The position numbers were made by a program, and so were the translations under genes. A DNA stretch of 64,000 nt from Candidatus Bipolaricaulota bacterium (GTDB taxonomy: Bacteria; Bipolaricaulota; Bipolaricaulia; RBG-16-55-9; DRXL01): NCBI GenBank assembly GCA_036783095.1, contig DAIPXV010000001.1:4043-68042 (forward strand), read 5' to 3'. This document shows, one piece after another, positions 1-64,000 of this stretch. The notes beneath the pieces were generated by a model. The model was not told where the DNA came from. It saw only the letters and a list, made by a program, of their open reading frames with translations, and made no database searches. Numbering within the stretch: the stretch's first letter is position 1; every line of letters begins with the position of its first letter.

Positions 1-224
1 CGCAAGGTTGATGACGGCATCGCAGCCTTCAAAGGCTTGAAGGGGCGGCAGCTCCTGGAGCGGGTTCCACGGGAAAACTTCCTTCAGAGAGGGAACGCGC
101 TGCTTCGCCGCTACAGAATCGCGCGAGAGGGCCCTCACTGTGTGTCCTGCTTGGTGGAGCATCTCACACAGACGACGGCCCACAAATCCAGTGGCTCCTG
201 TTATGAGAATATTCATAGAAGGGG

Positions 225-299
225 TGGTAGGCCGTGCAGGGATCGAACCTGCGACCCCCTGCTTAAAAGGCAGGTGCTCTACCACTGAGCTAACGGCCC
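225..299 (-). tRNA. tRNA-Lys (anticodon UUU), CCA encoded
   Basis: Reverse complement GGGCCGTTAGCTCAGTGGTAGAGCACCTGCCTTTTAAGCAGGGGGTCGCAGGTTCGATCCCTGCACGGCCTACCA folds as a cloverleaf: 7-bp acceptor stem, anticodon loop cuUUUaa, T-loop GGTTCGATCC. Confidence 0.85.
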
Positions 300-347
300 G
301 AAGAGATTTTACCCAGCGGACTTGGCTCTGTCAAACTGAACAATAGG

Positions 348-412
348 CCCTCACCCCGGCTTCGCCACCCCTCTCCCGTAGCTCACCTACGGGAGAGGGG
401 CATGGGGTGAGG
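348..412. repeat. Nested palindromic repeat element, copy A (ccctcacccc...cccctctcccgt..acgggagagggg..ggggtgagg)
   Basis: Outer inverted repeat CCCTCACCCC/GGGGTGAGG and inner inverted repeat CCCCTCTCCCGT/ACGGGAGAGGGG. A near-identical copy lies at 58958-59024. Confidence 0.8.
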
Positions 413-430
413 CCCCTTCCTGCTTCGAGT

Positions 431-459
431 TTGTACTAATCTCATGAAAATGATAGAAT
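431..459 (+). promoter_or_regulatory. Candidate sigma70-type promoter for the M16 peptidase gene (TTTGTA, 17-18 nt spacer, TGaTAGAAT extended -10)
   Basis: A TGn-TAGAAT box sits ~20 nt upstream of the RBS AAGGAGG and the ATG at 479. Confidence 0.35.
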
Positions 460-478
460 GCTGTCAAAGGAGGTTGAC

Positions 479-3028
479 ATGAAGCGCTTTGTTCTGGTGG
501 GAGCGCTCTTAATAGCGTTTGCCCTGTGGCCATCGCTGAGCTCTGCTCAGCCGGACGTTCATGCTTTCACGCTCGAAAACGGCTTAACAGTCCTGCTCGT
601 CCCCAAGCCCGGCACCGGCATCACTGCTGTAGACATCTGGGTCAACGTAGGGAGCCTCAACGAAACGCGAGAGATCTCAGGCATCTCGCATTTTTTTGAG
701 CATATGCTCTTCAAGGGCACTGAAAAGCGCCCCGGCGGCATTGACAAAGAGGTCGAAGCCCTCGGCGGGCGCACCAACGCCGCTACATCTTATGACTTCA
801 CTCATTACTATATTATTTTGCCCAGCGAGCACGCCGAGCTCGCTCTCGATATCATCGCGGACATTACTCAGAACGCGAGCTTCCCTGAAGAGGAGATCGC
901 GCGCGAGAAGGAGGTCGTCCTGCGCGAGCAGCAGCAACGATCCGATGATCCCACCTCGTTTGCGTTCTTCACCATGCGCCAAGATTTCTACACTGTGCAC
1001 CCGTATAAGCTGCCCATCATCGGGTTTGCTGATAGCTTAGAGAAACTCACTCGCGAGGACTTCCTCAATTGGATGAAGACATACTATGTCCCCAACAATA
1101 TGACGCTTGTCGTCGCTGGGGATATCGAGAGAGAAAAGACGCTTCAGATCGTCAAAGAGAAGTTTGGGGCGATGCCGCGCAAGGAGATCCCCGCTCAGAC
1201 CTATCCCAAGGAGCCCGCTCGCGCCCAAAAGACTGTCAAAGAGATCCGACGCGACGTCAGCCAAGGATATCTCATCTTCGCCTGGCCCGGCCCATCCATC
1301 AAAGAACCCCAAGACGTCTACGCTATGGACGTCTTGATCACGGCGCTCTCTGAGGGCCGCAGCTCGCGATTCTACAAGAAACTCAAGAAAGAGCGCGGCT
1401 TAGTGACAACGATAGACGCGAGCTACTTCACCCAGAAGGAGCCAGGGATTTTCAATATTTATGCTGAATTCCCCTATGAGAACCGGGTGGCCGTCGAGCA
1501 AGCGATTCTGTCCGAGCTCAAAGAGATTCTCGATGGCAAGCTGAGTGCTGAAGAGATCGAGCGCGCCAAGAGGGTCCTGCTCGCTCGCGAAGCCCTGCAG
1601 GCTGAGACCGCCGCGGGGTTCGCCGGGACGCTAGGTTTCTATTCGGTTGTCGCTGGGGACTATCAGTTTGCGCTGACGTATCCCCAAAAGATTCGGGCGG
1701 TCACTGTCGAAGATGTCTTAGCCGTCGCACGAAAATATATCAATCTTGATCTGTACTATGAGCTGGTGCTCATCCCCGAGAGCGCGCCAGAGCAGCCAAC
1801 GGCTGAGGAACTGATCACGCTGCCCAACGGGCTAAAGCTCATCTTGCGAGAGGATCCTAAAGCGGAGACGGTCGCATTGCAGGCGTTTGTGGGGACGGGA
1901 GCGCGCGCGGAGCCCCCGGACTTAGCAGGGATCGCCGAGCTGACTTCGCGATTGCTCCTGCGCGGCACGACCACGCGCTCCGAAGAAGAGATCTTCACGG
2001 AGCTCGAAGATCTCGGGGCCCAGCTCAGCCAAGATATCTTAGCGGACATGGCCTACGTGACCCTCGTCACGCCCAAAGAGACGTGGGAGCGCGCCCTGCC
2101 CATCTATCTTGATGTGCTGCTCAATCCCGCGTTCGCTCCCGACGAAGTCGAGCGCGCCAAGACCGAATTTATTAGAGAGATTCGCGCCCAGGCCGATCAG
2201 AATTTTTCGATCATCTACGAGAACTTTCAAAAAGCCCTCTATGGGGATCACCCCTACGGGCACTTTCCCATCCCAGAGAGCGTCGCGCGCATCTCGCGCG
2301 AGGATATCGTGCAGTTCTACAAAAAATACTACGTGCCCAACAATATGACTCTCGTGGCGGTGGGGGCGTTTGATCGAGCGCTCGTGGAAGCGCTGCTGCG
2401 CGCCAAGCTCCAAGATCTGCCCAAGGGCGGGGAGGATCTGCCCCTTAAGCCACAACCAATCGCGCTCAAGCTCACAGAGCCCAAGCGTGTAGAAGCGACT
2501 AAGCGCTCGAACTTGACGTGGCTGATCGTGGGGTACGCGGCTCCGCCTGTAGCTAGTCCAGACTACCCGGCTATGAAAGTACTGAACGCGATCTTGGGCG
2601 GCGGGATGAGCTCGCGCTTGTTTAGTGAGCTGCGCGACAAGCGCGGGTTAGCGTACTCCACGGGCTCGTTCTACCCCTCGCGCGCTGAGGAGAGCCATCT
2701 CGTCACGTATATCATCGCGCTCCCGGACAACGCGGAGACAGCTCGCCAAGGGATTTTAGATATTATCAAAGAGATCCAAGAGCGCGGTGTTCCCCAAGAG
2801 GAGCTCGAACGCGCTCAAAGCTACGTCATTGGCAACTATCGCATCGAGCACGAGACGACGGAACGCCGTGCTTGGTATCTGGGCTGGTACGAGACGCTCG
2901 GCGTGGGCTACCAGATGGACGCGCGCTACCCTGAGCTCATTCAAACTGTGACCGTTGAAGATATTCAGCGCGTCGCTCAAAAATATCTGCAATACTTTGT
3001 GCTCTCGGTGTTGGGGCCAGGGTCTTAA
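479..3028 (+). CDS. Secreted tandem M16-family zinc metallopeptidase (pitrilysin/insulinase-like; two M16 units in one chain)
   Basis: HFFEHMLFKG (HxxEH zinc motif) with a downstream E-rich region in the N-terminal unit. N-terminal signal peptide. Second M16-like unit lacks HxxEH. RBS AAGGAGG 5 nt before the ATG at 479 (the track's alternative start is 458). Confidence 0.8.
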   Translation: MKRFVLVGALLIAFALWPSLSSAQPDVHAFTLENGLTVLLVPKPGTGITAVDIWVNVGSLNETREISGISHFFEHMLFKGTEKRPGGIDKEVEALGGRTNAATSYDFTHYYIILPSEHAELALDIIADITQNASFPEEEIAREKEVVLREQQQRSDDPTSFAFFTMRQDFYTVHPYKLPIIGFADSLEKLTREDFLNWMKTYYVPNNMTLVVAGDIEREKTLQIVKEKFGAMPRKEIPAQTYPKEPARAQKTVKEIRRDVSQGYLIFAWPGPSIKEPQDVYAMDVLITALSEGRSSRFYKKLKKERGLVTTIDASYFTQKEPGIFNIYAEFPYENRVAVEQAILSELKEILDGKLSAEEIERAKRVLLAREALQAETAAGFAGTLGFYSVVAGDYQFALTYPQKIRAVTVEDVLAVARKYINLDLYYELVLIPESAPEQPTAEELITLPNGLKLILREDPKAETVALQAFVGTGARAEPPDLAGIAELTSRLLLRGTTTRSEEEIFTELEDLGAQLSQDILADMAYVTLVTPKETWERALPIYLDVLLNPAFAPDEVERAKTEFIREIRAQADQNFSIIYENFQKALYGDHPYGHFPIPESVARISREDIVQFYKKYYVPNNMTLVAVGAFDRALVEALLRAKLQDLPKGGEDLPLKPQPIALKLTEPKRVEATKRSNLTWLIVGYAAPPVASPDYPAMKVLNAILGGGMSSRLFSELRDKRGLAYSTGSFYPSRAEESHLVTYIIALPDNAETARQGILDIIKEIQERGVPQEELERAQSYVIGNYRIEHETTERRAWYLGWYETLGVGYQMDARYPELIQTVTVEDIQRVAQKYLQYFVLSVLGPGS

Positions 3029-3444
3029 GGACGATAGACCTTGAGCTTCAGGCCTCTAATAGCGCGGTAGTGGCGTTCGTTAGCGGTGGCAAGCTGGAAA
3101 CCGCGCACTAACGCTGTAGCAGCGATGAGGGCATCCGCGAGTCGCAAGCCTTCTGTAAGAGCATGACGTTCCACAAGACGGATCGCTTGATGGGTGATCT
3201 CTTCTGTCAATGGGACGACTTCGGAGAAATTTTTCTTGATGTACCGGCGGATTGTGTGTAGCTCTCTGTTGTTAGCAGCTCCTTGCAGGAGTTCCATGTA
3301 AGCAATAGCAGAAACTTTCCTTAGGATCAGAGGGCATGAGCGAATAAATCTCTCAGCTTGTTCACTTCCGTGAAAACGCTCTATCAGGACGTCCGAGTCG
3401 AAGAGGACTGCTTGTAGCGGGGCTGGCGAATTCTGTCGAGCCAT
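3025..3444 (-). CDS. vapC: PIN-domain toxin VapC (start uncertain; overlaps upstream antitoxin)
   Basis: LFDSDVLIE near the N-terminus and LADALIAATAL..TANERHY, the acidic PIN residues. Follows an antitoxin gene. Confidence 0.7.
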   Translation of the reverse strand: MARQNSPAPLQAVLFDSDVLIERFHGSEQAERFIRSCPLILRKVSAIAYMELLQGAANNRELHTIRRYIKKNFSEVVPLTEEITHQAIRLVERHALTEGLRLADALIAATALVRGFQLATANERHYRAIRGLKLKVYRP

Positions 3445-3647
3445 GCCTGCACATCCTTCATATCTTTGCGGTCCCTCCACATGCCAAAACCAATAGGGTC
3501 ATAATCGCAAGGAACACTCTCTATGGGTAGAATGATGGCTACGGCCCTGCCACGCAGCGTTACTGTGACATGCTCGCCGGCACTCACGCGCTTAAGGATG
3601 CGCCCCATCTCAGAGCGCAGCTGCTTTGTTGTCACTGTGATGGCCAT
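3384..3647 (-). CDS. Phd/YefM-family antitoxin
   Basis: MAITVTTKQLRSEMGRILKRVSAGEHVTVTLRGRAVAIILP resembles the Phd/YefM N-terminal fold. Small protein immediately upstream of the PIN toxin. Confidence 0.65.
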   Translation of the reverse strand: MAITVTTKQLRSEMGRILKRVSAGEHVTVTLRGRAVAIILPIESVPCDYDPIGFGMWRDRKDMKDVQAWLDRIRQPRYKQSSSTRTS

Positions 3648-3716
3648 AGGCTTCTTACCCTAAATGAGTACTAAGTCAGTATACAAGAGGAGGGAAACAC
3701 TGTCAATGAGGGCTCT

Positions 3717-4280
3717 CTACGGATTTCTCGGCGTGAGCGCCGGCTCCAGCCAGCTGATCTTCTTCAGCTCAGTTTCAATCTGGAGCACGCGCTCGCGATG
3801 GGCTAAGATCCGTTGGAGCACACCGCGCAGCAAGGGCTGCACTGTCTCTTTTGGGCTATGCTGAAGCAACCCTAGGGCCTGGGCAGCCTTTGTCTTGATG
3901 CCTCGAACTTCTTTGAAGAGGGCGTCCAAGAGTTGGCAGAGCTGCTCGTGATCTGCCCTATCAGCTTCGCTGGGTTTGAGCCGCCGACAGATCCGTCCCC
4001 AGTAGTCCCCGAGGAGATTTTCATATTGCTCTGTGATGTCATAGACGTACGAAAAATTCTCCCCGCGGGTGCAGAGCTCTTCGTCGCGGCAATCGAGGTC
4101 CGCTCGTAGCCCGCGCAGTATAAACCCTAGACCCGGATCGAGCCCGCCGCGCCCACGCAAGATCTCTAAAACTTTTGCTCGATAGGCTTCCGACGAGGGC
4201 GCTTGTGCCTGCCACGCCCACCACCCCACAACCCCAGCTATTATTACTACACCAAGCACTACCCAGACCCACGTTCTCAT
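3717..4280 (-). CDS. Hypothetical N-terminally membrane-anchored protein
   Basis: MRTWVWVVLGVVIIAGVVGWWAW is a TM helix followed by a ~160-aa soluble domain without a recognisable motif. Sits between two TA pairs. Confidence 0.5.
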   Translation of the reverse strand: MRTWVWVVLGVVIIAGVVGWWAWQAQAPSSEAYRAKVLEILRGRGGLDPGLGFILRGLRADLDCRDEELCTRGENFSYVYDITEQYENLLGDYWGRICRRLKPSEADRADHEQLCQLLDALFKEVRGIKTKAAQALGLLQHSPKETVQPLLRGVLQRILAHRERVLQIETELKKISWLEPALTPRNP

Positions 4281-4359
4281 AATATTAGTTTGCCTAAAGC
4301 AGTTGGACAAGTCAAGCCGGTCCCTGCTCGCTCCAAGAGGTCGCTCCCAGGAGGAAGTG

Positions 4360-4617
4360 CTAGATTAGCTTTAATCTCTTAAGGTCTTCTTTGGTCCAAC
4401 CTATGGCTTTCAGGACACTCGTGAGGGTGCCAGGAGGTAAGGTGTCGCTGCCTCGATGATAGTGAATCACTACTATTCGGCCATCGGGGTGAGCATAGAT
4501 ATGGCTTCTTCTCTGGGTTCTGCGCTTCAAGACAAACCCTTCCCGTTCGAGGGCCTTGATGAATTCTCGAACGGGAGTGTTACGCAATAAGTGGATCAGG
4601 GACCCCTCTTGGCTCAT
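4360..4617 (-). CDS. hicA: HicA-family mRNA interferase toxin
   Basis: REFIKALEREGFVLKRRTQRRSHIYAHPDGRIVVIHYHRGSDTLPPGTLTSVLKAIG is the HicA/YcfA signature. Confidence 0.75.
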   Translation of the reverse strand: MSQEGSLIHLLRNTPVREFIKALEREGFVLKRRTQRRSHIYAHPDGRIVVIHYHRGSDTLPPGTLTSVLKAIGWTKEDLKRLKLI

Positions 4618-4850
4618 ATGCTGACGGCAATGGCGTGTTCAGGAATGATAAGCACCTTCTTTTCAAGAGGGGCGACCTTCCCTTGTTCTGCAAGCACTTC
4701 GAGGTAGGCTTTCGCTGCCTCTTTGAGGCTCTCTAAAGCCTCTTCTTTGGTGTAGCCCCAGGTAGCACATCCCGGCAAGACGGGGATACTAGCCGACCAG
4801 CGGCCGTCTTCTTCCTGCTTCATGTCTACCTTGAACACGTAGGTCTTCAT
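4614..4850 (-). CDS. hicB: HicB-family antitoxin
   Basis: MKTYVFKVDMKQEEDGRWSASIPVLPGCATWGYTKEEALESLKEAAKAYLE resembles the HicB/UPF0150 N-domain. 4-nt ATGA overlap with hicA. Confidence 0.7.
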   Translation of the reverse strand: MKTYVFKVDMKQEEDGRWSASIPVLPGCATWGYTKEEALESLKEAAKAYLEVLAEQGKVAPLEKKVLIIPEHAIAVSI

Positions 4851-4944
4851 GACTCGATTCAGTATAGCGTACCTGGAAATGAGCTGTCAACTGATTGGGG
4901 TCCTCGCTCCAGACTCCTACGGAGCCGTTACGATCCCCCAGGGC

Positions 4945-4982
4945 TTGACAACTCCCGCCCATCGGGTGTAATATATATTACA
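4945..4982 (+). promoter_or_regulatory. sigma70-like promoter TTGACA, 18 nt spacer, TAATAT, overlapped by a perfect 16-bp palindrome TGTAATATATATTACA (candidate operator)
   Basis: Consensus -35 at 4945-4950, -10 at 4969-4974, palindrome at 4967-4982. Lies ~130 nt upstream of the ABC substrate-binding gene at 5110. Confidence 0.5.
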
Positions 4983-5109
4983 TCCAAAAAGTCAGCGTTC
5001 GGGGTAGCTCACGCGCTGAGCTGATAAGGAGGTGGTCGCCGAGCCTTGGTCAACACAGCACCTCTGTCCCAAAGCATCCCAAAACTCTCTCTTATAAGGA
5101 GGTAGCAGC

Positions 5110-6948
5110 ATGAAAGCAGTGTGGCGATGGGGAGCTTTAGCAGCAGTCTTGTTGCTGGTCTTCGGCGTAACGAGCGGGTTGGCCCAGATTAAGAATCCAG
5201 ACACGTATATTTACGGTTCCATCGGTGACTTGGAGACCCTCGACCCGGCATGGCACTATGACACTTCCTCCGCCACGGCGATCTTCAATATGTACGACTC
5301 GCTCATCTTCTACAAGCGCGAGAAGATTGACGAGTTCGAGCCGGCCCTCGCTGAGTCCTGGACTGTCTCTCCCGATGGCAAGACGTATACTTTCAAGATC
5401 CGCAAGGGTGTCAAGTTCCACGAGGGTGGCGACCTCTCTCCTGATGATGTTGCCTACAGCTTGCAGCGTGGCTTACTACAAGATCGCTCCGGCGGCCCTC
5501 AGTGGATGTTGCTTGACCCCATCATGGGCGTCAGCTCCATTGACGAGCTGGCCAAGTCTGTCGGTGATGTCAAGGCCTGCGAGATGGTCAAGGAGGCCAT
5601 CTCCGTCCAAGGGGATAGCGTTGTTATCAAGCTAAAGATCCCCTTCTCGCCCTTACTCCAGATCCTCGCCGGCAGCTGGGGCGCGGTACTGGACAAGGAA
5701 TGGATGATCGCCAATGGCGACTGGGACGGTAAGTGCGACACCTGGCGCAAGTGGTGGGATCCTGCTGCCGAGAAGTCCACGATCTTCAACAAGGCCAATG
5801 GCACTGGCCCCTACAAGCTGGAGAAGTGGACTCCTGGCGAAGAGATCCGCTACACCCGCTTTGATGGGCACTGGCGCGGCAAGGCTCCGTTGGCTAAGGT
5901 CGTTTACAAAGTGATCCCGGAGTGGGGCACGCGCTTGGCCGCCTTCCAAGCGGGCGACTTGGACAGCATGGACGTGCCGCGGGCGTTCGTGGCCCAGATG
6001 GACCCATTGGTGCAGCAGGGCAAGGCCGTGATGTACAAGGACCTGCCCACCAATACGGCTCAGGACGCGTTCTTTAACTTCAAGGTTGCGGCGGAGAGCC
6101 CGTTCATCCCGCTGCTGGGCCGCGATAGGAAGCCCGAGCTCTTTAGCGACATCCACATGCGCAAGGCGTTCAACTACTGCTTCGACACCGACACTTACAT
6201 TAAAGAGGCGTGGTTGGGCGAGGCCAAGAAGCGCCGCGGGCCGATCCCCTCGGGCTTGCTGGGCTACAACCCCGAGCAGCCAGTCTACGAGTTCAGCCTG
6301 GAGAAGTGCGAGGCTGAGCTGAAGCTCGCTTGGGGCGGAACGGCGGACAAGCCTGGCCCAGTGTGGGAGCAGGGCTTCCAGGTGACGCTCACGTATAACA
6401 CGGGCAACGCGCAGCGCAAGATCGCTGCAGAGTTGCTGGAGAAGAACCTCGAATCGTTCAACGCCAAGCGCGGCCGCGCGCCCTCGATCAACGTCAACGT
6501 GCTCGATATGCCCTGGCCCTCTTACTTGAAGGCCATGGATGCCGAGCAGTTGGCGGTCTGGTGGATCGGCTGGCTGGAGGACTACCATCATCCTCATGAC
6601 TGGGTCCAGCCGTACTTACACAGCCGCGGAGCGTTCGGTGGCTTCCAGCAGTTCGAGGTCATCAAGGATGTGGACTTCAAGCCCACCTACGCGACCTTCT
6701 TGCCGGCGAAGAAGTACCCCAATCTCCAAGAGCTTTTCGACGACCTGATCGAGAAGGCTCTGCTGGAGACAAACGTCAAGAACCAGGAGAAGATTTACTT
6801 CGACATCCAGAAGCTCGCTATGGACTGGGCAGTGGACATCTTCCAAGCGGAGCTTCTGGGGCGGCGCTACTTCCAGCCCTGGGTCAAGGGATGGTATCAC
6901 AACCCGGCGTATCCTGGGGACTGGTGGTTCGTGCTGTCCAAAGGGTGA
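5110..6948 (+). CDS. ABC transporter substrate-binding protein, family 5 (oligopeptide/dipeptide/nickel type)
   Basis: Signal peptide, size (612 aa) and overall SBP_bac_5-like sequence. Followed by two family-5 permease genes. Confidence 0.8.
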   Translation: MKAVWRWGALAAVLLLVFGVTSGLAQIKNPDTYIYGSIGDLETLDPAWHYDTSSATAIFNMYDSLIFYKREKIDEFEPALAESWTVSPDGKTYTFKIRKGVKFHEGGDLSPDDVAYSLQRGLLQDRSGGPQWMLLDPIMGVSSIDELAKSVGDVKACEMVKEAISVQGDSVVIKLKIPFSPLLQILAGSWGAVLDKEWMIANGDWDGKCDTWRKWWDPAAEKSTIFNKANGTGPYKLEKWTPGEEIRYTRFDGHWRGKAPLAKVVYKVIPEWGTRLAAFQAGDLDSMDVPRAFVAQMDPLVQQGKAVMYKDLPTNTAQDAFFNFKVAAESPFIPLLGRDRKPELFSDIHMRKAFNYCFDTDTYIKEAWLGEAKKRRGPIPSGLLGYNPEQPVYEFSLEKCEAELKLAWGGTADKPGPVWEQGFQVTLTYNTGNAQRKIAAELLEKNLESFNAKRGRAPSINVNVLDMPWPSYLKAMDAEQLAVWWIGWLEDYHHPHDWVQPYLHSRGAFGGFQQFEVIKDVDFKPTYATFLPAKKYPNLQELFDDLIEKALLETNVKNQEKIYFDIQKLAMDWAVDIFQAELLGRRYFQPWVKGWYHNPAYPGDWWFVLSKG

Positions 6949-6968
6949 TCGGACAGTGCAACTCCTTC

Positions 6969-7016
6969 GGCAAGGGCTGGGGGGGACCCCAGCCCTTGCT
7001 ATCCTTCTTTTTTTAC
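6969..7016 (+). terminator. Intrinsic terminator/attenuator between the SBP and permease genes
   Basis: Hairpin GGCAAGGGCTGGGG/CCCCAGCCCTTGC followed by CTTCTTTTTTTAC. Confidence 0.6.
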
Positions 7017-7035
7017 GTTATTATAATAGAGCTGC

Positions 7036-8100
7036 ATGATTGCTTATATTGTGCGCAGACTGATGCTCCTGCCCGTGCTCGCCTTTGGAGTTACGCTCTT
7101 TGTCTTCAGTATGTATGCGATGCTTGGCCCCGTAGAGCGCGCGAGCCTCTACGTGCGAGACATCCCCAAGACAAAGGATGCCCTGGATCGCATCATCAAA
7201 AAATACTGCCTCGATTGCCCCATCTATGTGCAATACTGGAATTGGCTTGTCGGGGTACGCAATCCTGACACCGGCGAGCTTGAGGGCGGAGTGCTACGCG
7301 GCCAGTTAGGCTGGTCGAAGACCGCTCAGCGCCCTGTCCTGGATGCCTTGCTCTATTATCTGCCCGCAACCGCCGAGCTCGTCCTGTGGTGCGCTATTCC
7401 CGTGCTGCTGATCGGCATCTGGCTTGGGGTCAAAGCCGCTGTCTATCAGAACACGTTTATTGACCATGTGGCGCGCGTCTTTGCCATCGTCGGCTGGTCC
7501 TTCCCTACGTTTGTCTTCGGCTTGCTCGCATTGATGATCTTCTATGCGAAGCTCCCCTGGCTGCCTGCCGGGCGCCTCTCCGAATGGGCCATCCAAGAGA
7601 TCATCTCTGGGAATATCGTTCAGTATACACGAATGAATACGATCGATGGGTTGCTCAACGGCCGGCTCGATTTCTTCTGGGATGCTTTACGACACTTGAT
7701 TCTCCCAGTGATCACGCTCTCGTATCTGAGCTGGGCCTTAATTTTGAGGGTGATGCGCTCCAGCATGCTGGAGACGCTCCGGCAGGAGTACGTCACCGTC
7801 GCGCGCGCCAAGGGGCTCCCGGAGAAAGAAGTCATCAACAAGCACGCCAAGCGCAATGCCCTCATCCCCGTTGCAACCATCGGCGGTTTGACGATCATTG
7901 GCTTCCTTAACGGCGTTGTCATCACTGAGACGGTCTTTAACTACCGTGGCCTTGGATATTGGACGGCCGATGCTGCCCTGCATTTGGACATCATTACAGT
8001 GCTGGGGCTCTCGCTCTTCCACGGGGTTCTCTTAATTATTGGGAACTTGATCGTGGACTTAATCTATGTGGCAATTGACCCGCGGGTGAGGCTAGAATGA
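7036..8100 (+). CDS. ABC permease (DppB/OppB-like)
   Basis: Six-TM permease with the EAA-like region MRSSMLETLRQEYVTVARAKGL. Confidence 0.8.
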   Translation: MIAYIVRRLMLLPVLAFGVTLFVFSMYAMLGPVERASLYVRDIPKTKDALDRIIKKYCLDCPIYVQYWNWLVGVRNPDTGELEGGVLRGQLGWSKTAQRPVLDALLYYLPATAELVLWCAIPVLLIGIWLGVKAAVYQNTFIDHVARVFAIVGWSFPTFVFGLLALMIFYAKLPWLPAGRLSEWAIQEIISGNIVQYTRMNTIDGLLNGRLDFFWDALRHLILPVITLSYLSWALILRVMRSSMLETLRQEYVTVARAKGLPEKEVINKHAKRNALIPVATIGGLTIIGFLNGVVITETVFNYRGLGYWTADAALHLDIITVLGLSLFHGVLLIIGNLIVDLIYVAIDPRVRLE

Positions 8101-9047
8101 AGACCCTGCAAAAGCTCTTTAGGAATCCTTTGTCGCTGACGGGCATCGTTCTTGTAGCATTCTTTGCGCTTGTTGCTATCTTCGCACCGTGGTTGGCTCC
8201 TCCAGATCCGCCCGCAGCACGCCCTGACGATCCTTATCGCATCGCTCAGTGTGGCTATCTGCCAACCCCTCGACCGCCAACCAATGCTAATCCTTTAGAA
8301 GATATAATAAAAATTGTGACCCGCCAGGCGAAGATCTGCGAGGTCAACCCCTTTGGAACCACAGAAAACCAGTATGATATCTACTATGGAGTGGTCTGGG
8401 GCACGCGCATCGCTTTCTTTGTCGGGCTGGTCATCACCGCGGCGAACGTCTTAATCGGGTTGTTCATTGGGTCGCTGAGCGCGTACTACGGGAAATGGTT
8501 TGACGAACTGATGATGCGCATCACCGACGTGTTTTTGGCATTCCCGTTCTTGGTTGCGGCCGTGACGATGGCCGCGGTGCTGCGGGCCAAGTTCGGCTCC
8601 AGCGGGGGATTAATGATCGGGGTGATCGCGCTGATCGTCTTTGGCTGGATGGGCTATGCCCGGCTCATCCGTGGGGATATCCTCTCGATCCGCGAGCGCG
8701 AGTACGTGCTCGCCGCTCGAGCCATCGGAGCGAGGGACGGGCGCATCCTGCTCAAACACATCTTGCCCAATGCGATCTTTCCCACGTTAGTTGTCGCTTC
8801 CATGGACATTGGATCATATGTGCTCAGCTTCGCGGCGTTGAGCTTTCTAGGATTAGGAGCGGAGATTGGTTTTGCTGACTGGGGCCAGATGATCTCCTTC
8901 GCCCGCAATTGGATCATCAACCTCGATCAGTATTGGTACATCGTCTTCTGGCCGGGCATGGCCATTCTGTTCTTCGTGCTGGGCTGGAACTTGATCGGCG
9001 ACGCCTTCAGAGATATCCTCGATCCGCGCTTGAGAGGCCGCGTCTGA
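8097..9047 (+). CDS. ABC permease (DppC/OppC-like)
   Basis: Permease with SIREREYVLAARAIGA (EAA loop). 4-nt overlap with the previous permease. No ATPase genes follow. Confidence 0.8.
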   Translation: MKTLQKLFRNPLSLTGIVLVAFFALVAIFAPWLAPPDPPAARPDDPYRIAQCGYLPTPRPPTNANPLEDIIKIVTRQAKICEVNPFGTTENQYDIYYGVVWGTRIAFFVGLVITAANVLIGLFIGSLSAYYGKWFDELMMRITDVFLAFPFLVAAVTMAAVLRAKFGSSGGLMIGVIALIVFGWMGYARLIRGDILSIREREYVLAARAIGARDGRILLKHILPNAIFPTLVVASMDIGSYVLSFAALSFLGLGAEIGFADWGQMISFARNWIINLDQYWYIVFWPGMAILFFVLGWNLIGDAFRDILDPRLRGRV

Positions 9048-9048
9048 T

Positions 9049-9246
9049 CTATTCTTTCTCTTCCTCGAGAGCGATGATCTCCATCCCCTTGTAATACCCA
9101 CAATTGAGACAAACGCGATGGGGAAGCTTAGGCTCATGACAGCGCGGGCATTCGTTGATCGTGACCGGAGTAAATCTATAGCTTGCTGCCCGATGCATCC
9201 GTTTCTGCGAACTTGATCGCCTGTACTTTGGTTGTCCCTGACCCAT
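9049..9246 (-). CDS. rpmF: 50S ribosomal protein L32 (zinc-ribbon form)
   Basis: KYRRSSSQKRMHRAA...CPRCHEPKLPHRVCLNCGYYKG. Confidence 0.8.
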   Translation of the reverse strand: MGQGQPKYRRSSSQKRMHRAASYRFTPVTINECPRCHEPKLPHRVCLNCGYYKGMEIIALEEEKE

Positions 9247-9261
9247 AATCACAACTCCTAA

Positions 9262-9394
9262 AATGTAGAATCACGGAAAGCACAGAGAAGAACTGAAAGC
9301 GCGGGAAACAACTCTTCTTCGGTTTCCGTGTGCTCCGTGAGATTTCCGTGCCTTCCGTGATCCAAATTCTATCAGATTGGGCTTGTCTTTGCAA
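9262..9394 (-). promoter_or_regulatory. rpmF promoter (TTGCAA, 17 nt spacer, TAGAAT) plus leader carrying four tandem CACGGAR repeats
   Basis: The minus strand reads TTGCAA-agacaagcccaatctga-TAGAAT, then ttggat CACGGAAgg CACGGAAat ct CACGGAGca CACGGAAacc. The plus strand carries the inverted copy TAGAATCACGGAAAG at 9266-9280. Confidence 0.5.
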
Positions 9395-9836
9395 CCGGCG
9401 GGCTCTCAATAATAAAAGTCACGGGGCCATCGTTGACGAGCGAGACTTTCATCCGTGCCCCAAAGACCCCAGACTCGACCTTGAGGCCGCTACGGCGCAG
9501 CTCCTGCAAGAAGAGCTCATAGAGCACACGAGCTTGGTCCGGGGGGGCAGCAGCGTCGAAGCTAGGACGCCGCCCCTTGAGCGTATTCCCGTAGAGCGTA
9601 AACTGCGAGATCACTAAAATCTCGCCCTGCACGTCCTTGACGGAAAGATTCATCTTGCCTGCAGAATCCTCAAAGATTCGCAGTCCCAACACTCGATCAG
9701 CTAGGAAGATCGCATCGTGCTCGGAATCGCCCTTGCCCACCCCTAAGAACACCAAGAGCCCTGGGCCAATCTGCCCCACACTCTTGCCTTCAATCTCGAC
9801 GGACGCTTCTCTGACGCGCTGCAGCACAACTCGCAT
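9372..9836 (-). CDS. dtd: D-aminoacyl-tRNA deacylase
   Basis: MRVVLQRV...GLLVFLGV...GKMNLSV...ISQFTLYG are Dtd signatures. Confidence 0.85.
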
Positions 9837-9910
9837 GATGCGCTATTGTAATCTCTCAGTTGGGCGTGAGCAAGCTTGCAGACACTCGCTCACAGACTCT
9901 ATAATGAGTT

Positions 9911-11434
9911 ATGTCCAAGCGCCCCTATGTGCTCATCGTCCTAGACGGCTGGGGAATGCGCCAGGAGACCCAATGGAACGCGATTGCATGCGCCAAGACC
10001 CCCAATTTTGACCGCTATTGGAAAAACTATCCCCACACGCTCGTGCGCACCGATGGGCGCGCCGTGGGGCTACCTGAGGGACAGTTTGGCAACTCCGAGG
10101 TCGGCCATCAGAACCTCGGCGCGGGGCGCGTCGTCGTGCAGACCTCGACCCGGATATCTGACGCTATTGCTGACGGAAGTTTTTTTGCGAATAGAGCGCT
10201 CTTGCGCGCCACGACGCGCGCGCAAAACAGCCGACTCCATCTCATAGGGCTTGTGAGCGACGGCGGCGTGCACAGTTTGCTAGAACATCTCTTTGCGCTA
10301 ATCGAGCTTGCGCGCCGCGAACACGTCTATAATCTCTATATTCACGCGTTTTTAGATGGCCGCGATACCCCGCCGACCTCTGGAGCGAGTTACGTCAAGC
10401 GCGTGCGCGAGCTTTGTGAAGACGTGGGCTTTGGTCAGATCGCCACGATCATGGGGCGCTACTGGGCCATGGATCGCGATAATCGTTGGGAGCGCACAGA
10501 GAGAGCCTATCGCGCTTTGCGGTTTGCTGAGGGTCTCAGAGATGATGGCCCTGCGGAAGCTGCCGTCGCGCGCGCCTACCAGCGCGGCGAAACCGATGAA
10601 TTTATCCAGCCCATCGTGCTTGACCCTGAAGGAGCTGTTCAGGACGGCGACGCTGTGATCTTCTTTAACTTTCGCCCCGATCGGGCGCGACAGCTCACGC
10701 GCGCGTTCACAGAAAAAGACTTTGTGCACTTCGATCGTGGGCCACGCCCACAGATCGAGTTCGTCACCCTCACTCAGTACGATCAACGCTTTACGGTCCC
10801 TGCGGCCTTCCCCAGCGAAGATTCTTTGTCCCACATCTTCGGCGAGGTCCTAAGCACTTCGGGACTGACGCAGTTCCGCATCGCGGAGACGGAAAAGTAC
10901 GCGCACGTCACGTACTTCTTCAACAACGGCCGCGAGATTCCCTTCCCCGGAGAAGAGAGAAAACTCATCCCCTCGCCCAAGGTCGCGACATACGATCTCA
11001 AGCCAGAGATGTCGGCCTACGAAGTCACCGACGAAGCCGTGAAGCAGATCACGAGTCGTCGCTACGACTTCGTTCTGATAAACTATGCGAATCCCGATAT
11101 GGTGGGGCACACGGGCGTCTTTGAAGCTGCGGTCAGAGCTGTAGAAGCTGTTGATGAGTGTCTGGGTCGGGTGGTGGAAGCGGCACTCTCAGTGAACGGA
11201 GAAGTTTTAGTCACGGCGGATCACGGCAATGCAGATATTATGAAGGACGAGCAAGGCCGACCGCACACGGCCCACACCCACAGCCCCGGCCCGCTCATCT
11301 ATATCGGGCCTAGGGCTATACAACTCTCTGGGGGCGGGGCACTCTGCGACATCGCGCCCACGCTCTTGGAGCTTATGGGGCTCAAACAGCCGAAAGAGAT
11401 GACGGGGCGGAGTTTAGTCCTATGGCAGAACTGA
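9911..11434 (+). CDS. gpmI: 2,3-bisphosphoglycerate-independent phosphoglycerate mutase
   Basis: VLIVLDGWG...GNSEVGHQNLGAGRVV...ADHGNAD are iPGM motifs. Confidence 0.85.
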   Translation: MSKRPYVLIVLDGWGMRQETQWNAIACAKTPNFDRYWKNYPHTLVRTDGRAVGLPEGQFGNSEVGHQNLGAGRVVVQTSTRISDAIADGSFFANRALLRATTRAQNSRLHLIGLVSDGGVHSLLEHLFALIELARREHVYNLYIHAFLDGRDTPPTSGASYVKRVRELCEDVGFGQIATIMGRYWAMDRDNRWERTERAYRALRFAEGLRDDGPAEAAVARAYQRGETDEFIQPIVLDPEGAVQDGDAVIFFNFRPDRARQLTRAFTEKDFVHFDRGPRPQIEFVTLTQYDQRFTVPAAFPSEDSLSHIFGEVLSTSGLTQFRIAETEKYAHVTYFFNNGREIPFPGEERKLIPSPKVATYDLKPEMSAYEVTDEAVKQITSRRYDFVLINYANPDMVGHTGVFEAAVRAVEAVDECLGRVVEAALSVNGEVLVTADHGNADIMKDEQGRPHTAHTHSPGPLIYIGPRAIQLSGGGALCDIAPTLLELMGLKQPKEMTGRSLVLWQN

Positions 11435-11781
11435 GAAAGATCAGCAGCGACTTGGGGGATATCTACATCTCCGAGCGAGCGATCGCCCAGATCTGTGCCA
11501 AAGTAATCAGTGAACAAGAAGGATTACGCACGCCGCGCCAGGCCCGCGAGAGTGCTGGGCTCTTGAGCACCATCACCCAAGCGGTCAAGGGCGACGGCAT
11601 CGAGGTCCTCAAAGAGAAAGATCGCTTGATCGTGAAGATGACGCTCTTCGCTGTGTACGGCACGCGCATCCAAGAATCTGCCCAGAAAGCTATTAGAGAA
11701 GTGAAGGCCCGGGTGCGCGAGCTGGCCGGGCTCGAGATTGACGACGTCATCATCGAGATCACCGGCATCGCCAAAGAGTGA
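11422..11781 (+). CDS. Asp23/Gls24-family stress protein
   Basis: ISERAIAQICAKVISEQEGL and the size (119 aa) are typical of Asp23/DUF322. Confidence 0.6.
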   Translation: MAELRKISSDLGDIYISERAIAQICAKVISEQEGLRTPRQARESAGLLSTITQAVKGDGIEVLKEKDRLIVKMTLFAVYGTRIQESAQKAIREVKARVRELAGLEIDDVIIEITGIAKE

Positions 11782-11784
11782 ACG

Positions 11785-12486
11785 ATGCGCCCTCACGAAA
11801 TCGCCCAGATGTTCTCCCAGATCGCCCATCGCTACGACAGGGCTAATCACATTCTTAGTCTCAATCGCGACCGGGCATGGCGTAAAATATTAGTCCAGCA
11901 CGCTGCTCCCAAGGCTGGGGAACGACTTCTCGATCTCTGTACGGGCACCGGTGATGTCGCCATCGAGTTTGCCAAGACCTGCCCAGAGCTGGAGATCGTG
12001 GGGCTGGATCTTTCCGAAGAGATGCTTCACGTCGCTTATGAGAAGCTCGCTCAGTTGAGCTTAGATCATCGGGTGCAGCTTGTTGTGGGGAATGCGCTCG
12101 AGCTCCCATTTGCTGAAAACTCTTTTGAGATTGTGACTATAGCGTTTGGGTTGCGCAATCTTCCCGACCGTCTTCGGGGACTGAGGGAGATCTATCGTGT
12201 GCTCTCCCCCGGTGGCCAGGCGTTCATCGTGGAGTTTTCCATCCCGCAAAACTTTTGGGCACGCTTGGTCTATCTCCCATATTTACGATATATTGTGCCC
12301 ATCGTTGGGGGGATAGTGTCAGGGTCGCGGAGGCCCTATGAGTATCTACGCGACTCGATTGAGAGCTTTCCTGACCGCGCCCAAATCCTTGAAGAGCTCT
12401 ATGAGGTGGGCTTTCGCCCCGTGGGGTATCGCGATCTCACGCTAGGGATCGCCACGCTCTACTGGGGCGGGAAAGCCAACTGCTGA
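11785..12486 (+). CDS. ubiE: UbiE/MenG-family SAM-dependent (demethylmenaquinone/ubiquinone) methyltransferase
   Basis: FSQIAHRYDRANHILSL...LDLCTGTGDVA (SAM motif I)...VTIAFGLRNLPD. Confidence 0.65.
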   Translation: MRPHEIAQMFSQIAHRYDRANHILSLNRDRAWRKILVQHAAPKAGERLLDLCTGTGDVAIEFAKTCPELEIVGLDLSEEMLHVAYEKLAQLSLDHRVQLVVGNALELPFAENSFEIVTIAFGLRNLPDRLRGLREIYRVLSPGGQAFIVEFSIPQNFWARLVYLPYLRYIVPIVGGIVSGSRRPYEYLRDSIESFPDRAQILEELYEVGFRPVGYRDLTLGIATLYWGGKANC

Positions 12487-14036
12487 GCCAGGGTATGCAG
12501 CGCACGGCGAATGAGCCAGACGATCACAATCACAGCGATCAAGAGCGCGATCGCTAATTGCCACAGCGAGAGAGTCGGGCGTGCGTTGACGGCCCTGACA
12601 TCCGCCTCGATCCCAGAGAGCTGGGTCTTCATGGCGCTCATATCTGCCATCAGGGTGCCGATCTGTTGCGCCAGATCAGATAATTTTTGATGGGTCTGGT
12701 CGTTCATCTCTACGCTCTGCGTCTGCGCGGCGTCGAGCTTGCGGGAGAGCTCAGCCATCGTCTCCCCTAGAATTTGGAGCTGACGTTCCACACCCTCTAG
12801 AGCTTGCTGCGTCGCCGTGAGTTCTTCTCGATAGCGCTTGTTATCGCGAATAAGCTGCACAACAGGGCGTTGCACGCCCAAGAGCACAGTGAGATTGTGC
12901 TCCTCACCCGTGCCCAGCTCTCTTATCCAGACTTCACCCTTGGGGACGCCAGGCTCCGTTGCGCGGAGGTAGCCCACGCGCTCCGGCGATATCCAAAACC
13001 CAAAGCCCGAGAGCCCATCGTCCGTGAGCTTACGAGCGGGTCTTGCGGAAGTGAGATCGAGCAGATAGAGATCGGCTTGAGGGGTCTCCTCAGGGACGAT
13101 GACCGTAAAGAGCAGGCGCTCCCCATCGGGCGAGAGCGTCGGGGCGACCACAATGCCTCCACTATCATAGAGCGTCGCTTGCTCCCCGGTCTCTCGGGTG
13201 ACTTCATAGAGATTCACACGCTCCTGGGCGCTCACGGAGAACGTCCGATCGTAGCCGTTGAAATATAATTTTGTGCCATCGAGCGAAGCTATCAGAGAGA
13301 AGGGCACAGGCAAGAGCGGGAAGAATCCTTGCAACACTCTCTGCTCGCACCCACACGCTAGGCTCACCAGAGCAATATGCCCTTCCACGATCCGCACCGT
13401 CTCCGAATCTTCTGGGAGAATTCGCTCGACGCCCAAGACGAAGATCCCCTGCCCGTCCGGCGCCCACAGAGGCCCTGGCGCATAGGGCACAGAGAAGATT
13501 CTCTCGCGATCGCGCATGAGCTTGAGCTGGCGCTCCTCGCGGGTTTCACGGTCGAAGATAGAAAGCCCCAGATTCTCTCCGTCGCTGCGATAGTACGCAA
13601 TCTTCCTCCCATCTGGAGAGAACGTCGGCGCCCAGAGAGAACCACGATCCCCGCGCAAGAGCTCTGTATATGTCTCTGCTTGACGCTGAAAGAGCATCAA
13701 CCGCCACGGCTGGGAGGGTGCCGCGCTGAGAATCCCTTGGGGTTCGAGAGGCGGACCATCAACATAGAGCAGTTCTTGCCCATCAGGAGAGAACGTAGCC
13801 CACGAGAGGTTCTCCCCTTCGGTGAGCACGGTCTGCACGCGTCCCGTCAGAGCATCTATCAGCCAGATATGACCAAAGCGCGGGAAAGCTTCATAGAGTC
13901 CGACGGTCTCATCGGGCATCGTCAGGGCGATCACGCCGTCAGGGCTGACGCTGATTCTATTGGGTACAGGCCAGCAGCCTGCCAACATCACTGATAACAA
14001 AAACACGAAAAGACACGTAAACCAGCGATAGCTCAT
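12459..14036 (-). CDS. TolB-like beta-propeller lipoprotein with C-terminal coiled coil and C-terminal TM anchor
   Basis: Lipobox LLSVMLAGC. Repeated SPDG/TFSPDG/APDGQ propeller blades. C-terminal heptad-rich region, then LWQLAIALLIAVIVIVWLI. Confidence 0.55.
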   Translation of the reverse strand: MSYRWFTCLFVFLLSVMLAGCWPVPNRISVSPDGVIALTMPDETVGLYEAFPRFGHIWLIDALTGRVQTVLTEGENLSWATFSPDGQELLYVDGPPLEPQGILSAAPSQPWRLMLFQRQAETYTELLRGDRGSLWAPTFSPDGRKIAYYRSDGENLGLSIFDRETREERQLKLMRDRERIFSVPYAPGPLWAPDGQGIFVLGVERILPEDSETVRIVEGHIALVSLACGCEQRVLQGFFPLLPVPFSLIASLDGTKLYFNGYDRTFSVSAQERVNLYEVTRETGEQATLYDSGGIVVAPTLSPDGERLLFTVIVPEETPQADLYLLDLTSARPARKLTDDGLSGFGFWISPERVGYLRATEPGVPKGEVWIRELGTGEEHNLTVLLGVQRPVVQLIRDNKRYREELTATQQALEGVERQLQILGETMAELSRKLDAAQTQSVEMNDQTHQKLSDLAQQIGTLMADMSAMKTQLSGIEADVRAVNARPTLSLWQLAIALLIAVIVIVWLIRRALHTLAQQLAFPPQ

Positions 14037-14075
14037 ATCAGTCCCCCTTGACCAAGCATCACGCTTTCGTGATGC

Positions 14076-14606
14076 TCACTTCTCTCTTTGAGATTCTTCG
14101 TAGAGCCGATTTACAAACTCCAGCACGCGTCTCTGGTCCAGCTCATCCAAGAGTTCAACTTTTCTGCGGATGCGCTCAGGAAGCCCTGCTTCGGCTTCTT
14201 TGGCGACTTTCTCTAAGAGTGCTTTCTGAGCGAGCCGGTGCGCCTTCCAGTTGGCGTCGCGCTCCACGTAGTTCACTTGCCAGTTAGGGAGCTTCGCGAG
14301 CAATTCTTGGACTTGGCGATTGAGCGGCTCGAGGTGCGGCCGACGAATGCGATAGAGCCCGTTGACTTGATTTGCTAAAAGCTGGCTATCAGTGAAGAAG
14401 ATGACACGTTTGGGCGCGAGCGGGATAACAGCTTTAATCGCCTCAATGAGCGCGCGATATTCTGCGACGTTATTCGTCGTGCGCCCGATGTGCTCCGAGA
14501 TCTCTTGGATGACGTTCCCCTCAGCATCGGCGATGACGATTCCAATAGCGGCTTCGCCAGGGTTCCCCTGAGAGGCGCCGTCTACGTTCACAAAAAGTTT
14601 CCCCAT
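14076..14606 (-). CDS. rnhA: Ribonuclease HI-like (type-1 RNase H fold with C-terminal extension)
   Basis: MGKLFVNVDGASQGNPGEAAIG (DGAS.GNPG)...NNVAEYRALI...FFTDSQLL...ERDANWKAHRLA. The longer track ORF overlaps the tRNA and is an artefact. Confidence 0.7.
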   Translation of the reverse strand: MGKLFVNVDGASQGNPGEAAIGIVIADAEGNVIQEISEHIGRTTNNVAEYRALIEAIKAVIPLAPKRVIFFTDSQLLANQVNGLYRIRRPHLEPLNRQVQELLAKLPNWQVNYVERDANWKAHRLAQKALLEKVAKEAEAGLPERIRRKVELLDELDQRRVLEFVNRLYEESQREK

Positions 14607-14647
14607 AAACTGAAAACTCAGAACTGTGAACTCTCTAACTGTCTTTG

Positions 14648-14720
14648 TGGGCCCGGCAGGATTCGAACCTGCGACCAACCGGTTATGAGCCGGCCGCTCT
14701 GACCCCTGAGCTACGGGCCC
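14648..14720 (-). tRNA. tRNA with anticodon CAU (elongator Met or Ile-lysidine type), CCA not encoded
   Basis: Reverse complement GGGCCCGTAGCTCAGGGGTCAGAGCGGCCGGCTCATAACCGGTTGGTCGCAGGTTCGAATCCTGCCGGGCCCA. Anticodon loop cuCAUaa. Anticodon stem is not the GGG/CCC initiator type. Confidence 0.8.
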
Positions 14721-14771
14721 TACTCTTTATTACTATACTCAACAGAATCGAGGATCGTCAACTTGGGGGGG

Positions 14772-14812
14772 TATAAAAGAGAAGCGGCCCCGGAGCCCCC
14801 GAGGCCGCTCCA
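14772..14812 (-). terminator. Intrinsic terminator downstream of the YVTN propeller gene
   Basis: Minus-strand hairpin GGAGCGGCC..GGCCGCTTC followed by TCTTTTATAC. Confidence 0.45.
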
Positions 14813-14824
14813 CACTCTCTCTAT

Positions 14825-16057
14825 TTATGGGCAAGTCTTCACTTGATCGGGGACGGAATAGATGAGAAGCTCGCCGCGGGCGCTGATGTTTAGCACCCAA
14901 GCGAACTTGGCATCGGCTGTCGTGAGAACTTGTATCTGCGTAGGGGTGATTGGGTCCCCCTCGACCATGGGCACAACAGGCACCGTCAAAACCTGCTCCA
15001 GACCCTCGTGGATGAAGGTGAGGCTTGCTCCTGCTCCTTCAACGTTATCTACATTCGTATTAGTCACAGCGAGCCAGCACTTGCCGTCGGTGGCGATCCC
15101 ACGGGGTGCGTCCCCAACGGGGATTTCGACGGGTTGGTCATCTTTCTTGACAGGCCCCAAGGGATCCAGCAGCAAGGGGCTGACGCTATCCCCTGAACTG
15201 TTCACAACATAAGCTTTGTTTCCGAGCACGGCTATAGCGCGTGGATACGCCCCGGTGTCGACGCAGGCGCCCAGTTCGATCTTTTCTTCGCCCTTCTTCA
15301 CTTTCTCGCTGTCGGCGTTCACGTTCTTGATCTCGCAGACCTTCCACGTGTCGGTGTTGACGACGTACGCTCTATCACCATAGAGCAAGATGTCGGCTGG
15401 GCTAGGATAGGTAGGGTTCTCTTCATCGGGATCGAGCTTAACTGTCGCGATTACTTCGCCCTTATCTGGAGCATCGTTCTTGTACAGGATGTCCACAACG
15501 CTGATGGTATGCTCTCGCTCGTTCACCGTGAACGCGCGAGTGCCATCAGTGTTAACGGCGACCGCCCGAGGGCCCGCTCCCACAGCAACCTTCTTAGCGG
15601 CTTTGGCTTCTGTGGGATTCCCATCTTTGTCGAAGACGACTTGTGACACGTAGAGCGTGTCGTCGTCATAGCCCGGCACGAACAGTACTTTCTTCGCCTC
15701 GTTATACGCTAAATCTTGGGGGTTGATATTCCCGCGGATCTGAGCGAGACAGATCTCTCCTGGGATGGGGCAGCCACGGATCTTCTTACCGTAAAACTTT
15801 TGGGTATCCGCCGTGCTGGCAGCTACAACGAAGACCGAGCTTTCACGTCCGACGCTCACAGCGGCAAAGACGAATTTCCCGTCTGCCGTAAAGAGGAAGC
15901 CGTTGACCTTTGACCCTCCCAAATCGAGCTTAGCGGATGGGGCCAGCTTCCCCTGTTCCTGCGCGCGTATCTCCGTGAATGTGCCATTGGAGAATGACAC
16001 GATCCCAAGCAAGACGACAAGGCCCACTACTGCCAAAACTTTATATCTAGAGAACAT
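14825..16057 (-). CDS. Secreted YVTN-type beta-propeller repeat protein
   Basis: Signal peptide. Repeated ~40-aa units with AVAVNTDGTRAFTVN / AYVVNTDT / AYVVNSSGDSVS patterns. Confidence 0.6.
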   Translation of the reverse strand: MFSRYKVLAVVGLVVLLGIVSFSNGTFTEIRAQEQGKLAPSAKLDLGGSKVNGFLFTADGKFVFAAVSVGRESSVFVVAASTADTQKFYGKKIRGCPIPGEICLAQIRGNINPQDLAYNEAKKVLFVPGYDDDTLYVSQVVFDKDGNPTEAKAAKKVAVGAGPRAVAVNTDGTRAFTVNEREHTISVVDILYKNDAPDKGEVIATVKLDPDEENPTYPSPADILLYGDRAYVVNTDTWKVCEIKNVNADSEKVKKGEEKIELGACVDTGAYPRAIAVLGNKAYVVNSSGDSVSPLLLDPLGPVKKDDQPVEIPVGDAPRGIATDGKCWLAVTNTNVDNVEGAGASLTFIHEGLEQVLTVPVVPMVEGDPITPTQIQVLTTADAKFAWVLNISARGELLIYSVPDQVKTCP

Positions 16058-16288
16058 CGTCGTGCAACCTCCTTTGAGATGTGTATATGCAAACCATGCT
16101 ATCGTCCCCTACCACTATCTCCTCAACAGAGCAGCGCTCATCTCTCCCCGTCATCACCTCCTCACCAAGAGCTGATTAAGGTGAGAGCACCTCTCTTTAT
16201 TGTTTATTGCTTCTAAAGATTAGCACGAACGGGTGACATTTGTCAAGCAGACCCCCTGATCAGCATCATTGGAAATCTCTTCGGAGAG

Positions 16289-17548
16289 ATGATACAATTT
16301 TTAATAATTATGCGGAGCGATACACGAGCGCCGAAATTCGTACTATGTTGTGTCTTGCTCTTGAGCGTTATAGCTTGGGGCAATCCCGTTGTGAAATTCC
16401 AACCAGCGCAACGTATACAGACTGGGTCTGGAACAACAACTGTTGCTCTGGGGGACCTCAATCACGATGGCCTCTTAGATATCGTTACGGCGATTATTAT
16501 CGTCACTTATGAAGAGAAAGATCGTAAGACCCTGAACTTGGCTGCCGTTTGGGGAGGCCCAGGGGGGCAATTTCTCGCGCCGCAGCTCATTGAATTCAAT
16601 TCTATAAAACTAGACGATGATGTCAAGATCCCGCGCGGCAAGGTGCTTGCGATGGGCGACCTCAACGGCGATGGTCTCTTCGACGCTGTGCTGGCCTATC
16701 CCACAGGAGGGAACTTCTGGGTCTTTTGGGGGGACAGAGCTTCAGCGTTCCGCCCCGCCTCCAATCGCGATCTCCCTCGCAGCCTGCGCGACGTCAGCGC
16801 CGTCGCTGTCGCTGATTTTACTCATGATGGCCGCCCCGATATCGTCTGTACGAATCTTCAAGGGAATGTCTACGTCTTCGTCAATAATGGGACGGAGCAA
16901 GTAGATCGTTGGGCGATGCGCGAGACGTTTGTCGGCGGGAGCTTGCAATCCCTTGCTGTCAACGATCTCAATCGGGACGGCAAGGCCGATATAGTAGTGA
17001 GCAGCATCGGTCGAGCCGCCGTGCTGCTTGGCGATGGCACAGGGAGCTTTCGCATCGCGCAGCGCTTGTCCGCCGGGCTCTATTCAGGGGATTCGCCAGC
17101 GTGGATCGAGATTGCTGATATCAACAACGATACTTTTGGCGACTTAGTGACGGCCAACCCGGAGAGCGATCGTCTGCTTGTCTTTGTCGGAGATGGCGCA
17201 GGGCAACTTGAGGAGCCACGCGCCTGGGCTACGGGGTTCTTAGACCCGCGAGCCGTGGCTGTTGCTGACTTCAATGGGGACGGATGGCTTGATCTCGCAG
17301 CAGGGAACTCGTCGAGCAATCTCGTCACCGTCCATCTGAACGATGGCTCTGGGGGCTTCGGCTCAATAGTATTAAGTGACCCCCCGCGGGGGAAAGCTAT
17401 ACAGCCTAATAGAGCGATTACTGTCGCGGTGGGCTCACTGCCCGTTGCGCTCGCTGCTGGGGATCTCGACAGCGACAGCGATCTCGATCTCGTCGTCGCG
17501 AATCAGGGGGATGGTTCTGTCTCGGTCTTGATCAACGAACGCCGCTAG
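16289..17548 (+). CDS. Secreted FG-GAP/VCBS repeat (integrin-alpha-like propeller) protein
   Basis: Seven repeats of the D-x-N-x-DG-x-x-D type (GDLNHDGLLDIV, GDLNGDGLFDAV, ADFTHDGRPDIV, NDLNRDGKADIV, ADFNGDGWLDLA, GDLDSDSDLDLV). Confidence 0.7.
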   Translation: MIQFLIIMRSDTRAPKFVLCCVLLLSVIAWGNPVVKFQPAQRIQTGSGTTTVALGDLNHDGLLDIVTAIIIVTYEEKDRKTLNLAAVWGGPGGQFLAPQLIEFNSIKLDDDVKIPRGKVLAMGDLNGDGLFDAVLAYPTGGNFWVFWGDRASAFRPASNRDLPRSLRDVSAVAVADFTHDGRPDIVCTNLQGNVYVFVNNGTEQVDRWAMRETFVGGSLQSLAVNDLNRDGKADIVVSSIGRAAVLLGDGTGSFRIAQRLSAGLYSGDSPAWIEIADINNDTFGDLVTANPESDRLLVFVGDGAGQLEEPRAWATGFLDPRAVAVADFNGDGWLDLAAGNSSSNLVTVHLNDGSGGFGSIVLSDPPRGKAIQPNRAITVAVGSLPVALAAGDLDSDSDLDLVVANQGDGSVSVLINERR

Positions 17549-17651
17549 GGAATGGGGAAAAGACGAGTCAAGGCCATAAAAATCCTTATAGAATAAGAAC
17601 TTTCGCGCGCGGACAGCCTTGAGCTGTCAGGGAGCTTCAGAGGGAGATATA

Positions 17652-18110
17652 ATGGAAATCCGGATTGAGTTGGCGCGCCTCGCATACGCTGAAAATATCT
17701 TGCGGTGCACCAACGAGCCTCCGGAGATGGTGGAAGATTTGCTCTCATTAGATGGCGAGCTGGAGAAGGCGCGTCGCTGGTTTGTCTTTGCCGAAGCCAA
17801 GCGACGCTTTGACCCCAATATCGTCCGCGGGCTATTGGTCTATCTCTTCAGTCACTACGCGAGCACGGAGTTCGACCCGCGCAAGCGAGAGCAGCTGGTG
17901 CGCGAGATCATGGAGGGGCGCGTGCGCATGCGCGATCTCTCTATAGAGCGCTTGGCTGGAACCCGCTTGAGTTGGGAGCATATCTTTCGATTAGTCGGGC
18001 GTCAATTCAATCCCACCCGCGAGAAAGAGAAGATTAAAGAGCTGTATGCGCAGCTCTACTCGTCGGCTTCTGCCCCTTCTATCTCCCCGGAGGTGTCATA
18101 TGGACACTAA
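17652..18110 (+). CDS. Hypothetical helical protein (not sigma-70-like) translationally coupled to an anti-sigma-like gene
   Basis: No sigma region 2/4 motifs were seen. 11-nt overlap with the next gene. Confidence 0.45.
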   Translation: MEIRIELARLAYAENILRCTNEPPEMVEDLLSLDGELEKARRWFVFAEAKRRFDPNIVRGLLVYLFSHYASTEFDPRKREQLVREIMEGRVRMRDLSIERLAGTRLSWEHIFRLVGRQFNPTREKEKIKELYAQLYSSASAPSISPEVSYGH

Positions 18111-18621
18111 CTATCCCCCTCAGCAGCCGGAACCAGACCACGAGCAGCTTGCGGAATTTGCTGAGCTCTTTGCGGGATTGAAACAATTAGAGTATTCAAA
18201 TCATCCCAGCGACGAGGTCCTTCGGGCTTATATAGACAATAGACTCTTAGACGGCTCTGGGGCGGGGCGCGTGGGGGCGACCTTCCGCGATGAGCGAGCA
18301 TTTCAGAGATTTGTGCAAGGGCAGCTCACCCGCTGGACGCGCTCCGACGTCTCCATGCACGTGCTCACCTGCGTTGTGTGTCAACATCGAGTTGCGCAGT
18401 TACGAGCAAGCCGCTGGCAGTGGCTCGGCTTGGCCCGTCAGCGCCCCAGAGAGGAGCCGAGTTGGCCGCGGCGCCTTGCGCTTGGAGCTCTGGCGAGCGC
18501 GGCCGCCGCCGCGATCATTGCGGCTATTTGGCTATGGCCTGTCGGCCCGCCAACACCACCCTACGACTCTCCCACGATAGGCAGCATCATGATGGTGTAT
18601 CGCGGATCAGGGAGATTCTAA
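18100..18621 (+). CDS. Putative zf-HC2 anti-sigma factor-like membrane protein
   Basis: VLRAYIDNRLLDG...MHVLTCVVCQHRVAQL (H-x3-C-x2-C zinc motif). TM helix LALGALASAAAAAIIAAIWLW. RBS GGAGGTG before the ATG. Confidence 0.55.
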   Translation: MDTNYPPQQPEPDHEQLAEFAELFAGLKQLEYSNHPSDEVLRAYIDNRLLDGSGAGRVGATFRDERAFQRFVQGQLTRWTRSDVSMHVLTCVVCQHRVAQLRASRWQWLGLARQRPREEPSWPRRLALGALASAAAAAIIAAIWLWPVGPPTPPYDSPTIGSIMMVYRGSGRF

Positions 18622-18712
18622 AGGAGGTGATGAGCATTCATGGGGGATAGCGTGTGAATATTCTCTGCAGAGCAAACCAAGACAGACCTAACACAGAGAA
18701 GGAGGTTGTGAA

Positions 18713-20710
18713 ATGTTTAAATACATTAAATTCATCGCCGTAGTAGCCTTGCTCACGCTCTTCATCGGGGCTGTGCTCTCGAGCCAGTCCAACTCGGTCG
18801 TGCAAGCCCAAGCTCAGAAGATCTACAAGCTCGCGATCTTCGAGGACCTAACGAGCTTGAATACGTTAGCCATTTTGGGCCCCAAGGCGACAGTGTGGAA
18901 CTTCTACGTCCGCCTGAACGGCTGGGGGCCCTCGCTCTTTGGGTTCTCGGACAAGTTCGATGACTACATCCCGGGGATTGCCGATGCCAGCACCGAGGAA
19001 GAAGCCAACAAGATGAAGACCATCGGCCCGGACAAGACCGCGACCATTAAGATCAAGAAGGGCATCAAGTGGTTCGACCCCAAGACGGGCAAGGAGATCG
19101 GCGAGCTGACCGCTGAAGACGTAGCGTTCAGCTTCAACGCGATCATGGGGAAGAACGTCAAGGGCGAGGATGCGTACAAGGGCATTACCCCTGTGAAGAT
19201 GGGCGGCAACTGGCCGGGCATTATTAACCCCGACTTCTTCGATCACGCCGAGGTCGTAGATAAATACACGGTGAAGTTCTATCTAAAGGCGCAGTGCAGC
19301 TACGACGGCTGGGATGAGGGCTTGCTCTTTGCGCCCATCTTCAGCAAGGCGTACTGGGAGCCCAAGTTCGAAGCTGCGGCCAAGGCTCAAGACCCCATCA
19401 AGGCTCTCTATGAGCACAAGGGCGACGACGAGCCCGTGGCGGGTGGCTGGCTCTTCCAGAAGTGGGAGCCCGGGGCCTTCGCTGAGTCTACAGCTAATAA
19501 GAATCACTATTTCTACGGAGTTAAGAGCGTCCGGCCCTACTCCGGTGGCTACACCGAAGAGAAGCCTGGCGTCTATAAGTACACCCACACCACCAAGGTC
19601 GGGTTTGCCTACGACGGCGATCAAGGCTCGGCTATTCTCGATAAAGATAAGCCCACAGTGAGATTAGAGCTGACCACCGGCCCGTTCGTGGATGCGACGC
19701 AGTGGCGCATCTACGGCGACCAAGCCACAGCCGTCGCCGCGCTCATCAAGGGTGATGTGCACTTCATGCTCAACCCCTTGGGCGTGCAAGCGGGCTTCCG
19801 CAAGCAGCTCAAGGAAGCCAAGGGCGTGGGCATCGCGGAGAACGCCGGCAACGGCTTGTACTATATGAGCTTTAACCTGCGCCGCGAGCCCTTCAACGTC
19901 AAGGAGTTCCGCCAAGCGGTTTCCATTATGATCGACCGCGAGTTCGTCACGCAGCAGCTCTTGGCAGGCTTGGCCATCCCCACGTACTCCATCGTGCCGC
20001 TGGCCAACACTGGCTGGTATAACCCCAACGTCAAGACCTACGGCAAGGGCCTCAAAGAAGCTGAGAAGGCCGATCTGGCGATCAAGCTCCTCAAGCAAGC
20101 TGGCTTCAGCTGGGACACTGAGCCCAAGGTTGATATCCCCAACAACAAGGTCACGCCGGGGCGCGGGCTCAAGTACAAGGGCAAGCCTGTCCAGCCCTTC
20201 GAGTTGCTCGCGCCGCACCAGGGCTATGACCCCTTGCGTGCCACGTTCGCCCTGCACATCGAGGAGCGCCTCAACAAGATCGGCATCCCTGTCAAGGTCA
20301 ATTTGACAGGGTTTAACACGATTGCCAGCCGCGTCTTCGATGAGCAGAAGTTCGACGCGTGGATCTTGGGATGGGGCCTGGGCGGCAAGTTCCCCAGCTA
20401 CCTCGTGAGCTTCTTCCACAGCGAGAACTCCGGCTTAGGTGGCCAGAACCCGCAAGGGTACAACAACCCGGAGTTCGACAAGATCGCCGATGAGTTCCGC
20501 GCGGCCTGCGAGCAGGCTAAGCTCAAGGAGCTGGCGTTCAAGATGCAGGAGATCCTCTCCGAAGAGCTGCCCTACGTGCCGCTCTTCAACGCCCCGCTCT
20601 TTGAGGCGTTCCGCGCCGATGCCTTCGTCGGTGACCATATGCCCTACGAGAAGGTCTTCGACGGCATCCAGGGCACGAACGGCTTGATGAGCTATGTCCA
20701 GCTCAAGTAA
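18713..20710 (+). CDS. ABC transporter substrate-binding protein, family 5
   Basis: Signal peptide and the size/sequence style of SBP_bac_5. RBS GAAGGAGG. Heads a complete B-C-D-F cluster. Confidence 0.8.
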   Translation: MFKYIKFIAVVALLTLFIGAVLSSQSNSVVQAQAQKIYKLAIFEDLTSLNTLAILGPKATVWNFYVRLNGWGPSLFGFSDKFDDYIPGIADASTEEEANKMKTIGPDKTATIKIKKGIKWFDPKTGKEIGELTAEDVAFSFNAIMGKNVKGEDAYKGITPVKMGGNWPGIINPDFFDHAEVVDKYTVKFYLKAQCSYDGWDEGLLFAPIFSKAYWEPKFEAAAKAQDPIKALYEHKGDDEPVAGGWLFQKWEPGAFAESTANKNHYFYGVKSVRPYSGGYTEEKPGVYKYTHTTKVGFAYDGDQGSAILDKDKPTVRLELTTGPFVDATQWRIYGDQATAVAALIKGDVHFMLNPLGVQAGFRKQLKEAKGVGIAENAGNGLYYMSFNLRREPFNVKEFRQAVSIMIDREFVTQQLLAGLAIPTYSIVPLANTGWYNPNVKTYGKGLKEAEKADLAIKLLKQAGFSWDTEPKVDIPNNKVTPGRGLKYKGKPVQPFELLAPHQGYDPLRATFALHIEERLNKIGIPVKVNLTGFNTIASRVFDEQKFDAWILGWGLGGKFPSYLVSFFHSENSGLGGQNPQGYNNPEFDKIADEFRAACEQAKLKELAFKMQEILSEELPYVPLFNAPLFEAFRADAFVGDHMPYEKVFDGIQGTNGLMSYVQLK

Positions 20711-20717
20711 ATAAGAG

Positions 20718-20765
20718 CCCCTCTGGGGGGTGAGGGCTTCTCACCCCCCAGAGTCCCCTCTTTCA
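20718..20765 (+). terminator. Hairpin attenuator/terminator after the SBP gene
   Basis: CTCTGGGGGGTGAG ggcttc CTCACCCCCCAGAG, then a weak T tract. Confidence 0.45.
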
Positions 20766-20792
20766 CTGATTGACAAAAGGGGCAAGAACGCT

Positions 20793-22139
20793 ATGAATCG
20801 CATATGGCAGTTCCTAACCAGCGGCATGAGCAAATTCATCATCGTGCGCCTCCTCCAGATTATTCTTGTGCTCTATCTCTACATAACGCTGGTCTTTATT
20901 ATCTTGGAAGCCCAGCCGGGAGATATCACAGATATCTATGTGGGAAACCCCAAGATTACCCCAGAGGCGCGTGAGGCCATCGTCAAGCAGCTCGGCTTGG
21001 ATAAGCCAATATACGAACGATATTTTGAGTATCTGAAGAACTTCGTGACGGGGCATCTTGGGTGTTCTTTCAAATGGGGCAAAATCAGCCCTACCCCCGA
21101 TCCGGTCTGCCGCGAGCAGCGCCCCACGTGGGATCTCATCAAGGAGCGCCTGCCTCGGACCTTGGTGCTCTTTTTGACGTATACGATCGTATCGTTCTAT
21201 ATCGGGTTCTTTTTGGGGAAGCTGATCGCCTGGCGGCGCGGTGCGGTCATTGAATATCTCTCGACGGTCGTGGGCGTCGTGCTCTTTACCGTCTTCACGC
21301 CGTGGTTTGCGCTGCTGCTCGTCTGGCTCTTCGCGGTGAATTTTGGCGTCGTCCCTATCGGCGGGTTTATCAACCCCGATAGCTGGACCAATATTCGCCA
21401 GGTCGGGTCGGTTGACTGCAGCATTGGGATTAGCTGCTCGAATGTCGTCTTCAATCATCTGTTGTTATGGCTTGGGGGACTGACGTTCTTCTGGGGGATT
21501 GTCTATCTGTGGAGCCGGCGATTGCCCTATGCGTGGCAGAAGAACGTTGTGCGCTGGGGGGCTGTAGCGCTCGGTTTGGTCTTAGCCGGGCTTTTCTTTG
21601 GCGGCGGCTGGCCCGGGGAAGTAGATCGCGTGGTGTTAGCGCGCGCGACGAAATTCCAGTTCTTCGTCTGGCACTTTGAATTTCCCGCGGGCACGATCCC
21701 GCTCTTCCCTTTGGCGCTCGACTTTGTGCAGCATATGGTGCTGCCCATCTTGACGCTCACGCTCATATCTTTTGCGGGCACGATGCTGTTGATGAGAAAT
21801 ACGATGTTGGAGACAATGCGCGAAGACTACGTGATGGCTGCTAAAGCCAAAGGCTTGCCCGATGACGTCGTCCGTGACAAGCACGCCGCGCGCAATGCCT
21901 TGCTCCCTGTCGTCACCAGCTTGATCTTCGCCATCGCGTTCTCTGTGGACGGGGGCGTCTTCACCGAAACGATCTTCTCTTGGCCGGGGATGGGGCAGCT
22001 CTTGCTATTGAGCGCGCTTGAGCAAGACTACCCCGTGGCCATCGGGGCGCTCGTCTTTACGGGGATCTTTGCCCTTGTCGCTCACGTTGTCGCTGATATC
22101 CTCTATGCGTTCTTGGATCCGCGCATCAGATATGACTAA
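20793..22139 (+). CDS. ABC permease (OppB/DppB-like) with a large extracytoplasmic insertion
   Basis: C-terminal EAA-like region MRNTMLETMREDYVMAAKAKGL. ~449 aa, longer than typical because of extra loop and TM segments. Confidence 0.75.
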   Translation: MNRIWQFLTSGMSKFIIVRLLQIILVLYLYITLVFIILEAQPGDITDIYVGNPKITPEAREAIVKQLGLDKPIYERYFEYLKNFVTGHLGCSFKWGKISPTPDPVCREQRPTWDLIKERLPRTLVLFLTYTIVSFYIGFFLGKLIAWRRGAVIEYLSTVVGVVLFTVFTPWFALLLVWLFAVNFGVVPIGGFINPDSWTNIRQVGSVDCSIGISCSNVVFNHLLLWLGGLTFFWGIVYLWSRRLPYAWQKNVVRWGAVALGLVLAGLFFGGGWPGEVDRVVLARATKFQFFVWHFEFPAGTIPLFPLALDFVQHMVLPILTLTLISFAGTMLLMRNTMLETMREDYVMAAKAKGLPDDVVRDKHAARNALLPVVTSLIFAIAFSVDGGVFTETIFSWPGMGQLLLLSALEQDYPVAIGALVFTGIFALVAHVVADILYAFLDPRIRYD

Positions 22140-22159
22140 AGGGTAGGAAGGGAGAATCT

Positions 22160-23188
22160 ATGCAAGCTGTTCCAGCATTTAAGCCTGCGGAACCGATCTG
22201 GCGGGTGCGCCTCCAGCTCTTGGGGAGGGGGCTCAAGGGCAGTTGGGCTATGTTTGCCGAGAGCAAGATCGGGCTGACGGGCTTAGGGATTATTATATTC
22301 TTTGCGCTCTTTGGGGCGCTGTGGCCTATCTATCCCTGGTTAATGGAGCATATAGCGTGGACGCCGGAGGAGCTCGAAGCGGCGCGCAACGCCCCCTATG
22401 GCGCTATCAGCAGTATCTATCAAGTCTATGATCCCGTGGTGGGCTATGATCCGCTCATCCCGGGGCTCGAGAACCCCAGCCCGCCCTCGCGCCGCCACCC
22501 TCTAGGGACGAATCAGTTTGGGCGCGACATCCTCGCCCAACTGATGGCAAGCACCGGCTCAGAGTTTATGCTGGGGGTCTTGGCCGCGGTTATCACCGTC
22601 GTGATCGGCACGCTCATCGGTGCGATCACGGCGTACTATGGGGGCTTCGTTGATACGTTCTTCATGCGATTGGCTGACGTCTTCATTCTCTTCCCGTTGG
22701 TCTCGTTCTTGATTGTATTGGGCTCAATGATCGAGCTGACGCTCATCAAGCTCGCGTTCGTCTTGGGAATTCTCTACGGCTTTGGACAGATCACAGTGAT
22801 CTTAAAATCCCAAGCATTGGCCGTGAAAGTGAAGCCCTATATCGAAGCAGCTAAGGTTGCCGGCGGCGGGCACTTCCACGTGATCTTCCGCCATATCATC
22901 CCCAATCTGTTGCCCCTCTCGTTCCTCTATATGATGTTCAACGTCACTGGAGCGATCTTCTCCGAAGCGGCTCTGTCGTTCTTTGGGCTGCTGCCTGGGA
23001 TCAAAGTCAGTTGGGGCATTATGATCGACTCCGCCCACAGCGGTGGCTATATCTTAGGGGGACGATCCTTCCAAAACTGGTGGCTGTGGATGCCCCCCGG
23101 TGTAGCGATCACGCTGCTCTGCTCGGCGTTCTATCTTGTAGGCCGCGGCTTGGACGAAGTAGTCAACCCGCGCCTGCGCAAGAGGTGA
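22160..23188 (+). CDS. ABC permease (OppC/DppC-like)
   Basis: Permease fold. RBS GGAAGGGAGA. Confidence 0.75.
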   Translation: MQAVPAFKPAEPIWRVRLQLLGRGLKGSWAMFAESKIGLTGLGIIIFFALFGALWPIYPWLMEHIAWTPEELEAARNAPYGAISSIYQVYDPVVGYDPLIPGLENPSPPSRRHPLGTNQFGRDILAQLMASTGSEFMLGVLAAVITVVIGTLIGAITAYYGGFVDTFFMRLADVFILFPLVSFLIVLGSMIELTLIKLAFVLGILYGFGQITVILKSQALAVKVKPYIEAAKVAGGGHFHVIFRHIIPNLLPLSFLYMMFNVTGAIFSEAALSFFGLLPGIKVSWGIMIDSAHSGGYILGGRSFQNWWLWMPPGVAITLLCSAFYLVGRGLDEVVNPRLRKR

Positions 23189-23192
23189 GACC

Positions 23193-24350
23193 GTGACCAC
23201 CCTGACGACCTATCCCGTCCTCCAAGTCGAGAACTTAACAATGCACTATACCACCCGCAAGGGGGCGGTCAAAGCCGTCGAGAACGTGAGCTTCTCCCTC
23301 GATAAGGGCGAAGCTTTGGGGCTTGTAGGCGAGTCCGGCTGCGGCAAGACCTCCGTGGCGTTGACGCTCTTGCGCTTGCTCCCGGAGAATGCGCAGTTCT
23401 TGGGAGGGCACGTCTATTTCTTCCGGGATGGCTCTGACGAAGCCCACGCGCGCCGCGCCGTGGGAAAGCCCGTAAAAATCTTAGTGGACGGGCAAAGGCA
23501 CCAAGGGCGCCTGCTGGAACTTGGGCGATCGGAGATCGTGCTCGAGGCCCACACTAACGGACGGACTCAGCAAGTGCGCCTCGGTCGGGATCAGATCGCG
23601 CGCCTCGGTGTTGATCTCACAGCGCTCAGCGACGAAGAGATGCGCCCCATCCGATGGAAGGGCATCTCCATGATCTTCCAAGCGGCGATGAACTCCCTCA
23701 ATCCCGTTTACAAAGTCGGGGATCAGATCATCGAGGCGATGCAGACCCATATGCCCATCTCTGTCCCGGAGGCGCGGGAGCGCATCGCGCAGCTCTTTCA
23801 GCTCGTGGGCCTGGACCGCCAACTGATGGACCGTTACCCCCATGAATACTCTGGAGGCATGAAGCAGCGCGCGGTGATCGCGATGGCGCTTGCGTGCGAT
23901 CCCGATATTATTATCGCGGACGAGCCGACGACGGCTCTCGATGTCATCGTCCAAGATAAGATCTTGCGCGAGATGCGCCAGATTCAGAAGAAGCTCAATA
24001 TGAGCATGATCTATATTTCGCACGACATTGCCGTCATTGCCGAGGTCGCCGATAAAGTCGGGGTAATGTATGCAGGGGGCCTGGTCGAGTTTGGACCTTC
24101 AGAGGCGATCTTCAAGAGCCCCATCCACCCCTATACCAAAGCGCTCATGTCAGCGTTCCCCTCTATTAAAGGGGAAAAGGTGAAACTTGCGGCGCTGCCT
24201 GGGGAACCCCCGGACTTAATTAAGCCCCCTTCTGGCTGTCGGTTCCACCCCAGGTGCCCCTACGCAACGGAGATCTGCGAGCGCGAGGTGCCACAGTTTG
24301 TCGAACACAAGCCCAAGCAGTATGCGGCTTGCTGGAATCCCTTAATTTAA
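23193..24350 (+). CDS. ABC ATPase (OppD/DppD-like) with a ~50-aa insertion after Walker A
   Basis: GESGCGKTS (Walker A), LSGGMKQR (signature), IIIADEPTTALD (Walker B), C-terminal CRFHPRCPY oligopeptide-type tail. Confidence 0.85.
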   Translation: MTTLTTYPVLQVENLTMHYTTRKGAVKAVENVSFSLDKGEALGLVGESGCGKTSVALTLLRLLPENAQFLGGHVYFFRDGSDEAHARRAVGKPVKILVDGQRHQGRLLELGRSEIVLEAHTNGRTQQVRLGRDQIARLGVDLTALSDEEMRPIRWKGISMIFQAAMNSLNPVYKVGDQIIEAMQTHMPISVPEARERIAQLFQLVGLDRQLMDRYPHEYSGGMKQRAVIAMALACDPDIIIADEPTTALDVIVQDKILREMRQIQKKLNMSMIYISHDIAVIAEVADKVGVMYAGGLVEFGPSEAIFKSPIHPYTKALMSAFPSIKGEKVKLAALPGEPPDLIKPPSGCRFHPRCPYATEICEREVPQFVEHKPKQYAACWNPLI

Positions 24351-24365
24351 CTAGAATTAGAGTAG

Positions 24366-25409
24366 GTGATCACGGTGGCATTACAAGTACAGACCAAGAC
24401 GGAAACCTTGGTACGCGTGGAGAACTTGCGCAAGTTCTACCCTGTATCTACCGGGGTCTTTGCGCGAGCGCGGAGCTTCATCCACGCCGTGGACGATGTG
24501 AGCTTTGATATTAACCGTGGGGAGATCTTTGGGCTCATTGGGGAGTCCGGGTGCGGCAAGACCACCACGGGGAAGCTCCTTGTGCGACTCATTGATCCCA
24601 CAGCTGGGCATATCTATATGCGTGTCTTCAGCGATCCCACCACGGATTCCCAAGGGGAGAAGTTTGTAGACATCGCGACTTTAGAAGGACGAGCGCTCAA
24701 GGAGTTTCGGCGCAACGCCCAGATGATCTTCCAAGATCCTTACGAATCGCTCAATCCCCGCATGACGATCTTCGATATCGTCTCCGAGCCGTTGGGCATC
24801 CATGGGATCGGCAACATCTACGAGCGGGAGGAGCGCGTGGCGGAACTGTTGAGCTTGGTGGGCTTGACACCCCCGGAGAGCTTTCTCTTTCGCTATCCCC
24901 ATGAGCTGTCGGGTGGCCAGCGCCAGCGCGTCGCCATCGCCCGCGCTATGATTCTCAACCCCAGCTTCATTGTGGCCGACGAGCCCACGTCAATGCTCGA
25001 TGTCTCCATCCGCACCGGTGTCATGAACTTGATGCTCGATCTCCGTGAAGAGTTTGGGATCAGCTATCTCTATATTACCCACGATCTTGCGGTCGCGCGC
25101 TACATGTGCGATCGCATCGCCGTGATGTATCTGGGCAAGATCGTCGAGCTCGGGCCTACTGAAGAAGTCATCCAAAACCCGCTCCATCCCTACACCCGCG
25201 CCTTGATCTCAGCCGTGCCTATCCCCGATCCCACGGTCGAGCGCCAGCCCATTGAGATCAAGGGCGGGGTGAGCAAGCCCATCGATCCCGCGCCGCGCTG
25301 CCGGTTCTACGAACGCTGCCCCATCGCTACAGAACGCTGCGCGCGCGAGGACCATCCCCCCTTGGAAGATAAGGGCAATGGCCATCTCGTCGCATGCTAT
25401 GAGATCTGA
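24366..25409 (+). CDS. ABC ATPase (OppF/DppF-like)
   Basis: GESGCGKTT, LSGGQRQR, FIVADEPTSMLD, C-terminal CRFYERCP. Confidence 0.85.
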   Translation: MITVALQVQTKTETLVRVENLRKFYPVSTGVFARARSFIHAVDDVSFDINRGEIFGLIGESGCGKTTTGKLLVRLIDPTAGHIYMRVFSDPTTDSQGEKFVDIATLEGRALKEFRRNAQMIFQDPYESLNPRMTIFDIVSEPLGIHGIGNIYEREERVAELLSLVGLTPPESFLFRYPHELSGGQRQRVAIARAMILNPSFIVADEPTSMLDVSIRTGVMNLMLDLREEFGISYLYITHDLAVARYMCDRIAVMYLGKIVELGPTEEVIQNPLHPYTRALISAVPIPDPTVERQPIEIKGGVSKPIDPAPRCRFYERCPIATERCAREDHPPLEDKGNGHLVACYEI

Positions 25410-25923
25410 AAGACGATCGTGGCAAGAAATAGTTGGGATCAGCCTCCTTGGGGGGCTGCTCATCATTTCGTTAGTGTTGCTCTTTTTAACTGAGCAAAGC
25501 TATGCGGCCTTCCGTCAGACGCTCCAGGGGATTCGGTTTGCTGTCGAGCTCACAGATGTTGAGCAGGTCGCTCCACAGCAGGCCCACTTGCGCTGGATCG
25601 TCACCGTGACGATCCCCAATCCCAAGACCCCTGCATCGTTGGAGCTGTTAGATTGGCACCTGCGCAGTGCTGATGGGAGCATGCATCTGGGCTACTACAC
25701 AACCGGGGAGATTCAGGTCGCGTTGGCGTCCATTACCGAGGTCCCCGCAGAAGCCCTGATCGAGGGGCCGAACTTTGAGAAGTTGCAGCGGATTCAAGAA
25801 GCATCTGAAAGAGCACTGCTCTTTCAAGGGATGGCACGGCTGCGGTTTCGGTTGCCTCGAGGGGAAGAGAGCAAGATAATCCCCGTTGAGGGGATCTTCA
25901 CGCTTCCTGAGGGTGAGGAATGA
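25378..25923 (+). CDS. Hypothetical single-pass membrane protein (start 25378 or 25399)
   Basis: TM IVGISLLGGLLIISLVLLFL followed by a ~140-aa domain. Overlaps the end of the ATPase gene. Confidence 0.45.
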   Translation: MAISSHAMRSERRSWQEIVGISLLGGLLIISLVLLFLTEQSYAAFRQTLQGIRFAVELTDVEQVAPQQAHLRWIVTVTIPNPKTPASLELLDWHLRSADGSMHLGYYTTGEIQVALASITEVPAEALIEGPNFEKLQRIQEASERALLFQGMARLRFRLPRGEESKIIPVEGIFTLPEGEE

Positions 25924-26288
25924 AGCTTCTTCGATGGCTCGTGCTTGCCCTTACGGCTGGGGTGGCGGCAGGGGCGAGTTCTGCTCTGCAGGCAGGGGAG
26001 TTCCTCAAGTTCTCCCCTGTTTCGAATAACATCTCGTATGCGCTCGTTGCTCTCGTGGGGTTGAGCATAGGCTTGCTGGTCAGAGAGGTCCAAGAGGGCC
26101 TCATTATGGCGCTCTCTATCACTCTTGTAGGCGCCATCACGATCTTTCTCGCGCTCTATCTGCCCAACGTAGAGGTTGTCGCGACGGCTCCAGAACTGAT
26201 CTTGCGCTCGGTCTGGTGGGGGGCCCTCTCGACGTTCTTCTTAACGATTATCGGCATGGTCGTGGGGCGGATTCTCTCTGGAGAATAA
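25920..26288 (+). CDS. Hypothetical polytopic small membrane protein
   Basis: Three to four hydrophobic helices. ATGA overlap with the preceding ORF. Confidence 0.45.
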   Translation: MKLLRWLVLALTAGVAAGASSALQAGEFLKFSPVSNNISYALVALVGLSIGLLVREVQEGLIMALSITLVGAITIFLALYLPNVEVVATAPELILRSVWWGALSTFFLTIIGMVVGRILSGE

Positions 26289-26780
26289 CCGCAAGAGTAA
26301 ACGCTCCAGAGGGCGCCTCAGCTTGGCCCAAAACGAGTCTGATGGCGGGCTGACCGGAGCGACCAAGATCGCATAGAGCCCCGTGCGCTTCGCTCCCCAA
26401 ATATCCGTAAAGAGCTGATCCCCGATCATTACTGTCTGGGAAGGGGAACTGCGTAAGAGCGCGATGAGGCGCTCATAGCCGTGAGTTCTAGGCTTGCCCG
26501 CGCGCCACACTACCGGCCACGCCTCCAGCTGTGTTTTTAACAGCGAGCGATCTTCTCCGCTGTCGTTGCTGAGAAATCCTACGGCAAAGCCCAAAGCAAC
26601 TACGCGCTGTAGGAGCGCCTGAACGTCCTCCGGGATCAGAGGACATCCCCACTCCCCCAGGGTGTTATCTATATCAAAGACGAGCGCCCGATATCCCGCG
26701 CGGCGCAAGCGCTCATAGTCGATCTCATGTACCGAAGAACAGATCTCATCGGGGCGGAGGGCACTGAGCAGACGCTTCAC
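26241..26780 (-). CDS. yqeG: YqeG-family HAD-IIIA phosphatase
   Basis: LVFDIDNTL (HAD motif I), FLSNDSG, MIGDQLFTDIWGA (motif III/IV). Confidence 0.7.
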   Translation of the reverse strand: MKRLLSALRPDEICSSVHEIDYERLRRAGYRALVFDIDNTLGEWGCPLIPEDVQALLQRVVALGFAVGFLSNDSGEDRSLLKTQLEAWPVVWRAGKPRTHGYERLIALLRSSPSQTVMIGDQLFTDIWGAKRTGLYAILVAPVSPPSDSFWAKLRRPLERLLLRLFSRENPPHDHADNR

Positions 26781-27040
26781 GACTCGATCACAATCTCTCC
26801 CATGGAGACGTACTGGCGGAGCGTTTCCAAGAGACTCTCAACCTCCGGCCAAAAGTCCGGAGCGACATAGTTTTTATAGTAGAGCTTCCCACGGATGAGC
26901 TTCACGTCTCGGCGAGGATTGACCTTGTGATCGAAAGCCTTGAGGGCGCTATCGAAGAAATGCACGTCTTCCTCGGGAAGTTCTACATAGACGAGTAGAG
27001 CTTCTTGAGGAGGTGGAGGCAGATCACTCAGGTCGAGCAT
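26777..27040 (-). CDS. Hypothetical small protein in the mazG-yqeG operon
   Basis: 87-aa ORF overlapping both neighbours by 4-17 nt. Confidence 0.4.
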   Translation of the reverse strand: MLDLSDLPPPPQEALLVYVELPEEDVHFFDSALKAFDHKVNPRRDVKLIRGKLYYKNYVAPDFWPEVESLLETLRQYVSMGEIVIES

Positions 27041-27671
27041 GGCCGTCAGAGATTCTCTTCTCGATCTCTTGAGCGAACTGAGCGTTGACGCGCTTGAGGG
27101 CCAGCTCCGGGTCGAGCTGGAGCTCCCGCGCGCGCGCCACAATCTCAAAGAGCAGAGCCCCAAGACGGCGCTCATCGGGTTCGGCAAGCAGCGCCGTAAT
27201 AGCCGGCGAAGGCCGAACAGAAAATTCTTTATTAGATTGTGCCGCGCGCTCTTGTAATTTTCGGGCTTCGATCAAGGCCGGAAGAGCAGTTGTAACCGAC
27301 AAGCGTTTCCCTTCCTGACGCTTGATCTCCTCCCAGCGCCCTTTGATCTGCTCGACGTCTTTTGGAGATTCTGTGCCGAAGACGTGCGGATGCCGCCGCA
27401 CCACCTTCTCATAAATGCCCCGAAGCACATCGTGCAAGGTGAACTCTTTCTGCTCTTGGGCGATCTGCACATGGAAGGCTATGTGTAATAGGAGATCGCC
27501 TAGCTCGTCTCGAAGGGCTTGGCTCTCCCCAGATTCGATGGCCGCGACGGTCTCATACGCTTCCTCAATCAGTAGGCTTTTAAGCGACTCATGGGTCTGG
27601 GCGCGATCCCAAGGACACCCGCGCTCCGAGCGCAGGTGCGCCACCAATTCGACTAACGAACGCAGCTCCAT
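27024..27671 (-). CDS. mazG: MazG-family nucleoside triphosphate pyrophosphohydrolase
   Basis: LRSERGCPWDRAQTHESLKSLLIEEAYETVAAIE...ELGDLLLHIAFHVQIA. Confidence 0.8.
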   Translation of the reverse strand: MELRSLVELVAHLRSERGCPWDRAQTHESLKSLLIEEAYETVAAIESGESQALRDELGDLLLHIAFHVQIAQEQKEFTLHDVLRGIYEKVVRRHPHVFGTESPKDVEQIKGRWEEIKRQEGKRLSVTTALPALIEARKLQERAAQSNKEFSVRPSPAITALLAEPDERRLGALLFEIVARARELQLDPELALKRVNAQFAQEIEKRISDGHARPE

Positions 27672-27678
27672 ACTTTAA

Positions 27679-30600
27679 TTATTGTTGACAGGGGATCTGC
27701 GCCGGGCCCTTATTGATCCATTCGTTGATGAAGCCCTCAATGCGACTCTCGTCATAGAACGAGAGCTTATCTATTCGTCCCCAGGCCGTGAGCGCGATCT
27801 GTTTGGGCTCGAGCTTCCCGTACGGCGCGATGATCAACCGACAGTACTTTTCGGCGTGCTCGTTCTGCAAGCGCTTAAGAAGATTCTCTAATTGGGTCAG
27901 GGTCGTGTTATCGGTCTCTGGGCCGTACTGGATGAGCACGGCGCCGCCGCGCAACGCCCACACTTGGAGCTCTTCGGCGATCGGCTCTTTGTGCACGCCG
28001 AAGGCGATCTCGCCCTCTCGATACGGCCCTGAAGTGGGCGGCGTCGAAGTGTACGGCTCATGCTCTTGCTCTGGAGAGATCGCACGCGATTCTTGGAGAG
28101 CTACGGGCATTCCGGGCTTGTCGTCGCTCCACTTGCCCGTCACTTCGTAGAGCATCTGAGCGACTTCTGAGGCTCGATAGTTGGGGTTTTCGGCCTTGAG
28201 CTTTTCAAGCTGCTCGCGCATATCGGCGAGCTTTTGCTGCTCTTTGGCAATAAGAGCCAATTGATAGAGCGCCTCCAGGCCATCGTCGCCGAGTTTGCCC
28301 GTCGAGCCCACCAACGAGCGCTCGGCTTCTAAGATCTTCTCATAGAGATTCTTCTTTTGGTCTGGGGTTGTAGCCACAGCCAAGCCGGACTTATAGTGAT
28401 TCTTGGCTTGCTCGTACTCCGATCGGCCCGCAGCGACATCCCCAAGCCCAATATACGCATTGAGGGCTTGCTCTGGGGTCGGACCTTGCTCCAGGATCGC
28501 CGTGTAATGGCGCACGGCAGACTCGAAGATATGTTCTTTCTGATACTGTTTTGCGAGTTGGAAGCGCGTATCGAAGTCCTTGGGGTCAAGCTCGACGATG
28601 CGCTCGCCCAGCTGCTCGCGCAACTCGGCTGCCGCCGTGCGCTTGAACCCCTCTCGATAGTTCTTCAGGGCTTCGTCAGTCTGTCCCTGCTGGCGCCGGA
28701 CATCCCCAAGCGCTAAATAAGCTTCAGCTAGGTACGGCGAATCCTTGATCACTTGGCTGTACTGCTTCAGCGCTTCATCTAGATTGTTAAGCGCTTCGTA
28801 AGCCCGCCCCAGCTTCAACCGCACATTGGGGTTATTCTGGAGCTTGAGCGACTCTTTGTAGAGCTCGACAGCACGTTGAGGATCTCCCTTCTTCAGGGCG
28901 ATATCGGCGAGAGCCGTCACAAGTCGAGGATCGTCATAGCCCGTGCGGGCTTTCTCCTGCTCGCGCAGCTCCGTGTAGAGCGCTTCGGCTTTGTCCCACT
29001 CCTCTAGGCCCAAATACGCCTCGGCCATCTTCTGCTTCACGACGCGAATGGCGTCTTTATCTTTCGCGGGATCGAGATGCTCGAGGGCTTTCTGATAGTA
29101 TTCCAAGGCCAGCGCGTAGTTCTTGAGGGACATCATCAAGTGCCCATAGAGCCGGAGCGGGCCCGGATCAGCCGGAGCAAGCTCGGTGGCTCTCTTGGTC
29201 ATCTTGATGGAGTCTTGGATGCTCTGCTGGTCGCCCTCGGTGAAGAGGAAGAGCCCGTACTGATAGTACGCTTGGGGATTATCGGGATCGAGCGCAATCA
29301 GTTGATCATAGAAGCTGCGATCCCCTCCCGCGCCCTTAGCGGTCTCCAATAAGTGTTGCACGGCCTTCTGACGGTATTCTTTGATCTTCTGTTCAAGCTC
29401 TTTGAGCTTCGCTTCTTTGTTCTCGACGTTCTCTTGCTTTTCGAGCTCGGCCTTCTCTTGTTCAGCTTGGCGCAGCTTCACTTGATAGAGCCGGGCAATA
29501 TAGTAATCGAGATATTTGCCCAGCTCGTCGTCGGTGGGCAGCGAGCCCTCTTGCAAAAGCTTCTCGTACGCTGCAATAGCCTCGTCAATCTTTTCTTGTT
29601 GTTCGAGCTGATACGCGGCGATGAGGGGCAGCCGCAGCTCGATCTGGGCTGAGGCTTTGGCTTGCTTGAGCCAAGCGTCGAATCGCTCGACGCGCTGGCG
29701 CACCTTATAATCGCTCGCGATGGATTCCCTTACGGTGCTGAAGCTCTTGCGATCCTCAAGACGAACGAGCCAGAGCCCTTGGGCTGTCTGGATGAGATCG
29801 CTGATCTGCCCGACTTGGAGCTGGGCTAGGGCATCCTGAAGCTCCTTGGGCAGGTCCGTCAGGGTGAGATAGCCCATATCGCCGTTACGATCTTTGAACT
29901 CTGGATCTTGAGAATATTCCCTGACGATATCGGCGAAGTTTGCGCCTTCGGCTCTGAGTTTATCTTTGGCTTCCTGGAGGCGCTTGCGAGCCGCGATGAG
30001 CTCGTCTTCCGGGGCGTCGGGCGCAATGGGGATAAATATTCTGCTTAAGCGAACTCTTTCTAAGAAATTCCCTTGCTTGGCCGCTTCGAGCCATTGGGTC
30101 ATAAGGGCGTCTTCGCGTTCGCGCACCCAGTCGCGGCGTACGTCTGCTTGTGCTTGCTCAAACGTGCGCACGCGCTTGTCTTCGACTTTGATGAGATGGA
30201 ACCCGTAACGAGTGCGCACTGGCTTGCTCACCTTCCCAATATCCAGAGCGAACGCCGCATCCTCGAACTCCTTCACCATGACGCCCTTGCCAAACCATCC
30301 CAGATCGCCACCGTTCTCGGCGTTGCTCTTATCGTCAGAATATTTTTTCGCAAGCTCCGCGAAGTCCGCTCCCGAATCTAATTGCTTTTTAATCTCTTCG
30401 ATCTTCTTCTTGGCTTCGGCGACTTGCTCTTCGGGGGCGTTCTCGTCCACTTTGATTAAGATATGCCGCGCCTTGACTTCAGGGGTCGCGTATTTGTCTC
30501 GATTATTCTCAAAGTATGCTTGCAGCTCGGCGGTCGAAGGTTGCAGATACCCTAAGAGATCATTGACATAGCGCGTCTTGTTCTGCTCGATGAATTCTAT

Positions 30601-31197
30601 GAGCGCTTGATCAGTAACTTCGATGGGCCCCACAACGGCTTCCTCGAGAGCTTCTTCTTTGAGCTGCGCGGCCACTTGATCGCGGATCTGTCGCTGATAA
30701 GCGGGCAGAGAGCTGCCGCGCTCCTTGAGAATGCGCGCAAGCTCTTTTTCGTCAATGCCGTAGCGCTGGCGCAGCATCAGCAAGAAATTCTCATACTCTT
30801 GCTTGTAGCGCTCATCGAGTTTTTTCGCTGGGACGCTGATGCCGCGCCTACGGCTCTCTTGCTCTTTGATAGTCTTTTCGATGAGACGCTCGATCGCTTG
30901 GGCGCGCCATTGCAGCTGCCGATATGCCCCATCGGGTCCCTCGAGGGCCTTCTCGATCTCGGGGTTAAACTGACGCTGTTCGTTGAGAATCTCTTGATAG
31001 GCTTGCTCGTACTCGACCTTGCCGATCTTCTCCCCGTTGACGACGAGGACAACGTCTTCTTCTTTGGGGACATTACGCGCACCGGGGTTGAGCGCCACTG
31101 GCGAGAAGATCACCAGTGCCCCTAACACGAAGCTGATGACTACGGCCCAGATTACGTACTTTCCGTATTTCTCAACGAGCTTGCGGATCGTGTGCAT
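27679..31197 (-). CDS. Giant periplasmic chaperone: N-terminal TM anchor, PpiD/SurA-like, parvulin PPIase, then ~450 aa of TPR repeats and a C-terminal domain of unknown function
   Basis: TM VIWAVVISFVLGALVIF. Parvulin motif KARHILIKV...GGDLGWFGKGVMVKEFEDAAF...YGFHLIKVEDKR. Many TPR-like AxxYxxALxxxP units, then a unique ~170-aa tail. Confidence 0.7.
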   Translation of the reverse strand: MHTIRKLVEKYGKYVIWAVVISFVLGALVIFSPVALNPGARNVPKEEDVVLVVNGEKIGKVEYEQAYQEILNEQRQFNPEIEKALEGPDGAYRQLQWRAQAIERLIEKTIKEQESRRRGISVPAKKLDERYKQEYENFLLMLRQRYGIDEKELARILKERGSSLPAYQRQIRDQVAAQLKEEALEEAVVGPIEVTDQALIEFIEQNKTRYVNDLLGYLQPSTAELQAYFENNRDKYATPEVKARHILIKVDENAPEEQVAEAKKKIEEIKKQLDSGADFAELAKKYSDDKSNAENGGDLGWFGKGVMVKEFEDAAFALDIGKVSKPVRTRYGFHLIKVEDKRVRTFEQAQADVRRDWVREREDALMTQWLEAAKQGNFLERVRLSRIFIPIAPDAPEDELIAARKRLQEAKDKLRAEGANFADIVREYSQDPEFKDRNGDMGYLTLTDLPKELQDALAQLQVGQISDLIQTAQGLWLVRLEDRKSFSTVRESIASDYKVRQRVERFDAWLKQAKASAQIELRLPLIAAYQLEQQEKIDEAIAAYEKLLQEGSLPTDDELGKYLDYYIARLYQVKLRQAEQEKAELEKQENVENKEAKLKELEQKIKEYRQKAVQHLLETAKGAGGDRSFYDQLIALDPDNPQAYYQYGLFLFTEGDQQSIQDSIKMTKRATELAPADPGPLRLYGHLMMSLKNYALALEYYQKALEHLDPAKDKDAIRVVKQKMAEAYLGLEEWDKAEALYTELREQEKARTGYDDPRLVTALADIALKKGDPQRAVELYKESLKLQNNPNVRLKLGRAYEALNNLDEALKQYSQVIKDSPYLAEAYLALGDVRRQQGQTDEALKNYREGFKRTAAAELREQLGERIVELDPKDFDTRFQLAKQYQKEHIFESAVRHYTAILEQGPTPEQALNAYIGLGDVAAGRSEYEQAKNHYKSGLAVATTPDQKKNLYEKILEAERSLVGSTGKLGDDGLEALYQLALIAKEQQKLADMREQLEKLKAENPNYRASEVAQMLYEVTGKWSDDKPGMPVALQESRAISPEQEHEPYTSTPPTSGPYREGEIAFGVHKEPIAEELQVWALRGGAVLIQYGPETDNTTLTQLENLLKRLQNEHAEKYCRLIIAPYGKLEPKQIALTAWGRIDKLSFYDESRIEGFINEWINKGPAQIPCQQ

Positions 31198-31275
31198 CTC
31201 TGTTCACCTCAAAATAAAGAGAGATCTACTGATTTCCTCCAGCCCTCGGTATCACTGTATAATAAACCTTGAGGG

Positions 31276-31893
31276 GTGATCTGTCAAGCGATGCGCGCGA
31301 TTGCTTGTGGGCTTCTGATAGTGAGTCTCTTGAATGCTTGGGGCATCAGCCAGCCCAGAACTATAGTCGCCATAGACGCCGGACACGGCGGCAACGATAC
31401 CGGCGGCATCGGCGTAGACAATCTCTGTGAAAAAGAGATCGTGCTGAAGATCGCGCATCTGATCGCCCTGGAAGCCGTAAGCTTTCCTCATTTGAAAGTG
31501 ATCTTGACGCGCAGCGACGATCGCTCTCTGTCCCCTGCCGAGCGCATTGCTGCCGCCCAAGGGGCTCATTTCTATATCAGCCTCCATCTGGGTTTCTCCT
31601 ACGATCCGCGCGCACGGGGCATCACAGCGCTTGTGCCTACAAATGCCAAGAGCTCCTCGATAGCTCTCGCGGAAGCGCTTCGCGTCAGACTGATCGCGGT
31701 AACTCGCACACTCGATAGGGGCACGCACCAAGCTCCCTTGTGGCTGCGCCGGCTCCCCATCCCCGCTGTTCAACTCAACTTAGGCTTTCTCACCAACCCC
31801 GAAGAAGCGCGAAAGCTCGCGCAGTTAGCGTATCAGAGGCGCGTAGCGCGAGCGATCCTCGAGGGCATCAACGACTTCATTCGCTCGAAGTGA
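31276..31893 (+). CDS. N-acetylmuramoyl-L-alanine amidase (Amidase_3 / CwlD-AmiC type)
   Basis: VAIDAGHGGNDTGGIG...EKEIVLKIA...LTRSDDRSLSPAERIAAAQGAHFYISLHL. Confidence 0.7.
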   Translation: MICQAMRAIACGLLIVSLLNAWGISQPRTIVAIDAGHGGNDTGGIGVDNLCEKEIVLKIAHLIALEAVSFPHLKVILTRSDDRSLSPAERIAAAQGAHFYISLHLGFSYDPRARGITALVPTNAKSSSIALAEALRVRLIAVTRTLDRGTHQAPLWLRRLPIPAVQLNLGFLTNPEEARKLAQLAYQRRVARAILEGINDFIRSK

Positions 31894-32239
31894 CCCACAT
31901 CAGCCGTGCTAAATCCGCGCCATCGCCCTGACGCGGAGGCAGCTTTAACACTCGTGTGTAGCCCCCATCTCTTCCAGCAAACTTCGGCGCCACTTCCGCA
32001 AAGAGCTTATCTGTGAGATCAGGATCTTGGAGCACAGCAAATGCTAAGCGCCGCGCTTGTAAATCATTCCGCTTGGCCCAGGTGATCAGGCGCTCGGCCA
32101 AGCGCGCACTCTCCTTGGCACGCGCCACGGTCGTGTCTACTTTGCCGTGCTCGATGAGCTCCTTCACAATATTAGCTAAGAGTGCCTTCCGATGGGCAGG
32201 CGCTCGATTGAGCTTCCGAAATTTCTTGCGATGCCACAT
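31877..32239 (-). CDS. rplQ: 50S ribosomal protein L17
   Basis: MWHRKKFRKLNRAPAHRKALLANI...RRLAFAVLQD...GGYTRVLKL. Confidence 0.9.
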   Translation of the reverse strand: MWHRKKFRKLNRAPAHRKALLANIVKELIEHGKVDTTVARAKESARLAERLITWAKRNDLQARRLAFAVLQDPDLTDKLFAEVAPKFAGRDGGYTRVLKLPPRQGDGADLARLMWVTSSE

Positions 32240-32245
32240 ACGCCA

Positions 32246-33172
32246 TCAGCTCCGTTTCACAGATTCCTTCAGATGATACCCGAGTTCCTCCACACGCTCG
32301 ATGACCTTCTGGAGGGTTTTTTCGCCAAAGCCGTGGATATCCCTAAGCTCCTCTTTAGATTTCTGCAGCAGGTCTTTCAGCGTGATGACCCCTTTGGTCT
32401 CGAGGAGGTTGCAGGCGCGCTTGTCGAATTGCAGCTCTTCTAAGCGTTTAGAGAGCACCTCCGGTTCGACGGGCACCGGCTCAGCTGCCCCAAGCGACAC
32501 GGTGAAGAGCTCAAAATGACTGATGAGAATCTGAGAAGCTTGCTGCACGGCTTCATCGGGGCGGACGCCCCCGTTGGTCTCGACCTCCAAGAGCAGCCGA
32601 TCGTAGTCGGTGCGCTCCCCTACGCGCGTCGGCTCCACTTTGAAATTGACGCGCTTGACCGGGGAGAAGTCCGAGTCCACCGCGATGATCCCCAGGGGCA
32701 TATCCCCTCGCTTGTTGCGCTCCGCCGGACGATACCCCACCCCAGGCTCCACCTCCATGTCCACAGCTAACCGCCCATGAGCAGCGACCGTCGCGATCAC
32801 ATGGTCAGGGTTCATCACTTCTAATCCCTTAGGAAGCTCTAAATCCCCAGCGCGCACTACCCCAGCACCCTCATGCTGAATATAGACGTGTTTAGGCACT
32901 CCATCTGTTAGGCGAAACGCGATCTCCTTGAGATTGAGGATGATCTCCAAGACGCTCTCTTTGACGCCCTCGATCGTGTCGTATTCGTGATATTTGCCTT
33001 CAAAGCGCACTCGTGTGACTGCTGCCCCGGGAATAGAAGAGAGCAGAACTCGCCGCAACGCGTTCCCTATCGTCATGCCGTAGCCGCGCTCTAGCGGCTC
33101 AACCACAAAAAGACCCCGATAGGGGGTTAAGCTCTCAACTTTAATCTTCGGCTTCACTAGCTCTGCTCGCAT
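32246..33172 (-). CDS. rpoA: DNA-directed RNA polymerase alpha subunit
   Basis: VEPLERGYGMTIGNALRRVLLSSIPGAAVT and the C-terminal domain LLQKSKEELRDIHGFGEKTLQKV. Confidence 0.9.
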   Translation of the reverse strand: MRAELVKPKIKVESLTPYRGLFVVEPLERGYGMTIGNALRRVLLSSIPGAAVTRVRFEGKYHEYDTIEGVKESVLEIILNLKEIAFRLTDGVPKHVYIQHEGAGVVRAGDLELPKGLEVMNPDHVIATVAAHGRLAVDMEVEPGVGYRPAERNKRGDMPLGIIAVDSDFSPVKRVNFKVEPTRVGERTDYDRLLLEVETNGGVRPDEAVQQASQILISHFELFTVSLGAAEPVPVEPEVLSKRLEELQFDKRACNLLETKGVITLKDLLQKSKEELRDIHGFGEKTLQKVIERVEELGYHLKESVKRS

Positions 33173-33190
33173 AGTCCCCTTTCTCAGCGC

Positions 33191-33811
33191 TTACCGTGAG
33201 TAGAACTCGACAATGAGCTGCATCTGCAGCTTGTGCTCCAGCTGATCGACCTTGGGGCGATCAGTGATTTGAATGCGCCCGTCAGTTCGAGCGATCCACG
33301 CCGGAATAGTTCCGCGTCCTTTCGCCTCTACGAGGGCCTTGATCCCAGGCTTCTGGGCGGAATTGGGCTTGAGAGCAATAATATCCCCCGGACGAACCAA
33401 GAACGACGGGATATTGACGCTGCGATCGTTGACGAGAAAGTGTCCGTGAGTGACCAATTGTCTGGCTTGATCCCGTGAGGTTGCCAAGCCCGCTCGATAG
33501 ATCACATTATCCAAGCGTCTCTCTAGCAATTCGAGCAAGAAGTCCCCGGTGACGCCCTTGACGCGCTTCGCCCGCTCGACGTAGCGCCTGAACTGCTCCT
33601 CGCGCAGCCCGTAGATTCTCTTAGCTTTCTGCTTCTCGCGCAAGCGAATCCCGTATTGGCTGAGCTTGCCAAACTTGCGCTGATGCATTCCCGGCGCGTA
33701 GGGCCGCCGCTCCACTGGGCACTTCTCCGTGTAACACTTCTCGCCCTTGAGGAAGAGCTTCTCCCCTTCACGTCGGCATAAGCGACACTTCGGTCCTGTG
33801 TAGCGTCCCAT
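33191..33811 (-). CDS. rpsD: 30S ribosomal protein S4
   Basis: [26 protein letters not shown]. Confidence 0.9.
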
Positions 33812-33816
33812 AGAGT

Positions 33817-34158
33817 TCACCGCTTCCGTTCTGAGCTATGTGATACTGGGGTCACGTTCTTGACGTCTTCTACGCGGATGCCCGAGCCCTTGAGCGTGTT
33901 CACGACAGAATTGCGCCCCTGGCCTGTGCCATTGATCGTCACGATCACGCTTCTTATGCCGAGCTCGCGCATCTTTGCCAAGAGGGACTCGCACGCGAGC
34001 TGAGCAGCATATGGGGTGCCCTTCTTGCTTCCCTTGAAGCCGCGCGTGCCCGGGCTGGCCCACGCCAAGACGTGCCCATCTAAATCGGTCAATGTCAAGA
34101 TCGTATTATTGAACGTCGAGTGCACATGGAGTCGTGCGCGATCTACTTTGCGAGCCAC
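33817..34158 (-). CDS. rpsK: 30S ribosomal protein S11
   Basis: [45 protein letters not shown]. Confidence 0.9.
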
Positions 34159-34167
34159 GCTCTCACC

Positions 34168-34536
34168 TCACTTGCGCTTGCCGGCCTTGGCCGGGCGCGG
34201 ACCCTTCCAGGTGCGGGCGTTGCTGCGCGTCTTCTGACCGCGCACCGGCAATCCCACCGTATGCCGCACGCCTCGATAACATTTGATCATCTTCAACCGC
34301 GCGATATCGTTCTGGACCTTGCGGCGCAGATCGCCCTCGACTTGATATTTCGTTTCGATCTCCTTGCGCAAGGCGGTGATCTCCTGCTCTGTGAGATCCC
34401 GGACTTTCTTGCCCAGATCAATCCGAGTCTCGTTTAAGATCCGCTGCGCCAACGGACGCCCAATCCCGTAAATATACGTGAGCGCAATATCAATGCGCTT
34501 GTTGCTTGGTAGATCCACTCCGGCGATTCTCGCCAT
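34168..34536 (-). CDS. rpsM: 30S ribosomal protein S13
   Basis: [26 protein letters not shown]. Confidence 0.9.
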
Positions 34537-34551
34537 CCGAATGTCCCTCCT

Positions 34552-34668
34552 TTAGCATCCCTGCCGCTGCTTGTGCTTAGGGTTCTTACAGATCACCATC
34601 ACGCGCCCGCGGCGCCGAATAATCTTGCACGAATCGCAAATCTTCCTCACGGAGCTCCGCACTTTCAT
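34552..34668 (-). CDS. rpmJ: 50S ribosomal protein L36
   Basis: Hand-translated: [38 protein letters not shown]. Below the 60-aa cutoff of the ORF track. Confidence 0.85.
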
Positions 34669-34678
34669 AACGATCCTC

Positions 34679-34894
34679 CTACTCTCGATAGATAATCCTT
34701 CCGTGGCTGAGGTCGTAAGGCGAAAATTCCACGTGCACTTTGTCCCCAGGGAGGATCTTTATATAATTCTTTCGGATCCTCCCGGAGATATGGCAGAATG
34801 CTTCCGTGCCGTCTTCAAACCGCACACGGAACATCGAACCGGGGTATGCCTCGATCACCTCACCACGACGCTTGATAAACTCTCCTTTGCCAAT
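34679..34894 (-). CDS. infA: Translation initiation factor IF-1, with an apparent non-ATG (ATT) start
   Basis: Hand-translated: (M)[70 protein letters not shown]. The only in-frame candidate start after the SD GAGGTGAGGGA is ATT at 34892-34894. A TTG in the +1 frame would give MAKE but is out of frame. Confidence 0.7.
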
Positions 34895-34901
34895 AAGTCC
34901 C

Positions 34902-35708
34902 TCACCTCGATGACACCCGCTCGAAGACCCCTATGCCAAGGAGCTCCGGCTCTGCTCCCCAGCGAATCCGGACCATCGCTTCAAAGTGAGCTGCGGCCGT
35001 CGCTCCTGGGGCCACCGCGGTCCAACGATCCTCTTGGACTTCTATCTCAATGAGATCCTTCCCACTGTTGGCTACCATGGGCTCGATGCAAATGACTAAA
35101 CCATCGCGGAGCAGAGGCCCCTGCCCCGGCGTCCCATAATTGGGCACCTGGGGCTCCTCATGCATCTGGCGGCCGATCCCATGGCCCACGAAATTCGTCA
35201 CGATCGACAGCCCGCGACTATTCACATAGTGCTGAATAGCATGGGCGATATCGCCCACGCGGGCACCCCCACGCGCAGCACGGATGCCCTCAAAGAGGGC
35301 CTCCTGGGCCGTCTGCACCACAAAGAAGTCCTCAGAGCTGCGTGGGGCGTCCTCTATTATAACAGTTGTTGCCAGGTCTGCACAAAACCCCCGCCGCACC
35401 ATGCCGATGTCAATGGAGAGCACATCCCCTGGCTGAAGAACTCGATCTTCCCGAGGGATGCCGTGGACGACTTCGGCGTTGAGCGACGTGCAGATATTCG
35501 CCGGATAGATATCTCTGCCCACCCGATAGCCCTTGAACGCCGGGCGACCCCCGACTGCTGTGATCAGCCGTTCTGCAAGAGCATCTAAATACAGAGTGGG
35601 AACCCCCGCGCGCGCCTCCTCGACCAGGCGCTGCAAGATATCTTGGAGGAGCTGAGCGTTCTCGCGCAAGATCTCGATCTCTGCAGGGCTCTTGAGCTTT
35701 ATAGCCAT
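34902..35708 (-). CDS. map: Methionine aminopeptidase type I
   Basis: Pita-bread fold motifs HGIPRED..., DIGMVRRGFCADLA, FVGHGIG, EPMV. Confidence 0.85.
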   Translation of the reverse strand: MAIKLKSPAEIEILRENAQLLQDILQRLVEEARAGVPTLYLDALAERLITAVGGRPAFKGYRVGRDIYPANICTSLNAEVVHGIPREDRVLQPGDVLSIDIGMVRRGFCADLATTVIIEDAPRSSEDFFVVQTAQEALFEGIRAARGGARVGDIAHAIQHYVNSRGLSIVTNFVGHGIGRQMHEEPQVPNYGTPGQGPLLRDGLVICIEPMVANSGKDLIEIEVQEDRWTAVAPGATAAAHFEAMVRIRWGAEPELLGIGVFERVSSR

Positions 35709-35713
35709 ATGGA

Positions 35714-36343
35714 TCACTCGAGCGCCTGTTGGGCCGCGCGATAGACCGACTCAATATCGCCGCTGGCGTCAATCTCCCGAAGCACATTACGCTTTTTATA
35801 GAATTCGAGCATGGGGCCGATCTCGTGAGCATATTGAACATCAATGCGCCTTTGGATCACTTCGGGAGTATCATCGGAGCGTTGTACTAGGGCGACCCCG
35901 CAGATATCGCACAGGGTATCGGTTTGGGGCGGGCTTGAGAGGAGATTATACACGCGCCCACAGCGAGGGCAGACGCGGCGCGCGCTCAACCGCCGAATGA
36001 TCTCCTCCCGATCGAGCCGAAAGTGCAGGGCGCGCTCGACTGTGGTCACGCTCTCTAAGATCTCTGCTTGGGCGAGATTGCGAGGGAAGCCATCGAGCAC
36101 AAAGCCTGGGGCCCCCTGCACTCTCTTGCGGATCATCTCCGCGACCAACTGATCTGGGACAAGCTCGCCCCGGTCCATAAATCGCTGGGCTTGCATGCCC
36201 AACTCCGTGCGATTCTGGACCTCGCTGCGCAAGAGATCCCCTGTGGAGATATGCGGGACGCCAAGCCACGCAGCCAAGCGTGTGGCTTGAGTTCCCTTGC
36301 CCGATCCTGGAGGCCCTAACAGCACAATCCGTCGCGCAGTCAT
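35714..36343 (-). CDS. adk: Adenylate kinase (zinc-binding lid)
   Basis: LLGPPGSGKGTQA, CPRCGRVYN...CDICG. Confidence 0.9.
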   Translation of the reverse strand: MTARRIVLLGPPGSGKGTQATRLAAWLGVPHISTGDLLRSEVQNRTELGMQAQRFMDRGELVPDQLVAEMIRKRVQGAPGFVLDGFPRNLAQAEILESVTTVERALHFRLDREEIIRRLSARRVCPRCGRVYNLLSSPPQTDTLCDICGVALVQRSDDTPEVIQRRIDVQYAHEIGPMLEFYKKRNVLREIDASGDIESVYRAAQQALE

Positions 36344-36346
36344 AGC

Positions 36347-38026
36347 TTATATACGCCGCCCTAGGCCCCCCTTGGCGATCAAGCTCTCATAGCGCCGCTC
36401 GACCAAGTGCGCCTCGATCTGCTTGATCGTATCTACACCTACGCCCACCACAATGAGCAGCGACGTGCCCCCTAAGAAGAAGGTCGTCAGCCCACTGATA
36501 TTCGTTATGATCATAGGGAGCAGGGCAATGATGATCAAAAAGAGGGCGCCGATGAAGAGCAATCTGCTCTGGACGGACTCAATGAAATCAGCGGTAGGCT
36601 TGCCGGGGCGAATCCCGGGCACAAACCCTCCCCACTTGCGCAAATTCTCCGCCAAGTCCTTGGGATTAAAGACGATCGCGCTGTAGAAATACGTGAAGAA
36701 GAAGATCAAGATTGCAACTAAGATCATATAGAGCGTATGCCCGCGTGACAGATCGATCGCTAGCCAGTTCAAGAAATCCCCCATGACGTTCATCCAATCG
36801 CGAGCGGAGGCCCGGACAAACGTGATGCCGCGTACTACCGCTGTTTGGCCTACCCCGTTCAACGCGATCAAGTTGTCGGGAGTCTCCCCAATAGAGATCT
36901 TCTTGGGATTTTCAGGAGCTCTATCGGGTTCGACAGGGATGATGAGATGGCTGCTTTGGGTCTGGGCCGAGCCAGGCTTCTGGCGATTGAGCGCTTCCGC
37001 GATAGCTTGAGCGACCTGCTCGCTCGTCTGTTTTGGTGCCAGGGAGATCTGCACGAGCTGGCCATCTACTCTCACGAAGAGATCTCCTTCCTGGCTCTCC
37101 CCGGAGATCTCAAGGGCGATGCGACGCTCCGCGACCATATTAGCAATGACGTTGTTGTTCTCTAGGAATTGAAAGATGGTTTGCGGGATAGCCAGCAGGG
37201 CTATGGCAAAGATAATGGGGATGACGCCTCCCTGATTGACTTGCAAGGGCAGGAACGTGCTGTGCCCGCCATAGACGCGCCCCTTGACCATACGTTTGGC
37301 GTACTGAATATCAATGCGCCGCGCCCCAAGCTGGACCATGACCACGCCCGCCGTGACCAGAACGTATATAGCTAAGAGCAACGGCAACCACAGGGCATTC
37401 ATGGGGTTGGGATTGCTGGTCACTTCGCCCCAGATCGTCGCAAAGTATCTGGGATAGTCTGCCAAGATTCCGATCATGATCAGCATGGAGATCCCGCGGC
37501 CGATCCCGTTCTCCGTGAGGCGCTCGCCCAACCACATCAAGAACATCGTTCCCGTGGTGAGCGCCACGATGGAGATGAACATAAATCCCGGCAAACTCTG
37601 ATTGGGGAGGACAAGATTCTGATTATAGATAAGATAGCTTGTGCCGGCGGCTTGGATGAACGCCAGCCCTACGGTCGCATAGCGCGTGATCTTATTAATC
37701 ACGCGCCGCCCTTCTTCCCCTTGCTCTTGAAGCTCTTTGAGTTTCGGGATAACAGCGACGAGCAAGCTCAAGATAATCGAAGCGTTGATATACGGGATGA
37801 CGCCCAGGGCGAAGATCGAGAAGCGCTCGAGCGCCCCTCCTGTAAAGGCGCTCAAGAACTGCCCGAGCTGACCGAGTTGCTCAAGGAAGAGCTTAATCTG
37901 CTCGGGGTTGACCCCTGGCACAGGGATCCATGCCCCCAACCGAAAGACAATGATCACTCCAAGGGTGAAGAGAATCCGCTTGCGGACCTCGGGGATGCGA
38001 AATGCCTCAAATAAGCCTTCAGTCAT
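36347..38026 (-). CDS. secY: Preprotein translocase SecY, with a ~115-aa insertion in the periplasmic loop between TM7 and TM8
   Basis: Canonical SecY blocks LGVIPYINASIILSLL, GGVIPIIFAIALLAIPQTIFQFL and NPKDLAENLRKWGGFVPGIRPGKPTADFI. The extra segment NMVAERRIALEISGES...DLSRGHT has no E. coli SecY counterpart (559 aa vs ~440). Confidence 0.85.
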   Translation of the reverse strand: MTEGLFEAFRIPEVRKRILFTLGVIIVFRLGAWIPVPGVNPEQIKLFLEQLGQLGQFLSAFTGGALERFSIFALGVIPYINASIILSLLVAVIPKLKELQEQGEEGRRVINKITRYATVGLAFIQAAGTSYLIYNQNLVLPNQSLPGFMFISIVALTTGTMFLMWLGERLTENGIGRGISMLIMIGILADYPRYFATIWGEVTSNPNPMNALWLPLLLAIYVLVTAGVVMVQLGARRIDIQYAKRMVKGRVYGGHSTFLPLQVNQGGVIPIIFAIALLAIPQTIFQFLENNNVIANMVAERRIALEISGESQEGDLFVRVDGQLVQISLAPKQTSEQVAQAIAEALNRQKPGSAQTQSSHLIIPVEPDRAPENPKKISIGETPDNLIALNGVGQTAVVRGITFVRASARDWMNVMGDFLNWLAIDLSRGHTLYMILVAILIFFFTYFYSAIVFNPKDLAENLRKWGGFVPGIRPGKPTADFIESVQSRLLFIGALFLIIIALLPMIITNISGLTTFFLGGTSLLIVVGVGVDTIKQIEAHLVERRYESLIAKGGLGRRI

Positions 38027-38029
38027 AGC

Positions 38030-38539
38030 TCACTTCCCTGACGCCTTCGGCGCTTTCTTGGCTTTCTCTTCGGGTTGAGGCTGCTCCGGCTCGGGGAGTA
38101 AGGCGATTGCTTGCCCTCCCGCGGCGAGGATCTTCTCCTTGGCGCTCTCACTAAACTTATGCGCCTTCACAATGAATTTCTTTGAGAGCGGGCCGTCACC
38201 GAGGATCTTCACGCCGTTGCGGTATTTCTTAATGAGCCCATGCTCCTTGAGGGCCTTGGGGGTGATCTCTGCCCCGTCGGGGAAGACCTCGTTGAGCTGG
38301 CCGACGTTCACGAACGCGTAACTCTTTCGCAAGGGGTTTTTAAATCCGCGCTTGGGCACGCGCTTCCATAGCGGAGTCTGACCACCCTCGAAGGCTGGGG
38401 GCATCCGATATCCTGAGCGTGCCGTCTGCCCCTTCCCTCCGCGGGTCGAGTACGTCCCATGCCCTGAGGCGTTGCCCCGCCCGACGCGCTTGAGCTTCTT
38501 GACACTCCCTGGGGTGGGCCGCAGATCACTGAGCTTCAT
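38030..38539 (-). CDS. rplO: 50S ribosomal protein L15 (K/P/E-rich C-terminal extension)
   Basis: [37 protein letters not shown]. Confidence 0.9.
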
Positions 38540-39045
38540 TGCAAGACCTCCTCGGGCTTCTTGTCGCGGAGCCGCGCGACTTCTTCAAGAGTCCGCAGCC
38601 GCCTCAGCCCATCCAGAGTCGCCTTTGCTAACGTCAATGGATTCGTCGATCCTTGGGCTTTCGTCAGAATATCTTTGATGCCCGCAAGGCGACAGATCGC
38701 TCCCACTGTGCCCCCCGCGATGACCCCTGTGCCAGGAAATGCTGGCTTGAGCAGCACGCGCGACGCCTTAAACTCCCCCCAGATCTCATGGGGGATCGTC
38801 CGGTCCTCCACTAGAGGTACTTGAATAATATTGCGCTTGGCATCACGGATTGCTTGCTGGATCGCTGAAGGGACCTCGCGGGTGTTCCCCTTGCCCAGCC
38901 CGATCCGCCCCTTGCCATCACCGATGACGACCACGGCACGGAAACTGAGATTCTTTCCGCCCTTAGTTACCTTGGCCACGCGTCGCAGATCGATGACTTC
39001 GTTCTCGAACTCGTCACGGCGCTCGCCGCCACGTGGTCGTGCCAT
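38536..39045 (-). CDS. rpsE: 30S ribosomal protein S5
   Basis: [32 protein letters not shown]. Directly abuts rplO, so no rpmD lies between them. Confidence 0.9.
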
Positions 39046-39057
39046 GCTCTTCCTCCC

Positions 39058-39429
39058 TTAAAATTTCAGTCCGGCTTTGCGACTCGCTTCCGCAAATGCC
39101 TTGATTACCCCATGGTAGGGGTAGCCGGCTCTGTCGAAGACTACAGTAGTAATGCCCTTGGCCAAAGCACGCTCAGCTAATACTTTCCCCAGGGCCTCAG
39201 CGGACTTGACCGTCCCGCCTTTTAGCTGAAGCTCTCTCTCGACTGTGCTTGCGGCCACTAACGTCCGCCCCACAGTGTCGTCGATGATCTGGGCATGCAG
39301 ATGCTTCAAGCTCTTGTAGACGCACAGGCGCGGACGCTCCGGCGTCCCAAAGATCTTCTTCCGAATTCGATAATGCCGTCGCTGTCGTCTCTCATTGCGG
39401 CTGACAGAACTGATCATAGAGAAGTTCAC
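39058..39429 (-). CDS. rplR: 50S ribosomal protein L18
   Basis: [33 protein letters not shown]. Confidence 0.85.
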
Positions 39430-39998
39430 CCGGCCTTCGCTCCGCCGGCCGCACCGGCACCACCAGCGAGCTTGCCTTCCTTGCGCCGGATCTGCTCGTC
39501 CTTGTAGCGAATCCCTGTGCCCTTGTAGGGCTCGGGCTTGCGCAGGCTCCGGATCTCCGCAGCCACCTGCCCTACTAACTGTTTATCTGGGCCTGTGAGA
39601 ATGATCTCAGTCTGGTCTTTCACTTCGGCCTTGACGCTCTCCGGGAGCTTATAGACTACTGGGTCGTGAAAGCCGATCTCTAAGATTAAATCTCTCCCCT
39701 GGAGCTTGGCTCGATAGCCCAAGCCCACAAGCTGTAAGATCTTGGAGTAGGGCTGCTGGACCCCCCGGACCATGTTGGCCAGGAGCGCCCGATAGAGCCC
39801 ATGCCGCGCCTTGAATTCTTTCTCATCGCCCTTGCGCGTGACGACGATGGTGCCGTCCCTCATCGTAATGCTCACGTACTCGGGCTCGTAGCGCTGCACG
39901 AGCTTGCCGGCCTTGCCCTCGACAATCACGCGATCGGGCTCGATCGTCACTTTGACGTCTTTGGGGACAGGGATGGGCTGCTTCCCAATTCGTGACAT
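39426..39998 (-). CDS. rplF: 50S ribosomal protein L6
   Basis: [22 protein letters not shown]-rich C-terminal tail. Confidence 0.9.
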
Positions 39999-40000
39999 AG

Positions 40001-40393
40001 CTACCACACCTTGCACAAGAGTTCTCCGCCGACGCGCTTGGCCCGGGCTTGTTTGCCGGTGAGCACTCCCGCGGGAGTGCTCAAGATCGCAACTCCTAAG
40101 CCATTGCGCACGCGCGGGATCTCGTCAACCCCTACATAGACGCGTCGCCCGGGTTTGGAGACGCGCTCGATCCCCTCAATGACGGGATCCTTGCCCCGCT
40201 TCCCTTTGTACTTCATAATAATGACCAAGTCGCGCTTCTTCTCGCCCTCAACGCGATAGTCTTCAATAAAGCCCTCTTCTTTGAGGATCCGGGCGATCTC
40301 CGCCTTAACGTTCGAATGCGGCACGCGCACCTCGCGCAGCGCGCGCATGTTCGCATTCCGGATAGCTGTCAGCATATCGGCAATTGTGTCCAT
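40001..40393 (-). CDS. rpsH: 30S ribosomal protein S8
   Basis: MDTIADMLTAIRNANM...GGELLCKVW. Confidence 0.9.
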   Translation of the reverse strand: MDTIADMLTAIRNANMRALREVRVPHSNVKAEIARILKEEGFIEDYRVEGEKKRDLVIIMKYKGKRGKDPVIEGIERVSKPGRRVYVGVDEIPRVRNGLGVAILSTPAGVLTGKQARAKRVGGELLCKVW

Positions 40394-40402
40394 ACAGCTC
40401 CC

Positions 40403-40588
40403 TCACCACGTAGCCTTGCGCACCCCGGGCAACTCCCCCCGATGCGCCTTGGCGCGAAAGCACAAGCGACAGAGCCCAAAATCCCGAATGAAGCCCCGTC
40501 TCCGCCCACAGATGCTGCACCGATTGTAGCGGCGCGCTGAGAACTTCATGGGCTTGGTTAGCTTCGCTCTCCATGCCGTCTTTCCCAT
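40403..40588 (-). CDS. rpsZ: 30S ribosomal protein S14 type Z (zinc-binding)
   Basis: 61 aa with [20 protein letters not shown]. Confidence 0.9.
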
Positions 40589-40605
40589 CGAATATCCTCC
40601 CTCAG

Positions 40606-41139
40606 TTAATCGCGAAAGGGCATCCCTAATGCCTTCAGCAGATAATACCCTTCCCGATCGGTCTTGGCTGTCGTTACAATACAGATATCCATCCCTTGCA
40701 CCTTGGCGATCTGATCGTATTTGATCTCTGGAAAGACCAACTGATCGCTCAAGCCCAGCGAAAAGTTCCCGCGCCCATCAAATGAATCTGCGCTTACCCC
40801 GCGGAAATCGCGGATCGCCGGGAGCACGACATTCACAAGCTTCTCAAAGAACGCATACGCCCGCTGCCCCCGCAGCGTCACCATGCATCCCACGGGATCC
40901 CCTTTGGTGATCCCAAAGTCCGAGATGCTCTTCTTCGCTCTGGTGACCACAGGGCGCTGCCCAGTAATCATCATCAAATCGCGCACACACCCCTCTAGCT
41001 TCTTGGGGTCGTCTTTGGCCTCTTTAATGCCCATGTTGATCACAATCTTCTCGATCTTGGGCACCTGCAGAATATTCTTATAATTCAATTCTTTCATGAG
41101 CTTGGGCACGATCTCCGTGCGATAGCGTTCATAGAGCAT
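40606..41139 (-). CDS. rplE: 50S ribosomal protein L5
   Basis: [37 protein letters not shown]. Confidence 0.9.
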
Positions 41140-41151
41140 TCTTGGTCACCA

Positions 41152-41466
41152 TCACGTGAAAGTCTTCTTGCACTGCTTGCACTGGCGCAGCTTCTCCCCA
41201 GACTCCGTGATCACAAAGCCGACTCGCGTCGGCCGATCGCATTCGGGACAGATCAATAAGACATTACTGATATCGAATGGGCCCTCTTGTTGCACGATCC
41301 CGCCTTCGCGATGTTTGGCGGAGGGCCGCAGGTGGCGCGTGATCATGCGCACACCCTTGACAATAATTCTACGCTCTTTGGGGAGGACCTGCAAGACTTC
41401 GCCTTCTTTGCCCTTGTCGTTCCCCGCGATCACGCGGACGGTATCGCCCTTGCGAATCTTCTCCAT
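41152..41466 (-). CDS. rplX: 50S ribosomal protein L24 with a C-terminal Zn-ribbon extension
   Basis: KOW motif IRKGDTVRVIAGNDKGKEG, then CPECDRPTRV...CKQCKK (CxxC...CxxC), as in Thermus-type L24. Confidence 0.85.
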   Translation of the reverse strand: MEKIRKGDTVRVIAGNDKGKEGEVLQVLPKERRIIVKGVRMITRHLRPSAKHREGGIVQQEGPFDISNVLLICPECDRPTRVGFVITESGEKLRQCKQCKKTFT

Positions 41467-41834
41467 TAGAGCACCTCCGGTGCGAGGGACACAATCCGCA
41501 CCATGCCCTTGTCGCGCAGCTCGCGGGGCACCGGGCCAAAGATGCGCGTCCCCAACGGCTCCTTCGACGCGTTGATCAAGACTACGGCGTTATCATCGAA
41601 GCGAATATAACTGCCGTCCTTGCGCCGATAGGGCTGGCGCGTGCGCACGATCACGCCCTTGACCACAGCCCCTTTGTCAATCTCGCTTGTGGGGATGCGC
41701 TTCTGCACCGAAGCCACAACGATATCCCCGATCTGTCCCCAAGCCCCGCTGGGCTGCCCCAAGACGTTAATGACTCGGACCTCCTTGACGCCCGAGTTGT
41801 CCGCGACTTTTAAAATACTGCGAACCTGGATCAT
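41466..41834 (-). CDS. rplN: 50S ribosomal protein L14
   Basis: [26 protein letters not shown]. Confidence 0.9.
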
Positions 41835-41849
41835 CGTCCGATCCTCCCG

Positions 41850-42122
41850 TTAGCGTTGGCCAGGACGAGCACGCTCCAACACCTCGACCAAGCGCCATCG
41901 CTTCAGCCGCGATAGCGGCCGCGACTCCACGATCTTCACCAGATCGCCCTCATGAGCTTGTTCGTGCTCATCGTGGGCGTAGAACTTCTTGCGCTTGATA
42001 TAATATTTTTTGTAGAGCGGGTGCCGCTCCAGCGTCTCCACCAGCACCGTGATCGTCTTGGCCATCTTGTCGCTGACGACCCGCCCGATCTTCTCGCGCT
42101 TCGGCATAGTCTCTACCCTCAC
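41850..42122 (-). CDS. rpsQ: 30S ribosomal protein S17
   Basis: [19 protein letters not shown]. Confidence 0.85.
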
Positions 42123-42328
42123 TGTGTTCGCTCTTTCTGGAGTTGTCGCTCCCGTAAGATCGTCTTGACCTGGGCGATCTGGCGCTTGAGTTGCCCGATC
42201 AAAGCCGTGTTGTCTTGTTGCCCCGTGGCCACAGCAAAGCGCGCGTTGAAGAGCTGGCGCTTGAGCTCGCGCTCTTTTTGCTTGAGCTCCTCATCGCTGA
42301 GCTCCCGAAGTTTCTGGGGTTTCTCCAT
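42119..42328 (-). CDS. rpmC: 50S ribosomal protein L29
   Basis: [25 protein letters not shown]. Confidence 0.85.
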
Positions 42329-42331
42329 AGG

Positions 42332-42772
42332 CTATCGCTCACCGCCCAACTTGAGACGCTCCCGCAGACGCGTCTTGATGGGAAGCTTATGGTCCACTAA
42401 TCGCTGAATCTCCTCGGCCTTGGCCCGGTCGACCCCGCTGATCTCAAAGAGGATCCGCCCTGGCTTGACTACAGCGCACCAGCCCACGGGATCCCCCTTC
42501 CCCTTGCCCATGCGCGTCTCTGCAGGCTTCTTGGTGATGGGCTTATCAGGGAAGATTCTTACCCAGATCTTCGAATTTTTGTCGAGCTCGCGCACCATGA
42601 CGGTGCGGCAGGCTTCGATCTGCTGGGCCGTGATCCAGGCGGGCTCAAGTGCTTGAATCCCATAATCCCCAAAGGCGACCTCGGACCCCGCTATGGCCTT
42701 GCCCGTCATCCGGCCCCGATGGTCCTTTCTAAACTTGCGCTGCTTGGGCGCTAGTAACGCCACGAGCCTCAC
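42332..42772 (-). CDS. rplP: 50S ribosomal protein L16 (true start probably a non-ATG codon near [11 protein letters not shown])
   Basis: [18 protein letters not shown]...[14 protein letters not shown]. Confidence 0.85.
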
Positions 42773-43409
42773 CCCCTCGCGCCGGATAGATATCCCCGCG
42801 ATAGAGCCAGACTTTAATCCCGATCATCCCGTACTTGGTGAGCGCCTCGGCGAAGCCGTAATCAATATCCGCGCGAATCGTTTGCAAGGGGACACGGCCG
42901 GCCTTGCTCTCGATCGAGCGAGCGATCTCGGCCCCACCAAGCCGACCCCCGCAGCGAATCTTGACCCCCTTAGCCCCATGCTCCATCACCCGTTGGATGA
43001 CTTCTTTCATGGCGCGGGGCACCGGGATGCGATTCTGGATCCGTGAGGCGACATCCTCAGCGACCAACGTCGCTTCTAAATCGGGATGGTCGACTTCTTT
43101 GATATAAATCTTCACCTTGCGCTTGATGAGCTCTTCGAGCTCTCTTTGGAACTGATCGATCTCCTGCCCCCCCTTGCCGATGATGATGCCGGGCCGGGCG
43201 GTATAGATCACAATAGAGACCCACTCTTCCGTGGGGCGCTCAATGAGCACCCGCGCGATCCCTGCCCCATAATATCGCTGCTTGATCGTCGTTCGGATCG
43301 TATGGTCCTCCCTGACATAGCGGGGGGCGTCCTTCTCGAAGAACCAGTTGGAGAGCCATTTCTTGTTGATCCCCAACCGCAAGCCGTACGGGTGCGTTTT
43401 GTGTCCCAT
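42729..43409 (-). CDS. rpsC: 30S ribosomal protein S3
   Basis: [23 protein letters not shown] with a KH domain. The track's longer N-terminus is an out-of-context extension over rplV. Confidence 0.9.
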
Positions 43410-43411
43410 AG

Positions 43412-43783
43412 TTATCCTTCCTGCCCTTGGGCGATACTGGGCCGCGGGTCGTCGCTGACTACGATCATGATATGGCTCATCCGGCGCTTGCGGATCGAGA
43501 CCTTGCCGCGAGACCCAGGGCGCAGCCGCTTCCAGAAGGGCCCTTTGTCCACACGGATCTCCTTGACCCACAGGGCATCTACGTCCATATTATAGTTGTG
43601 CTCGGCATTGGCGATAGCTGATTCTAAACATTTGCGCACGATAGGAGCGGCCTTCACTTTGGCGAAGCGCGTCAAGCGCAACGCTTCCTCGACCGGCTTG
43701 CCTTGGATCTGGGAGGCCAGCAACCGGGCCTTCACCGGCGATATCCGAATCCATTTCGCGAGAGCTCGTGCTTGCATGATCAT
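43412..43783 (-). CDS. rplV: 50S ribosomal protein L22
   Basis: MIMQARALAKWIRISPVKARLLASQIQGKPVEEAL. Confidence 0.85.
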   Translation of the reverse strand: MIMQARALAKWIRISPVKARLLASQIQGKPVEEALRLTRFAKVKAAPIVRKCLESAIANAEHNYNMDVDALWVKEIRVDKGPFWKRLRPGSRGKVSIRKRRMSHIMIVVSDDPRPSIAQGQEG

Positions 43784-43788
43784 CGCTC

Positions 43789-44073
43789 CTACTTGGGCGT
43801 GGGGACCTTCTTCTTCTTGATGCCCCCGTGCGCCTTGAACGTGCGCGTCAGCGCAAACTCCCCCAGCCGATGCCCTACCATCGTCTCCGTGATAAAGACC
43901 GGCACATGCATCCGCCCGTTGTGCACCTTGATCGTCAGCCCCACCATCTGCGGGGTGATCATGCTCGCGCGGGACCAAGTTTTAATCTCCGAGATCTCTC
44001 CGCGCTTCATCTTCTCGATCTTTTTAAGGAGCTTGGGGTGCACATAGGGCCCCTTCTTCAGCGAGCGCGCCAT
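43789..44073 (-). CDS. rpsS: 30S ribosomal protein S19
   Basis: [19 protein letters not shown]...[29 protein letters not shown]. Confidence 0.9.
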
Positions 44074-44074
44074 A

Positions 44075-44911
44075 TCAGACCGTCCCCCCTTTGCGCCGCG
44101 AGACGATGAACCGATCGCTGGGCTTATTCGGTTTGCGTGTGCGCACGCCCTTAGCGGGTTTTCCTGAGAACGTGCGCGGCGGCCCGCCCACATAGTGCCG
44201 CCCCTCGCCACCCCCGTGTGGATGATCCACGGGGTTCATGGCCGTGCCGCGCACCGTCGGGCGAATCCCCAAGTGTCTCACACGCCCTGCTTTGCCATGG
44301 ACGACGTTCTTGTGATCGATATTTCCCACTTGGCCTATCGTAGCCATGCAGTCTTCAGGGAAGAGCCGGATCTCTCCAGAGGGCAAGCGCAGCCGAGCAA
44401 AGCCCCCCTCGATAGCCATCACTTGGCACGCTGTCCCCGCCGCCCGCGCGACCTTGCCCCCGCTCCCCGGATAGAGCTCCACACAGTGCACCAGCGCCCC
44501 CACAGGGACCCTCTTCAGGGGGAGCGCATTGCCCACCCGAGCCTCTACACTCTCACCCGCTTCGACTACGGTGCCAATCTCCAAGTTCAACGGGGAGAGA
44601 ATATAGCGCTTTTCGCCGTCGGCGTACTGTAAGAGCGTGATCCACGCCGAACGGTTGGGATCGTACTCCTTGGAGACGACCTTGGCGGGCACGCCCCACT
44701 TGTCGCGAGCAAAGTCAATGATTCTGTAGAGTCTCTTATGCCCACCGCCGCGATGGCGCACGGTGATGCGCCCTTGATTGTTCCGCCCGCCGCTCTTGGT
44801 GAGTGGCTCCAGCAAGCTCTTCTCCGGCTCTTTCTTCGTAAGCTCGCTGAAGTCCGGCAGCTCCATGTGCCGGCGGCCGGGCGTGATCGGCTTAAACTTT
44901 CGTGTCGGCAT
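44075..44911 (-). CDS. rplB: 50S ribosomal protein L2
   Basis: [23 protein letters not shown]...[13 protein letters not shown]. Confidence 0.9.
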
Positions 44912-44919
44912 CTCTCATC

Positions 44920-45210
44920 TCACCCTTTACCGTAGACTTCGATCCGTTGCCCTGGCGCAACTTGGACGACCGCCTTCTTCCAGCCGGGGACCTCTCCATG
45001 TTGATAGAACTTCTTCGTCCGGGGCTTGCTGGGCATATTCAGCGTCCAGACCTTGAGAACCTTCACTTTGAAGAGATTCTCCACCGCGCGCTTGATCTGA
45101 TTCTTGTTTGCTTTCGGGTGGACCTCAAAGACGTATTTGTTCTCCTCTTGGAGGCGCCAGCCCTTCTCGCTGATCACGGGCTCGCGCAAGATATCTTCAA
45201 GAAATTCCAT
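44920..45210 (-). CDS. rplW: 50S ribosomal protein L23
   Basis: ILREPVISEKG...YVFEVHPKANKNQIKRAVENLFKVKV. Confidence 0.85.
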   Translation of the reverse strand: MEFLEDILREPVISEKGWRLQEENKYVFEVHPKANKNQIKRAVENLFKVKVLKVWTLNMPSKPRTKKFYQHGEVPGWKKAVVQVAPGQRIEVYGKG

Positions 45211-45211
45211 C

Positions 45212-45925
45212 TCAGTTCACCGCCTTCTCCAGGGCGCAGCGCGCCTCCAGCTCCTTGAGTGCTTGCTGGGTTATCAAGAGATATTCGTGTTTCAGAATGT
45301 CATAGACCGTGAGGCTGTTTGACTCCACGCACCTAGCCCACGGCAGATTCGAGAACGTCTTCTTTACGGGGAGCCCCCACTCGGAGTGCGAGACAACGAC
45401 TAAGAACTGATTCTGCGAGTCTTGAAGATCTCTTGGATCTTTCACCAGCCCGATGCGGGTGAACATCTGCACGCCGTCTTTTGTCTTGGGTCTCTCAAAC
45501 GCGACGCGATCCAAGACTCCCAAGTGAGCCTCTTGGAGCTTGGCGATCAAGGCTGATTGCAGCGCCCTGCGGCGCATCTTCTTGGGGAGTTCATAGTCAT
45601 ACTCTTTGGGCTTTGGGCCAAAGACGACCCCACCCTTGCGCCACAGGGGCGAGCGCCGCATGCCATGACGTGCCCGTCCTGTGTGCTTTTGAGGCCAAGG
45701 CTTCTTGCCTGAGCCCACCACCTCGCCGCGCGTCTTCGTCGAATGCGTCCCCTGCCGCAAGTTCAAGAGATAGACCCGCACGGCCCGATAGAGTAAATCT
45801 CTATTGACTTTATACCCAAAGAGCCCCTCGCTCAGCTCGATCTGCTCGACCGAGCCCCCGTCGAATTTATACAACGGGGCGACTAACCCTTTCTTCTCAA
45901 CCATTGCTTCAGCCATACCATTCAC
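45212..45925 (-). CDS. rplD: 50S ribosomal protein L4
   Basis: GSGKKPWPQKHTGRARHGMRRSPLWRKGGVVFGP. Confidence 0.9.
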   Translation of the reverse strand: MNGMAEAMVEKKGLVAPLYKFDGGSVEQIELSEGLFGYKVNRDLLYRAVRVYLLNLRQGTHSTKTRGEVVGSGKKPWPQKHTGRARHGMRRSPLWRKGGVVFGPKPKEYDYELPKKMRRRALQSALIAKLQEAHLGVLDRVAFERPKTKDGVQMFTRIGLVKDPRDLQDSQNQFLVVVSHSEWGLPVKKTFSNLPWARCVESNSLTVYDILKHEYLLITQQALKELEARCALEKAVN

Positions 45926-46554
45926 CCTTTAGCCGCCTTGCGAATCTCTAAAATACCGCGCCGCGGGCCAGGAACAGCCCCCTGCACGATGATCACATTC
46001 TTTTCGGGATAGACTTTTAAGACTCTCAGATTCTTCACGGTCACGCGCGCATGCCCCATATGCCCGGCCATGCGCCACCCTTTGAATGTCCGTCCAGTGG
46101 CGCGGATGGACCCGATCGAGCCAGGGCGACGGTGCCATTTGCTCATGCCGTGGGAGTCTGGCCCTCCTAAGAAGTCGTGGCGCTTCATCACCCCGGCAAA
46201 TCCCTTGCCCTTGGAGAGCCCGCTTACATGGACTAGCTCCCCCTCCGCAAAGAGCGTCACCCCCAGCTCCTGGCCCACTTGAAATTCTTGAGGATTTTCT
46301 ACTCGAAACTCCCGCAGGATGCGCTTGGGGGCTACCCCGGCTTTGTTGAAGTGCCCCTTCAGGGGCTTGGTGACGTTCTTCTCTTTCACCTTGCCGTAGC
46401 CAAGCTGGATCGCATTATAGCCGTCGGTCTCTAGAGATTTCACTTGGGTAACTACGGATGGCTCGGCATAGAGCACGGTCGCCGCGAGGGCCTTGCCCTC
46501 GGCGTCGAACCACGTGATCATTCCCAATTTCTCACCCAGAATCCCCACAGCCAT
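45922..46554 (-). CDS. rplC: 50S ribosomal protein L3
   Basis: MAVGILGEKLGMITWFD...GKGFAGVMKRHDFLGGPDSHGMSKWHRRPGSIG. Confidence 0.9.
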   Translation of the reverse strand: MAVGILGEKLGMITWFDAEGKALAATVLYAEPSVVTQVKSLETDGYNAIQLGYGKVKEKNVTKPLKGHFNKAGVAPKRILREFRVENPQEFQVGQELGVTLFAEGELVHVSGLSKGKGFAGVMKRHDFLGGPDSHGMSKWHRRPGSIGSIRATGRTFKGWRMAGHMGHARVTVKNLRVLKVYPEKNVIIVQGAVPGPRRGILEIRKAAKG

Positions 46555-46555
46555 A

Positions 46556-46864
46556 TCACAGCTTCACCTCAATGTCAATCCCCGCCGGCAGCTCAATATC
46601 CATGAGCGCGTTGATCGTCTCCGAGGTCGGCTCTTTGATATCTATCAGTCTCTTGTGGACGCGGCGCTCGAAGTGCTCCATTGACTTCTTATTGACGTGA
46701 GGCGAGCGCAGCACCGTATAGCGATGGACCTCCGTGGGCAACGGCACCGGCCCGATGATCTTCGCCCGCGTCTCCAGCGCGGTCTTCACGATCCGTCGGG
46801 TAGCGTCGTCGACCAGTTCGTGATCGTAGCCTTTCAGTCGAATGCGAATCTTCTCGCGAGCCAT
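46556..46864 (-). CDS. rpsJ: 30S ribosomal protein S10
   Basis: [15 protein letters not shown]...[20 protein letters not shown]. Confidence 0.9.
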
Positions 46865-48957
46865 TACCGTCTCCCTTTCAAGACTTCTTCGGCAATAGTA
46901 TTAGGCACAACATCGTAGTGTGAGAACCGTAAGTTATACGTGGCGCGCCCCTGGGAGATCGAGCGCAATTGTGTCGCATACCCGAAGGTCTCCGCCAGGG
47001 GGATGAGCGCCCGAATGATCTGGGCATTATGACGAACCTCCATAGCCGTGATCTGAGCACGGCGCGACTGGAGATCCGTGACGATCTCGCCGACGTAATC
47101 ATCGGGAGTAACGATCTCTGCGATCATAATGGGCTCGAGTAAGAGTGCCTTCGCCTTCTCGAACGCTTGGGTGAGCGCGCGCGCTGCAGCCGTCTTGAAC
47201 GCGATCTCGTTGGAATCAACGGGGTGGAAGGATCCATAGAAGAGCACGGCGCGAATATCGACGATGGGGAAGCCTCCGAGCGGACCACTGGCGAGGGACT
47301 CTTCGAGGCCCTTCTGGACTGCCGGGATGAACTCCCGCGGGATGACGCCGCCCTTGGTCTCGTCCACAAATTCGAAGCCGCTCCCCCGCGGCAGTGGCTC
47401 GAAGCGAATGCAGACGTGGGCGTACTGGCCGCGCCCACCCGTCTGCTTCACAAACTTCTCCTCGACCTCAACGGGCTCCGCCAGGGTCTCGCGATAAGCT
47501 ACCTGCGGGCGCCCCATGTTCGCTTCGACTTTAAATTCTCGCTTCAGTCGGTCAAATAGAATCTCCAGGTGCAGCTCACCCATCCCGGAGATGATCATCT
47601 GATTGGTCTCTGGGTCAACTCTGTACCGGAAGGTGGGGTCTTCTTGGGCGAGCTTATAGAGGGCTTCGCTGAGCTTGTTCTCTTCGGCATCGGTCTTGGG
47701 CTCAACGGCAGCAGTGACGACGGGCTCAGGGAATTCTATCTTTTCTAAGAGAATGGGGGCATTGGGATCGCAGATCGTGTCCCCAGTGATGAGCTCCTTG
47801 GGGCCGACCACAGCCGCGATATTGCCCGCTAACACTTCGTCTACTTCAGTACGCTTGTTGGCGTGCATGTGGAAGATCCGTGAGATTCTTTCGGTCTTGC
47901 CCGTCGTGCTGTTGAGCACATAGGAGCCCTTGACGAGCTTGCCCGAATAGACGCGGACGTAGACGAGCCGGCCCGTGTATTCGTCCGTTTGGACTTTGAA
48001 CGCGAGGGCAGCCAGCGGGTCATCGGGGGTGGGGCGTCTTTGGATCTTCGCGCCGTTGGCGCTCGTGCCGTTGACGCTCATGCCCTCAATGACTCCACGA
48101 TCAAGCGGGCTCGGCAGATAATCAACAATGGCATCCAGTAACGGCTGAATCCCAATATTATTCAGAGAAGATCCGAGCAAGACCGGGATGAAGTCGTCCG
48201 AAGAGATGCACGCTTTGCGAATAGCTTTTTTAATCTCTTCTTCGCTGATGGGCTGGCCCTCGAGGAATTTCATCAGGATATTCTCATCGATTTCCGAGAG
48301 CGTCTCGAGAAGCTTTTCGCGATAGTGGGCGACTTTCTCCTTGTATTCTTCTGGGATATCTTTGTATTCGTAGCGCGCCCCTTTGGAGTCTGGGTCCCAT
48401 ACGATGAGCTTCTGTTTGATGAGATCTATCACGCCGGCGAATTGATCCCCCTGGCCGCAGGGGATCTGCAGGGGCATGGGGACGATCCCGAGCTTCTGCA
48501 CCATAGATTCGACGGCGGCATAGAAATCCGCCCCCATGCGGTCCATCTTATTAATATATGCGATGCGGGGCGTGCGGTATTTGTCGGCTTGACGCCAGAC
48601 TTGTTCCGACTGGGGTTCGACGCCGTCAACAGCGGAGAAGATCGTGACAGCCCCATCCAGCACCCGCAGCGACCGCTCGACTTCCGCGGTGAAGTCCACG
48701 TGGCCGGGGGTGTCAATAATATTGATCTGATGGTCTCTCCAGAAGCACGTCGTTGCCGCCGCCGTAATGGTGATCCCTCGTTCGCGCTCTTGGGGCATCC
48801 AGTCCATCTCGGTATCGCCTTCGTCAACGTCGCCGATGTCGTGAATGCGCCCGGTGTAGAAGAGCAATCGCTCGGTAGTGGTCGTCTTGCCCGCGTCGAT
48901 GTGGGCAATGATCCCGATATTTCTAATCTTCTCAATATCGTAGCCGAGCGATTTCAT
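46864..48957 (-). CDS. fusA: Elongation factor G
   Basis: [32 protein letters not shown], 697 aa. Abuts rpsJ directly, with no tuf between them. Confidence 0.95.
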
Positions 48958-48969
48958 AGGGGATCACGC

Positions 48970-49449
48970 TTACCAGCGGTAGTGGGCGAAGGGGCGATTG
49001 GCCTCGGCCATACGGTGGGCCTCGTTCTTCTTCTCGATGGCCTTGCCCTGGTTCTTGAGGGCGTCAAGGATCTCCGCGGCGAGCCGTTCGGCCATGCTGT
49101 GTTCGCCGCGCTCGCGGGCGGCACTCACGAGCCAGCGCAGCGCCAGCGTCCGCTGACGGTCCTCTTCGACTTCGTAGGGGACTTGATAGGCCGCACCCCC
49201 GACGCGGCGCGAGCGCGTCTCCAGCTTGGGCATGCAGTTAGCCATCGCCTTGAAGAAGACCTCCAAGGGGGGTTCGCCCGTCTTCTCAGCGATGATATCG
49301 AACGCCCGATAGACGATGCGGCGCGCTAGGGATTTCTTGCCCTCGCGCATCACGTAGTTGATGAGCTTTTCCACGATGGGGCTGCCGTAGCGCACATCGG
49401 GCGGGACGGGCCGCCCGGGGATCACGCGATCGATGACGTGCTGGGTCAT
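48970..49449 (-). CDS. rpsG: 30S ribosomal protein S7
   Basis: [24 protein letters not shown]...[10 protein letters not shown]. Confidence 0.9.
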
Positions 49450-49464
49450 AGGGCATCCGCTCCG

Positions 49465-49863
49465 TTAGCTTGCGGGGGCTCCCGCACCTGCCGCGCTCCT
49501 CTTGACGCCATACTTGGAGCGCCCGCGCTTGCGCCCCTCGACGCCGGCGGCGTCCAAGGCCCCGCGAATAATGTGATAGTTGACGCCGGGCAGGTCCTTG
49601 ACGCGACCGCCGCGCACCAGCACCATCGAGTGCTCTTGCAGATTGTGGCCCTCGCCCCCGATGTAGGCGGTGACCATCTGCTTGTTGCTCAGGCGCACGC
49701 GCGCCACTTTGCGCAGGGCGGAGTTGGGCTTCTTGGGCGTCTTGGTGAAGACGCGCACGCAGACCCCGCGCTTCTGCGGGCAGTGCTCCAGCGCCAAGGA
49801 GCGCCGATTGATCTTCTTAATCGGGGTGCGCCCATAGCGCACCAGTTGATTGAGTGTCGGCAT
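49465..49863 (-). CDS. rpsL: 30S ribosomal protein S12
   Basis: [12 protein letters not shown]...[16 protein letters not shown]...[14 protein letters not shown]. Confidence 0.95.
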
Positions 49864-49970
49864 AGTAAACTCCTTACTTCAGACTCCAACGGGACACAAG
49901 CGCCGTGTGCTTGGCAACGTTGGGAGAAGATAACGAACCCCTAGGGCAAACTCCGTCCCTAGTGTGGGCT

Positions 49971-49999
49971 ATTATAAAATATACAGCCCTTCCTGTCAA
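49971..49999 (-). promoter_or_regulatory. sigma70-type promoter for rpsL-rpsG-fusA (TTGACA, 17 nt spacer, TATAAT on minus strand)
   Basis: Reverse complement reads cccTTGACAggaagggctgtatatttTATAATagc ~110 nt upstream of the rpsL ATG. Confidence 0.6.
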
Positions 50000-50004
50000 G
50001 GGCT

Positions 50005-50033
50005 TTGCAATTTGCCCTGTAGTGCGCTATGAT
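50005..50033 (+). promoter_or_regulatory. sigma70-type promoter for rplM (TTGCAA, 17 nt spacer, TATGAT)
   Basis: TTGCAAtttgccctgtagtgcgcTATGAT lies 60 nt upstream of the rplM start. Divergent from the rpsL promoter and sharing the hairpin GCCCTTCCTGTCAAGGGC. Confidence 0.5.
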
Positions 50034-50092
50034 AGCACATTCAGGAGCGCCCTGCAAGGGGCGGGGTAGCCCCAGCTGTGAAGGAGGAACCT

Positions 50093-50536
50093 ATGCAACA
50101 TTCAACGATGATGAAACGAGAAGAGTTGGGCAAGAAGTTTAACCGAAACTGGGTGATCATCGACGCTAAGGGCAAGACGCTCGGGCGCTTGGCGTCGCAG
50201 ATCGCCAAGATCCTGATGGGCAAGCATAAGCCGGAGTACACCCCTCATGTGGACACCGGGGACTATGTCGTCGTCATCAACGCGAAAGAGATCAAGGTGA
50301 CAGGGAAGAAGCGAGAGCAGAAGAAGTACTTTCACTATTCGGGCTATCCCGGCGGGATTCGCGAATGGACCTTTGAGCAATTGCTCGAGAAGCATCCGAC
50401 CAAGCCCATCGAAGAAGCCGTGAAGAATATGCTCCCCAAGACGACGCTGGGGCGGCGGATGTTGAAGAAGTTAAAAGTCTATCCTGGGCCGGAGCACCCC
50501 CATCAAGCCCAGAACCCTCAGCCGATCTCCGTCTAG
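50093..50536 (+). CDS. rplM: 50S ribosomal protein L13 (not followed by rpsI)
   Basis: [58 protein letters not shown] 5 nt before the ATG at 50093 (the track's GTG at 50078 is rejected). Confidence 0.9.
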
Positions 50537-50554
50537 AGAACTTAGAGAGAGGGG

Positions 50555-50579
50555 AAGGGGGCTCTGAGCGAGCCCCCTT
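50555..50579 (+). terminator. GC-rich hairpin after rplM (U-tract weak)
   Basis: AAGGGGGCTC tgagc GAGCCCCCTT. Confidence 0.4.
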
Positions 50580-50695
50580 GATGTATCGGAGTGGGGTGGA
50601 CTTATCTTGAGGTTAGCGTGCCGTTTCTGGAAAATCTATGGCAAGAAGATTCTTTTTTCATGGAAGGCCTCTGTGAAAGTTGATACACTCATATC

Positions 50696-51922
50696 ATGTG
50701 GATCTTCCTCAAGCTGGCCGCGCGCAATCTCTTGCGCAACAAGCGCCGCAGCGCCATCACGTTCATCGCCATCGGGCTGGGGCTCGTACTCGTGCTCTTC
50801 TTCTACGGCTTCATCCAAGGCGTAGACAAACAGTTCACGGATAATTTTATCAAAGCTCAGACGGGACACATCCAGATGCACGCGCGCGGCTACCAGGAGA
50901 AAGCCCGGCTCATGCCCGTAGATATCGCTATCAAAGACTATCAGAGCGTCGTCCGAAAGCTCGCAGAATTCCCCAGCGTGAAGGGCATCTACCCAAGATT
51001 GCGCTTTCCCGTCATTATCAGCACCGGTAGCGAGAGTTTAGGAGTGCTTGGGCTGGGCTTTGATCCGCAAGCTGAGCGCGACGGCGTCATCGCCACAAAG
51101 ATCGTCCAGGGGGAGTATCTCTCAGAGAAGCCCGGCTACGCCCTCATCGGAGTGCAGCTTGCGAAAGACTTAAAAGTCGGCGTCGGCGATCTCTTGACGC
51201 TCGTAGCTACGACTCCCAAGGGCGCATTGAACTCTATTGACGTCGAGATCAAGGGCATCTTTGCGACGGGGTACAGCCAGATAGATAACTCTGTTTTGGC
51301 GTTGGCCTTGCCTGATGCTCAGAAGCTCCTGCGCATGGCAGGGCAAGTCACCGAAATTACCCTGATGCTCAACGACGCCGATCAAGCCGACTCTGTTGCC
51401 CAGATCATCCGAGAGAGATTCAGCGACGATGGCTTGGAAGTCCAGACATGGAAAGAGCTTGGCGCAGCGATCTTCGAATTGCTAAACGCACGGCGGCAAC
51501 TCATCGCGATCATCTCGCTTGTTGTGATCTTGATCGCGACCCTAGGGATCGTGAACACGATGCTGATGTCGGTCTTTGAGCGGGTGCGGGAGATCGGGAC
51601 CCTGATGGCTTTGGGGATGACGCCGGGGGAGATTCGGCTGCTCTTTCTGCTAGAAAGCGCGATCTTGGGGGCAGCAGGCGGATTGATGGGAGTGGGAATC
51701 GGCGGCGCTCTGTTAAAATACTTTTCGGTCGCAGGGATCACGATCACTCAAGCATCGCAGTTCGTCAATGTCCCGATAGGGACGACGTTCTATGCTGAGT
51801 TCTCTTGGAAGACATTAGGGATGTTCTTTGTGTTAGCGCAAGCTGTAGCCGTGCTCGCGGCGCTCTACCCTGCATATATTGCGTCCAAACAAGAGCCGGT
51901 GCAGGCGCTGCGCCATGTGTAG
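50696..51922 (+). CDS. FtsX/MacB/LolE-family ABC permease with a large periplasmic domain
   Basis: N-terminal LKLAARNLLRNKRRSAITFIAIGLGL. Periplasmic domain between TM1 and TM2. Three C-terminal TMs (the FtsX-like arrangement). Confidence 0.75.
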   Translation: MWIFLKLAARNLLRNKRRSAITFIAIGLGLVLVLFFYGFIQGVDKQFTDNFIKAQTGHIQMHARGYQEKARLMPVDIAIKDYQSVVRKLAEFPSVKGIYPRLRFPVIISTGSESLGVLGLGFDPQAERDGVIATKIVQGEYLSEKPGYALIGVQLAKDLKVGVGDLLTLVATTPKGALNSIDVEIKGIFATGYSQIDNSVLALALPDAQKLLRMAGQVTEITLMLNDADQADSVAQIIRERFSDDGLEVQTWKELGAAIFELLNARRQLIAIISLVVILIATLGIVNTMLMSVFERVREIGTLMALGMTPGEIRLLFLLESAILGAAGGLMGVGIGGALLKYFSVAGITITQASQFVNVPIGTTFYAEFSWKTLGMFFVLAQAVAVLAALYPAYIASKQEPVQALRHV

Positions 51923-51963
51923 AATCACGGAACGCGCAGAAATGGGCACGGAAGACACGGAGA
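51920..51963 (+). promoter_or_regulatory. TAGAAT box followed by three CACGGAR repeats in the leader of the LolA-like gene
   Basis: TAGAAT CACGGAAcgcgcagaaatggg CACGGAAga CACGGAGag, then the RBS AAAGGAGG. Same architecture as the rpmF leader. Confidence 0.45.
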
Positions 51964-51991
51964 GTGGTAAGTAAGACAAAGGAGGCGTTCT

Positions 51992-52747
51992 ATGAACGCG
52001 ATGCGCATCGTTGGGATCGTTCTCATAGTGGGTCTTATGGTCGTCGGTCTGGGGTGGGCACAGCAGCCCGCTGCTGAAGAGATTCTCAAAAAATCCGTCG
52101 AGTCGAGCTACCCGGAGCAGTTCGTCTCGCTCAATAAATTGGAGAACTTCGAGAAGGGCCAACTGAGCAGCGCGTATGAGCTGCGCGTCTTCAAGAAGGG
52201 CAGCGACAAAGCCCTTTTAGAAGTGCTCGCGCCTGAGGACGCCAAGGGGCAGAAGATCCTGAGGGTCGGCGATGAAGTCGTCATTCTCTTCCCGGAAAAC
52301 TGTCGAATCGTCCCGCTGAGCGCGCGGCAGAACGTCCTCGGCACTAGCTTCACCATCGCGGATGTCTTGAGAGTGGACTTGGTGAAAGATTATAACGCCA
52401 AGCTCTTGGGCGCGGAAAGAGTCCAAGACCGTCCAGCGTACAAGCTCGAGCTGACGGCAAAAGATGAGACCGTGCCCTTCGCGCGGATTCTCTACTGGGC
52501 AGACGCAGAGAACTTTTTGCCCCTGCAGAGCGAATTCTACACCGAGACGGGAAAGCTCTTGCGGCGCGCCCTCTACGAAGAGCGCAAGCAGCTCGCCGGC
52601 GCGCTGCGCCCCAGTAAGATCACTATCGAAAACGCGCTCGAGGCCGGCACCAAGACCGTCATGACCATCCTCGAGATGGAGAGCAAAGATCTTCCAGACT
52701 CGATGTTCACCAAAGAAGCTCTTTTAGAGTCATGCAAGAAGCCGTGA
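51992..52747 (+). CDS. LolA-like / outer-membrane lipoprotein-sorting-family periplasmic protein
   Basis: Signal peptide. ~250-aa beta-rich protein between the FtsX-like permease and the ABC ATPase. Context-based call, weak motif support. Confidence 0.45.
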   Translation: MNAMRIVGIVLIVGLMVVGLGWAQQPAAEEILKKSVESSYPEQFVSLNKLENFEKGQLSSAYELRVFKKGSDKALLEVLAPEDAKGQKILRVGDEVVILFPENCRIVPLSARQNVLGTSFTIADVLRVDLVKDYNAKLLGAERVQDRPAYKLELTAKDETVPFARILYWADAENFLPLQSEFYTETGKLLRRALYEERKQLAGALRPSKITIENALEAGTKTVMTILEMESKDLPDSMFTKEALLESCKKP

Positions 52748-53424
52748 GCGAGATCGTCGTCCGCGTTGAGAACATCACGAAAGAGTACGCGATGGGGCGC
52801 ACGGTCGTCAAGGCCCTGCGCGGCGTTTCGTTGGAGATTGCTCGTGGAGAGTTCTTGTGCATTGCCGGCCCGTCGGGATCGGGCAAGACAACACTGTTAA
52901 ATCTCATCGGGTGTCTGGACAAGCCCACATCGGGACGCATTCTCATCGAAGGGCAAGATGTCTCCACGCTTTCGCCCAAGGAGCTGGCGTGGGTGCGGCG
53001 GCGACGCTTGGGATTTGTCTTCCAGACGTTCAATCTCGTGCCGGTGCTCACGGCGTATGAGAATATTGAGCTGCCGTTGCTTTTATTGGGCGTAGGGGCA
53101 GCGGAGCGCCGCCGGCGCGTCTATGCGCTTTTAGAAGCTTTAGGGATCAGCGAGCTAGCCCATCATCGCCCCGACGAGATGTCTGGAGGACAGCAGCAGA
53201 GAGTCTCGATCGCGCGGGCGCTCATCACCGAGCCTGCTTTAGTCTTGGCCGACGAGCCCACGGCCAACTTGGACTCGGAGACGGGCAGAGCGATCATCGA
53301 GCTGATGCACGAGCTCAACAGAAAGCGCGGGACGACCTTCGTCTTTTCGACTCACGACCCCAAAGTCATGGAGCGCGCGTCGCGGTTAATACATATTCGC
53401 GACGGGCAGATTGATAACGTCTGA
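52732..53424 (+). CDS. ABC ATPase (LolD/MacB-type)
   Basis: GPSGSGKTTLLN (Walker A), Q-loop, MSGGQQQRVSIARAL, LVLADEPTANLD, FSTHD (H-loop). Confidence 0.85.
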   Translation: MQEAVSEIVVRVENITKEYAMGRTVVKALRGVSLEIARGEFLCIAGPSGSGKTTLLNLIGCLDKPTSGRILIEGQDVSTLSPKELAWVRRRRLGFVFQTFNLVPVLTAYENIELPLLLLGVGAAERRRRVYALLEALGISELAHHRPDEMSGGQQQRVSIARALITEPALVLADEPTANLDSETGRAIIELMHELNRKRGTTFVFSTHDPKVMERASRLIHIRDGQIDNV

Positions 53425-53554
53425 TAATCTGTGATCTTTGCTTGGTTTTTTTATGACCAATGTCATTGTCGAGCGCCCGCCCTCGCCGTAAGTTTTTGCT
53501 ATACCCCCTGCCGCGTGCTTCACTGGCGTGGCTGGAGAGAGAGGAGGTAAAGTC

Positions 53555-54973
53555 ATGTCGCGATTTTTACTCTGCGTAGTCATCGCAGCTTTGATCGCTC
53601 TTGGGAGCCATACGAATGTTAGTCTCGCCGGTCCATATTGGGAGAGGCTACCCACCGATAGCGAAATCCAACAAGCCGTAAATCAGTTCACAGTGCCCAA
53701 CAGATCCATTGTGGACCTACGGGTCTTCAAATATCACGACCCAACAGAATCAGATTATCCTATCACGGCGAATGGCGTTGGATTGGTCTACAGGGTGCCC
53801 AACCCAGATTATGACCCTGCTAATCCGGGTCCAGATCTTGAATGTGGTCAAGCGACTCTGTATTGGTGGCCTGACCGCGGCGGTTGGGTTTTTGTCGATA
53901 CTAGTGGCGGCCGTCGGCTGTGCTTTTCTTCCACTGATACGCTCGATGTTCTTGTGAACCGGTATCTTGGCACGCGCTTGCGTCTTGGTTGGATCGGTGA
54001 ATCACCGCCTGGTGAGAACCGGCCCCCGACAGTATCCTTGAGTTACTCGCCTCAAAACCCGACCCCAAACGATACGATCTATTTCACGGCCGTGGCTTCC
54101 GACCCAGATGGGGATGACCTCACCTACAGATGGTTTCTCAATGGTGTAGAGCAACCCGCCACCGCGCCGCATGTGCAGTTGGCCAATCCGCCTGAGGGTA
54201 CCTACACTATAAGAGTGGTCGTCTCCGACGGCAAGGGCGGCATGGCCGAAGACAGCCTCGAGTTCACCGTACAAGCCGCACGCCCACGCTATGTCATTAT
54301 GAAAGGGACAGGAGAATTCCAAGGGGAGGAGCCGCTCGCCTTTGTCGAAAAGATTGAAGTGGATGGCAAGATCACTGAGAGCAGAACTCCTCTCTATAAG
54401 GATGCCTACGTCAAGACCGGCCCTGGGGTGGAGATCGTCATTAGGTTCGCCAGCGGCGTGGTGGTAAGAGTGAAAGAGAACACTCATTATGAGGTCGAAG
54501 GGGTGAAGTTTTCGGGAACCCCCCAGGCTGTGATTTACACGAGACTCATAGAGGGTCTCATGAACTTTTGGTTTAAAGGGCGGGAGCTAGAGCAGAAGTT
54601 CGAGGTCGAGGCCAACAGGATAGTCGTTGGCATCAAAGGGACGGAAGGGACTATAAAGCTAATCTCAGGCATCACGACCGTCACAGTGACCGAGGGCGAA
54701 GTCGAGGTGAAGGATAAGGTAACGGGTGCCGTTTCAACTGTTCGTGCCGGAGAGACAGCTACTTTTGGCGGAACACCCCCGCCGAGCGGCGAGAAGACCA
54801 TCGAGCAAGCAATTGATGCCGACGGGGACGGGATCATTAACGATCTCGAAATGCTCCAGGCGCTCCAATATTGGATCAAACAACAGATCGTCCCCGGCAC
54901 CAACAAGACGATTGACGATCTGACGATGCTTTCGCTCCTGCAAAAATGGATCAAAGGGATGCCAGTGCGATAG
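53555..54973 (+). CDS. Secreted protein with a PKD domain and a C-terminal dockerin/EF-hand-like Ca-binding repeat pair
   Basis: Signal peptide MSRFLLCVVIAALIALG. PKD signature IYFTAVASDPDGDDLTYRWFLNG. Canonical 12-residue Ca loop DADGDGIINDLE plus a degenerate second repeat TIDDLTMLSLLQKWI. RBS GAGAGGAGG. Confidence 0.65.
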   Translation: MSRFLLCVVIAALIALGSHTNVSLAGPYWERLPTDSEIQQAVNQFTVPNRSIVDLRVFKYHDPTESDYPITANGVGLVYRVPNPDYDPANPGPDLECGQATLYWWPDRGGWVFVDTSGGRRLCFSSTDTLDVLVNRYLGTRLRLGWIGESPPGENRPPTVSLSYSPQNPTPNDTIYFTAVASDPDGDDLTYRWFLNGVEQPATAPHVQLANPPEGTYTIRVVVSDGKGGMAEDSLEFTVQAARPRYVIMKGTGEFQGEEPLAFVEKIEVDGKITESRTPLYKDAYVKTGPGVEIVIRFASGVVVRVKENTHYEVEGVKFSGTPQAVIYTRLIEGLMNFWFKGRELEQKFEVEANRIVVGIKGTEGTIKLISGITTVTVTEGEVEVKDKVTGAVSTVRAGETATFGGTPPPSGEKTIEQAIDADGDGIINDLEMLQALQYWIKQQIVPGTNKTIDDLTMLSLLQKWIKGMPVR

Positions 54974-55015
54974 ACGAGCGTCTTGGCGTGCCACGCTTAA
55001 ACTGAGAGAATCGCC

Positions 55016-55372
55016 CTAGCGTTCTCTGGGCGGATAGACCCAGACGATCTCTTTGTGCAGTCGGGTGCGGAGGGGATGCTGCTCCCATTCTGCGAGAGTA
55101 TAAATCAATAAATCAGCGGGGACGGGCAGCTCCAGCGTATCCCAGCGAGCTGCCCGTCTCTCAAAAGATTCTGATGAATGCTCTACAATCACGATGATGT
55201 CGAGATCGCTCCCCACGCCCCAGTCCCCACGGGCGTAGGAGCCAAAGTAGCCGATCCGTCTCACTTCGGGAAACTCTTGTGCTCGCTTCTCTGCCCAGCG
55301 GCGCACAGCTTGGTCAACAGCGCGGGCATGAGGCCAGGTGAGCACGGACGAATTCAAGGATCTCACGGGCAT
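55016..55372 (-). CDS. Minimal nucleotidyltransferase (MNT-type; start uncertain)
   Basis: GSYARGDWGVGSDLDIIVIV is the G[SG]x9-13Dx[DE] NTase motif. Confidence 0.7.
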   Translation of the reverse strand: MPVRSLNSSVLTWPHARAVDQAVRRWAEKRAQEFPEVRRIGYFGSYARGDWGVGSDLDIIVIVEHSSESFERRAARWDTLELPVPADLLIYTLAEWEQHPLRTRLHKEIVWVYPPRER

Positions 55373-55712
55373 AGCGAATTGCCTCCTCACTCTGGAGAGG
55401 CCCATAGTGCTCAAAAGGAGCCCCTGCGGGATGGCTGTTGGGGTAACGCGGCGGAATGTAAAACGTGTCCAGGACTCGAGCTTTCTCAATCAGCGAGTCG
55501 GGCACACTGAGGGGCAACTCCCCGAGCAAGCGCGCCACGACATGGCCCCAGGCCTCTTGGCCTAAACGCAGATGTAAGGCTTTGACAGCCTTCTCCGCAG
55601 CTTGTTGGGCAATAAAACAAGCCCACTCGTGCCATCCCCCCTGACGAGAATCTTCTGCCTGGAGAAGGTCACGCTCGGCCTGCTTGAACCAATCCTGGGC
55701 GCGGTTCGGCAT
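55314..55712 (-). CDS. HEPN-domain protein
   Basis: The all-helical stretch WHEWACFIAQQAAEKAVKALHLRL is HEPN-like. Adjacent to and overlapping the MNT gene. Confidence 0.6.
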   Translation of the reverse strand: MPNRAQDWFKQAERDLLQAEDSRQGGWHEWACFIAQQAAEKAVKALHLRLGQEAWGHVVARLLGELPLSVPDSLIEKARVLDTFYIPPRYPNSHPAGAPFEHYGPLQSEEAIRYAREILEFVRAHLASCPRC

Positions 55713-55787
55713 AGCACCAACAATTATACCCCAAATTGCAGTCGGCGCGAATTTCGGATATGATCGCTCCAGCGTGGAGGGATGATT

Positions 55788-56105
55788 ATGATCGTTGTCG
55801 CCAATCGCATTCCTGTGGCCAAGGGCTACGAAAAACAGTTCGAAGAGCGTTTTAAGAACCGCCAACGCCTGGTTGAGCAGATGCCCGGCTTTATAAAGTT
55901 TCAGTTGCTCAAGCCCATCCAGGGAGAGTACTATATCTCAATGACATACTGGGAGAGCTACGAAGCATTCGAGAACTGGACAAAAAGCCCAGAGTTTGAG
56001 AAGGCCCACTCGGCCAACCCACCCCCGCCCAAAGAGATGTTCACAGGGAAGAACATCTTAGAGATTCATGAAGTGATCCTAAGCTCGGACCTCAAGGCTC
56101 CTTAG
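55788..56105 (+). CDS. ABM-domain (antibiotic-biosynthesis-monooxygenase-like) protein
   Basis: ~105 aa, VVANRIPVAKGYEKQFEERF...YISMTYWESYEAFENWTKSPEF. Confidence 0.55.
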   Translation: MIVVANRIPVAKGYEKQFEERFKNRQRLVEQMPGFIKFQLLKPIQGEYYISMTYWESYEAFENWTKSPEFEKAHSANPPPPKEMFTGKNILEIHEVILSSDLKAP

Positions 56106-57257
56106 AGCCGCTAAGCCCTCACGGAAGCGCTTCAAGCCTTCGCGCAGCTGCTCCAGCGAGGTCGCATAGGAGATTCTCACGTGACTGTCTGCCCCGAAGG
56201 CCGCGCCGGGAACGACTGCGACGTGCGCCTCTTCGAGTAAATGGCGCGCCAAGTCCACGGAATTTTTCACGTTCCCATCGAAAAAGTTTGACACATCGGG
56301 GAAGACATAAAACGCCCCTTGGGGTATCGCAAAATCGAGCCCTTCGATCTTCCCCAGCTCGCTCAACACGAACTCTCGCCGCTTGCGGTACTCCGAGAGC
56401 ATCCTCTCAACGCACGATTGATCCCCCGTCAGAGCTGCCAGCGCTGCCTTCTGCGAGATCGAGGTCGGGTGGGATGTCAAATGGCTTTGGATGGCGGCCA
56501 TCGCCTGGGTGAGCTCCTTGGGCGCTACAGACCAGCCCAGCCGCCAGCCCGTCATCGCATACGTCTTGGACGCCGAATTGACAGCGATCACATAGTTGCT
56601 GTCGAACTCCACGGCGCTGACGTGCTCGCCCTCGTAGAGAAATTTTTCGTAGCATTCGTCGTAGATCACAAAGAGCTGATGGCGCTGAGCAAGCTCGATG
56701 ATCTCTTGCAGGTCTTTTCGGCCCAGCACAGTGCCAGCAGGGTTGTTAGGCGAATTGAGGATGATGGCTCGCGTGCGCGACGTAATATGCTCTTTGACAA
56801 GCTCCGCGCTCAGCTGGAAGTCTTTGGCTGTGTGAATGAAGATCGGCCTGGCCCCAACAAGCTTGATCTGCTCTGGAAAGCTCACCCAGTACGGCACGGG
56901 GATAAGCACTTCATCGCTGGGCTCAAAGAGCGCCGCAGCGATGTTGTAGAGGGCTTGCTTGGCCCCACTCGTGACGAGCACGTTTTCGGCCGTGTAGTGC
57001 GTTCCGTAGTCTCTATTATATTTTTGGGCGATGGCGTCGCGCAGCTCCCAGATGCCGGTCTCAGCCGTGTATTTTGTAAAATTTTGGGCGAGGGCCTCTT
57101 CGGCCGCGCGCTTGATGTGCTCTGGCGTGGGAAAATCGGGCTCGCCCGGCCCCAAGTCAATAACGCCAACCCCTCGACGCTTGAGCTCATCCGCCGCACG
57201 CTTGACGGCCATGGTCGCTGACGGTGTGATCTGCGTTACTCTCTGAGCGAGCTTCAT
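56079..57257 (-). CDS. Class I/II PLP-dependent (aspartate/aromatic) aminotransferase
   Basis: Lys-containing NSASKTYAMTGWRLGW and N-terminal GEPDFPTP. Confidence 0.8.
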   Translation of the reverse strand: MKLAQRVTQITPSATMAVKRAADELKRRGVGVIDLGPGEPDFPTPEHIKRAAEEALAQNFTKYTAETGIWELRDAIAQKYNRDYGTHYTAENVLVTSGAKQALYNIAAALFEPSDEVLIPVPYWVSFPEQIKLVGARPIFIHTAKDFQLSAELVKEHITSRTRAIILNSPNNPAGTVLGRKDLQEIIELAQRHQLFVIYDECYEKFLYEGEHVSAVEFDSNYVIAVNSASKTYAMTGWRLGWSVAPKELTQAMAAIQSHLTSHPTSISQKAALAALTGDQSCVERMLSEYRKRREFVLSELGKIEGLDFAIPQGAFYVFPDVSNFFDGNVKNSVDLARHLLEEAHVAVVPGAAFGADSHVRISYATSLEQLREGLKRFREGLAALRSLEVRA

Positions 57258-57392
57258 GGAACTCCCTCTCTGTCTGTACATTGACCCTTATTGTATGCCA
57301 AGAGCAACCGCTCAGCAACCCTCTTCGTAACGCCTATGACTGACAATCCCAGATGTCCCGGTTATCGTGGATAATTGACGAAGGAGGTCACT

Positions 57393-58172
57393 ATGAGGAA
57401 GTTTCTCGCTGTATGTATCGCGCTCGCTATGAGTGTAACTGCTGCGGCGCAGACGGTGGACGTGACGGTCTCGCTGAGTTTGCCCATGACACTTTCAGGA
57501 GCGGCGCTCGATCAGATGCTCTGCTCTGTGAGCGTGACTACCGTGATCGAGGGCTGGCAGATGGGCGCCCAGGCCGACATGACTCTGATGCCCTTCAGCC
57601 CCAAGCAATTACTCTTGACGGCTCGCGGCGCGATAGGAGACTTCACTATATATGACCAAGCCGTGATAGACTTCCAAAATCCCATTCAAGAGCAAGTGAC
57701 GGTGAGCACCAAGTACGCAGAGCTCGATTGGAAACTCACGTTCGCCTACAGCTACACCTTCTTGCCAGAGTTCGCGTTCACGTTTGGGAGCGCCACGCTG
57801 GGCGTCTCTACTCGTACTTCAGAGGGCGTGCAGCTTGCCAGCGCCACGACCATGACCCTCCAGGGCTTTGCCAAGCAAGCCTTCACGATGGGCTTCTCTG
57901 TACAGGGGGTCGCGATTACGCGCACAACCGTGCTCACGATGTCCGGGCTCTCTCAAGAGATCTGGGCAATCTCTTTGAGCGTTCACGAGTGGGCCCTCGC
58001 GCGCACGACAGTCTACACGACTGAGGGCTTTGCCTCGGATACTCTCAGCCTAAGCAAGCAGTTTGGAGACTATCTCTTCGTGGGCACATCAGTCTTCAGC
58101 AAAGCCGGCTGGTCCAAGACTCTGACGGTGAGCCGAGTATTTTCGGGGCTCTTGCTCGGCCGAGCGCCGTAA
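57393..58172 (+). CDS. Hypothetical secreted beta-rich protein (possible outer-membrane beta-barrel)
   Basis: Signal peptide MRKFLAVCIALAMSVTAAAQ. Alternating hydrophobic pattern of S/T/V-rich strands. RBS GAAGGAGG. Confidence 0.45.
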   Translation: MRKFLAVCIALAMSVTAAAQTVDVTVSLSLPMTLSGAALDQMLCSVSVTTVIEGWQMGAQADMTLMPFSPKQLLLTARGAIGDFTIYDQAVIDFQNPIQEQVTVSTKYAELDWKLTFAYSYTFLPEFAFTFGSATLGVSTRTSEGVQLASATTMTLQGFAKQAFTMGFSVQGVAITRTTVLTMSGLSQEIWAISLSVHEWALARTTVYTTEGFASDTLSLSKQFGDYLFVGTSVFSKAGWSKTLTVSRVFSGLLLGRAP

Positions 58173-58262
58173 GCTGCGCGCTGGGTATCTTCGGGCCCAG
58201 TCGGGATCCTCGGCTGGGCCCACTCTTTGCCCACTCTCTTTCGTCGGGCTTGCGCTATGAGA

Positions 58263-60032
58263 TCACCGTCGCCCGAATTTTTTCTCTAACTCTTCGAGTG
58301 AGTACGCTAAGACTATCGGCCGCCCGTGCGGGCAACTGTAGGGGTTCTGGGTCTGCTTGAGTTGTCTGATAAGCTCCGTCATCTCTTCGGGGCGCAAGGG
58401 TTTGTTCTTGACGACGGCGGCTTCGCAAGCGACCCGCGCAGCCAGCGTCTTGGCAAGCTCTTCAAGCGTCGGTTCAGCCTCGTGCTCTAGCACCGCCAGC
58501 ACGCGCTCGATCGTCGCAACAAACTCGCTCTTGCTCCAATCGCTCGTCAGCACTTGAGGCCAATCTCGCAGCACGAACGTCCCGCCACCAAAGTGCTCGA
58601 TCCCGATCCCTAAGCGCTCATCAAAATCTCTAAGATGCGCAGCGAGAAGCTCAGCTTTGTCTGGAGGCATCTCGATCGTCACGGGGATCAGCAACCTCTG
58701 CCGAAGGACTTTTTGCTCTCTCAGCTGTGCGAGGAATCTTTCGTACAGAATGCGCTCATGAGCCACATGCTGGTCAATGATCTCCAGCCCAGACTCTGTC
58801 TGCACTAAGATATACGTCCCGTGGAGCTGGCCCAGCACGCGAAAGCTTGGCAGAGCTTCAGCGGGCGCAGGGGAGGGAATGGGCTTCTCGCGCAGCACTT
58901 CGATCTCTCTTCGGAGATCGAGCTGGGATGCTCGGGGCTGGATGACTTCTCCCTTAGCCCTCACCCCGCCCTGCGGGCACCCCTCTCCCGTGGGTACCCA
59001 CGGGAGAGGGGATGGGGGTGAGGGTCTCTCCCATCGCGGCATGGCATGAGCTGACGTTAACGCTTTGGTGATCGCTTGCTTCACCAACGCTTGGACTTTG
59101 ACGGGCTCGGCGAAGCGCACCTCGGCCTTCTGCGGATGGACGTTGACGTCTACAGCGCGCGGATCGATCTCGATGAATAGAAAGATATAGGGGTGCTGGT
59201 CGCCCTTGAGCGCGCTCTCATACGCTTGAGAGATCGCGTAATTTATTTGAGAATCTCTCACAAAGCGCCCGTTGACAAAGAGAAATTGTTCTGAGCGGTC
59301 GGGGCGCACCAGCTGCGCGGGGCTCACCAGGCCGCGCACGGTCAGCCCAGGGATCGTCGCGTGCACGTCAAGCAGAGCGCGGGCAAGCTCAGGCGTATAA
59401 AGCTGCGCTATGGTCTGGCGGAGATCGCTCGTGGGGGGCAAGTCGAGCACGAGTTTGCCGTCGTGTTCCAGACGAAAGTGCACCCTGGGGTATGCGAGCG
59501 CGAAGCGCTTCACCGTGCGCACGGTATGAAAGAATTCGGTCTTTAGGGATTTCAAGAACTTTCTTCGTGCGGGGACGTTGAAGAAGAGCTCGCGGACGTC
59601 TACAGTTGTCCCGCGTGCACGCCCCGTGGCTTTCACTGTTAAGACGCGCCCGCCCTCGATCTCCACGCGAACGCCCTCGGGAGAGTCGTCGCTTTTTGTA
59701 GTAATCACCGTCTTAGAGACCTCAACGATACTCGCAAGGGCTTCGCCGCGGAAGCCCAGGGTGCGAATTTGAAAGAGATCTTCTTCGGAAGAGATCTTGC
59801 TTGTCGTGTGGCGTTGGATAGCGAGCAAGAGATCTTCTTGGGTCATGCCCGACCCGTCGTCAGCCACACAGAGGCGACGCTCGCCGCCACCCTCGACGGC
59901 TATTTCGATCTTCGTGGCTTCCGCGTCGAGGGAATTTTCAATCAGCTCTTTGGCGACCGAGGCCGGGCGCTCGATGACCTCCCCAGCGGCGATCTTGTTG
60001 ACGATATGAGGATCTAAGACCTTGACTTTCAT
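58263..60032 (-). CDS. mutL: DNA mismatch repair protein MutL, with a repeat element embedded in-frame in the linker
   Basis: N-terminal GHKL ATPase motifs NKIAAGEVIERPASVAKELIENSLDA, DDGSGM. Intact 589-aa frame. Confidence 0.9.
   Translation of the reverse strand: MKVKVLDPHIVNKIAAGEVIERPASVAKELIENSLDAEATKIEIAVEGGGERRLCVADDGSGMTQEDLLLAIQRHTTSKISSEEDLFQIRTLGFRGEALASIVEVSKTVITTKSDDSPEGVRVEIEGGRVLTVKATGRARGTTVDVRELFFNVPARRKFLKSLKTEFFHTVRTVKRFALAYPRVHFRLEHDGKLVLDLPPTSDLRQTIAQLYTPELARALLDVHATIPGLTVRGLVSPAQLVRPDRSEQFLFVNGRFVRDSQINYAISQAYESALKGDQHPYIFLFIEIDPRAVDVNVHPQKAEVRFAEPVKVQALVKQAITKALTSAHAMPRWERPSPPSPLPWVPTGEGCPQGGVRAKGEVIQPRASQLDLRREIEVLREKPIPSPAPAEALPSFRVLGQLHGTYILVQTESGLEIIDQHVAHERILYERFLAQLREQKVLRQRLLIPVTIEMPPDKAELLAAHLRDFDERLGIGIEHFGGGTFVLRDWPQVLTSDWSKSEFVATIERVLAVLEHEAEPTLEELAKTLAARVACEAAVVKNKPLRPEEMTELIRQLKQTQNPYSCPHGRPIVLAYSLEELEKKFGRR
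58958..59024. repeat. Nested palindromic repeat element, copy B (inside mutL, in-frame)
   Basis: ccctcaccccgccctgcgggcacccctctcccgtgggtacccacgggagaggggatgggggtgaggg, ~85% identical to copy A at 348-412. Encodes ERPSPPSPLPWVPTGEGCPQGGV of the MutL linker. Confidence 0.8.
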
Positions 60033-60082
60033 GGGCGCTCCTTGTCACAATAACAAAAGAGAAAGGGGCTGACAAATCGCTC

Positions 60083-60601
60083 ATGAGATACAGTGTGATA
60101 CTCGGACTTTTGCTAGTGGGTGCAGAAGCTCTGGCCCAGGAGCGCGCGCCCAGTGTGGGGCTATCTCTCAGTTGGATGGAGCTTAGGAACTTTCAGCCGG
60201 CGCTGCCCACGTTTGTGCTCTCTCAGAAAGTTTTGCTCTTCTCGGTGCGCGGGGAGACACAGATCGAGTTTGGGGTGGGGCTGCGCTTGGCCGGGGGCTG
60301 GGGCTTTGCGTTTGAGGGCAGCTCTCTTGGGATCGCCCACTATGAGACAGCGCTCGCCTTGAGCTTCCCCTTCGGGCGGGCGAGCGCTTCTATTGAACTT
60401 GGCTCAGGGATCTTGCATCTTGTGCAAGGCGCGGAGCAAGCATGGCGCTGGACCGGCTGGGTCGGGGCTGGCGGGCGATTTGCGATCTTCCCACACATAT
60501 CAGTCTTCTTCGACGTGGTTCCCTTAGTGTTGCTCGACTTCAGTCAAAGGACTTTGCCGTGGGCGTGGAGCTATCGCGGCGGTGTGCTCTGGCGGTTCTA
60601 G
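60083..60601 (+). CDS. Putative small outer-membrane beta-barrel protein
   Basis: Signal peptide. G/A/F/W-rich alternating strands. C-terminal ...GGVLWRF (terminal aromatic). Confidence 0.45.
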   Translation: MRYSVILGLLLVGAEALAQERAPSVGLSLSWMELRNFQPALPTFVLSQKVLLFSVRGETQIEFGVGLRLAGGWGFAFEGSSLGIAHYETALALSFPFGRASASIELGSGILHLVQGAEQAWRWTGWVGAGGRFAIFPHISVFFDVVPLVLLDFSQRTLPWAWSYRGGVLWRF

Positions 60602-62436
60602 CTCGCTCGGCGCACGCGGATCGTCCCGCCTGATCTGTGGGCTTCGTAGATCCTCTCCGCTGGCTCACTCCCGCGGACTAATTTAATACTTCCCGTGCGC
60701 GAGACCGAGCCGATGAACACCGGCTCTCCGTCCACTAAGATCTCAATATTGCGCCCGCGGAGGCTCGGGTCTAAGTCCAAAATCACGTGTCGATCGCTCA
60801 CTTCGATATCGACGTCTTGATGGAGTGTCGTCTCCATCTCGTCGTATGAGCGCACGTCTAACCCGATCCCCAGCTCAGCTTCGAGCTCGCGGATGCGGCT
60901 GCCCCCACGCCCTAGAATGATGGGGATCTGATCTTCATCCACATAGATCGTTGCTTGGTTATCTGAACGGATCTCCACGGTGAACGGCCCACGGATCACG
61001 CGCCGCAGCTCGTATTCGAGGGCCTGGGTCGCCAACCGCCAGACCGGCTTCTCGCTGATGACCTCCTTCACCGGCATGACGACCACTTGCTCCCCGAAGC
61101 TGTAGATCTCATAGACTAATGCTTTAGACTCAAACTCGCGGATCTCGATGACCGGGCGGGCCAAGTCCGTGTCGCCCATGCCGCTGGGGACCTTGACCGT
61201 GAATTCGACTTCATAGATCTCCTTGACGTCGCCCGCTTCAATGAAGACGACCGTGTCCACCACTTGAGGGATCATCCCCAGATCGACGCGCCCAATCAGT
61301 CTCTGCACGGCATCGATGCCCCGCGTGGCGTGCACGACCCCGATCATCCCCACCCCTGCCAAGCGCATGTCCGCAAAGACTTTGAAGTCTTCATCCACGC
61401 GCATCTCGTCGAAGATCGTATAGTCGGGGCGCACTAAGAGCAGCACGTCCGCCGTCTTTTTCATTTCGCCGCCCAAAGCTGTATACTGCGTGATCTCATC
61501 GGAGAGCTCGAGATCTCTGGGCTTCTCCATAGTCTTGAGGATCCAGCCTGACTCTTGTAAGTACTCTGCGATCCCCTGGACGAATGTGGACTTCCCCGCA
61601 CCCGGTGCTCCGGAGACGAGCACGCCGCGGGAGCGCTCCCGCAGGCGCTCTTTGAGGAGATCTGCATAGCGATACTCATCGAGCTTCTTGCGCACGATGG
61701 GGCGGACGATCGTGATCTCGAGCGCGTCGCTGAAGGGCGGTCGCGCGATAGCGATCCGCAAATTCTTTAGTTGAATGACGGTGCTCCCACCCATGTCCAT
61801 CTCGATGAACCCTTCGGGATGGCCCTTGGCCACCTCGACGATCTCGCGCGCGATGCGCTCTAACTCTTTTTCGGTCATGGGCTCCTCGCGCAACGGTACG
61901 ACCTTCATGTGCCCAGGGGTACCGCGCTTGGCCTTGGGACGCGCCTTGGCGCGCAAGTGCACCGACATCGTTTGCTCATCGAAGAACTTCATAATACTGA
62001 GCTGGTCGAGTGCGCGAGCCCCAGCCGCTGCCCCCAGAAACTGCATGGGCAGTCCTTGGGCTTCACTGACGATCGCTTGGCTGCGACTGCTCGTAAGCAA
62101 AATCGCGTTCTCTTCCTGGGCCACGGCGCGGACCATCGCGTGGATTTCGCCGGTCTCCGCCAACCGCAACGGATCGAGGCGTGGCCGCTCCCCCTTGAAG
62201 ACGAGCTCGATCTTCCCTTCCCACGCCAACTGTTGCAGTTGTTTGAGCTCGTTGAGCCCCGCATACCCCGTCTCTTGGCCGCGCACCGCTTGCGCCTCCA
62301 AAAGTGCTAAGACGGCGTTGGGCACGATGAAGACCGCGTTGGGGAATTTGTTGTTGCGGATCCCCTCGGTGATCCGCCCGTCTACAATGACGCTCGTATC
62401 GAGCACGTAGCGCTCGGCCTTATTCTCGCTTGACAT
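60598..62436 (-). CDS. PIN-domain plus P-loop ATPase plus KH-domain protein (COG1855-like, PhoH/PilT-related)
   Basis: N-terminal YVLDTSVIVDGR (PIN), Walker A GAPGAGKST, C-terminal KH-like GxxG segment IILGRGGSRIRELE. Confidence 0.7.
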   Translation of the reverse strand: MSSENKAERYVLDTSVIVDGRITEGIRNNKFPNAVFIVPNAVLALLEAQAVRGQETGYAGLNELKQLQQLAWEGKIELVFKGERPRLDPLRLAETGEIHAMVRAVAQEENAILLTSSRSQAIVSEAQGLPMQFLGAAAGARALDQLSIMKFFDEQTMSVHLRAKARPKAKRGTPGHMKVVPLREEPMTEKELERIAREIVEVAKGHPEGFIEMDMGGSTVIQLKNLRIAIARPPFSDALEITIVRPIVRKKLDEYRYADLLKERLRERSRGVLVSGAPGAGKSTFVQGIAEYLQESGWILKTMEKPRDLELSDEITQYTALGGEMKKTADVLLLVRPDYTIFDEMRVDEDFKVFADMRLAGVGMIGVVHATRGIDAVQRLIGRVDLGMIPQVVDTVVFIEAGDVKEIYEVEFTVKVPSGMGDTDLARPVIEIREFESKALVYEIYSFGEQVVVMPVKEVISEKPVWRLATQALEYELRRVIRGPFTVEIRSDNQATIYVDEDQIPIILGRGGSRIRELEAELGIGLDVRSYDEMETTLHQDVDIEVSDRHVILDLDPSLRGRNIEILVDGEPVFIGSVSRTGSIKLVRGSEPAERIYEAHRSGGTIRVRRAS

Positions 62437-62875
62437 ATATCTCTCCTAGTAGAGCAGCGACTTGCTCCAAAAATTCTCTGTCTTTTTCGGTGAACGCGTA
62501 GAGCATATCGCTGTCAATATCAATCTCTCCGATGACTTGCGAATCTTTGAAGATGGGCACGACGATCTCCGAGTGTGTAGAGGGGAAGCACGCCAAATAT
62601 CTAGGATCGGCGTTGACGTCGCCGACGATGACGGTGCGCCTCTCTCTGGCAGCGAGGCCGCAAATGCCTTGGCCGATGGGGATGCGCACGTGCTGGGTCG
62701 CTTGGGGACCATCCCACGCCTTGAGCACCAATTCATCGTCCTCAAGCATATAGACGCCGACCCAATTATATCGGATGACGTTCTTTCGCAAGAACGAAAC
62801 AGTCCTTTGTAAAGCTTGCGCAAAATCCAATGCCGCGATCTCGCGACGGAGAGCACTCAGTAAGTCCATAGCCAC
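62420..62875 (-). CDS. GAF-domain protein
   Basis: NWVGVYMLEDDELVLKAWDGPQ...GQGICGLAARERRTVIVGDV. 17-nt overlap with the downstream PIN-ATPase gene. Confidence 0.65.
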   Translation of the reverse strand: MAMDLLSALRREIAALDFAQALQRTVSFLRKNVIRYNWVGVYMLEDDELVLKAWDGPQATQHVRIPIGQGICGLAARERRTVIVGDVNADPRYLACFPSTHSEIVVPIFKDSQVIGEIDIDSDMLYAFTEKDREFLEQVAALLGEIYVKRE

Positions 62876-62995
62876 TCAAGCATATCACCAAACCCCACAG
62901 AGATGCAAGCGATGGAACTCGCTTGACGTCCTGCACAAGGTGCAGTATCATTCCCCCGGTGTAAATTTAATTATAATTGGGAGGTGGCCTGCGCT

Positions 62996-64000
62996 ATGCC
63001 CACATATGCGAAGTTACCGGACACACTAGCGCTTGAATCCGAGATCTTGCGGTTTTGGGAGCAGGCCGCCATTGCCGACAAAGTCCTCAGCCGCAACGAA
63101 CAGAACAGAGCTCACAAGCGCTTCGTCTTTTACGAAGGGCCACCCACGGCCAACGATAAGCCTCACTTTGGGCATCTCATCCCGCGGGTCTATAAAGATC
63201 TCTTCCCAAGATATAAATTGATGCAGGGGTATCATGTCATCAAGAAGGGGGGATGGGATACCCACGGCCTCCCTGTGGAGCTGAAAGTCGAGAAGGAGCT
63301 TGGGCTCAACAGCAAGCGTGAGATCGAGGCCTTCGGGGTCGAAAACTTCGTCAAGAAATGCAAGGAGAACGTCTGGAAGTTTAAGGGCGAATGGGAGCAG
63401 TTCGACCCCAGGATGGCCTTCTGGTACGACCAGCGGAACGCGTATATCACGTATACGAACGACTATATCGAGTCCGTCTGGTGGGCTCTGAAGAAGATTT
63501 GGGAGAAGGGGTTGCTCTACAAAGGGCACAAGGTGCTGCCCTACTGCCCTCGCTGCGGCACCCCCTTGAGCTCTCACGAGGTCGCCCAAGGCTACGAGAC
63601 CGTGAAAGATCCATCTATCTTCTTCAAGCTTCGCTTGACGTATGGCGTGCCGCGGAGCGGCACGATGAAGGTCAAGCGAAGCTTGCCAGACGAAGCCTGG
63701 TTCCTCGTCTGGACGACGACGCCGTGGACGGTGCCCAGCAATGTTGCTCTCGCAGTCCATCCCGACTATAGGTACGCCCTCGTTGAGGTCGGCCATGATA
63801 TCTTCATTCTTGCCGAGAGGTTGGTCGAGCCCGTCCTGGGGGAGCATCACCCTCAGATTCTAGATACTCTCCGCGGGACCGAGCTTGTCGGCTGGCGCTA
63901 CGAGCCCGCGTATAGGCTGAGCAACGATCCGAACGCCTACCGTGTTGTTGCGGCGGAGTTCGTCTCCCTTGAGGAAGGCACCGGGATCGTGCATATCGCT
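62996..64000 (+). CDS. ileS: Isoleucyl-tRNA synthetase (type 2-like), 5' fragment continuing beyond the window
   Basis: Hand-translated: FVFYEGPPTANDKPHFGHL (HIGH region), GWDTHGLPVE, YCPRCGTPLS. RBS GGGAGGTGG 8 nt before the ATG. The open frame runs to the window end. Confidence 0.8.
   Translation, partial: MPTYAKLPDTLALESEILRFWEQAAIADKVLSRNEQNRAHKRFVFYEGPPTANDKPHFGHLIPRVYKDLFPRYKLMQGYHVIKKGGWDTHGLPVELKVEKELGLNSKREIEAFGVENFVKKCKENVWKFKGEWEQFDPRMAFWYDQRNAYITYTNDYIESVWWALKKIWEKGLLYKGHKVLPYCPRCGTPLSSHEVAQGYETVKDPSIFFKLRLTYGVPRSGTMKVKRSLPDEAWFLVWTTTPWTVPSNVALAVHPDYRYALVEVGHDIFILAERLVEPVLGEHHPQILDTLRGTELVGWRYEPAYRLSNDPNAYRVVAAEFVSLEEGTGIVHIA

Follow-up and report, generated by a model that had tools for sequence, protein, structure and literature searches.

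The spacer between the FtsX-like and LolA-like genes

The plus strand of the window, by which we mean the whole 64-kb stretch of DNA analysed, carries the gene of an FtsX/MacB-like permease (50696..51922; Pfam FtsX 4e-21, MacB_PCD 2e-17), followed by a LolA-like / MucB_RseB-like gene with its ATG at 51992 (51992..52747; Pfam LolA_like 7.5e-41, and homologues) and by the gene of an ABC transporter ATPase (52732..53424). The ATPase and LolA-like reading frames overlap by 16 nt, and for this reason the three genes look like a single operon. In the spacer ahead of the LolA-like gene, an earlier sequence-only reading had recognised TAGAAT, then CACGGAA, CACGGAA and CACGGAG, and then a ribosome-binding site. 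This order is confirmed on the plus strand: the hexamer lies at 51920..51925, the three heptads at 51926..51932, 51947..51953 and 51956..51962, and the Shine-Dalgarno sequence AAAGGAGG of the LolA-like gene at 51978-51985, within the original spacer (GTGGTAAGTAAGAC..., 51965..51991). A further heptad had been overlooked, the decayed CGCAGAA at 51935..51941, which aligns with the second heptad of the repeat family described below and reads CACAGAA or CACGGAA in orthologues of this copy. The second heptad follows 9 nt after the first and the fourth 9 nt after the third, and the resulting spacings of 9, 12 and 9 nt are like those of the family (9, 10-13 and 9 nt).

The hexamer and the four heptads form a one-armed, or half, copy of that family (51920..51964, plus strand), matching its nhmmer profile at positions 1-44 on the plus strand (E 2e-4) and at positions 52-95 on the minus strand (E 3e-5). 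The hexamer is assigned to the family terminus T[T/A]GAAT from terminus statistics, without support as a -10 box, and its first three bases are the TAG stop codon of the FtsX-like gene (51920-51922). Both arms and a long hairpin are lacking at this locus, where profile positions 1-44 alone are present, and the RNA of the spacer folds no better than shuffled sequences (z = -0.4). The element is regarded as a half copy because of this single arm and the lack of folding above shuffles.

The rpmF locus of the same window contains a full palindromic copy of ~100 nt (9266..9365, not assigned to a strand), located between dtd (9372-9836, minus strand) and rpmF (9049-9252, minus strand). It matches profile positions 1-95 (nhmmer E 3.5e-18), its RNA folds at -48.7 kcal/mol (z = -3.5), and orthologous copies occur in lineages L024, L040, L065, L078, L088 and L115. 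The 15-mer TGTAGAATCACGGAA, reported earlier as identical at the two loci, is indeed found on the plus strand at both (51918-51932 and 9264-9278). The claim that the loci share the same architecture needs correction, since the rpmF copy is a full palindrome and the LolA copy a single arm, and the shared 15-mer, being on the plus strand, is antisense to rpmF. To sample the rpmF locus without bias, metagenomes were scanned for dtd relatives; the scan returned mostly unrelated phyla and one close relative with the element (L115); as a negative control, the element was absent from 79 of 79 unrelated dtd loci.

A chance resemblance of the two intergenic regions has a negligible probability. Arithmetic does expect some exact 15-mer repeat within 64 kb, and the 3 matches of the bare 13-mer in the window, with up to two mismatches allowed, do not differ significantly from the 1.25 expected. 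CACGGAR is enriched (31 vs 17 +/- 4 expected), with 8 of the 31 occurrences in the rpmF and LolA loci; single heptads outside both elements show no clear enrichment (23 vs 17 +/- 4), and clusters of at least three heptads occur at these two loci only. However, a profile of copies from other genomes matches the window at exactly two places, 9266-9365 (E 3.5e-18) and 51920-51964 (E 3e-5), which bears out the earlier view that the recurrence is not due to chance. Together with the orthologous copies in many genomes, this already refutes the chance reading.

A dispersed palindromic repeat located at gene ends

An exact 18-mer from the element terminus was used as the seed for the family sample and retrieved 101 stretches, ~68 of which carry more element sequence than the seed; the other 18-mer matches roughly equal the number calculated for chance (~35). 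As the seeding was exact, the termini are ascertained in this sample, and the figure for constraint quoted below therefore rests on inner columns only. The sample includes 46 distinct full-length sequences, which have one common architecture and represent 44 distinct genomic sites. The hosts are MAGs labelled Bipolaricaulota, Acetothermia or Fraserbacteria, or mislabelled MAGs in which the copies stand in orthologous gene contexts, and the 18-mer had no match in viral contigs. The copy number is roughly estimated at ~20-30 per Mb, apparently tens per genome.

The complete element, of 71-112 nt, is an imperfect palindrome which runs from T[T/A]GAAT through heptads to a loop and then through the mirror image to ATTC[A/T]A. 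Each arm has four phased heptads, CACGGAA in the left and TTCCGTG in the right, arranged as two 16-nt units CACGGAA-NN-CACGGAA (CACGGAANNCACGGAA) with a fixed 9-nt phase and a variable linker of 3-6 nt between them. Accordingly, heptads 1 and 2 are spaced by 9 nt in 67 of 73 arms and heptads 3 and 4 in 41 of 41, and the spacing of heptads 2 and 3 varies from 10 to 13 nt. All 46 full-length sequences fold as long hairpins (-23 to -57 kcal/mol). GC-rich repeats were also found inside the loops of the copies in L057 and L072. No Rfam family passes at gathering or permissive thresholds (best E-values 1-4, irrelevant), and the literature yielded neither the element sequence nor a published tie between Bipolaricaulota/Acetothermia and such repeats, a family which seems undescribed. 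The element at the LolA locus is one arm of this short, non-coding, dispersed palindromic repeat of the REP/ERIC/MITE-like kind, specific to Bipolaricaulota (Acetothermia/OP1).

The genomic context of the 45 full copies was assessed with gene calls from our own longest-ORF caller, not a trained gene finder. The neighbouring genes are co-directional in 25 cases, convergent in 14 and divergent in 6, and family copies adjoin functionally unrelated genes in either orientation. Among the 70 gene 3' ends which face a terminus, 29 stop inside the terminus and 16 more within 15 nt. The left terminus is TTGAAT in 30 of the 45 full copies and the right one ATTCAA in 27; the stop codon offered by the hexamer is TGA in TTGAAT and TAG in TAGAAT. 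We find the element at the ends of genes, and a neighbouring gene often takes its stop codon from the terminal hexamer. Within the 25 co-directional contexts its orientation is the same in 15 and opposite in 10, and the comparison of sense and antisense fold energy (12 vs 13; Wilcoxon p = 0.45) gives no sign of strand-specific RNA selection.

These observations bear on the proposal that the LolA-locus TAGAAT is the -10 box of an internal promoter, driving the LolA-like and ATPase genes independently of ftsX, and that these repeats and those at rpmF act as a common operator of a regulon. TAGAAT agrees with TATAAT at five of six positions, the order of TAGAAT, repeats and ribosome-binding site is superficially alike at both loci, and the rpmF locus has a conserved TAGAAT with a TG extension and a TTGCAA spaced by 17 nt. 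We nonetheless consider the proposal very improbable. At the LolA locus, a -35 element is absent 16-18 nt upstream of the hexamer, TG directly abuts TAGAAT instead of standing one base away (no TGn extension), and the promoter scan gave no promoter-like site in 51700-52100 and none on the plus strand of 50400-53600; the hexamer, which no sigma-70-like site uses, forms the end of the element and contains the stop codon of the FtsX-like gene. The terminator scan found a sole terminator-like match there, on the wrong strand and over the start codon. The -10 candidate of rpmF is another hexamer, a separate TAGAAT at 9366-9371 on the minus strand, outside the element and on the strand opposite to the shared 15-mer. 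It belongs to a promoter-like site, TTGCAA - 17 nt - TGATAGAAT (9366..9394, minus strand), just outside the rpmF copy, where TGATAGAAT is invariant in 7 of 7 lineages and the -35 TTGCA[A/C] is present in 6 of 6 with sequence reaching that far. Furthermore, with the terminus frequencies given above most termini are not -10-like, 14 of the 45 full copies lie between convergent genes, and the operon is retained where orthologous spacers are without the array. Of the two options offered earlier, the small repeat family is upheld (~68 loci, 44 sites); the regulon motif is unsupported, because the genes flanking the copies have unrelated functions and are variously co-directional, convergent and divergent.

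History and possible mobility of the repeat

The insertion of the half copy at this spot of the FtsX-LolA spacer is common to at least five further lineages, of which three have it intact, one has it decayed and one has it deleted. The intact form occurs in the window, L026, L041 and L199; in L197 all four heptads are mutated (profile E = 1.6), and in L007 the copy is cut down to one heptad. In L002-L006 and L103 the spacer has a full copy, differently positioned, and in L195 a truncated version of it, and L203 shows the backbone of the full-copy lineages without any copy, an empty site. No copy is present in this spacer in L201, L010 and L011. The operon is intact in L197, L007, L203, L201, L010 and L011 despite the decayed, deleted or absent array. 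L199 and L197 keep the ancestral TGA stop codon after the insertion. The 45-nt half copy separates the final sense codon of the FtsX-like gene from the TGA with which that gene originally ended, and carries a TAG of its own. Judging from sequence divergence the insertion is old, being common to lineages whose LolA-like coding sequences share no more than ~82-85% identity.

The element shares with MITEs its small size, the lack of coding sequence, the terminal inverted repeats (from end to end, the element forms an inverted repeat), the many dispersed copies and, at the FtsX-LolA spacer, a presence/absence polymorphism at orthologous sites. The target-site duplication of MITEs is missing: the flanks of the 45 full copies have no direct repeat, and only a T at -1 and an A at +1 stand out there, lengthening the inverted repeat. 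No transposase enclosed by inverted termini was detected in ~450 kb around copies, no RAYT among the scanned ORFs bracketed by copies (in genome fragments), and the neighbourhood of the copies showed no transposase, no RAYT and no autonomous element whose ends match. Since neither a transposase nor a target-site duplication was found, mobility is inferred only from dispersal, the empty site of L203, nested insertions and differences between lineages. Candidate mobilisers were rejected. The two inverted termini 1.36 kb apart in L082 contain ordinary genes, the ORFs bracketed by copies encode ClpP, a PDDEXK_3 protein, toxin-antitoxin pairs and unknowns with no transposases among them, and the PDDEXK_3 gene is present at just one orthologous locus.

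An integron attC-like site, or another site of site-specific recombination marking gene-cassette boundaries, would fit with imperfect palindromes which abut stop codons. Copies bracket small cassettes of toxin-antitoxin type (DUF4258 with an MqsA-like protein; HicA with HicB), as well as a DUF5615 gene in L034 and a DUF5647/DUF7718 pair in L082, and SKW78 has a cassette between two 99% identical copies where SKYB55 lacks the cassette and has one copy only. However, attC sites have the core sites RYYYAAC ... GTTRRRY (R''/R') and come in cassette arrays with an adjacent integrase. The termini of the repeat, TTGAATC ... GATTCAA, differ from these boxes, its copies are dispersed among housekeeping genes (rpmF, clpP, ftsX) rather than in cassette arrays, and the gene tables list no integrase adjoining any copy, all of which makes an attC-like nature extremely unlikely.

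Among known repeats, the REP/REPIN elements of Proteobacteria are similar in being short, non-coding, extragenic, dispersed and present in many copies, in having a hairpin-forming inverted doublet as the full unit and single arms as apparent remnants, and in the lack of a visible target-site duplication. The REP unit is an imperfect palindrome of 20-40 nt with a conserved GT[AG]G head, whereas the Bipolaricaulota arm is a direct heptad array with a T[T/A]GAAT terminus and without that head; moreover, the sequences are unrelated, the phylum is another one, and REP elements number hundreds per genome as compared with apparently tens here (a rough estimate). REP singlets have been described as defunct remnants of REPINs, and a cognate RAYT (Y1 transposase) gene is flanked by the repeats (PMC3116915); in Bipolaricaulota, no RAYT was found among the scanned ORFs between copies.

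ERIC/IRU elements (~127 bp imperfect palindromes) are comparable in forming ~100-nt imperfect palindromes within intergenic regions that are transcribed, in their location at gene 3' ends, and in having truncated and internally deleted or extended variants. Orthologous copies evolving more slowly than neutral DNA would be another likeness, reportedly observed for ERIC by Wilson & Sharp in 2006. Sequence and host range are unrelated, ERIC has no heptad sub-repeats, and we know of no ERIC termini which supply stop codons. At gene 3' ends, ERIC/IRU can affect transcript levels (PMC10969869).

The Correia/NEMIS MITEs of Neisseria are likewise inverted-repeat elements (~100-150 bp), co-transcribed with neighbouring genes, and their promoter-box-like termini invite the same promoter reading. 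Correia elements duplicate a TA target site, contain an IHF site and have demonstrated promoters; none of these was found for the Bipolaricaulota repeat. The long Correia/NEMIS duplexes are cleaved by RNase III (PMC10969869). BOX elements of Streptococcus pneumoniae resemble the repeat in their modular structure, in which a variable number of internal sub-units produces length classes, and differ in sequence and in a boxA-boxB(n)-boxC organisation which is not a symmetric heptad palindrome. BOX repeats insert into one another (PMC10969869), a nesting comparable to that in the loops of L057 and L072.

Heptad constraint and significance of the repeat

In our view, the LolA-locus array is likely a one-armed remnant of a dispersed Bipolaricaulota palindromic repeat and not a promoter or a regulon operator. 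The half copy would be transcribed along with the genes as a spacer, acting neither as a promoter nor as a hairpin, and translation of the LolA-like gene would start from the strong Shine-Dalgarno site of that gene. Full copies are predicted to form transcript hairpins of ~35-45 bp, which could serve as processing or stability elements.

The evolution of the heptads complicates a purely passive role. Comparing orthologous copies, the heptad columns are 91% identical and the spacer and loop columns 54%, a difference which implies constraint on the heptad sequence; the neutral yardstick, the four-fold degenerate sites of the LolA-like gene, is 0.61-0.64 identical, so that the spacers are at about the neutral level. 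By our own count, the half copy of the window is identical to that of L026 or L041 at 40 of 45 positions (P = 1e-4 at neutral identity, binomial test), and across lineages the half copies agree at 40-43 of 45. Such in-place conservation, even in a half copy with no hairpin, is unexpected for inert junk and leaves room for a function at the LolA locus.

The CACGGAA repeats, the half copy included, might thus be selected binding sites for a sequence-specific host protein, which could bind DNA or could be a GGA-recognising, CsrA-like translational regulator binding RNA upstream of the Shine-Dalgarno sequence. In addition to the heptad-spacer contrast and the conservation of the half copy despite its missing partner arm (four-fold sites ~0.62), none of 41 variant cells at the variable heptad position has a compensatory change, so that sequence, not pairing, seems to be kept; the 9-nt phase fixed in each 16-nt unit is near one helical turn; and half copies between co-directional genes place CACGGAA on the sense strand immediately 3' of the upstream stop codon (our own reading of the table). 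We consider this functional array unlikely nevertheless. The array is decayed in L197, deleted in L007 and absent from L203, L201, L010 and L011, lineages which all keep the operon intact, the neighbouring genes are unrelated, copies also occur in convergent spacers and in both orientations, and lone heptads outside the two elements show no clear excess. As for CsrA, the GGA motifs are base-paired in full copies and would make poor sites, and tblastn of ~1 Mb of sampled loci with a B. subtilis query gave no CsrA homologue, a weak test in view of this query and the small sample.

Within the repeat reading preferred here, the heptads may be recognition modules for some protein, either a cognate transposase or recombinase or a host factor, and recognition by a protein would explain why heptads are conserved in place while spacers drift. 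That selection keeps the arrays as modules for a dedicated protein, in a REPIN-RAYT-type partnership of repeat and transposase or with a host nucleic-acid-binding factor, is a tentative suggestion of low probability. If it is true, the provision of stop codons would be an evolved property of the termini, letting copies fit the gap between stop codon and Shine-Dalgarno site in the operons of a compact genome, and lineages like L197, with all four heptads decayed, would have lost the partner protein.

For annotation, the arrays should be masked in Bipolaricaulota MAGs as repeats, not as promoters, operators or leader RNAs, bearing in mind that many genes have their stop codon inside the repeat. 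The repeat probably also causes assembly breaks and, as a lineage marker, reveals mislabelled or contaminated MAG contigs. As far as we found, this is the first small dispersed repeat described in the uncultured phylum Bipolaricaulota, and it is distinguished by arms of phased heptads, termini which double as stop codons, and heptads strongly conserved in place beside neutrally drifting spacers. This last contrast makes the question of whether such a repeat is selfish or useful testable by comparative genomics alone.

The FtsX-LolA spacer and the rpmF locus

The spacer between the FtsX-like and LolA-like genes carries, on the plus strand, a one-armed copy of a dispersed palindromic repeat (51920-51964), and the terminus of this copy supplies the FtsX stop codon. 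As read from the sequence, TAGAAT (51920-51925) is followed by the heptads CACGGAA (51926-51932), CGCAGAA (51935-51941, decayed), CACGGAA (51947-51953) and CACGGAG (51956-51962), and then by AAAGGAGG (51978-51985), ahead of the ATG of the LolA-like gene (51992, plus strand). The sequence-only reading had described TAGAAT, three heptads and a ribosome-binding site in this order, all of which are present, but it overlooked both the fourth, decayed heptad and the fact that the FtsX/MacB-like ORF (50696-51922, plus strand) takes its stop codon from the TAG of this correctly placed TAGAAT. The single arm folds as RNA no better than shuffled sequences, Rfam gave no family match here or at the rpmF locus, and the homologue search returned LolA-like proteins named 'bacterium HR07', Candidatus Bipolaricaulota and Candidatus Acetothermia, which places the window in Bipolaricaulota (OP1).

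The 15-mer TGTAGAATCACGGAA, reported as shared with the rpmF locus, recurs there exactly (9264-9278, plus strand), but runs antisense to rpmF, which is on the minus strand (9049-9252). The locus is an imperfect palindrome of about 100 nt, whose two arms carry CACGGAR and TTCCGTG heptads respectively, and folds at -48.7 kcal/mol (z = -3.5). Just beyond the repeat and directly after the dtd stop codon stands a separate TAGAAT (9366-9371, minus strand), which forms with a TG extension and a TTGCAA 17 nt upstream a promoter-like site at the dtd 3' end, TTGCAA - 17 nt - TGATAGAAT (9366-9394, minus strand). TGATAGAAT does not vary in 7/7 lineages, the neighbouring hexamer of the element is variable, and a -35 TTGCA[A/C] was found in 6 of the 7, namely all those whose sequence extends far enough. 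Given this position, the entire palindrome would form the rpmF 5' leader.

At the LolA locus a consensus scan found nothing promoter-like: TAGAAT there lacks a -35 at 16-18 nt, and the TG directly adjoins it where a gap of one base would be expected; the suggested internal promoter is thus not borne out. The 'same architecture' at the two loci is superficial, since the candidate -10 TAGAAT at rpmF is a different hexamer, outside the repeat and on the minus strand: what they share is the repeat, not a regulatory design.

Architecture and distribution of the repeat family

The family first came to light in orthologous FtsX-LolA spacers: those of the closest relatives (loci L002-L006), 122 nt long except for 141 nt in L006, contain a whole hairpin, TTGAATCACGGAAAGCACGGAAGG...GTGCTTTCCGTGATTCTAA. 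An exact scan with the 18-mer TWGAATCACGGAAAGCAC, over one genome per GTDB species, returned 101 stretches. Of these, 68 extend well beyond the seed into the element and lie in MAGs labelled Bipolaricaulota, Acetothermia or Fraserbacteria, or in 'Thermotogae' MAGs whose gene contexts match those of the window by orthology; the others are isolated 18-mers from unrelated taxa, in about the number (~35) calculated to arise by chance. In this sample, seeded by the exact 18-mer and drawn from genomes as fragments, 46 distinct full-length sequences of 71-112 nt align to one architecture: T[T/A]GAAT, four CACGGAA-type heptads, a loop, four TTCCGTG heptads and ATTC[A/T]A. Left termini are TTGAAT in 30/45 and right termini ATTCAA in 27/45, hexamers that are not -10-like and so tell against the promoter reading. 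The heptads are paired in a fixed 9-nt phase (heptads 1-2 in 67/73 arms, heptads 3-4 in 41/41), the distance between the starts of successive pairs being variable through the linker (10-13 nt), and every full-length sequence folds into a long nested hairpin (-23 to -57 kcal/mol).

In the window the family profile has just two hits, a full-length one at 9266-9365 (E 3.5e-18) and a one-armed one at 51920-51964 (E 3e-5); it has none in 79 unrelated dtd loci, which together span 214 kb. Viral contigs gave no match to the repeat, and the literature search found no paper containing its sequence or describing such repeats in Bipolaricaulota. The density of copies, roughly estimated from the two in the window's 64 kb and 10 unseeded ones in 455 kb, is about 20-30 per Mb.

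A second, unrelated dispersed repeat was observed at 63625-63720 (AAGCTTCGCTTGACG..CGTGCCGC..GCGGCACG..GTCAAGCGAAGCTTG..CCAGACGAAGCCTGG), in frame within an isoleucyl-tRNA synthetase-like ORF, to which it adds roughly KLRLTYGVPRSGTMKVKRSLPDEA; its core is also present in L002-L004, L030 (twice), L037, L057, L059, L074 and L109.

Genomic context was counted with our own, crude longest-ORF caller, by which 45 of 53 non-redundant full copies were classifiable (25 co-directional, 14 convergent, 6 divergent). Where a gene 3' end faces a terminus (70 cases), the stop codon falls within the terminal hexamer in 29, as the TGA of TTGAAT or the TAG of TAGAAT, and within 15 nt in another 16. On the opposite side a start codon often follows after 1-31 nt, so that many copies occupy the gap between stop and Shine-Dalgarno site within operons. 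The arrangement at 51920, with the FtsX TAG in the terminus and the LolA-like ATG 28 nt past the arm, is therefore typical of the family. In the convergent pairs of L062, L086, L027 and L066, the stops of both genes lie within the two termini of one copy.

Of the two possibilities raised by the sequence-only reading, a regulon motif or a small repeat family, the latter is upheld by the 68 loci and by the one architecture of the 46 full-length sequences; a regulon is not supported, as copies lie in convergent spacers and beside unrelated genes (clpP, rpmF, ftsX).

No target-site duplication is visible in the flanks, which merely prolong the inverted repeat by T...A, and no transposase or RAYT adjoins any copy examined. 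The arms of one element stand about 770 nt apart in L057 (711-755 and 1524-1567) and about 160 nt apart in L072 (752-785 and 948-989), hence some apparent half copies are split full copies; the insert in L057 consists of GC-rich repeats of the second family nested in the loop, and L072 looks similar. On one contig of SKW78 two 99% identical copies (L029 7548-7636, L063 294-382) surround a cassette of about 660 bp encoding a DUF4258 protein and an MqsA-like protein, and SKYB55 has, in the same place, one copy (L111 5707-5795) and no cassette. Further small cassettes between copies encode HicA/HicB (L085), DUF5615 (L034) and DUF5647/DUF7718 (L082). Downstream of clpP, a gene of the PD-(D/E)XK nuclease family (PF13366) has copies on both sides in two genomes (L101 7348-7812; L086 3003-3380) and is truncated beside a partial copy in a third (L082 5339-5470; all minus strand); being confined to one orthologous locus, it has no general association with the repeat.

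History of the spacer and constraint on the heptads

Fourteen lineages were sampled at the FtsX-LolA spacer, 11 via protein, and thus independently of the repeat, and L026, L041 and L103 via the 18-mer scan. In type A spacers a 45-nt one-armed copy separates the last sense codon (GTG) from the original TGA, which still stands after the insertion in L199 and L197. Type B spacers retain the original TGA and a GTGTGTA... backbone, with a full copy farther downstream (L002-L006, L103), a truncated remnant fused to the Shine-Dalgarno site (L195, HR07) or an empty site (L203). Conservation of the repeats across orthologous spacers, the absence of which would have counted against the sequence-only reading, holds in part: the heptads are intact in L026, L041, L199 and, except for heptad 2, the window, but in L197 all four are mutated, below profile detection (E = 1.6), in L007 one is left, in what looks like a deletion between direct repeats, and no copy is present in L203, L201, L010 and L011. 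The half copy at 51920-51964 is ancient, and it is decaying in the window genome. At the rpmF locus AACTGAA replaces heptad 3 in every copy, and such common idiosyncrasies indicate single ancient insertions rather than repeated hits.

The LolA-like coding sequence of the window is 91-94% identical to type B L004 and L103 and only 82-85% to the other type A lineages, so that spacer type is incongruent with the gene tree. Compared over window 51889-51994 with L004, L103, L026, L041, L199, L197, L195 and L203, this pattern suggests allelic exchange between lineages, or loss and regain.

Orthologous copies in different genomes are 91% identical in the family-wide conserved heptad columns (inner columns only, which the 18-mer seed did not ascertain) and 54% identical in spacer and loop columns; four-fold degenerate sites of the LolA-like gene are 0.61-0.64 identical between type A lineages. 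By our own count the half copy of the window matches that of L026 or L041 at 40/45 positions, and L026 matches L041 at 43/45 (binomial P at neutral identity 1e-4 and 3e-7). Heptad sequences have therefore been kept in place in many lineages, L197 and L007 being exceptions. The main rival explanation, that at the LolA locus the array functions in its own right as a binding site for a protein, is considered unlikely. Lineages in which the array has decayed or is missing keep the operon, which weighs against the promoter or regulon reading. There is no sign that selection acts on RNA structure: among 41 variant cells at the variable heptad position no compensated pair occurs (15 wobble, 26 mismatch), and folding has no sense/antisense asymmetry.

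Nature of the element

The half copy would ride passively on the ftsX-lolA-ATPase transcript. Full copies, if active at all, may act in the form of long RNA duplexes, for which Correia and ERIC elements offer precedents (RNase III processing, 3' stabilisation; PMC10969869). The heptads may be recognition modules for some protein. In kind, the repeat is a small dispersed repeat, REP/ERIC/MITE-like, and its one-armed copies have a counterpart in REP singlets, which have been interpreted as defunct REPIN remnants (PMC3116915). Unlike REP, however, it has no palindromic unit and no GTAG head, and no RAYT was seen; unlike a classical MITE, it has no target-site duplication and no autonomous partner was seen; it is not an attC site either. 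Its unusual traits are the heptad-built arms, the termini doubling as stop codons and the heptads conserved in place.

The distribution of the repeat also touches on MAG labels. MAGs labelled 'uncultured Thermotogae' carry it in gene contexts orthologous to those of the window, for which reason the label is probably wrong. Full copies on short contigs of MAGs labelled Gemmatales, Fimbriimonadales and 'archaeon' suggest binning contamination. The loci concerned are L041, L050, L059, L088 and L110 (binchicken_co40_63), L078, L081 and L098 (co71_26), and L046, L049 and L092. The CACGGAA repeat serves as a lineage marker. The half copy at the LolA locus is ordinary, and the family behind it is moderately interesting.

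Follow-up and report, generated by a model that had tools for sequence, protein, structure and literature searches.

A dispersed nested palindrome of the BoxC/PIT/TM_ECO kind, probably a translated passenger in mutL of a Candidatus Bipolaricaulota bacterium

Relation to described palindromic repeats

The repeats called BoxC, PIT or triplex-motif (TM) repeats reportedly go back to Bachellier and to Hoyne & Maher 2000, and to our knowledge the questions of where they come from, whether they move and what they do have stayed unanswered since the 1990s. The pattern and the E. coli copies of BoxC/TM_ECO have been published (PMC4666352). In that work by Holder et al., TM_ECO was counted in 262 proteobacterial genomes. 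The triplex formed in the isolated single strand only, as followed by CD or NMR, and not in duplex DNA or in vivo. Promoter or terminator activity was not found for the E. coli copies, a transposase was not found near them either, and TM/BoxC sites in E. coli were associated with local genomic instability (PMC4666352).

The window, i.e., the whole 64 kb stretch of Candidatus Bipolaricaulota DNA analysed here, contains two copies of a GC-rich nested palindrome, copy A beside a tRNA-Lys gene and copy B inside mutL. Judged by words and word order, the building blocks of this element are those already described for the BoxC / PIT / TM_ECO intrastrand-triplex repeat (PMC4666352). Both have CCCTCTCCC, a loop, GGGAGAGGG, 3 nt and GGGGTGAGGG on one strand and in the same order. 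The E. coli hrpB-mrcB spacer, read directly, showed the same words as the window element; BoxC is not annotated at hrpB-mrcB in the MG1655 RefSeq record. The pattern CCCTCNCCC...GGGNGAGGG matched only the two copies in the window and gave no match in shuffles. The second G-block reads GGGAGAGGGG-ATG-GGGGTGAGGG, with the 3-nt spacing of BoxC/TM_ECO, and in silico 10/10 antiparallel positions of GGGAGAGGGG against GGGGTGAGGG were allowed purine-motif triads (G*G:C, A*A:T, and T*A:T were counted). The right outer arm of copy A (GGGGTGAGG) is a potential third strand of such a motif. Like BoxC/PIT/TM_ECO, the element is multicopy, dispersed, and often found in palindromic configurations, its carrier loci differ between close relatives, and no associated transposase was found.

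The two also differ. The 9-nt blocks are 12–13 nt apart here, compared with a first loop of 3–6 nt in TM_ECO, because the stem is extended (GTGGGT/ACCCAC); the true loop is 0–5 nt. Blocks of the present element are 10 nt, and its inner stem is lengthened by GT..AC and 2–3 variable pairs, unlike that of TM_ECO. Here a single hairpin has a small covarying hairpin and a complementary CCCTCACCCC arm nested around it, whereas the E. coli arrangement is two TM units facing one another. The hosts here are Bipolaricaulota, Chloroflexota, and others, compared with the proteobacterial genomes in which TM_ECO was counted.

Similarly to REP/REPIN sequences, which are mobilised by RAYT (Y1/HUH) transposases and typically flank the RAYT gene, the element consists of short GC-rich hairpins, often paired into larger palindromes, shows no target-site duplication and takes part in nesting into other hairpin repeats. 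Compared with REP/REPIN, it has no conserved GTAG-type 5' tetranucleotide and is not confined to extragenic DNA. MITEs (Correia/NEMIS, Coxiella QMITEs, and Haloquadratum in-frame MITEs) are likewise small, non-autonomous elements with terminal inverted repeats, sometimes fused in frame to genes, but the target-site duplication is missing here at 46 copies and at a clean filled/empty site. We know of no parent insertion sequence with matching ends.

No sequence relationship between the element and the Rickettsia-type palindromic elements (RPEs) is known. Compared with the description of RPEs, the element resembles them in the way it works, and we do not claim that it is one. RPEs (Ogata et al. 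2000) are, in the summaries given in PMC10969869 and PMC3184786, palindromic repeats of about 100–150 bp. Both kinds of palindrome are found in intergenic DNA as well as in frame within numerous unrelated genes, often essential ones, with a short added peptide compatible with the host fold. The element differs in its host phylum, in its length (~67 nt against the about 100–150 bp summarised in PMC10969869), in an interior that inverts in place and in a core common to a cross-phylum motif.

The two copies in the window

The first-pass annotation had reported nested palindromes at both sites, and their positions and structure were reproduced (Table 1). It had put the identity of the copies at ~85%; the two are indeed similar, and the alignment gave 83% (57/69 aligned columns), with stems identical over 10–16 nt. 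The 12-mer CCCCTCTCCCGT occurred four times, i.e., in both arms of each copy, with 0.43 occurrences expected by chance. We built a covariance model on 34 related copies, and it gave copy A 93 bits (E = 8e-20) and copy B 83 bits (E = 2e-17). With filters off, this model found no further real copy in the 64 kb; a weak match at 11267–11342 (E = 0.03) was rejected, as the motif was absent. Both copies folded into an outer stem CCCTCACCCC / GGGGTGAGGG around the small hairpin and a 14–16 bp hairpin. The free energies were −53 to −62 kcal/mol for RNA and −30 to −34 kcal/mol for DNA, with z of about −7 to −8 in each case. An Rfam scan of the window at gathering thresholds returned two tRNAs and nothing else, and an E-value scan of the element gave sub-threshold microRNA-hairpin noise only, so that no described RNA family fits.

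Table 1. Positions of the palindrome copies and neighbouring genes in the window.
Feature	Position	Strand	Basis
tRNA-Lys(UUU), neighbour of copy A	225..299	-	
Copy A insertion unit, 86 nt	344..429		Six-genome spacer alignment
Copy A, nested palindrome	348-412		Inner/outer arms, fold
Copy A left outer arm CCCTCACCCC	348..357	+	
Copy A small hairpin GGC-TTC-GCC	358..366	+	Fold
Copy A inner hairpin CCCCTCTCCCGTAG-ctcac-CTACGGGAGAGGGG	368..400	+	
Copy A right outer arm GGGGTGAGG	404..412	+	
M16 (insulinase-family) peptidase gene, downstream of copy A	479..3028	+	
mutL ORF, 589 aa, endonuclease type	58263..60032	-	DQHVAHE and CPHGRP motifs
Copy B, full nested palindrome inside mutL	58958..59024		
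Copy B outer arms	58958-58967 and 59015-59024	read on +	
Copy B small hairpin GCCC-TGC-GGGC	58968-58978	read on +	
Copy B inner hairpin, then ATG	58980-59011	read on +	

Copy A had been placed beside tRNA-Lys. The neighbour is correct, and from the position and strand of the tRNA the copy lies ~48 nt upstream of the tRNA 5' end, in the divergent spacer between tRNA-Lys and the M16 peptidase gene. We aligned the tRNA-Lys / M16-peptidase spacers of six genomes, with the M16 gene as the anchor for orthologous spacers. In the inserted unit, TAGG precedes the palindrome and 17 nt, CCCCTTCCTGCTTCGAG, follow it as a tail. It is present in the window and in L148 and absent at the same site, with clean junctions, from L146, L147, L149, and L150. 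No target-site duplication was seen at the junctions of this filled/empty site. Copy A is therefore an insertion that is polymorphic among relatives.

In the mutL frame copy B reads ...WERPSPPSPLPWVPTGEGCPQGGVRAKGEV..., and the ORF translation bore out the initial description of a stop-free read-through of about 23 residues. It codes for about residues 335–359 of MutL, between the Pfam domains DNA_mis_repair (208–325) and MutL_C (400–546); a further Pfam domain covers residues 25–118. In the AlphaFold2 model, residues 330–371 had pLDDT below 50 (32–36) and formed coil with no secondary structure. This low-confidence coil between two Pfam domains is consistent with the disordered inter-domain linker that had been proposed.

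The exact 23-aa segment was found only in MutL orthologues at least 95% identical (P0001–P0005), and the orthologues P0015/L137 and P0021/L138 do not have the element. Their linkers are too divergent for junctions, and a clean empty site at mutL could not be defined from them. The linker is hypervariable among orthologues and was wholly different between genomes ~92% identical over the remaining mutL. Most lineages of the clade have this linker site filled, in every combination of orientation and frame, and a second repeat family also occupies it. Inversions, nested insertions of the second family and partial deletions were observed at this site in different lineages. The element words in the mutL copies were intact although the flanks had diverged by ~20%. 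All full-length MutL homologues retrieved were intact and in frame, and the mutL copy recurred in independent assemblies from NCBI, ENA, and JGI.

A dispersed repeat family with in-frame copies and invertible interiors

Copies A and B belong to a dispersed repeat family. A scan for exact matches to the inner hairpin gave at least 115 loci, and the listed loci span at least 9 Bipolaricaulota/Acetothermia MAGs as well as Chloroflexota, Armatimonadota, and others. Copies of the Bipolaricaulota type, 34 in number, could be aligned end to end in one shared architecture. Beyond copies A and B, this architecture was present at more than 50 other loci. The source genome itself was covered over the 64 kb, with its two copies. 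The initial reading of a miniature palindromic repeat thus holds, given many copies in related and unrelated genomes and the clean filled/empty site. The element is not limited to the two copies of the window, and the MutL peptide is not common to orthologues.

Across the 34 copies, the second stem pair of the small hairpin covaried (GC 16, CG 16), and so did the extension of the inner stem (AU 14, GC 9, CG 6). As a control, 97.9% of cells were paired, compared with 55–69% when the partners were slid. The 10–12 nt stem words were almost perfectly conserved across phyla. This conservation, together with that in the diverged mutL copies, indicates some maintaining force, possibly gene conversion, re-insertion or selection.

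Terminal inverted repeats GGCCCTCACCCC / GGGGTGAGGGCC were present in 46 copies. In these copies, direct repeats of 2–8 nt were not enriched at any boundary offset, and the flank profile (W-GG | CC-T-T) was only a palindromic extension of the arms. Viral contigs gave just 3 matches in 2.9 million, and thus no sign of a phage vehicle. A tblastn search with E. coli RayT, a distant query, gave no match at E ≤ 1 in the window and the collected loci (1.05 Mb), which is a weak negative.

The element occupies many genes in frame. Among the matches listed, a pattern-selected sample from several MAGs, 20 of 51 Bipolaricaulota copies (about 39%) lie in frame in long ORFs, whereas the E. coli copies are always intergenic (PMC4666352). 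With 20/52 against 0/23 for E. coli (PMC4666352), the intragenic share differed at Fisher p = 2e-4. Pfam identified 19 of the 20 host ORFs; the twentieth (L049) had no Pfam match of its own and was counted by its resemblance to the PD40-repeat protein of L113. The hosts include PurD, TIM, TGT, arginase, LarC, amidohydrolase, RecG, HypF (two copies), and SecA, and further xanthine dehydrogenase, a GltS-like protein, a BTAD regulator, and an S8 protease. In other phyla, in-frame copies were found in CarB, ABC ATPases, and a BTAD regulator. The likeness to RPEs drawn in the first-pass annotation is therefore seen in Pfam-verified genes. Compared with solved structures, the element is a clean insertion of 17 aa in TIM and 19 aa in PurD.

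The arm-to-arm length was 61–68 nt in both intragenic and intergenic copies. A bias of the intragenic copies toward 3n lengths was looked for and none was seen; it must then be variable junctions that keep the frame. The element is stop-free in 4 of 6 frames, and its peptide is Pro/Ser-rich, then Gly/Glu/Arg-rich.

The interior of the element inverts in place between the outer arms. It was flipped between orthologous flanks at three sites, i.e., the tRNA-Lys spacer (window vs. L148), purD (L041 vs. L090), and mutL (window/L116 vs. L119/L120), which indicates inversion in place.

Origin of the mutL copy and its alternatives

Taken as a whole, the most probable explanation, in which we have good confidence, is a dispersed repeat of the BoxC/PIT/TM_ECO kind whose mutL copy is a translated passenger. 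The element would be a non-autonomous, GC-rich nested palindrome in which GGGGTGAGGG comes after a CCCTCTCCC / GGGAGAGGG hairpin. In the Bipolaricaulota lineage this motif would have been lengthened by the complementary CCCTCACCCC arm and the small variable hairpin. Copies would be gained or lost as discrete units of ~70–90 nt without target-site duplication, and interiors could flip between the two outer arms. Movement and inversion most likely involve a single-strand or hairpin-based process; candidates are template switching and a trans-acting enzyme of the HUH type. As four frames of the element are free of stops, copies that come to lie in frame persist where a protein tolerates extra residues, as MutL does in the linker between its domains. 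The mutL copy is accordingly read as a translated passenger; it would add ~23 disordered residues with no dedicated function. We infer that the mutL copy is neutral, which need not hold for every copy.

It is unlikely that a selected function retains the mutL copy, whether of its structure as a cis RNA/DNA element (an mRNA stabiliser, translational pause, protein-binding or triplex-forming site) or of its peptide as a flexible spacer. The compensatory base-pair changes in two helices would agree with such a function, but covariation in a palindrome also arises by template-switch correction, for which selection is unnecessary. Also pointing toward it are stem words that hardly change between E. 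coli and Bipolaricaulota, and mutL elements that are intact within a diverging linker. In L117/L121 the linker was replaced and the total MutL length was unchanged (589 aa), which is a hint of selection on linker length. However, copies lie in both orientations to host transcription and in coding and non-coding DNA, and interiors flip among close relatives. A strand-specific RNA role is hard to reconcile with these orientations and flips. The element also has no Rfam family match, and in the E. coli work neither promoter/terminator activity nor a stable in vivo triplex was found (PMC4666352).

The mutL gene could instead be a contingency or instability locus, in which a hairpin, cruciform or triplex switches mismatch repair off and on through deletions, frameshifts or rearrangements and gives mutator subpopulations. 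We consider this quite improbable. The instability linked to TM/BoxC sites in E. coli (PMC4666352), the linker that is entirely different between genomes otherwise ~92% identical over mutL, and the inversions, nested second-family insertions and partial deletions at the same site would agree with it, but few coding segments tolerate insertions as readily as this linker does. The full-length MutL homologues were all intact, with no frameshift or truncation attributable to the element, and the tandem or homopolymeric tracts behind reversible slippage are absent. Nor is there anything peculiar to mismatch repair, since the element is equally present in purD, tpiA, secA, tgt, and further genes. 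The first-pass annotation had raised a hypermutation hotspot or a slippage that inactivates mutL; what speaks for these is circumstantial, namely the very rapid change of the linker among close relatives. However, all alleles observed are intact and in frame and many unrelated genes carry the element, and we found no evidence of a mutator switch.

An ancestral low-complexity linker, with its likeness to the intergenic copy coincidental or an assembly artefact, is hardly credible: Pro/Gly-rich linkers are common and many orthologues have peptides of similar flavour at this position, but over 67 nt the copies agree at 83% of nucleotides and have the same 10–16 nt stems, the covariance-model E-values were 1e-17 to 1e-20, the architecture recurs at more than 50 other loci, the exact peptide goes no further than orthologues of at least 95% identity, with L137 and L138 lacking it, and the NCBI, ENA, and JGI assemblies with the mutL copy are independent.

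The reading as a dispersed repeat has consequences beyond mutL. The elements enlarge and diversify linkers and loops in MAG proteomes, and they yield spurious antisense ORFs and can mislead annotation and alignment. We suggest, tentatively and at somewhat less than even confidence, that BoxC/TM-type palindromes are more than an intergenic curiosity of Proteobacteria, and form an active, invertible repeat without target-site duplication in Bipolaricaulota and, here and there, in Chloroflexota and other groups. The nearly perfect stem conservation in diverged hosts would then imply that copies are duplicated, flipped and kept uniform, either by a machinery acting in trans that is still to be discovered or in the course of repair or replication. 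The element links two fields so far separate, that of the BoxC/PIT/triplex-motif repeats and that of Rickettsia-style in-frame palindromes in essential genes. With their filled and empty sites, in-place inversions, nested insertions, and many host proteins, the Bipolaricaulota are a data-rich natural system, in which comparative genomics can address how the element moves, how its stems persist and which protein sites tolerate insertions of 20 residues.

The two window copies and their fold

Both copies of the nested-palindrome element were confirmed in the window sequence, copy A in an intergenic spacer and copy B inside mutL. Their identity was 83%, slightly below the ~85% claimed in the first-pass annotation. 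That annotation placed copy A next to tRNA-Lys; the neighbour is correct, and more exactly the copy lies in the divergent spacer between tRNA-Lys and an M16 peptidase gene. The inner-arm 12-mer CCCCTCTCCCGT occurred four times in the window (two arms in each of two copies), compared with 0.43 expected. RNA and DNA folding bore out the nested inverted repeats: in each copy an outer stem CCCTCACCCC / GGGGTGAGGG encloses a small hairpin and a 14–16 bp hairpin, with dG of −53 to −62 kcal/mol for RNA and −30 to −34 kcal/mol for DNA (z about −7 to −8 in both). A covariance model of the element built from 34 related copies (R1) matched copies A and B with E = 8e-20 and 2e-17 and detected no further copy in the 64-kb window.

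An intergenic hairpin, CTCTGGGGGGTGAG-ggctt-CTCACCCCCCAGAG, made of the element's own arm word (GGGGTGAG / CTCACCCC), starts 8 nt past the stop codon of a 665-aa ORF. It may be a solo-arm relative of the element or a terminator-like hairpin.

Coordinates of the features discussed (L-numbers, loci from other genomes; fam2, a second palindromic repeat family unrelated to the TM-type element)
Feature	Sequence	Position	Strand	Remark
tRNA-Lys	window	225-299	minus	
Insert at spacer junction	window	344-429		86 nt
Copy A	window	348-412		intergenic
M16 peptidase gene	window	479-3028		other side of copy A's spacer from tRNA-Lys
ORF	window	18713..20710		665 aa
Arm-word hairpin	window	20718-20756		intergenic
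mutL ORF	window	58263..60032	minus	589 aa; Pfam and homologues
Antisense ORF	window	58777-59049	plus	90 aa
Copy B	window	58958-59024		inside mutL
Alignment to L004	window	58258-63630		5.4 kb
fam2 in IleRS gene	window	63625-63700	plus	arms 63625-63653 and 63657-63685
mutL	L117/L121	5001-6767		589 aa
fam2	L117	~1340-1425		
fam2	L117	6040-6195		
fam2	L118	6020-6125		
fam2	L089	~6000-6075		
fam2	L101	~7480-7555		
fam2	L108	~2900-2980		
Element in BTAD regulator	L043	1892-1947		Actinomycetes MAG
Element in BTAD regulator	L080	3037-3110		Bipolaricaulota MAG
CoA-transferase frame	L014	5366-7999		Dehalococcoidia MAG

Spread of the family and its kinship with BoxC / PIT / TM_ECO

When each GTDB species, represented by one genome, was scanned for exact matches to the pattern CCCCTCTCCCGT-N4-14-ACGGGAGAGGGG, copies were revealed elsewhere, at no fewer than 115 loci. 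Among the matches listed were many contigs belonging to at least nine MAGs of Bipolaricaulota/Acetothermia; Chloroflexota were represented by Dehalococcoidia, Thermomicrobiales and Anaerolineae, and Armatimonadota and Fraserbacteria matched too, with scattered matches in Proteobacteria, Actinomycetes, Planctomycetota and others. Only three viral contigs carried the pattern, and no Rfam family matched the element. The full architecture in Bipolaricaulota is (A)AGGCCCTCACCCC, small hairpin, CCCCTCTCCCGT, stem extension and loop, ACGGGAGAGGGG, NNN, GGGGTGAGGGCC(TT), in either orientation. Many of the copies in Chloroflexota consist of half a unit, the hairpin and a single GGGGTGAGGGCC arm. When the 34 copies were aligned, the small hairpin's second pair was GC in 16 of them and CG in another 16, and in the extension of the inner stem the first variable pair was AU in 14, GC in 9 and CG in 6; 97.9% of cells were paired, compared with 55–69% when the partners were slid. 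In this alignment, the pair changes and the pairing excess are evidence for a conserved structure.

A locus labelled 'uncultured Thermotogae bacterium' (L004, CAYYOG010000002.1) showed 80% nucleotide identity to the window and carries a Bipolaricaulota-type mutL with the element. Its taxonomic label therefore looks mistaken.

Searching full-text literature for words of the element turned up Holder et al. 2015 (PMC4666352), which describes the E. coli triplex-motif repeat BoxC / PIT / TM_ECO. Its pattern is 5'-CCCTCNCCC N3-6 GGGNGAGGG N3 GGGNGAGGG, with 3610 occurrences in 262 proteobacterial genomes and 23 copies in E. coli MG1655, all intergenic (PMC4666352). No transposase is associated with this repeat, and it shows neither promoter nor terminator activity; its single strand formed a triplex in vitro, but no stable triplex was seen in duplex DNA or in vivo, and loci bearing the repeat vary unusually between strains (PMC4666352). 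We read the E. coli hrpB-mrcB spacer directly as CCCTCTCCC tgt GGGAGAGGG cc GGGGTGAGGGC and, after 16 nt, CCCTCACCC taa CCCTCTCCC tcaa GGGAGAGGG; these words are those of the window element. In silico, the window's GGGAGAGGGG-ATG-GGGGTGAGGG satisfied purine-motif triads at 10/10 positions. The window element differs in its 10-nt blocks and in its first 'loop' of 12–13 nt against the published 3–6, because the inner stem is extended. It is also nested, with one hairpin between both arms and a small extra hairpin, whereas in E. coli two TM units face each other. By these sequence comparisons the element is a new structural variant of this kind of repeat, in new phyla.

In-frame occupancy, gain or loss, and inversion

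Across 46 loci from Bipolaricaulota and Fraserbacteria, R1 detected 57 distinct copies, of which 51 remained once loci fetched because of mutL were left out. Twenty of the 51 lay inside long ORFs that read through the element. Pfam named 19 of these 20 hosts; the exception, in L049, was counted through its relative in L113. The hosts are PurD (GARS_C), TIM, TGT, arginase/agmatinase, LarC (Ni_insertion), an amidohydrolase, RecG, HypF (two copies), SecA (partial copy), xanthine dehydrogenase, a glutamate-synthase-like protein, a BTAD/AAA/TPR regulator, an S8 protease, a PD40-repeat protein (two copies) and MutL. The element was often within the host's Pfam domain envelope, and comparison with solved homologues showed it as a clean insertion, of 17 aa in TIM and of 19 aa in PurD. 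In other phyla, in-frame copies occurred in CarB, two ABC ATPases, a BTAD regulator and a CoA-transferase. The intragenic share, computed with 20/52, exceeded the 0/23 of E. coli (Fisher p = 2e-4). Among the intragenic copies in L004, L019, L027, L028, L039, L041, L047, L049, L090, L091 and L101, most in-frame copies read the left arm as (E/K/R/Q)-A-L-T-P, a strong frame preference that fits the extended arm (A/G)AG|GCC CTC ACC CC. For the right arm the readings are GEG or GVRA, since TGA occurs in the remaining, third frame. In-frame palindromic repeats have been described for Rickettsia palindromic elements (RPEs) and a few other repeats (PMC10969869, PMC3184786). In the literature searched, we found no report of them for BoxC/TM elements or Bipolaricaulota. 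The proposed likeness to RPEs holds, with the element in frame inside many unrelated genes, and these results show that it is tolerated in many proteins.

The host residues at the PurD junction (GL-D-R-I-S-P in a solved homologue) are similar to the translated arm, a hint that microhomology may have played a part in insertion. The BTAD-family regulators of L043 and L080 carry the element at an equivalent place, immediately before or at the BTAD domain start (in L043 after a winged-helix DNA-binding domain); either both share a tolerant site or the gene was transferred. In L014, one open frame covers two CoA-transferase family III domains joined by a segment with two TM-type elements; the repeats may have fused adjacent genes here by read-through.

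The tRNA-Lys/M16-peptidase spacers of five relatives were obtained through peptidase orthologues. Four of the five (L146 and L147, 95% and 94% protein identity; L149 and L150, 87%) have an empty site, ...AACTGAAAAA|TTTGTCCCAG..., and precisely at this junction 86 nt are inserted in the window and in L148 (92%). No target-site duplication was observed there, nor in 46 copies scanned at every boundary offset. Gain and loss are indistinguishable at this spacer, since the pairwise distances among the four closest genomes are nearly the same (89–91% nucleotide identity). These comparisons show that the element comes or goes as one discrete unit and leaves no target-site duplication.

Three orthologous sites have matching flanks but hold the interior, the stretch enclosed by the outer arms, in reverse-complemented form: the tRNA-Lys spacer (window and L148, both with the same unique 17-nt tail), purD (L041 and L090) and mutL. 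Inversion leaves the length of this interior unchanged, and the reading frame in use meets no stop codon in either orientation, so an intragenic copy stays open after a flip, as in mutL of L120. Comparison of these alleles shows that the interior flips in place.

The mutL linker and the nature of the element

Pfam assigned HATPase_c_3, DNA_mis_repair (residues 208-325) and MutL_C (residues 400-546) to the window's MutL, whose nearest homologues are from Candidatus Bipolaricaulota/Acetothermia. As the first-pass annotation had it, the element is read through, giving ...ERPSPPSPLPWVPTGEGCPQGGVRAKG... between DNA_mis_repair and MutL_C. An AlphaFold2 model with 45 homologues gave residues 330-371 a pLDDT of 32–36 and no secondary structure, placing the copy in a predicted disordered linker. 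A 90-aa antisense ORF also runs through the element (...LALTPPCGHPSPVGTHGRGDGGEG...). It owes its existence solely to the palindrome's lack of stop codons on both strands, and ORFs of this kind are likely to give rise to spurious gene calls.

The exact peptide occurred only in five MutL homologues (P0001-P0005), all at least 95% identical, and the mutL loci L137 (P0015), L138 (P0021) and L125 (58% identity) lack the element. In several lineages it directly follows P-R-(W/L)-E codons, and all four combinations of orientation and frame are represented. With the small hairpin 5' in the mutL sense, L119 (= L004) uses frame ALTP...GEG and L120 PSP...GVRA; with it 3', P0009 and P0041 use ALTP (peptide level) and the window and L116 PSP...GVRA. 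L118/L124 keep the outer arms, with the interior swapped for fam2 (containing CAGTCCAGACGAAGTCTGG). In L117/L121 the left arm and small hairpin alone are left, and two fam2 units occupy the linker as far as the RVLGQ motif; L122, L139 and others have variant TM-like units. Outside the linker, L117/L121 are 92% identical to the window in nucleotides, as close as L116, which has the window's linker type, but their linker is unalignable (~50%). The MutL proteins of L117/L121 and of the window have exactly 589 aa despite unrelated linkers, which hints at a constraint on linker length. Judged from these alleles, the linker is a recurrently occupied, fast-changing site.

The fam2 repeat has the form CAGGCTTCGCCTG hairpin, long GC hairpin, CAGTCCAGACGAAGTCTGG, is dispersed in Bipolaricaulota and has no Rfam match. 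It adjoins tRNA and SRP-RNA genes in L101 and L108, and in mutL linkers it is nested in or beside the TM-type element (peptide ...SPDEVW...). The window has an in-frame copy in an isoleucyl-tRNA synthetase gene that runs past the window end, with 29-nt arms followed by CCAGACGAAGCCTGG. At this variable position its peptide ...FFKLRLTYGVPRSGTMKVKRSLPDEAWFLVWTTTPW... makes the protein ~8 aa longer than Thermus IleRS (1ile). Related sequence is also present in L089, in L094, in L116 and within the mutL linkers of L117/L121.

Target-site duplications are absent, the element is built of hairpins, and fam2 is nested in the TM hairpin; from this we infer a single-strand or hairpin-based movement process, a DDE-type MITE mechanism being less likely. 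Candidates would be template switching at quasi-palindromes or an HUH/Y1-type enzyme in trans. No mobilising enzyme was found, and tblastn with RayT was negative in 1.05 Mb.

For a reading of mutL as a contingency locus the fast linker remodelling is suggestive, but all mutL alleles seen are intact and mismatch repair is not singled out among many host genes. Because stems are perfect in mutL copies whose flanks are ~20% diverged, copies are homogenised, replaced or selected. Selection on an RNA, DNA or peptide function is weakened as a reading by the element's orientation independence and by negative published functional tests; template switching could yield compensatory changes and flips without selection on RNA structure. 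Ancestral linker sequence or an artefact is contradicted by the fold and covariance matches, the dispersed family and the filled and empty sites.

The main reading of the first-pass annotation, a miniature palindromic repeat also found in frame in genes, stands. The element shows an RPE-like in-frame lifestyle together with an invertible interior, and its mutL copy is most likely a harmless translated passenger.
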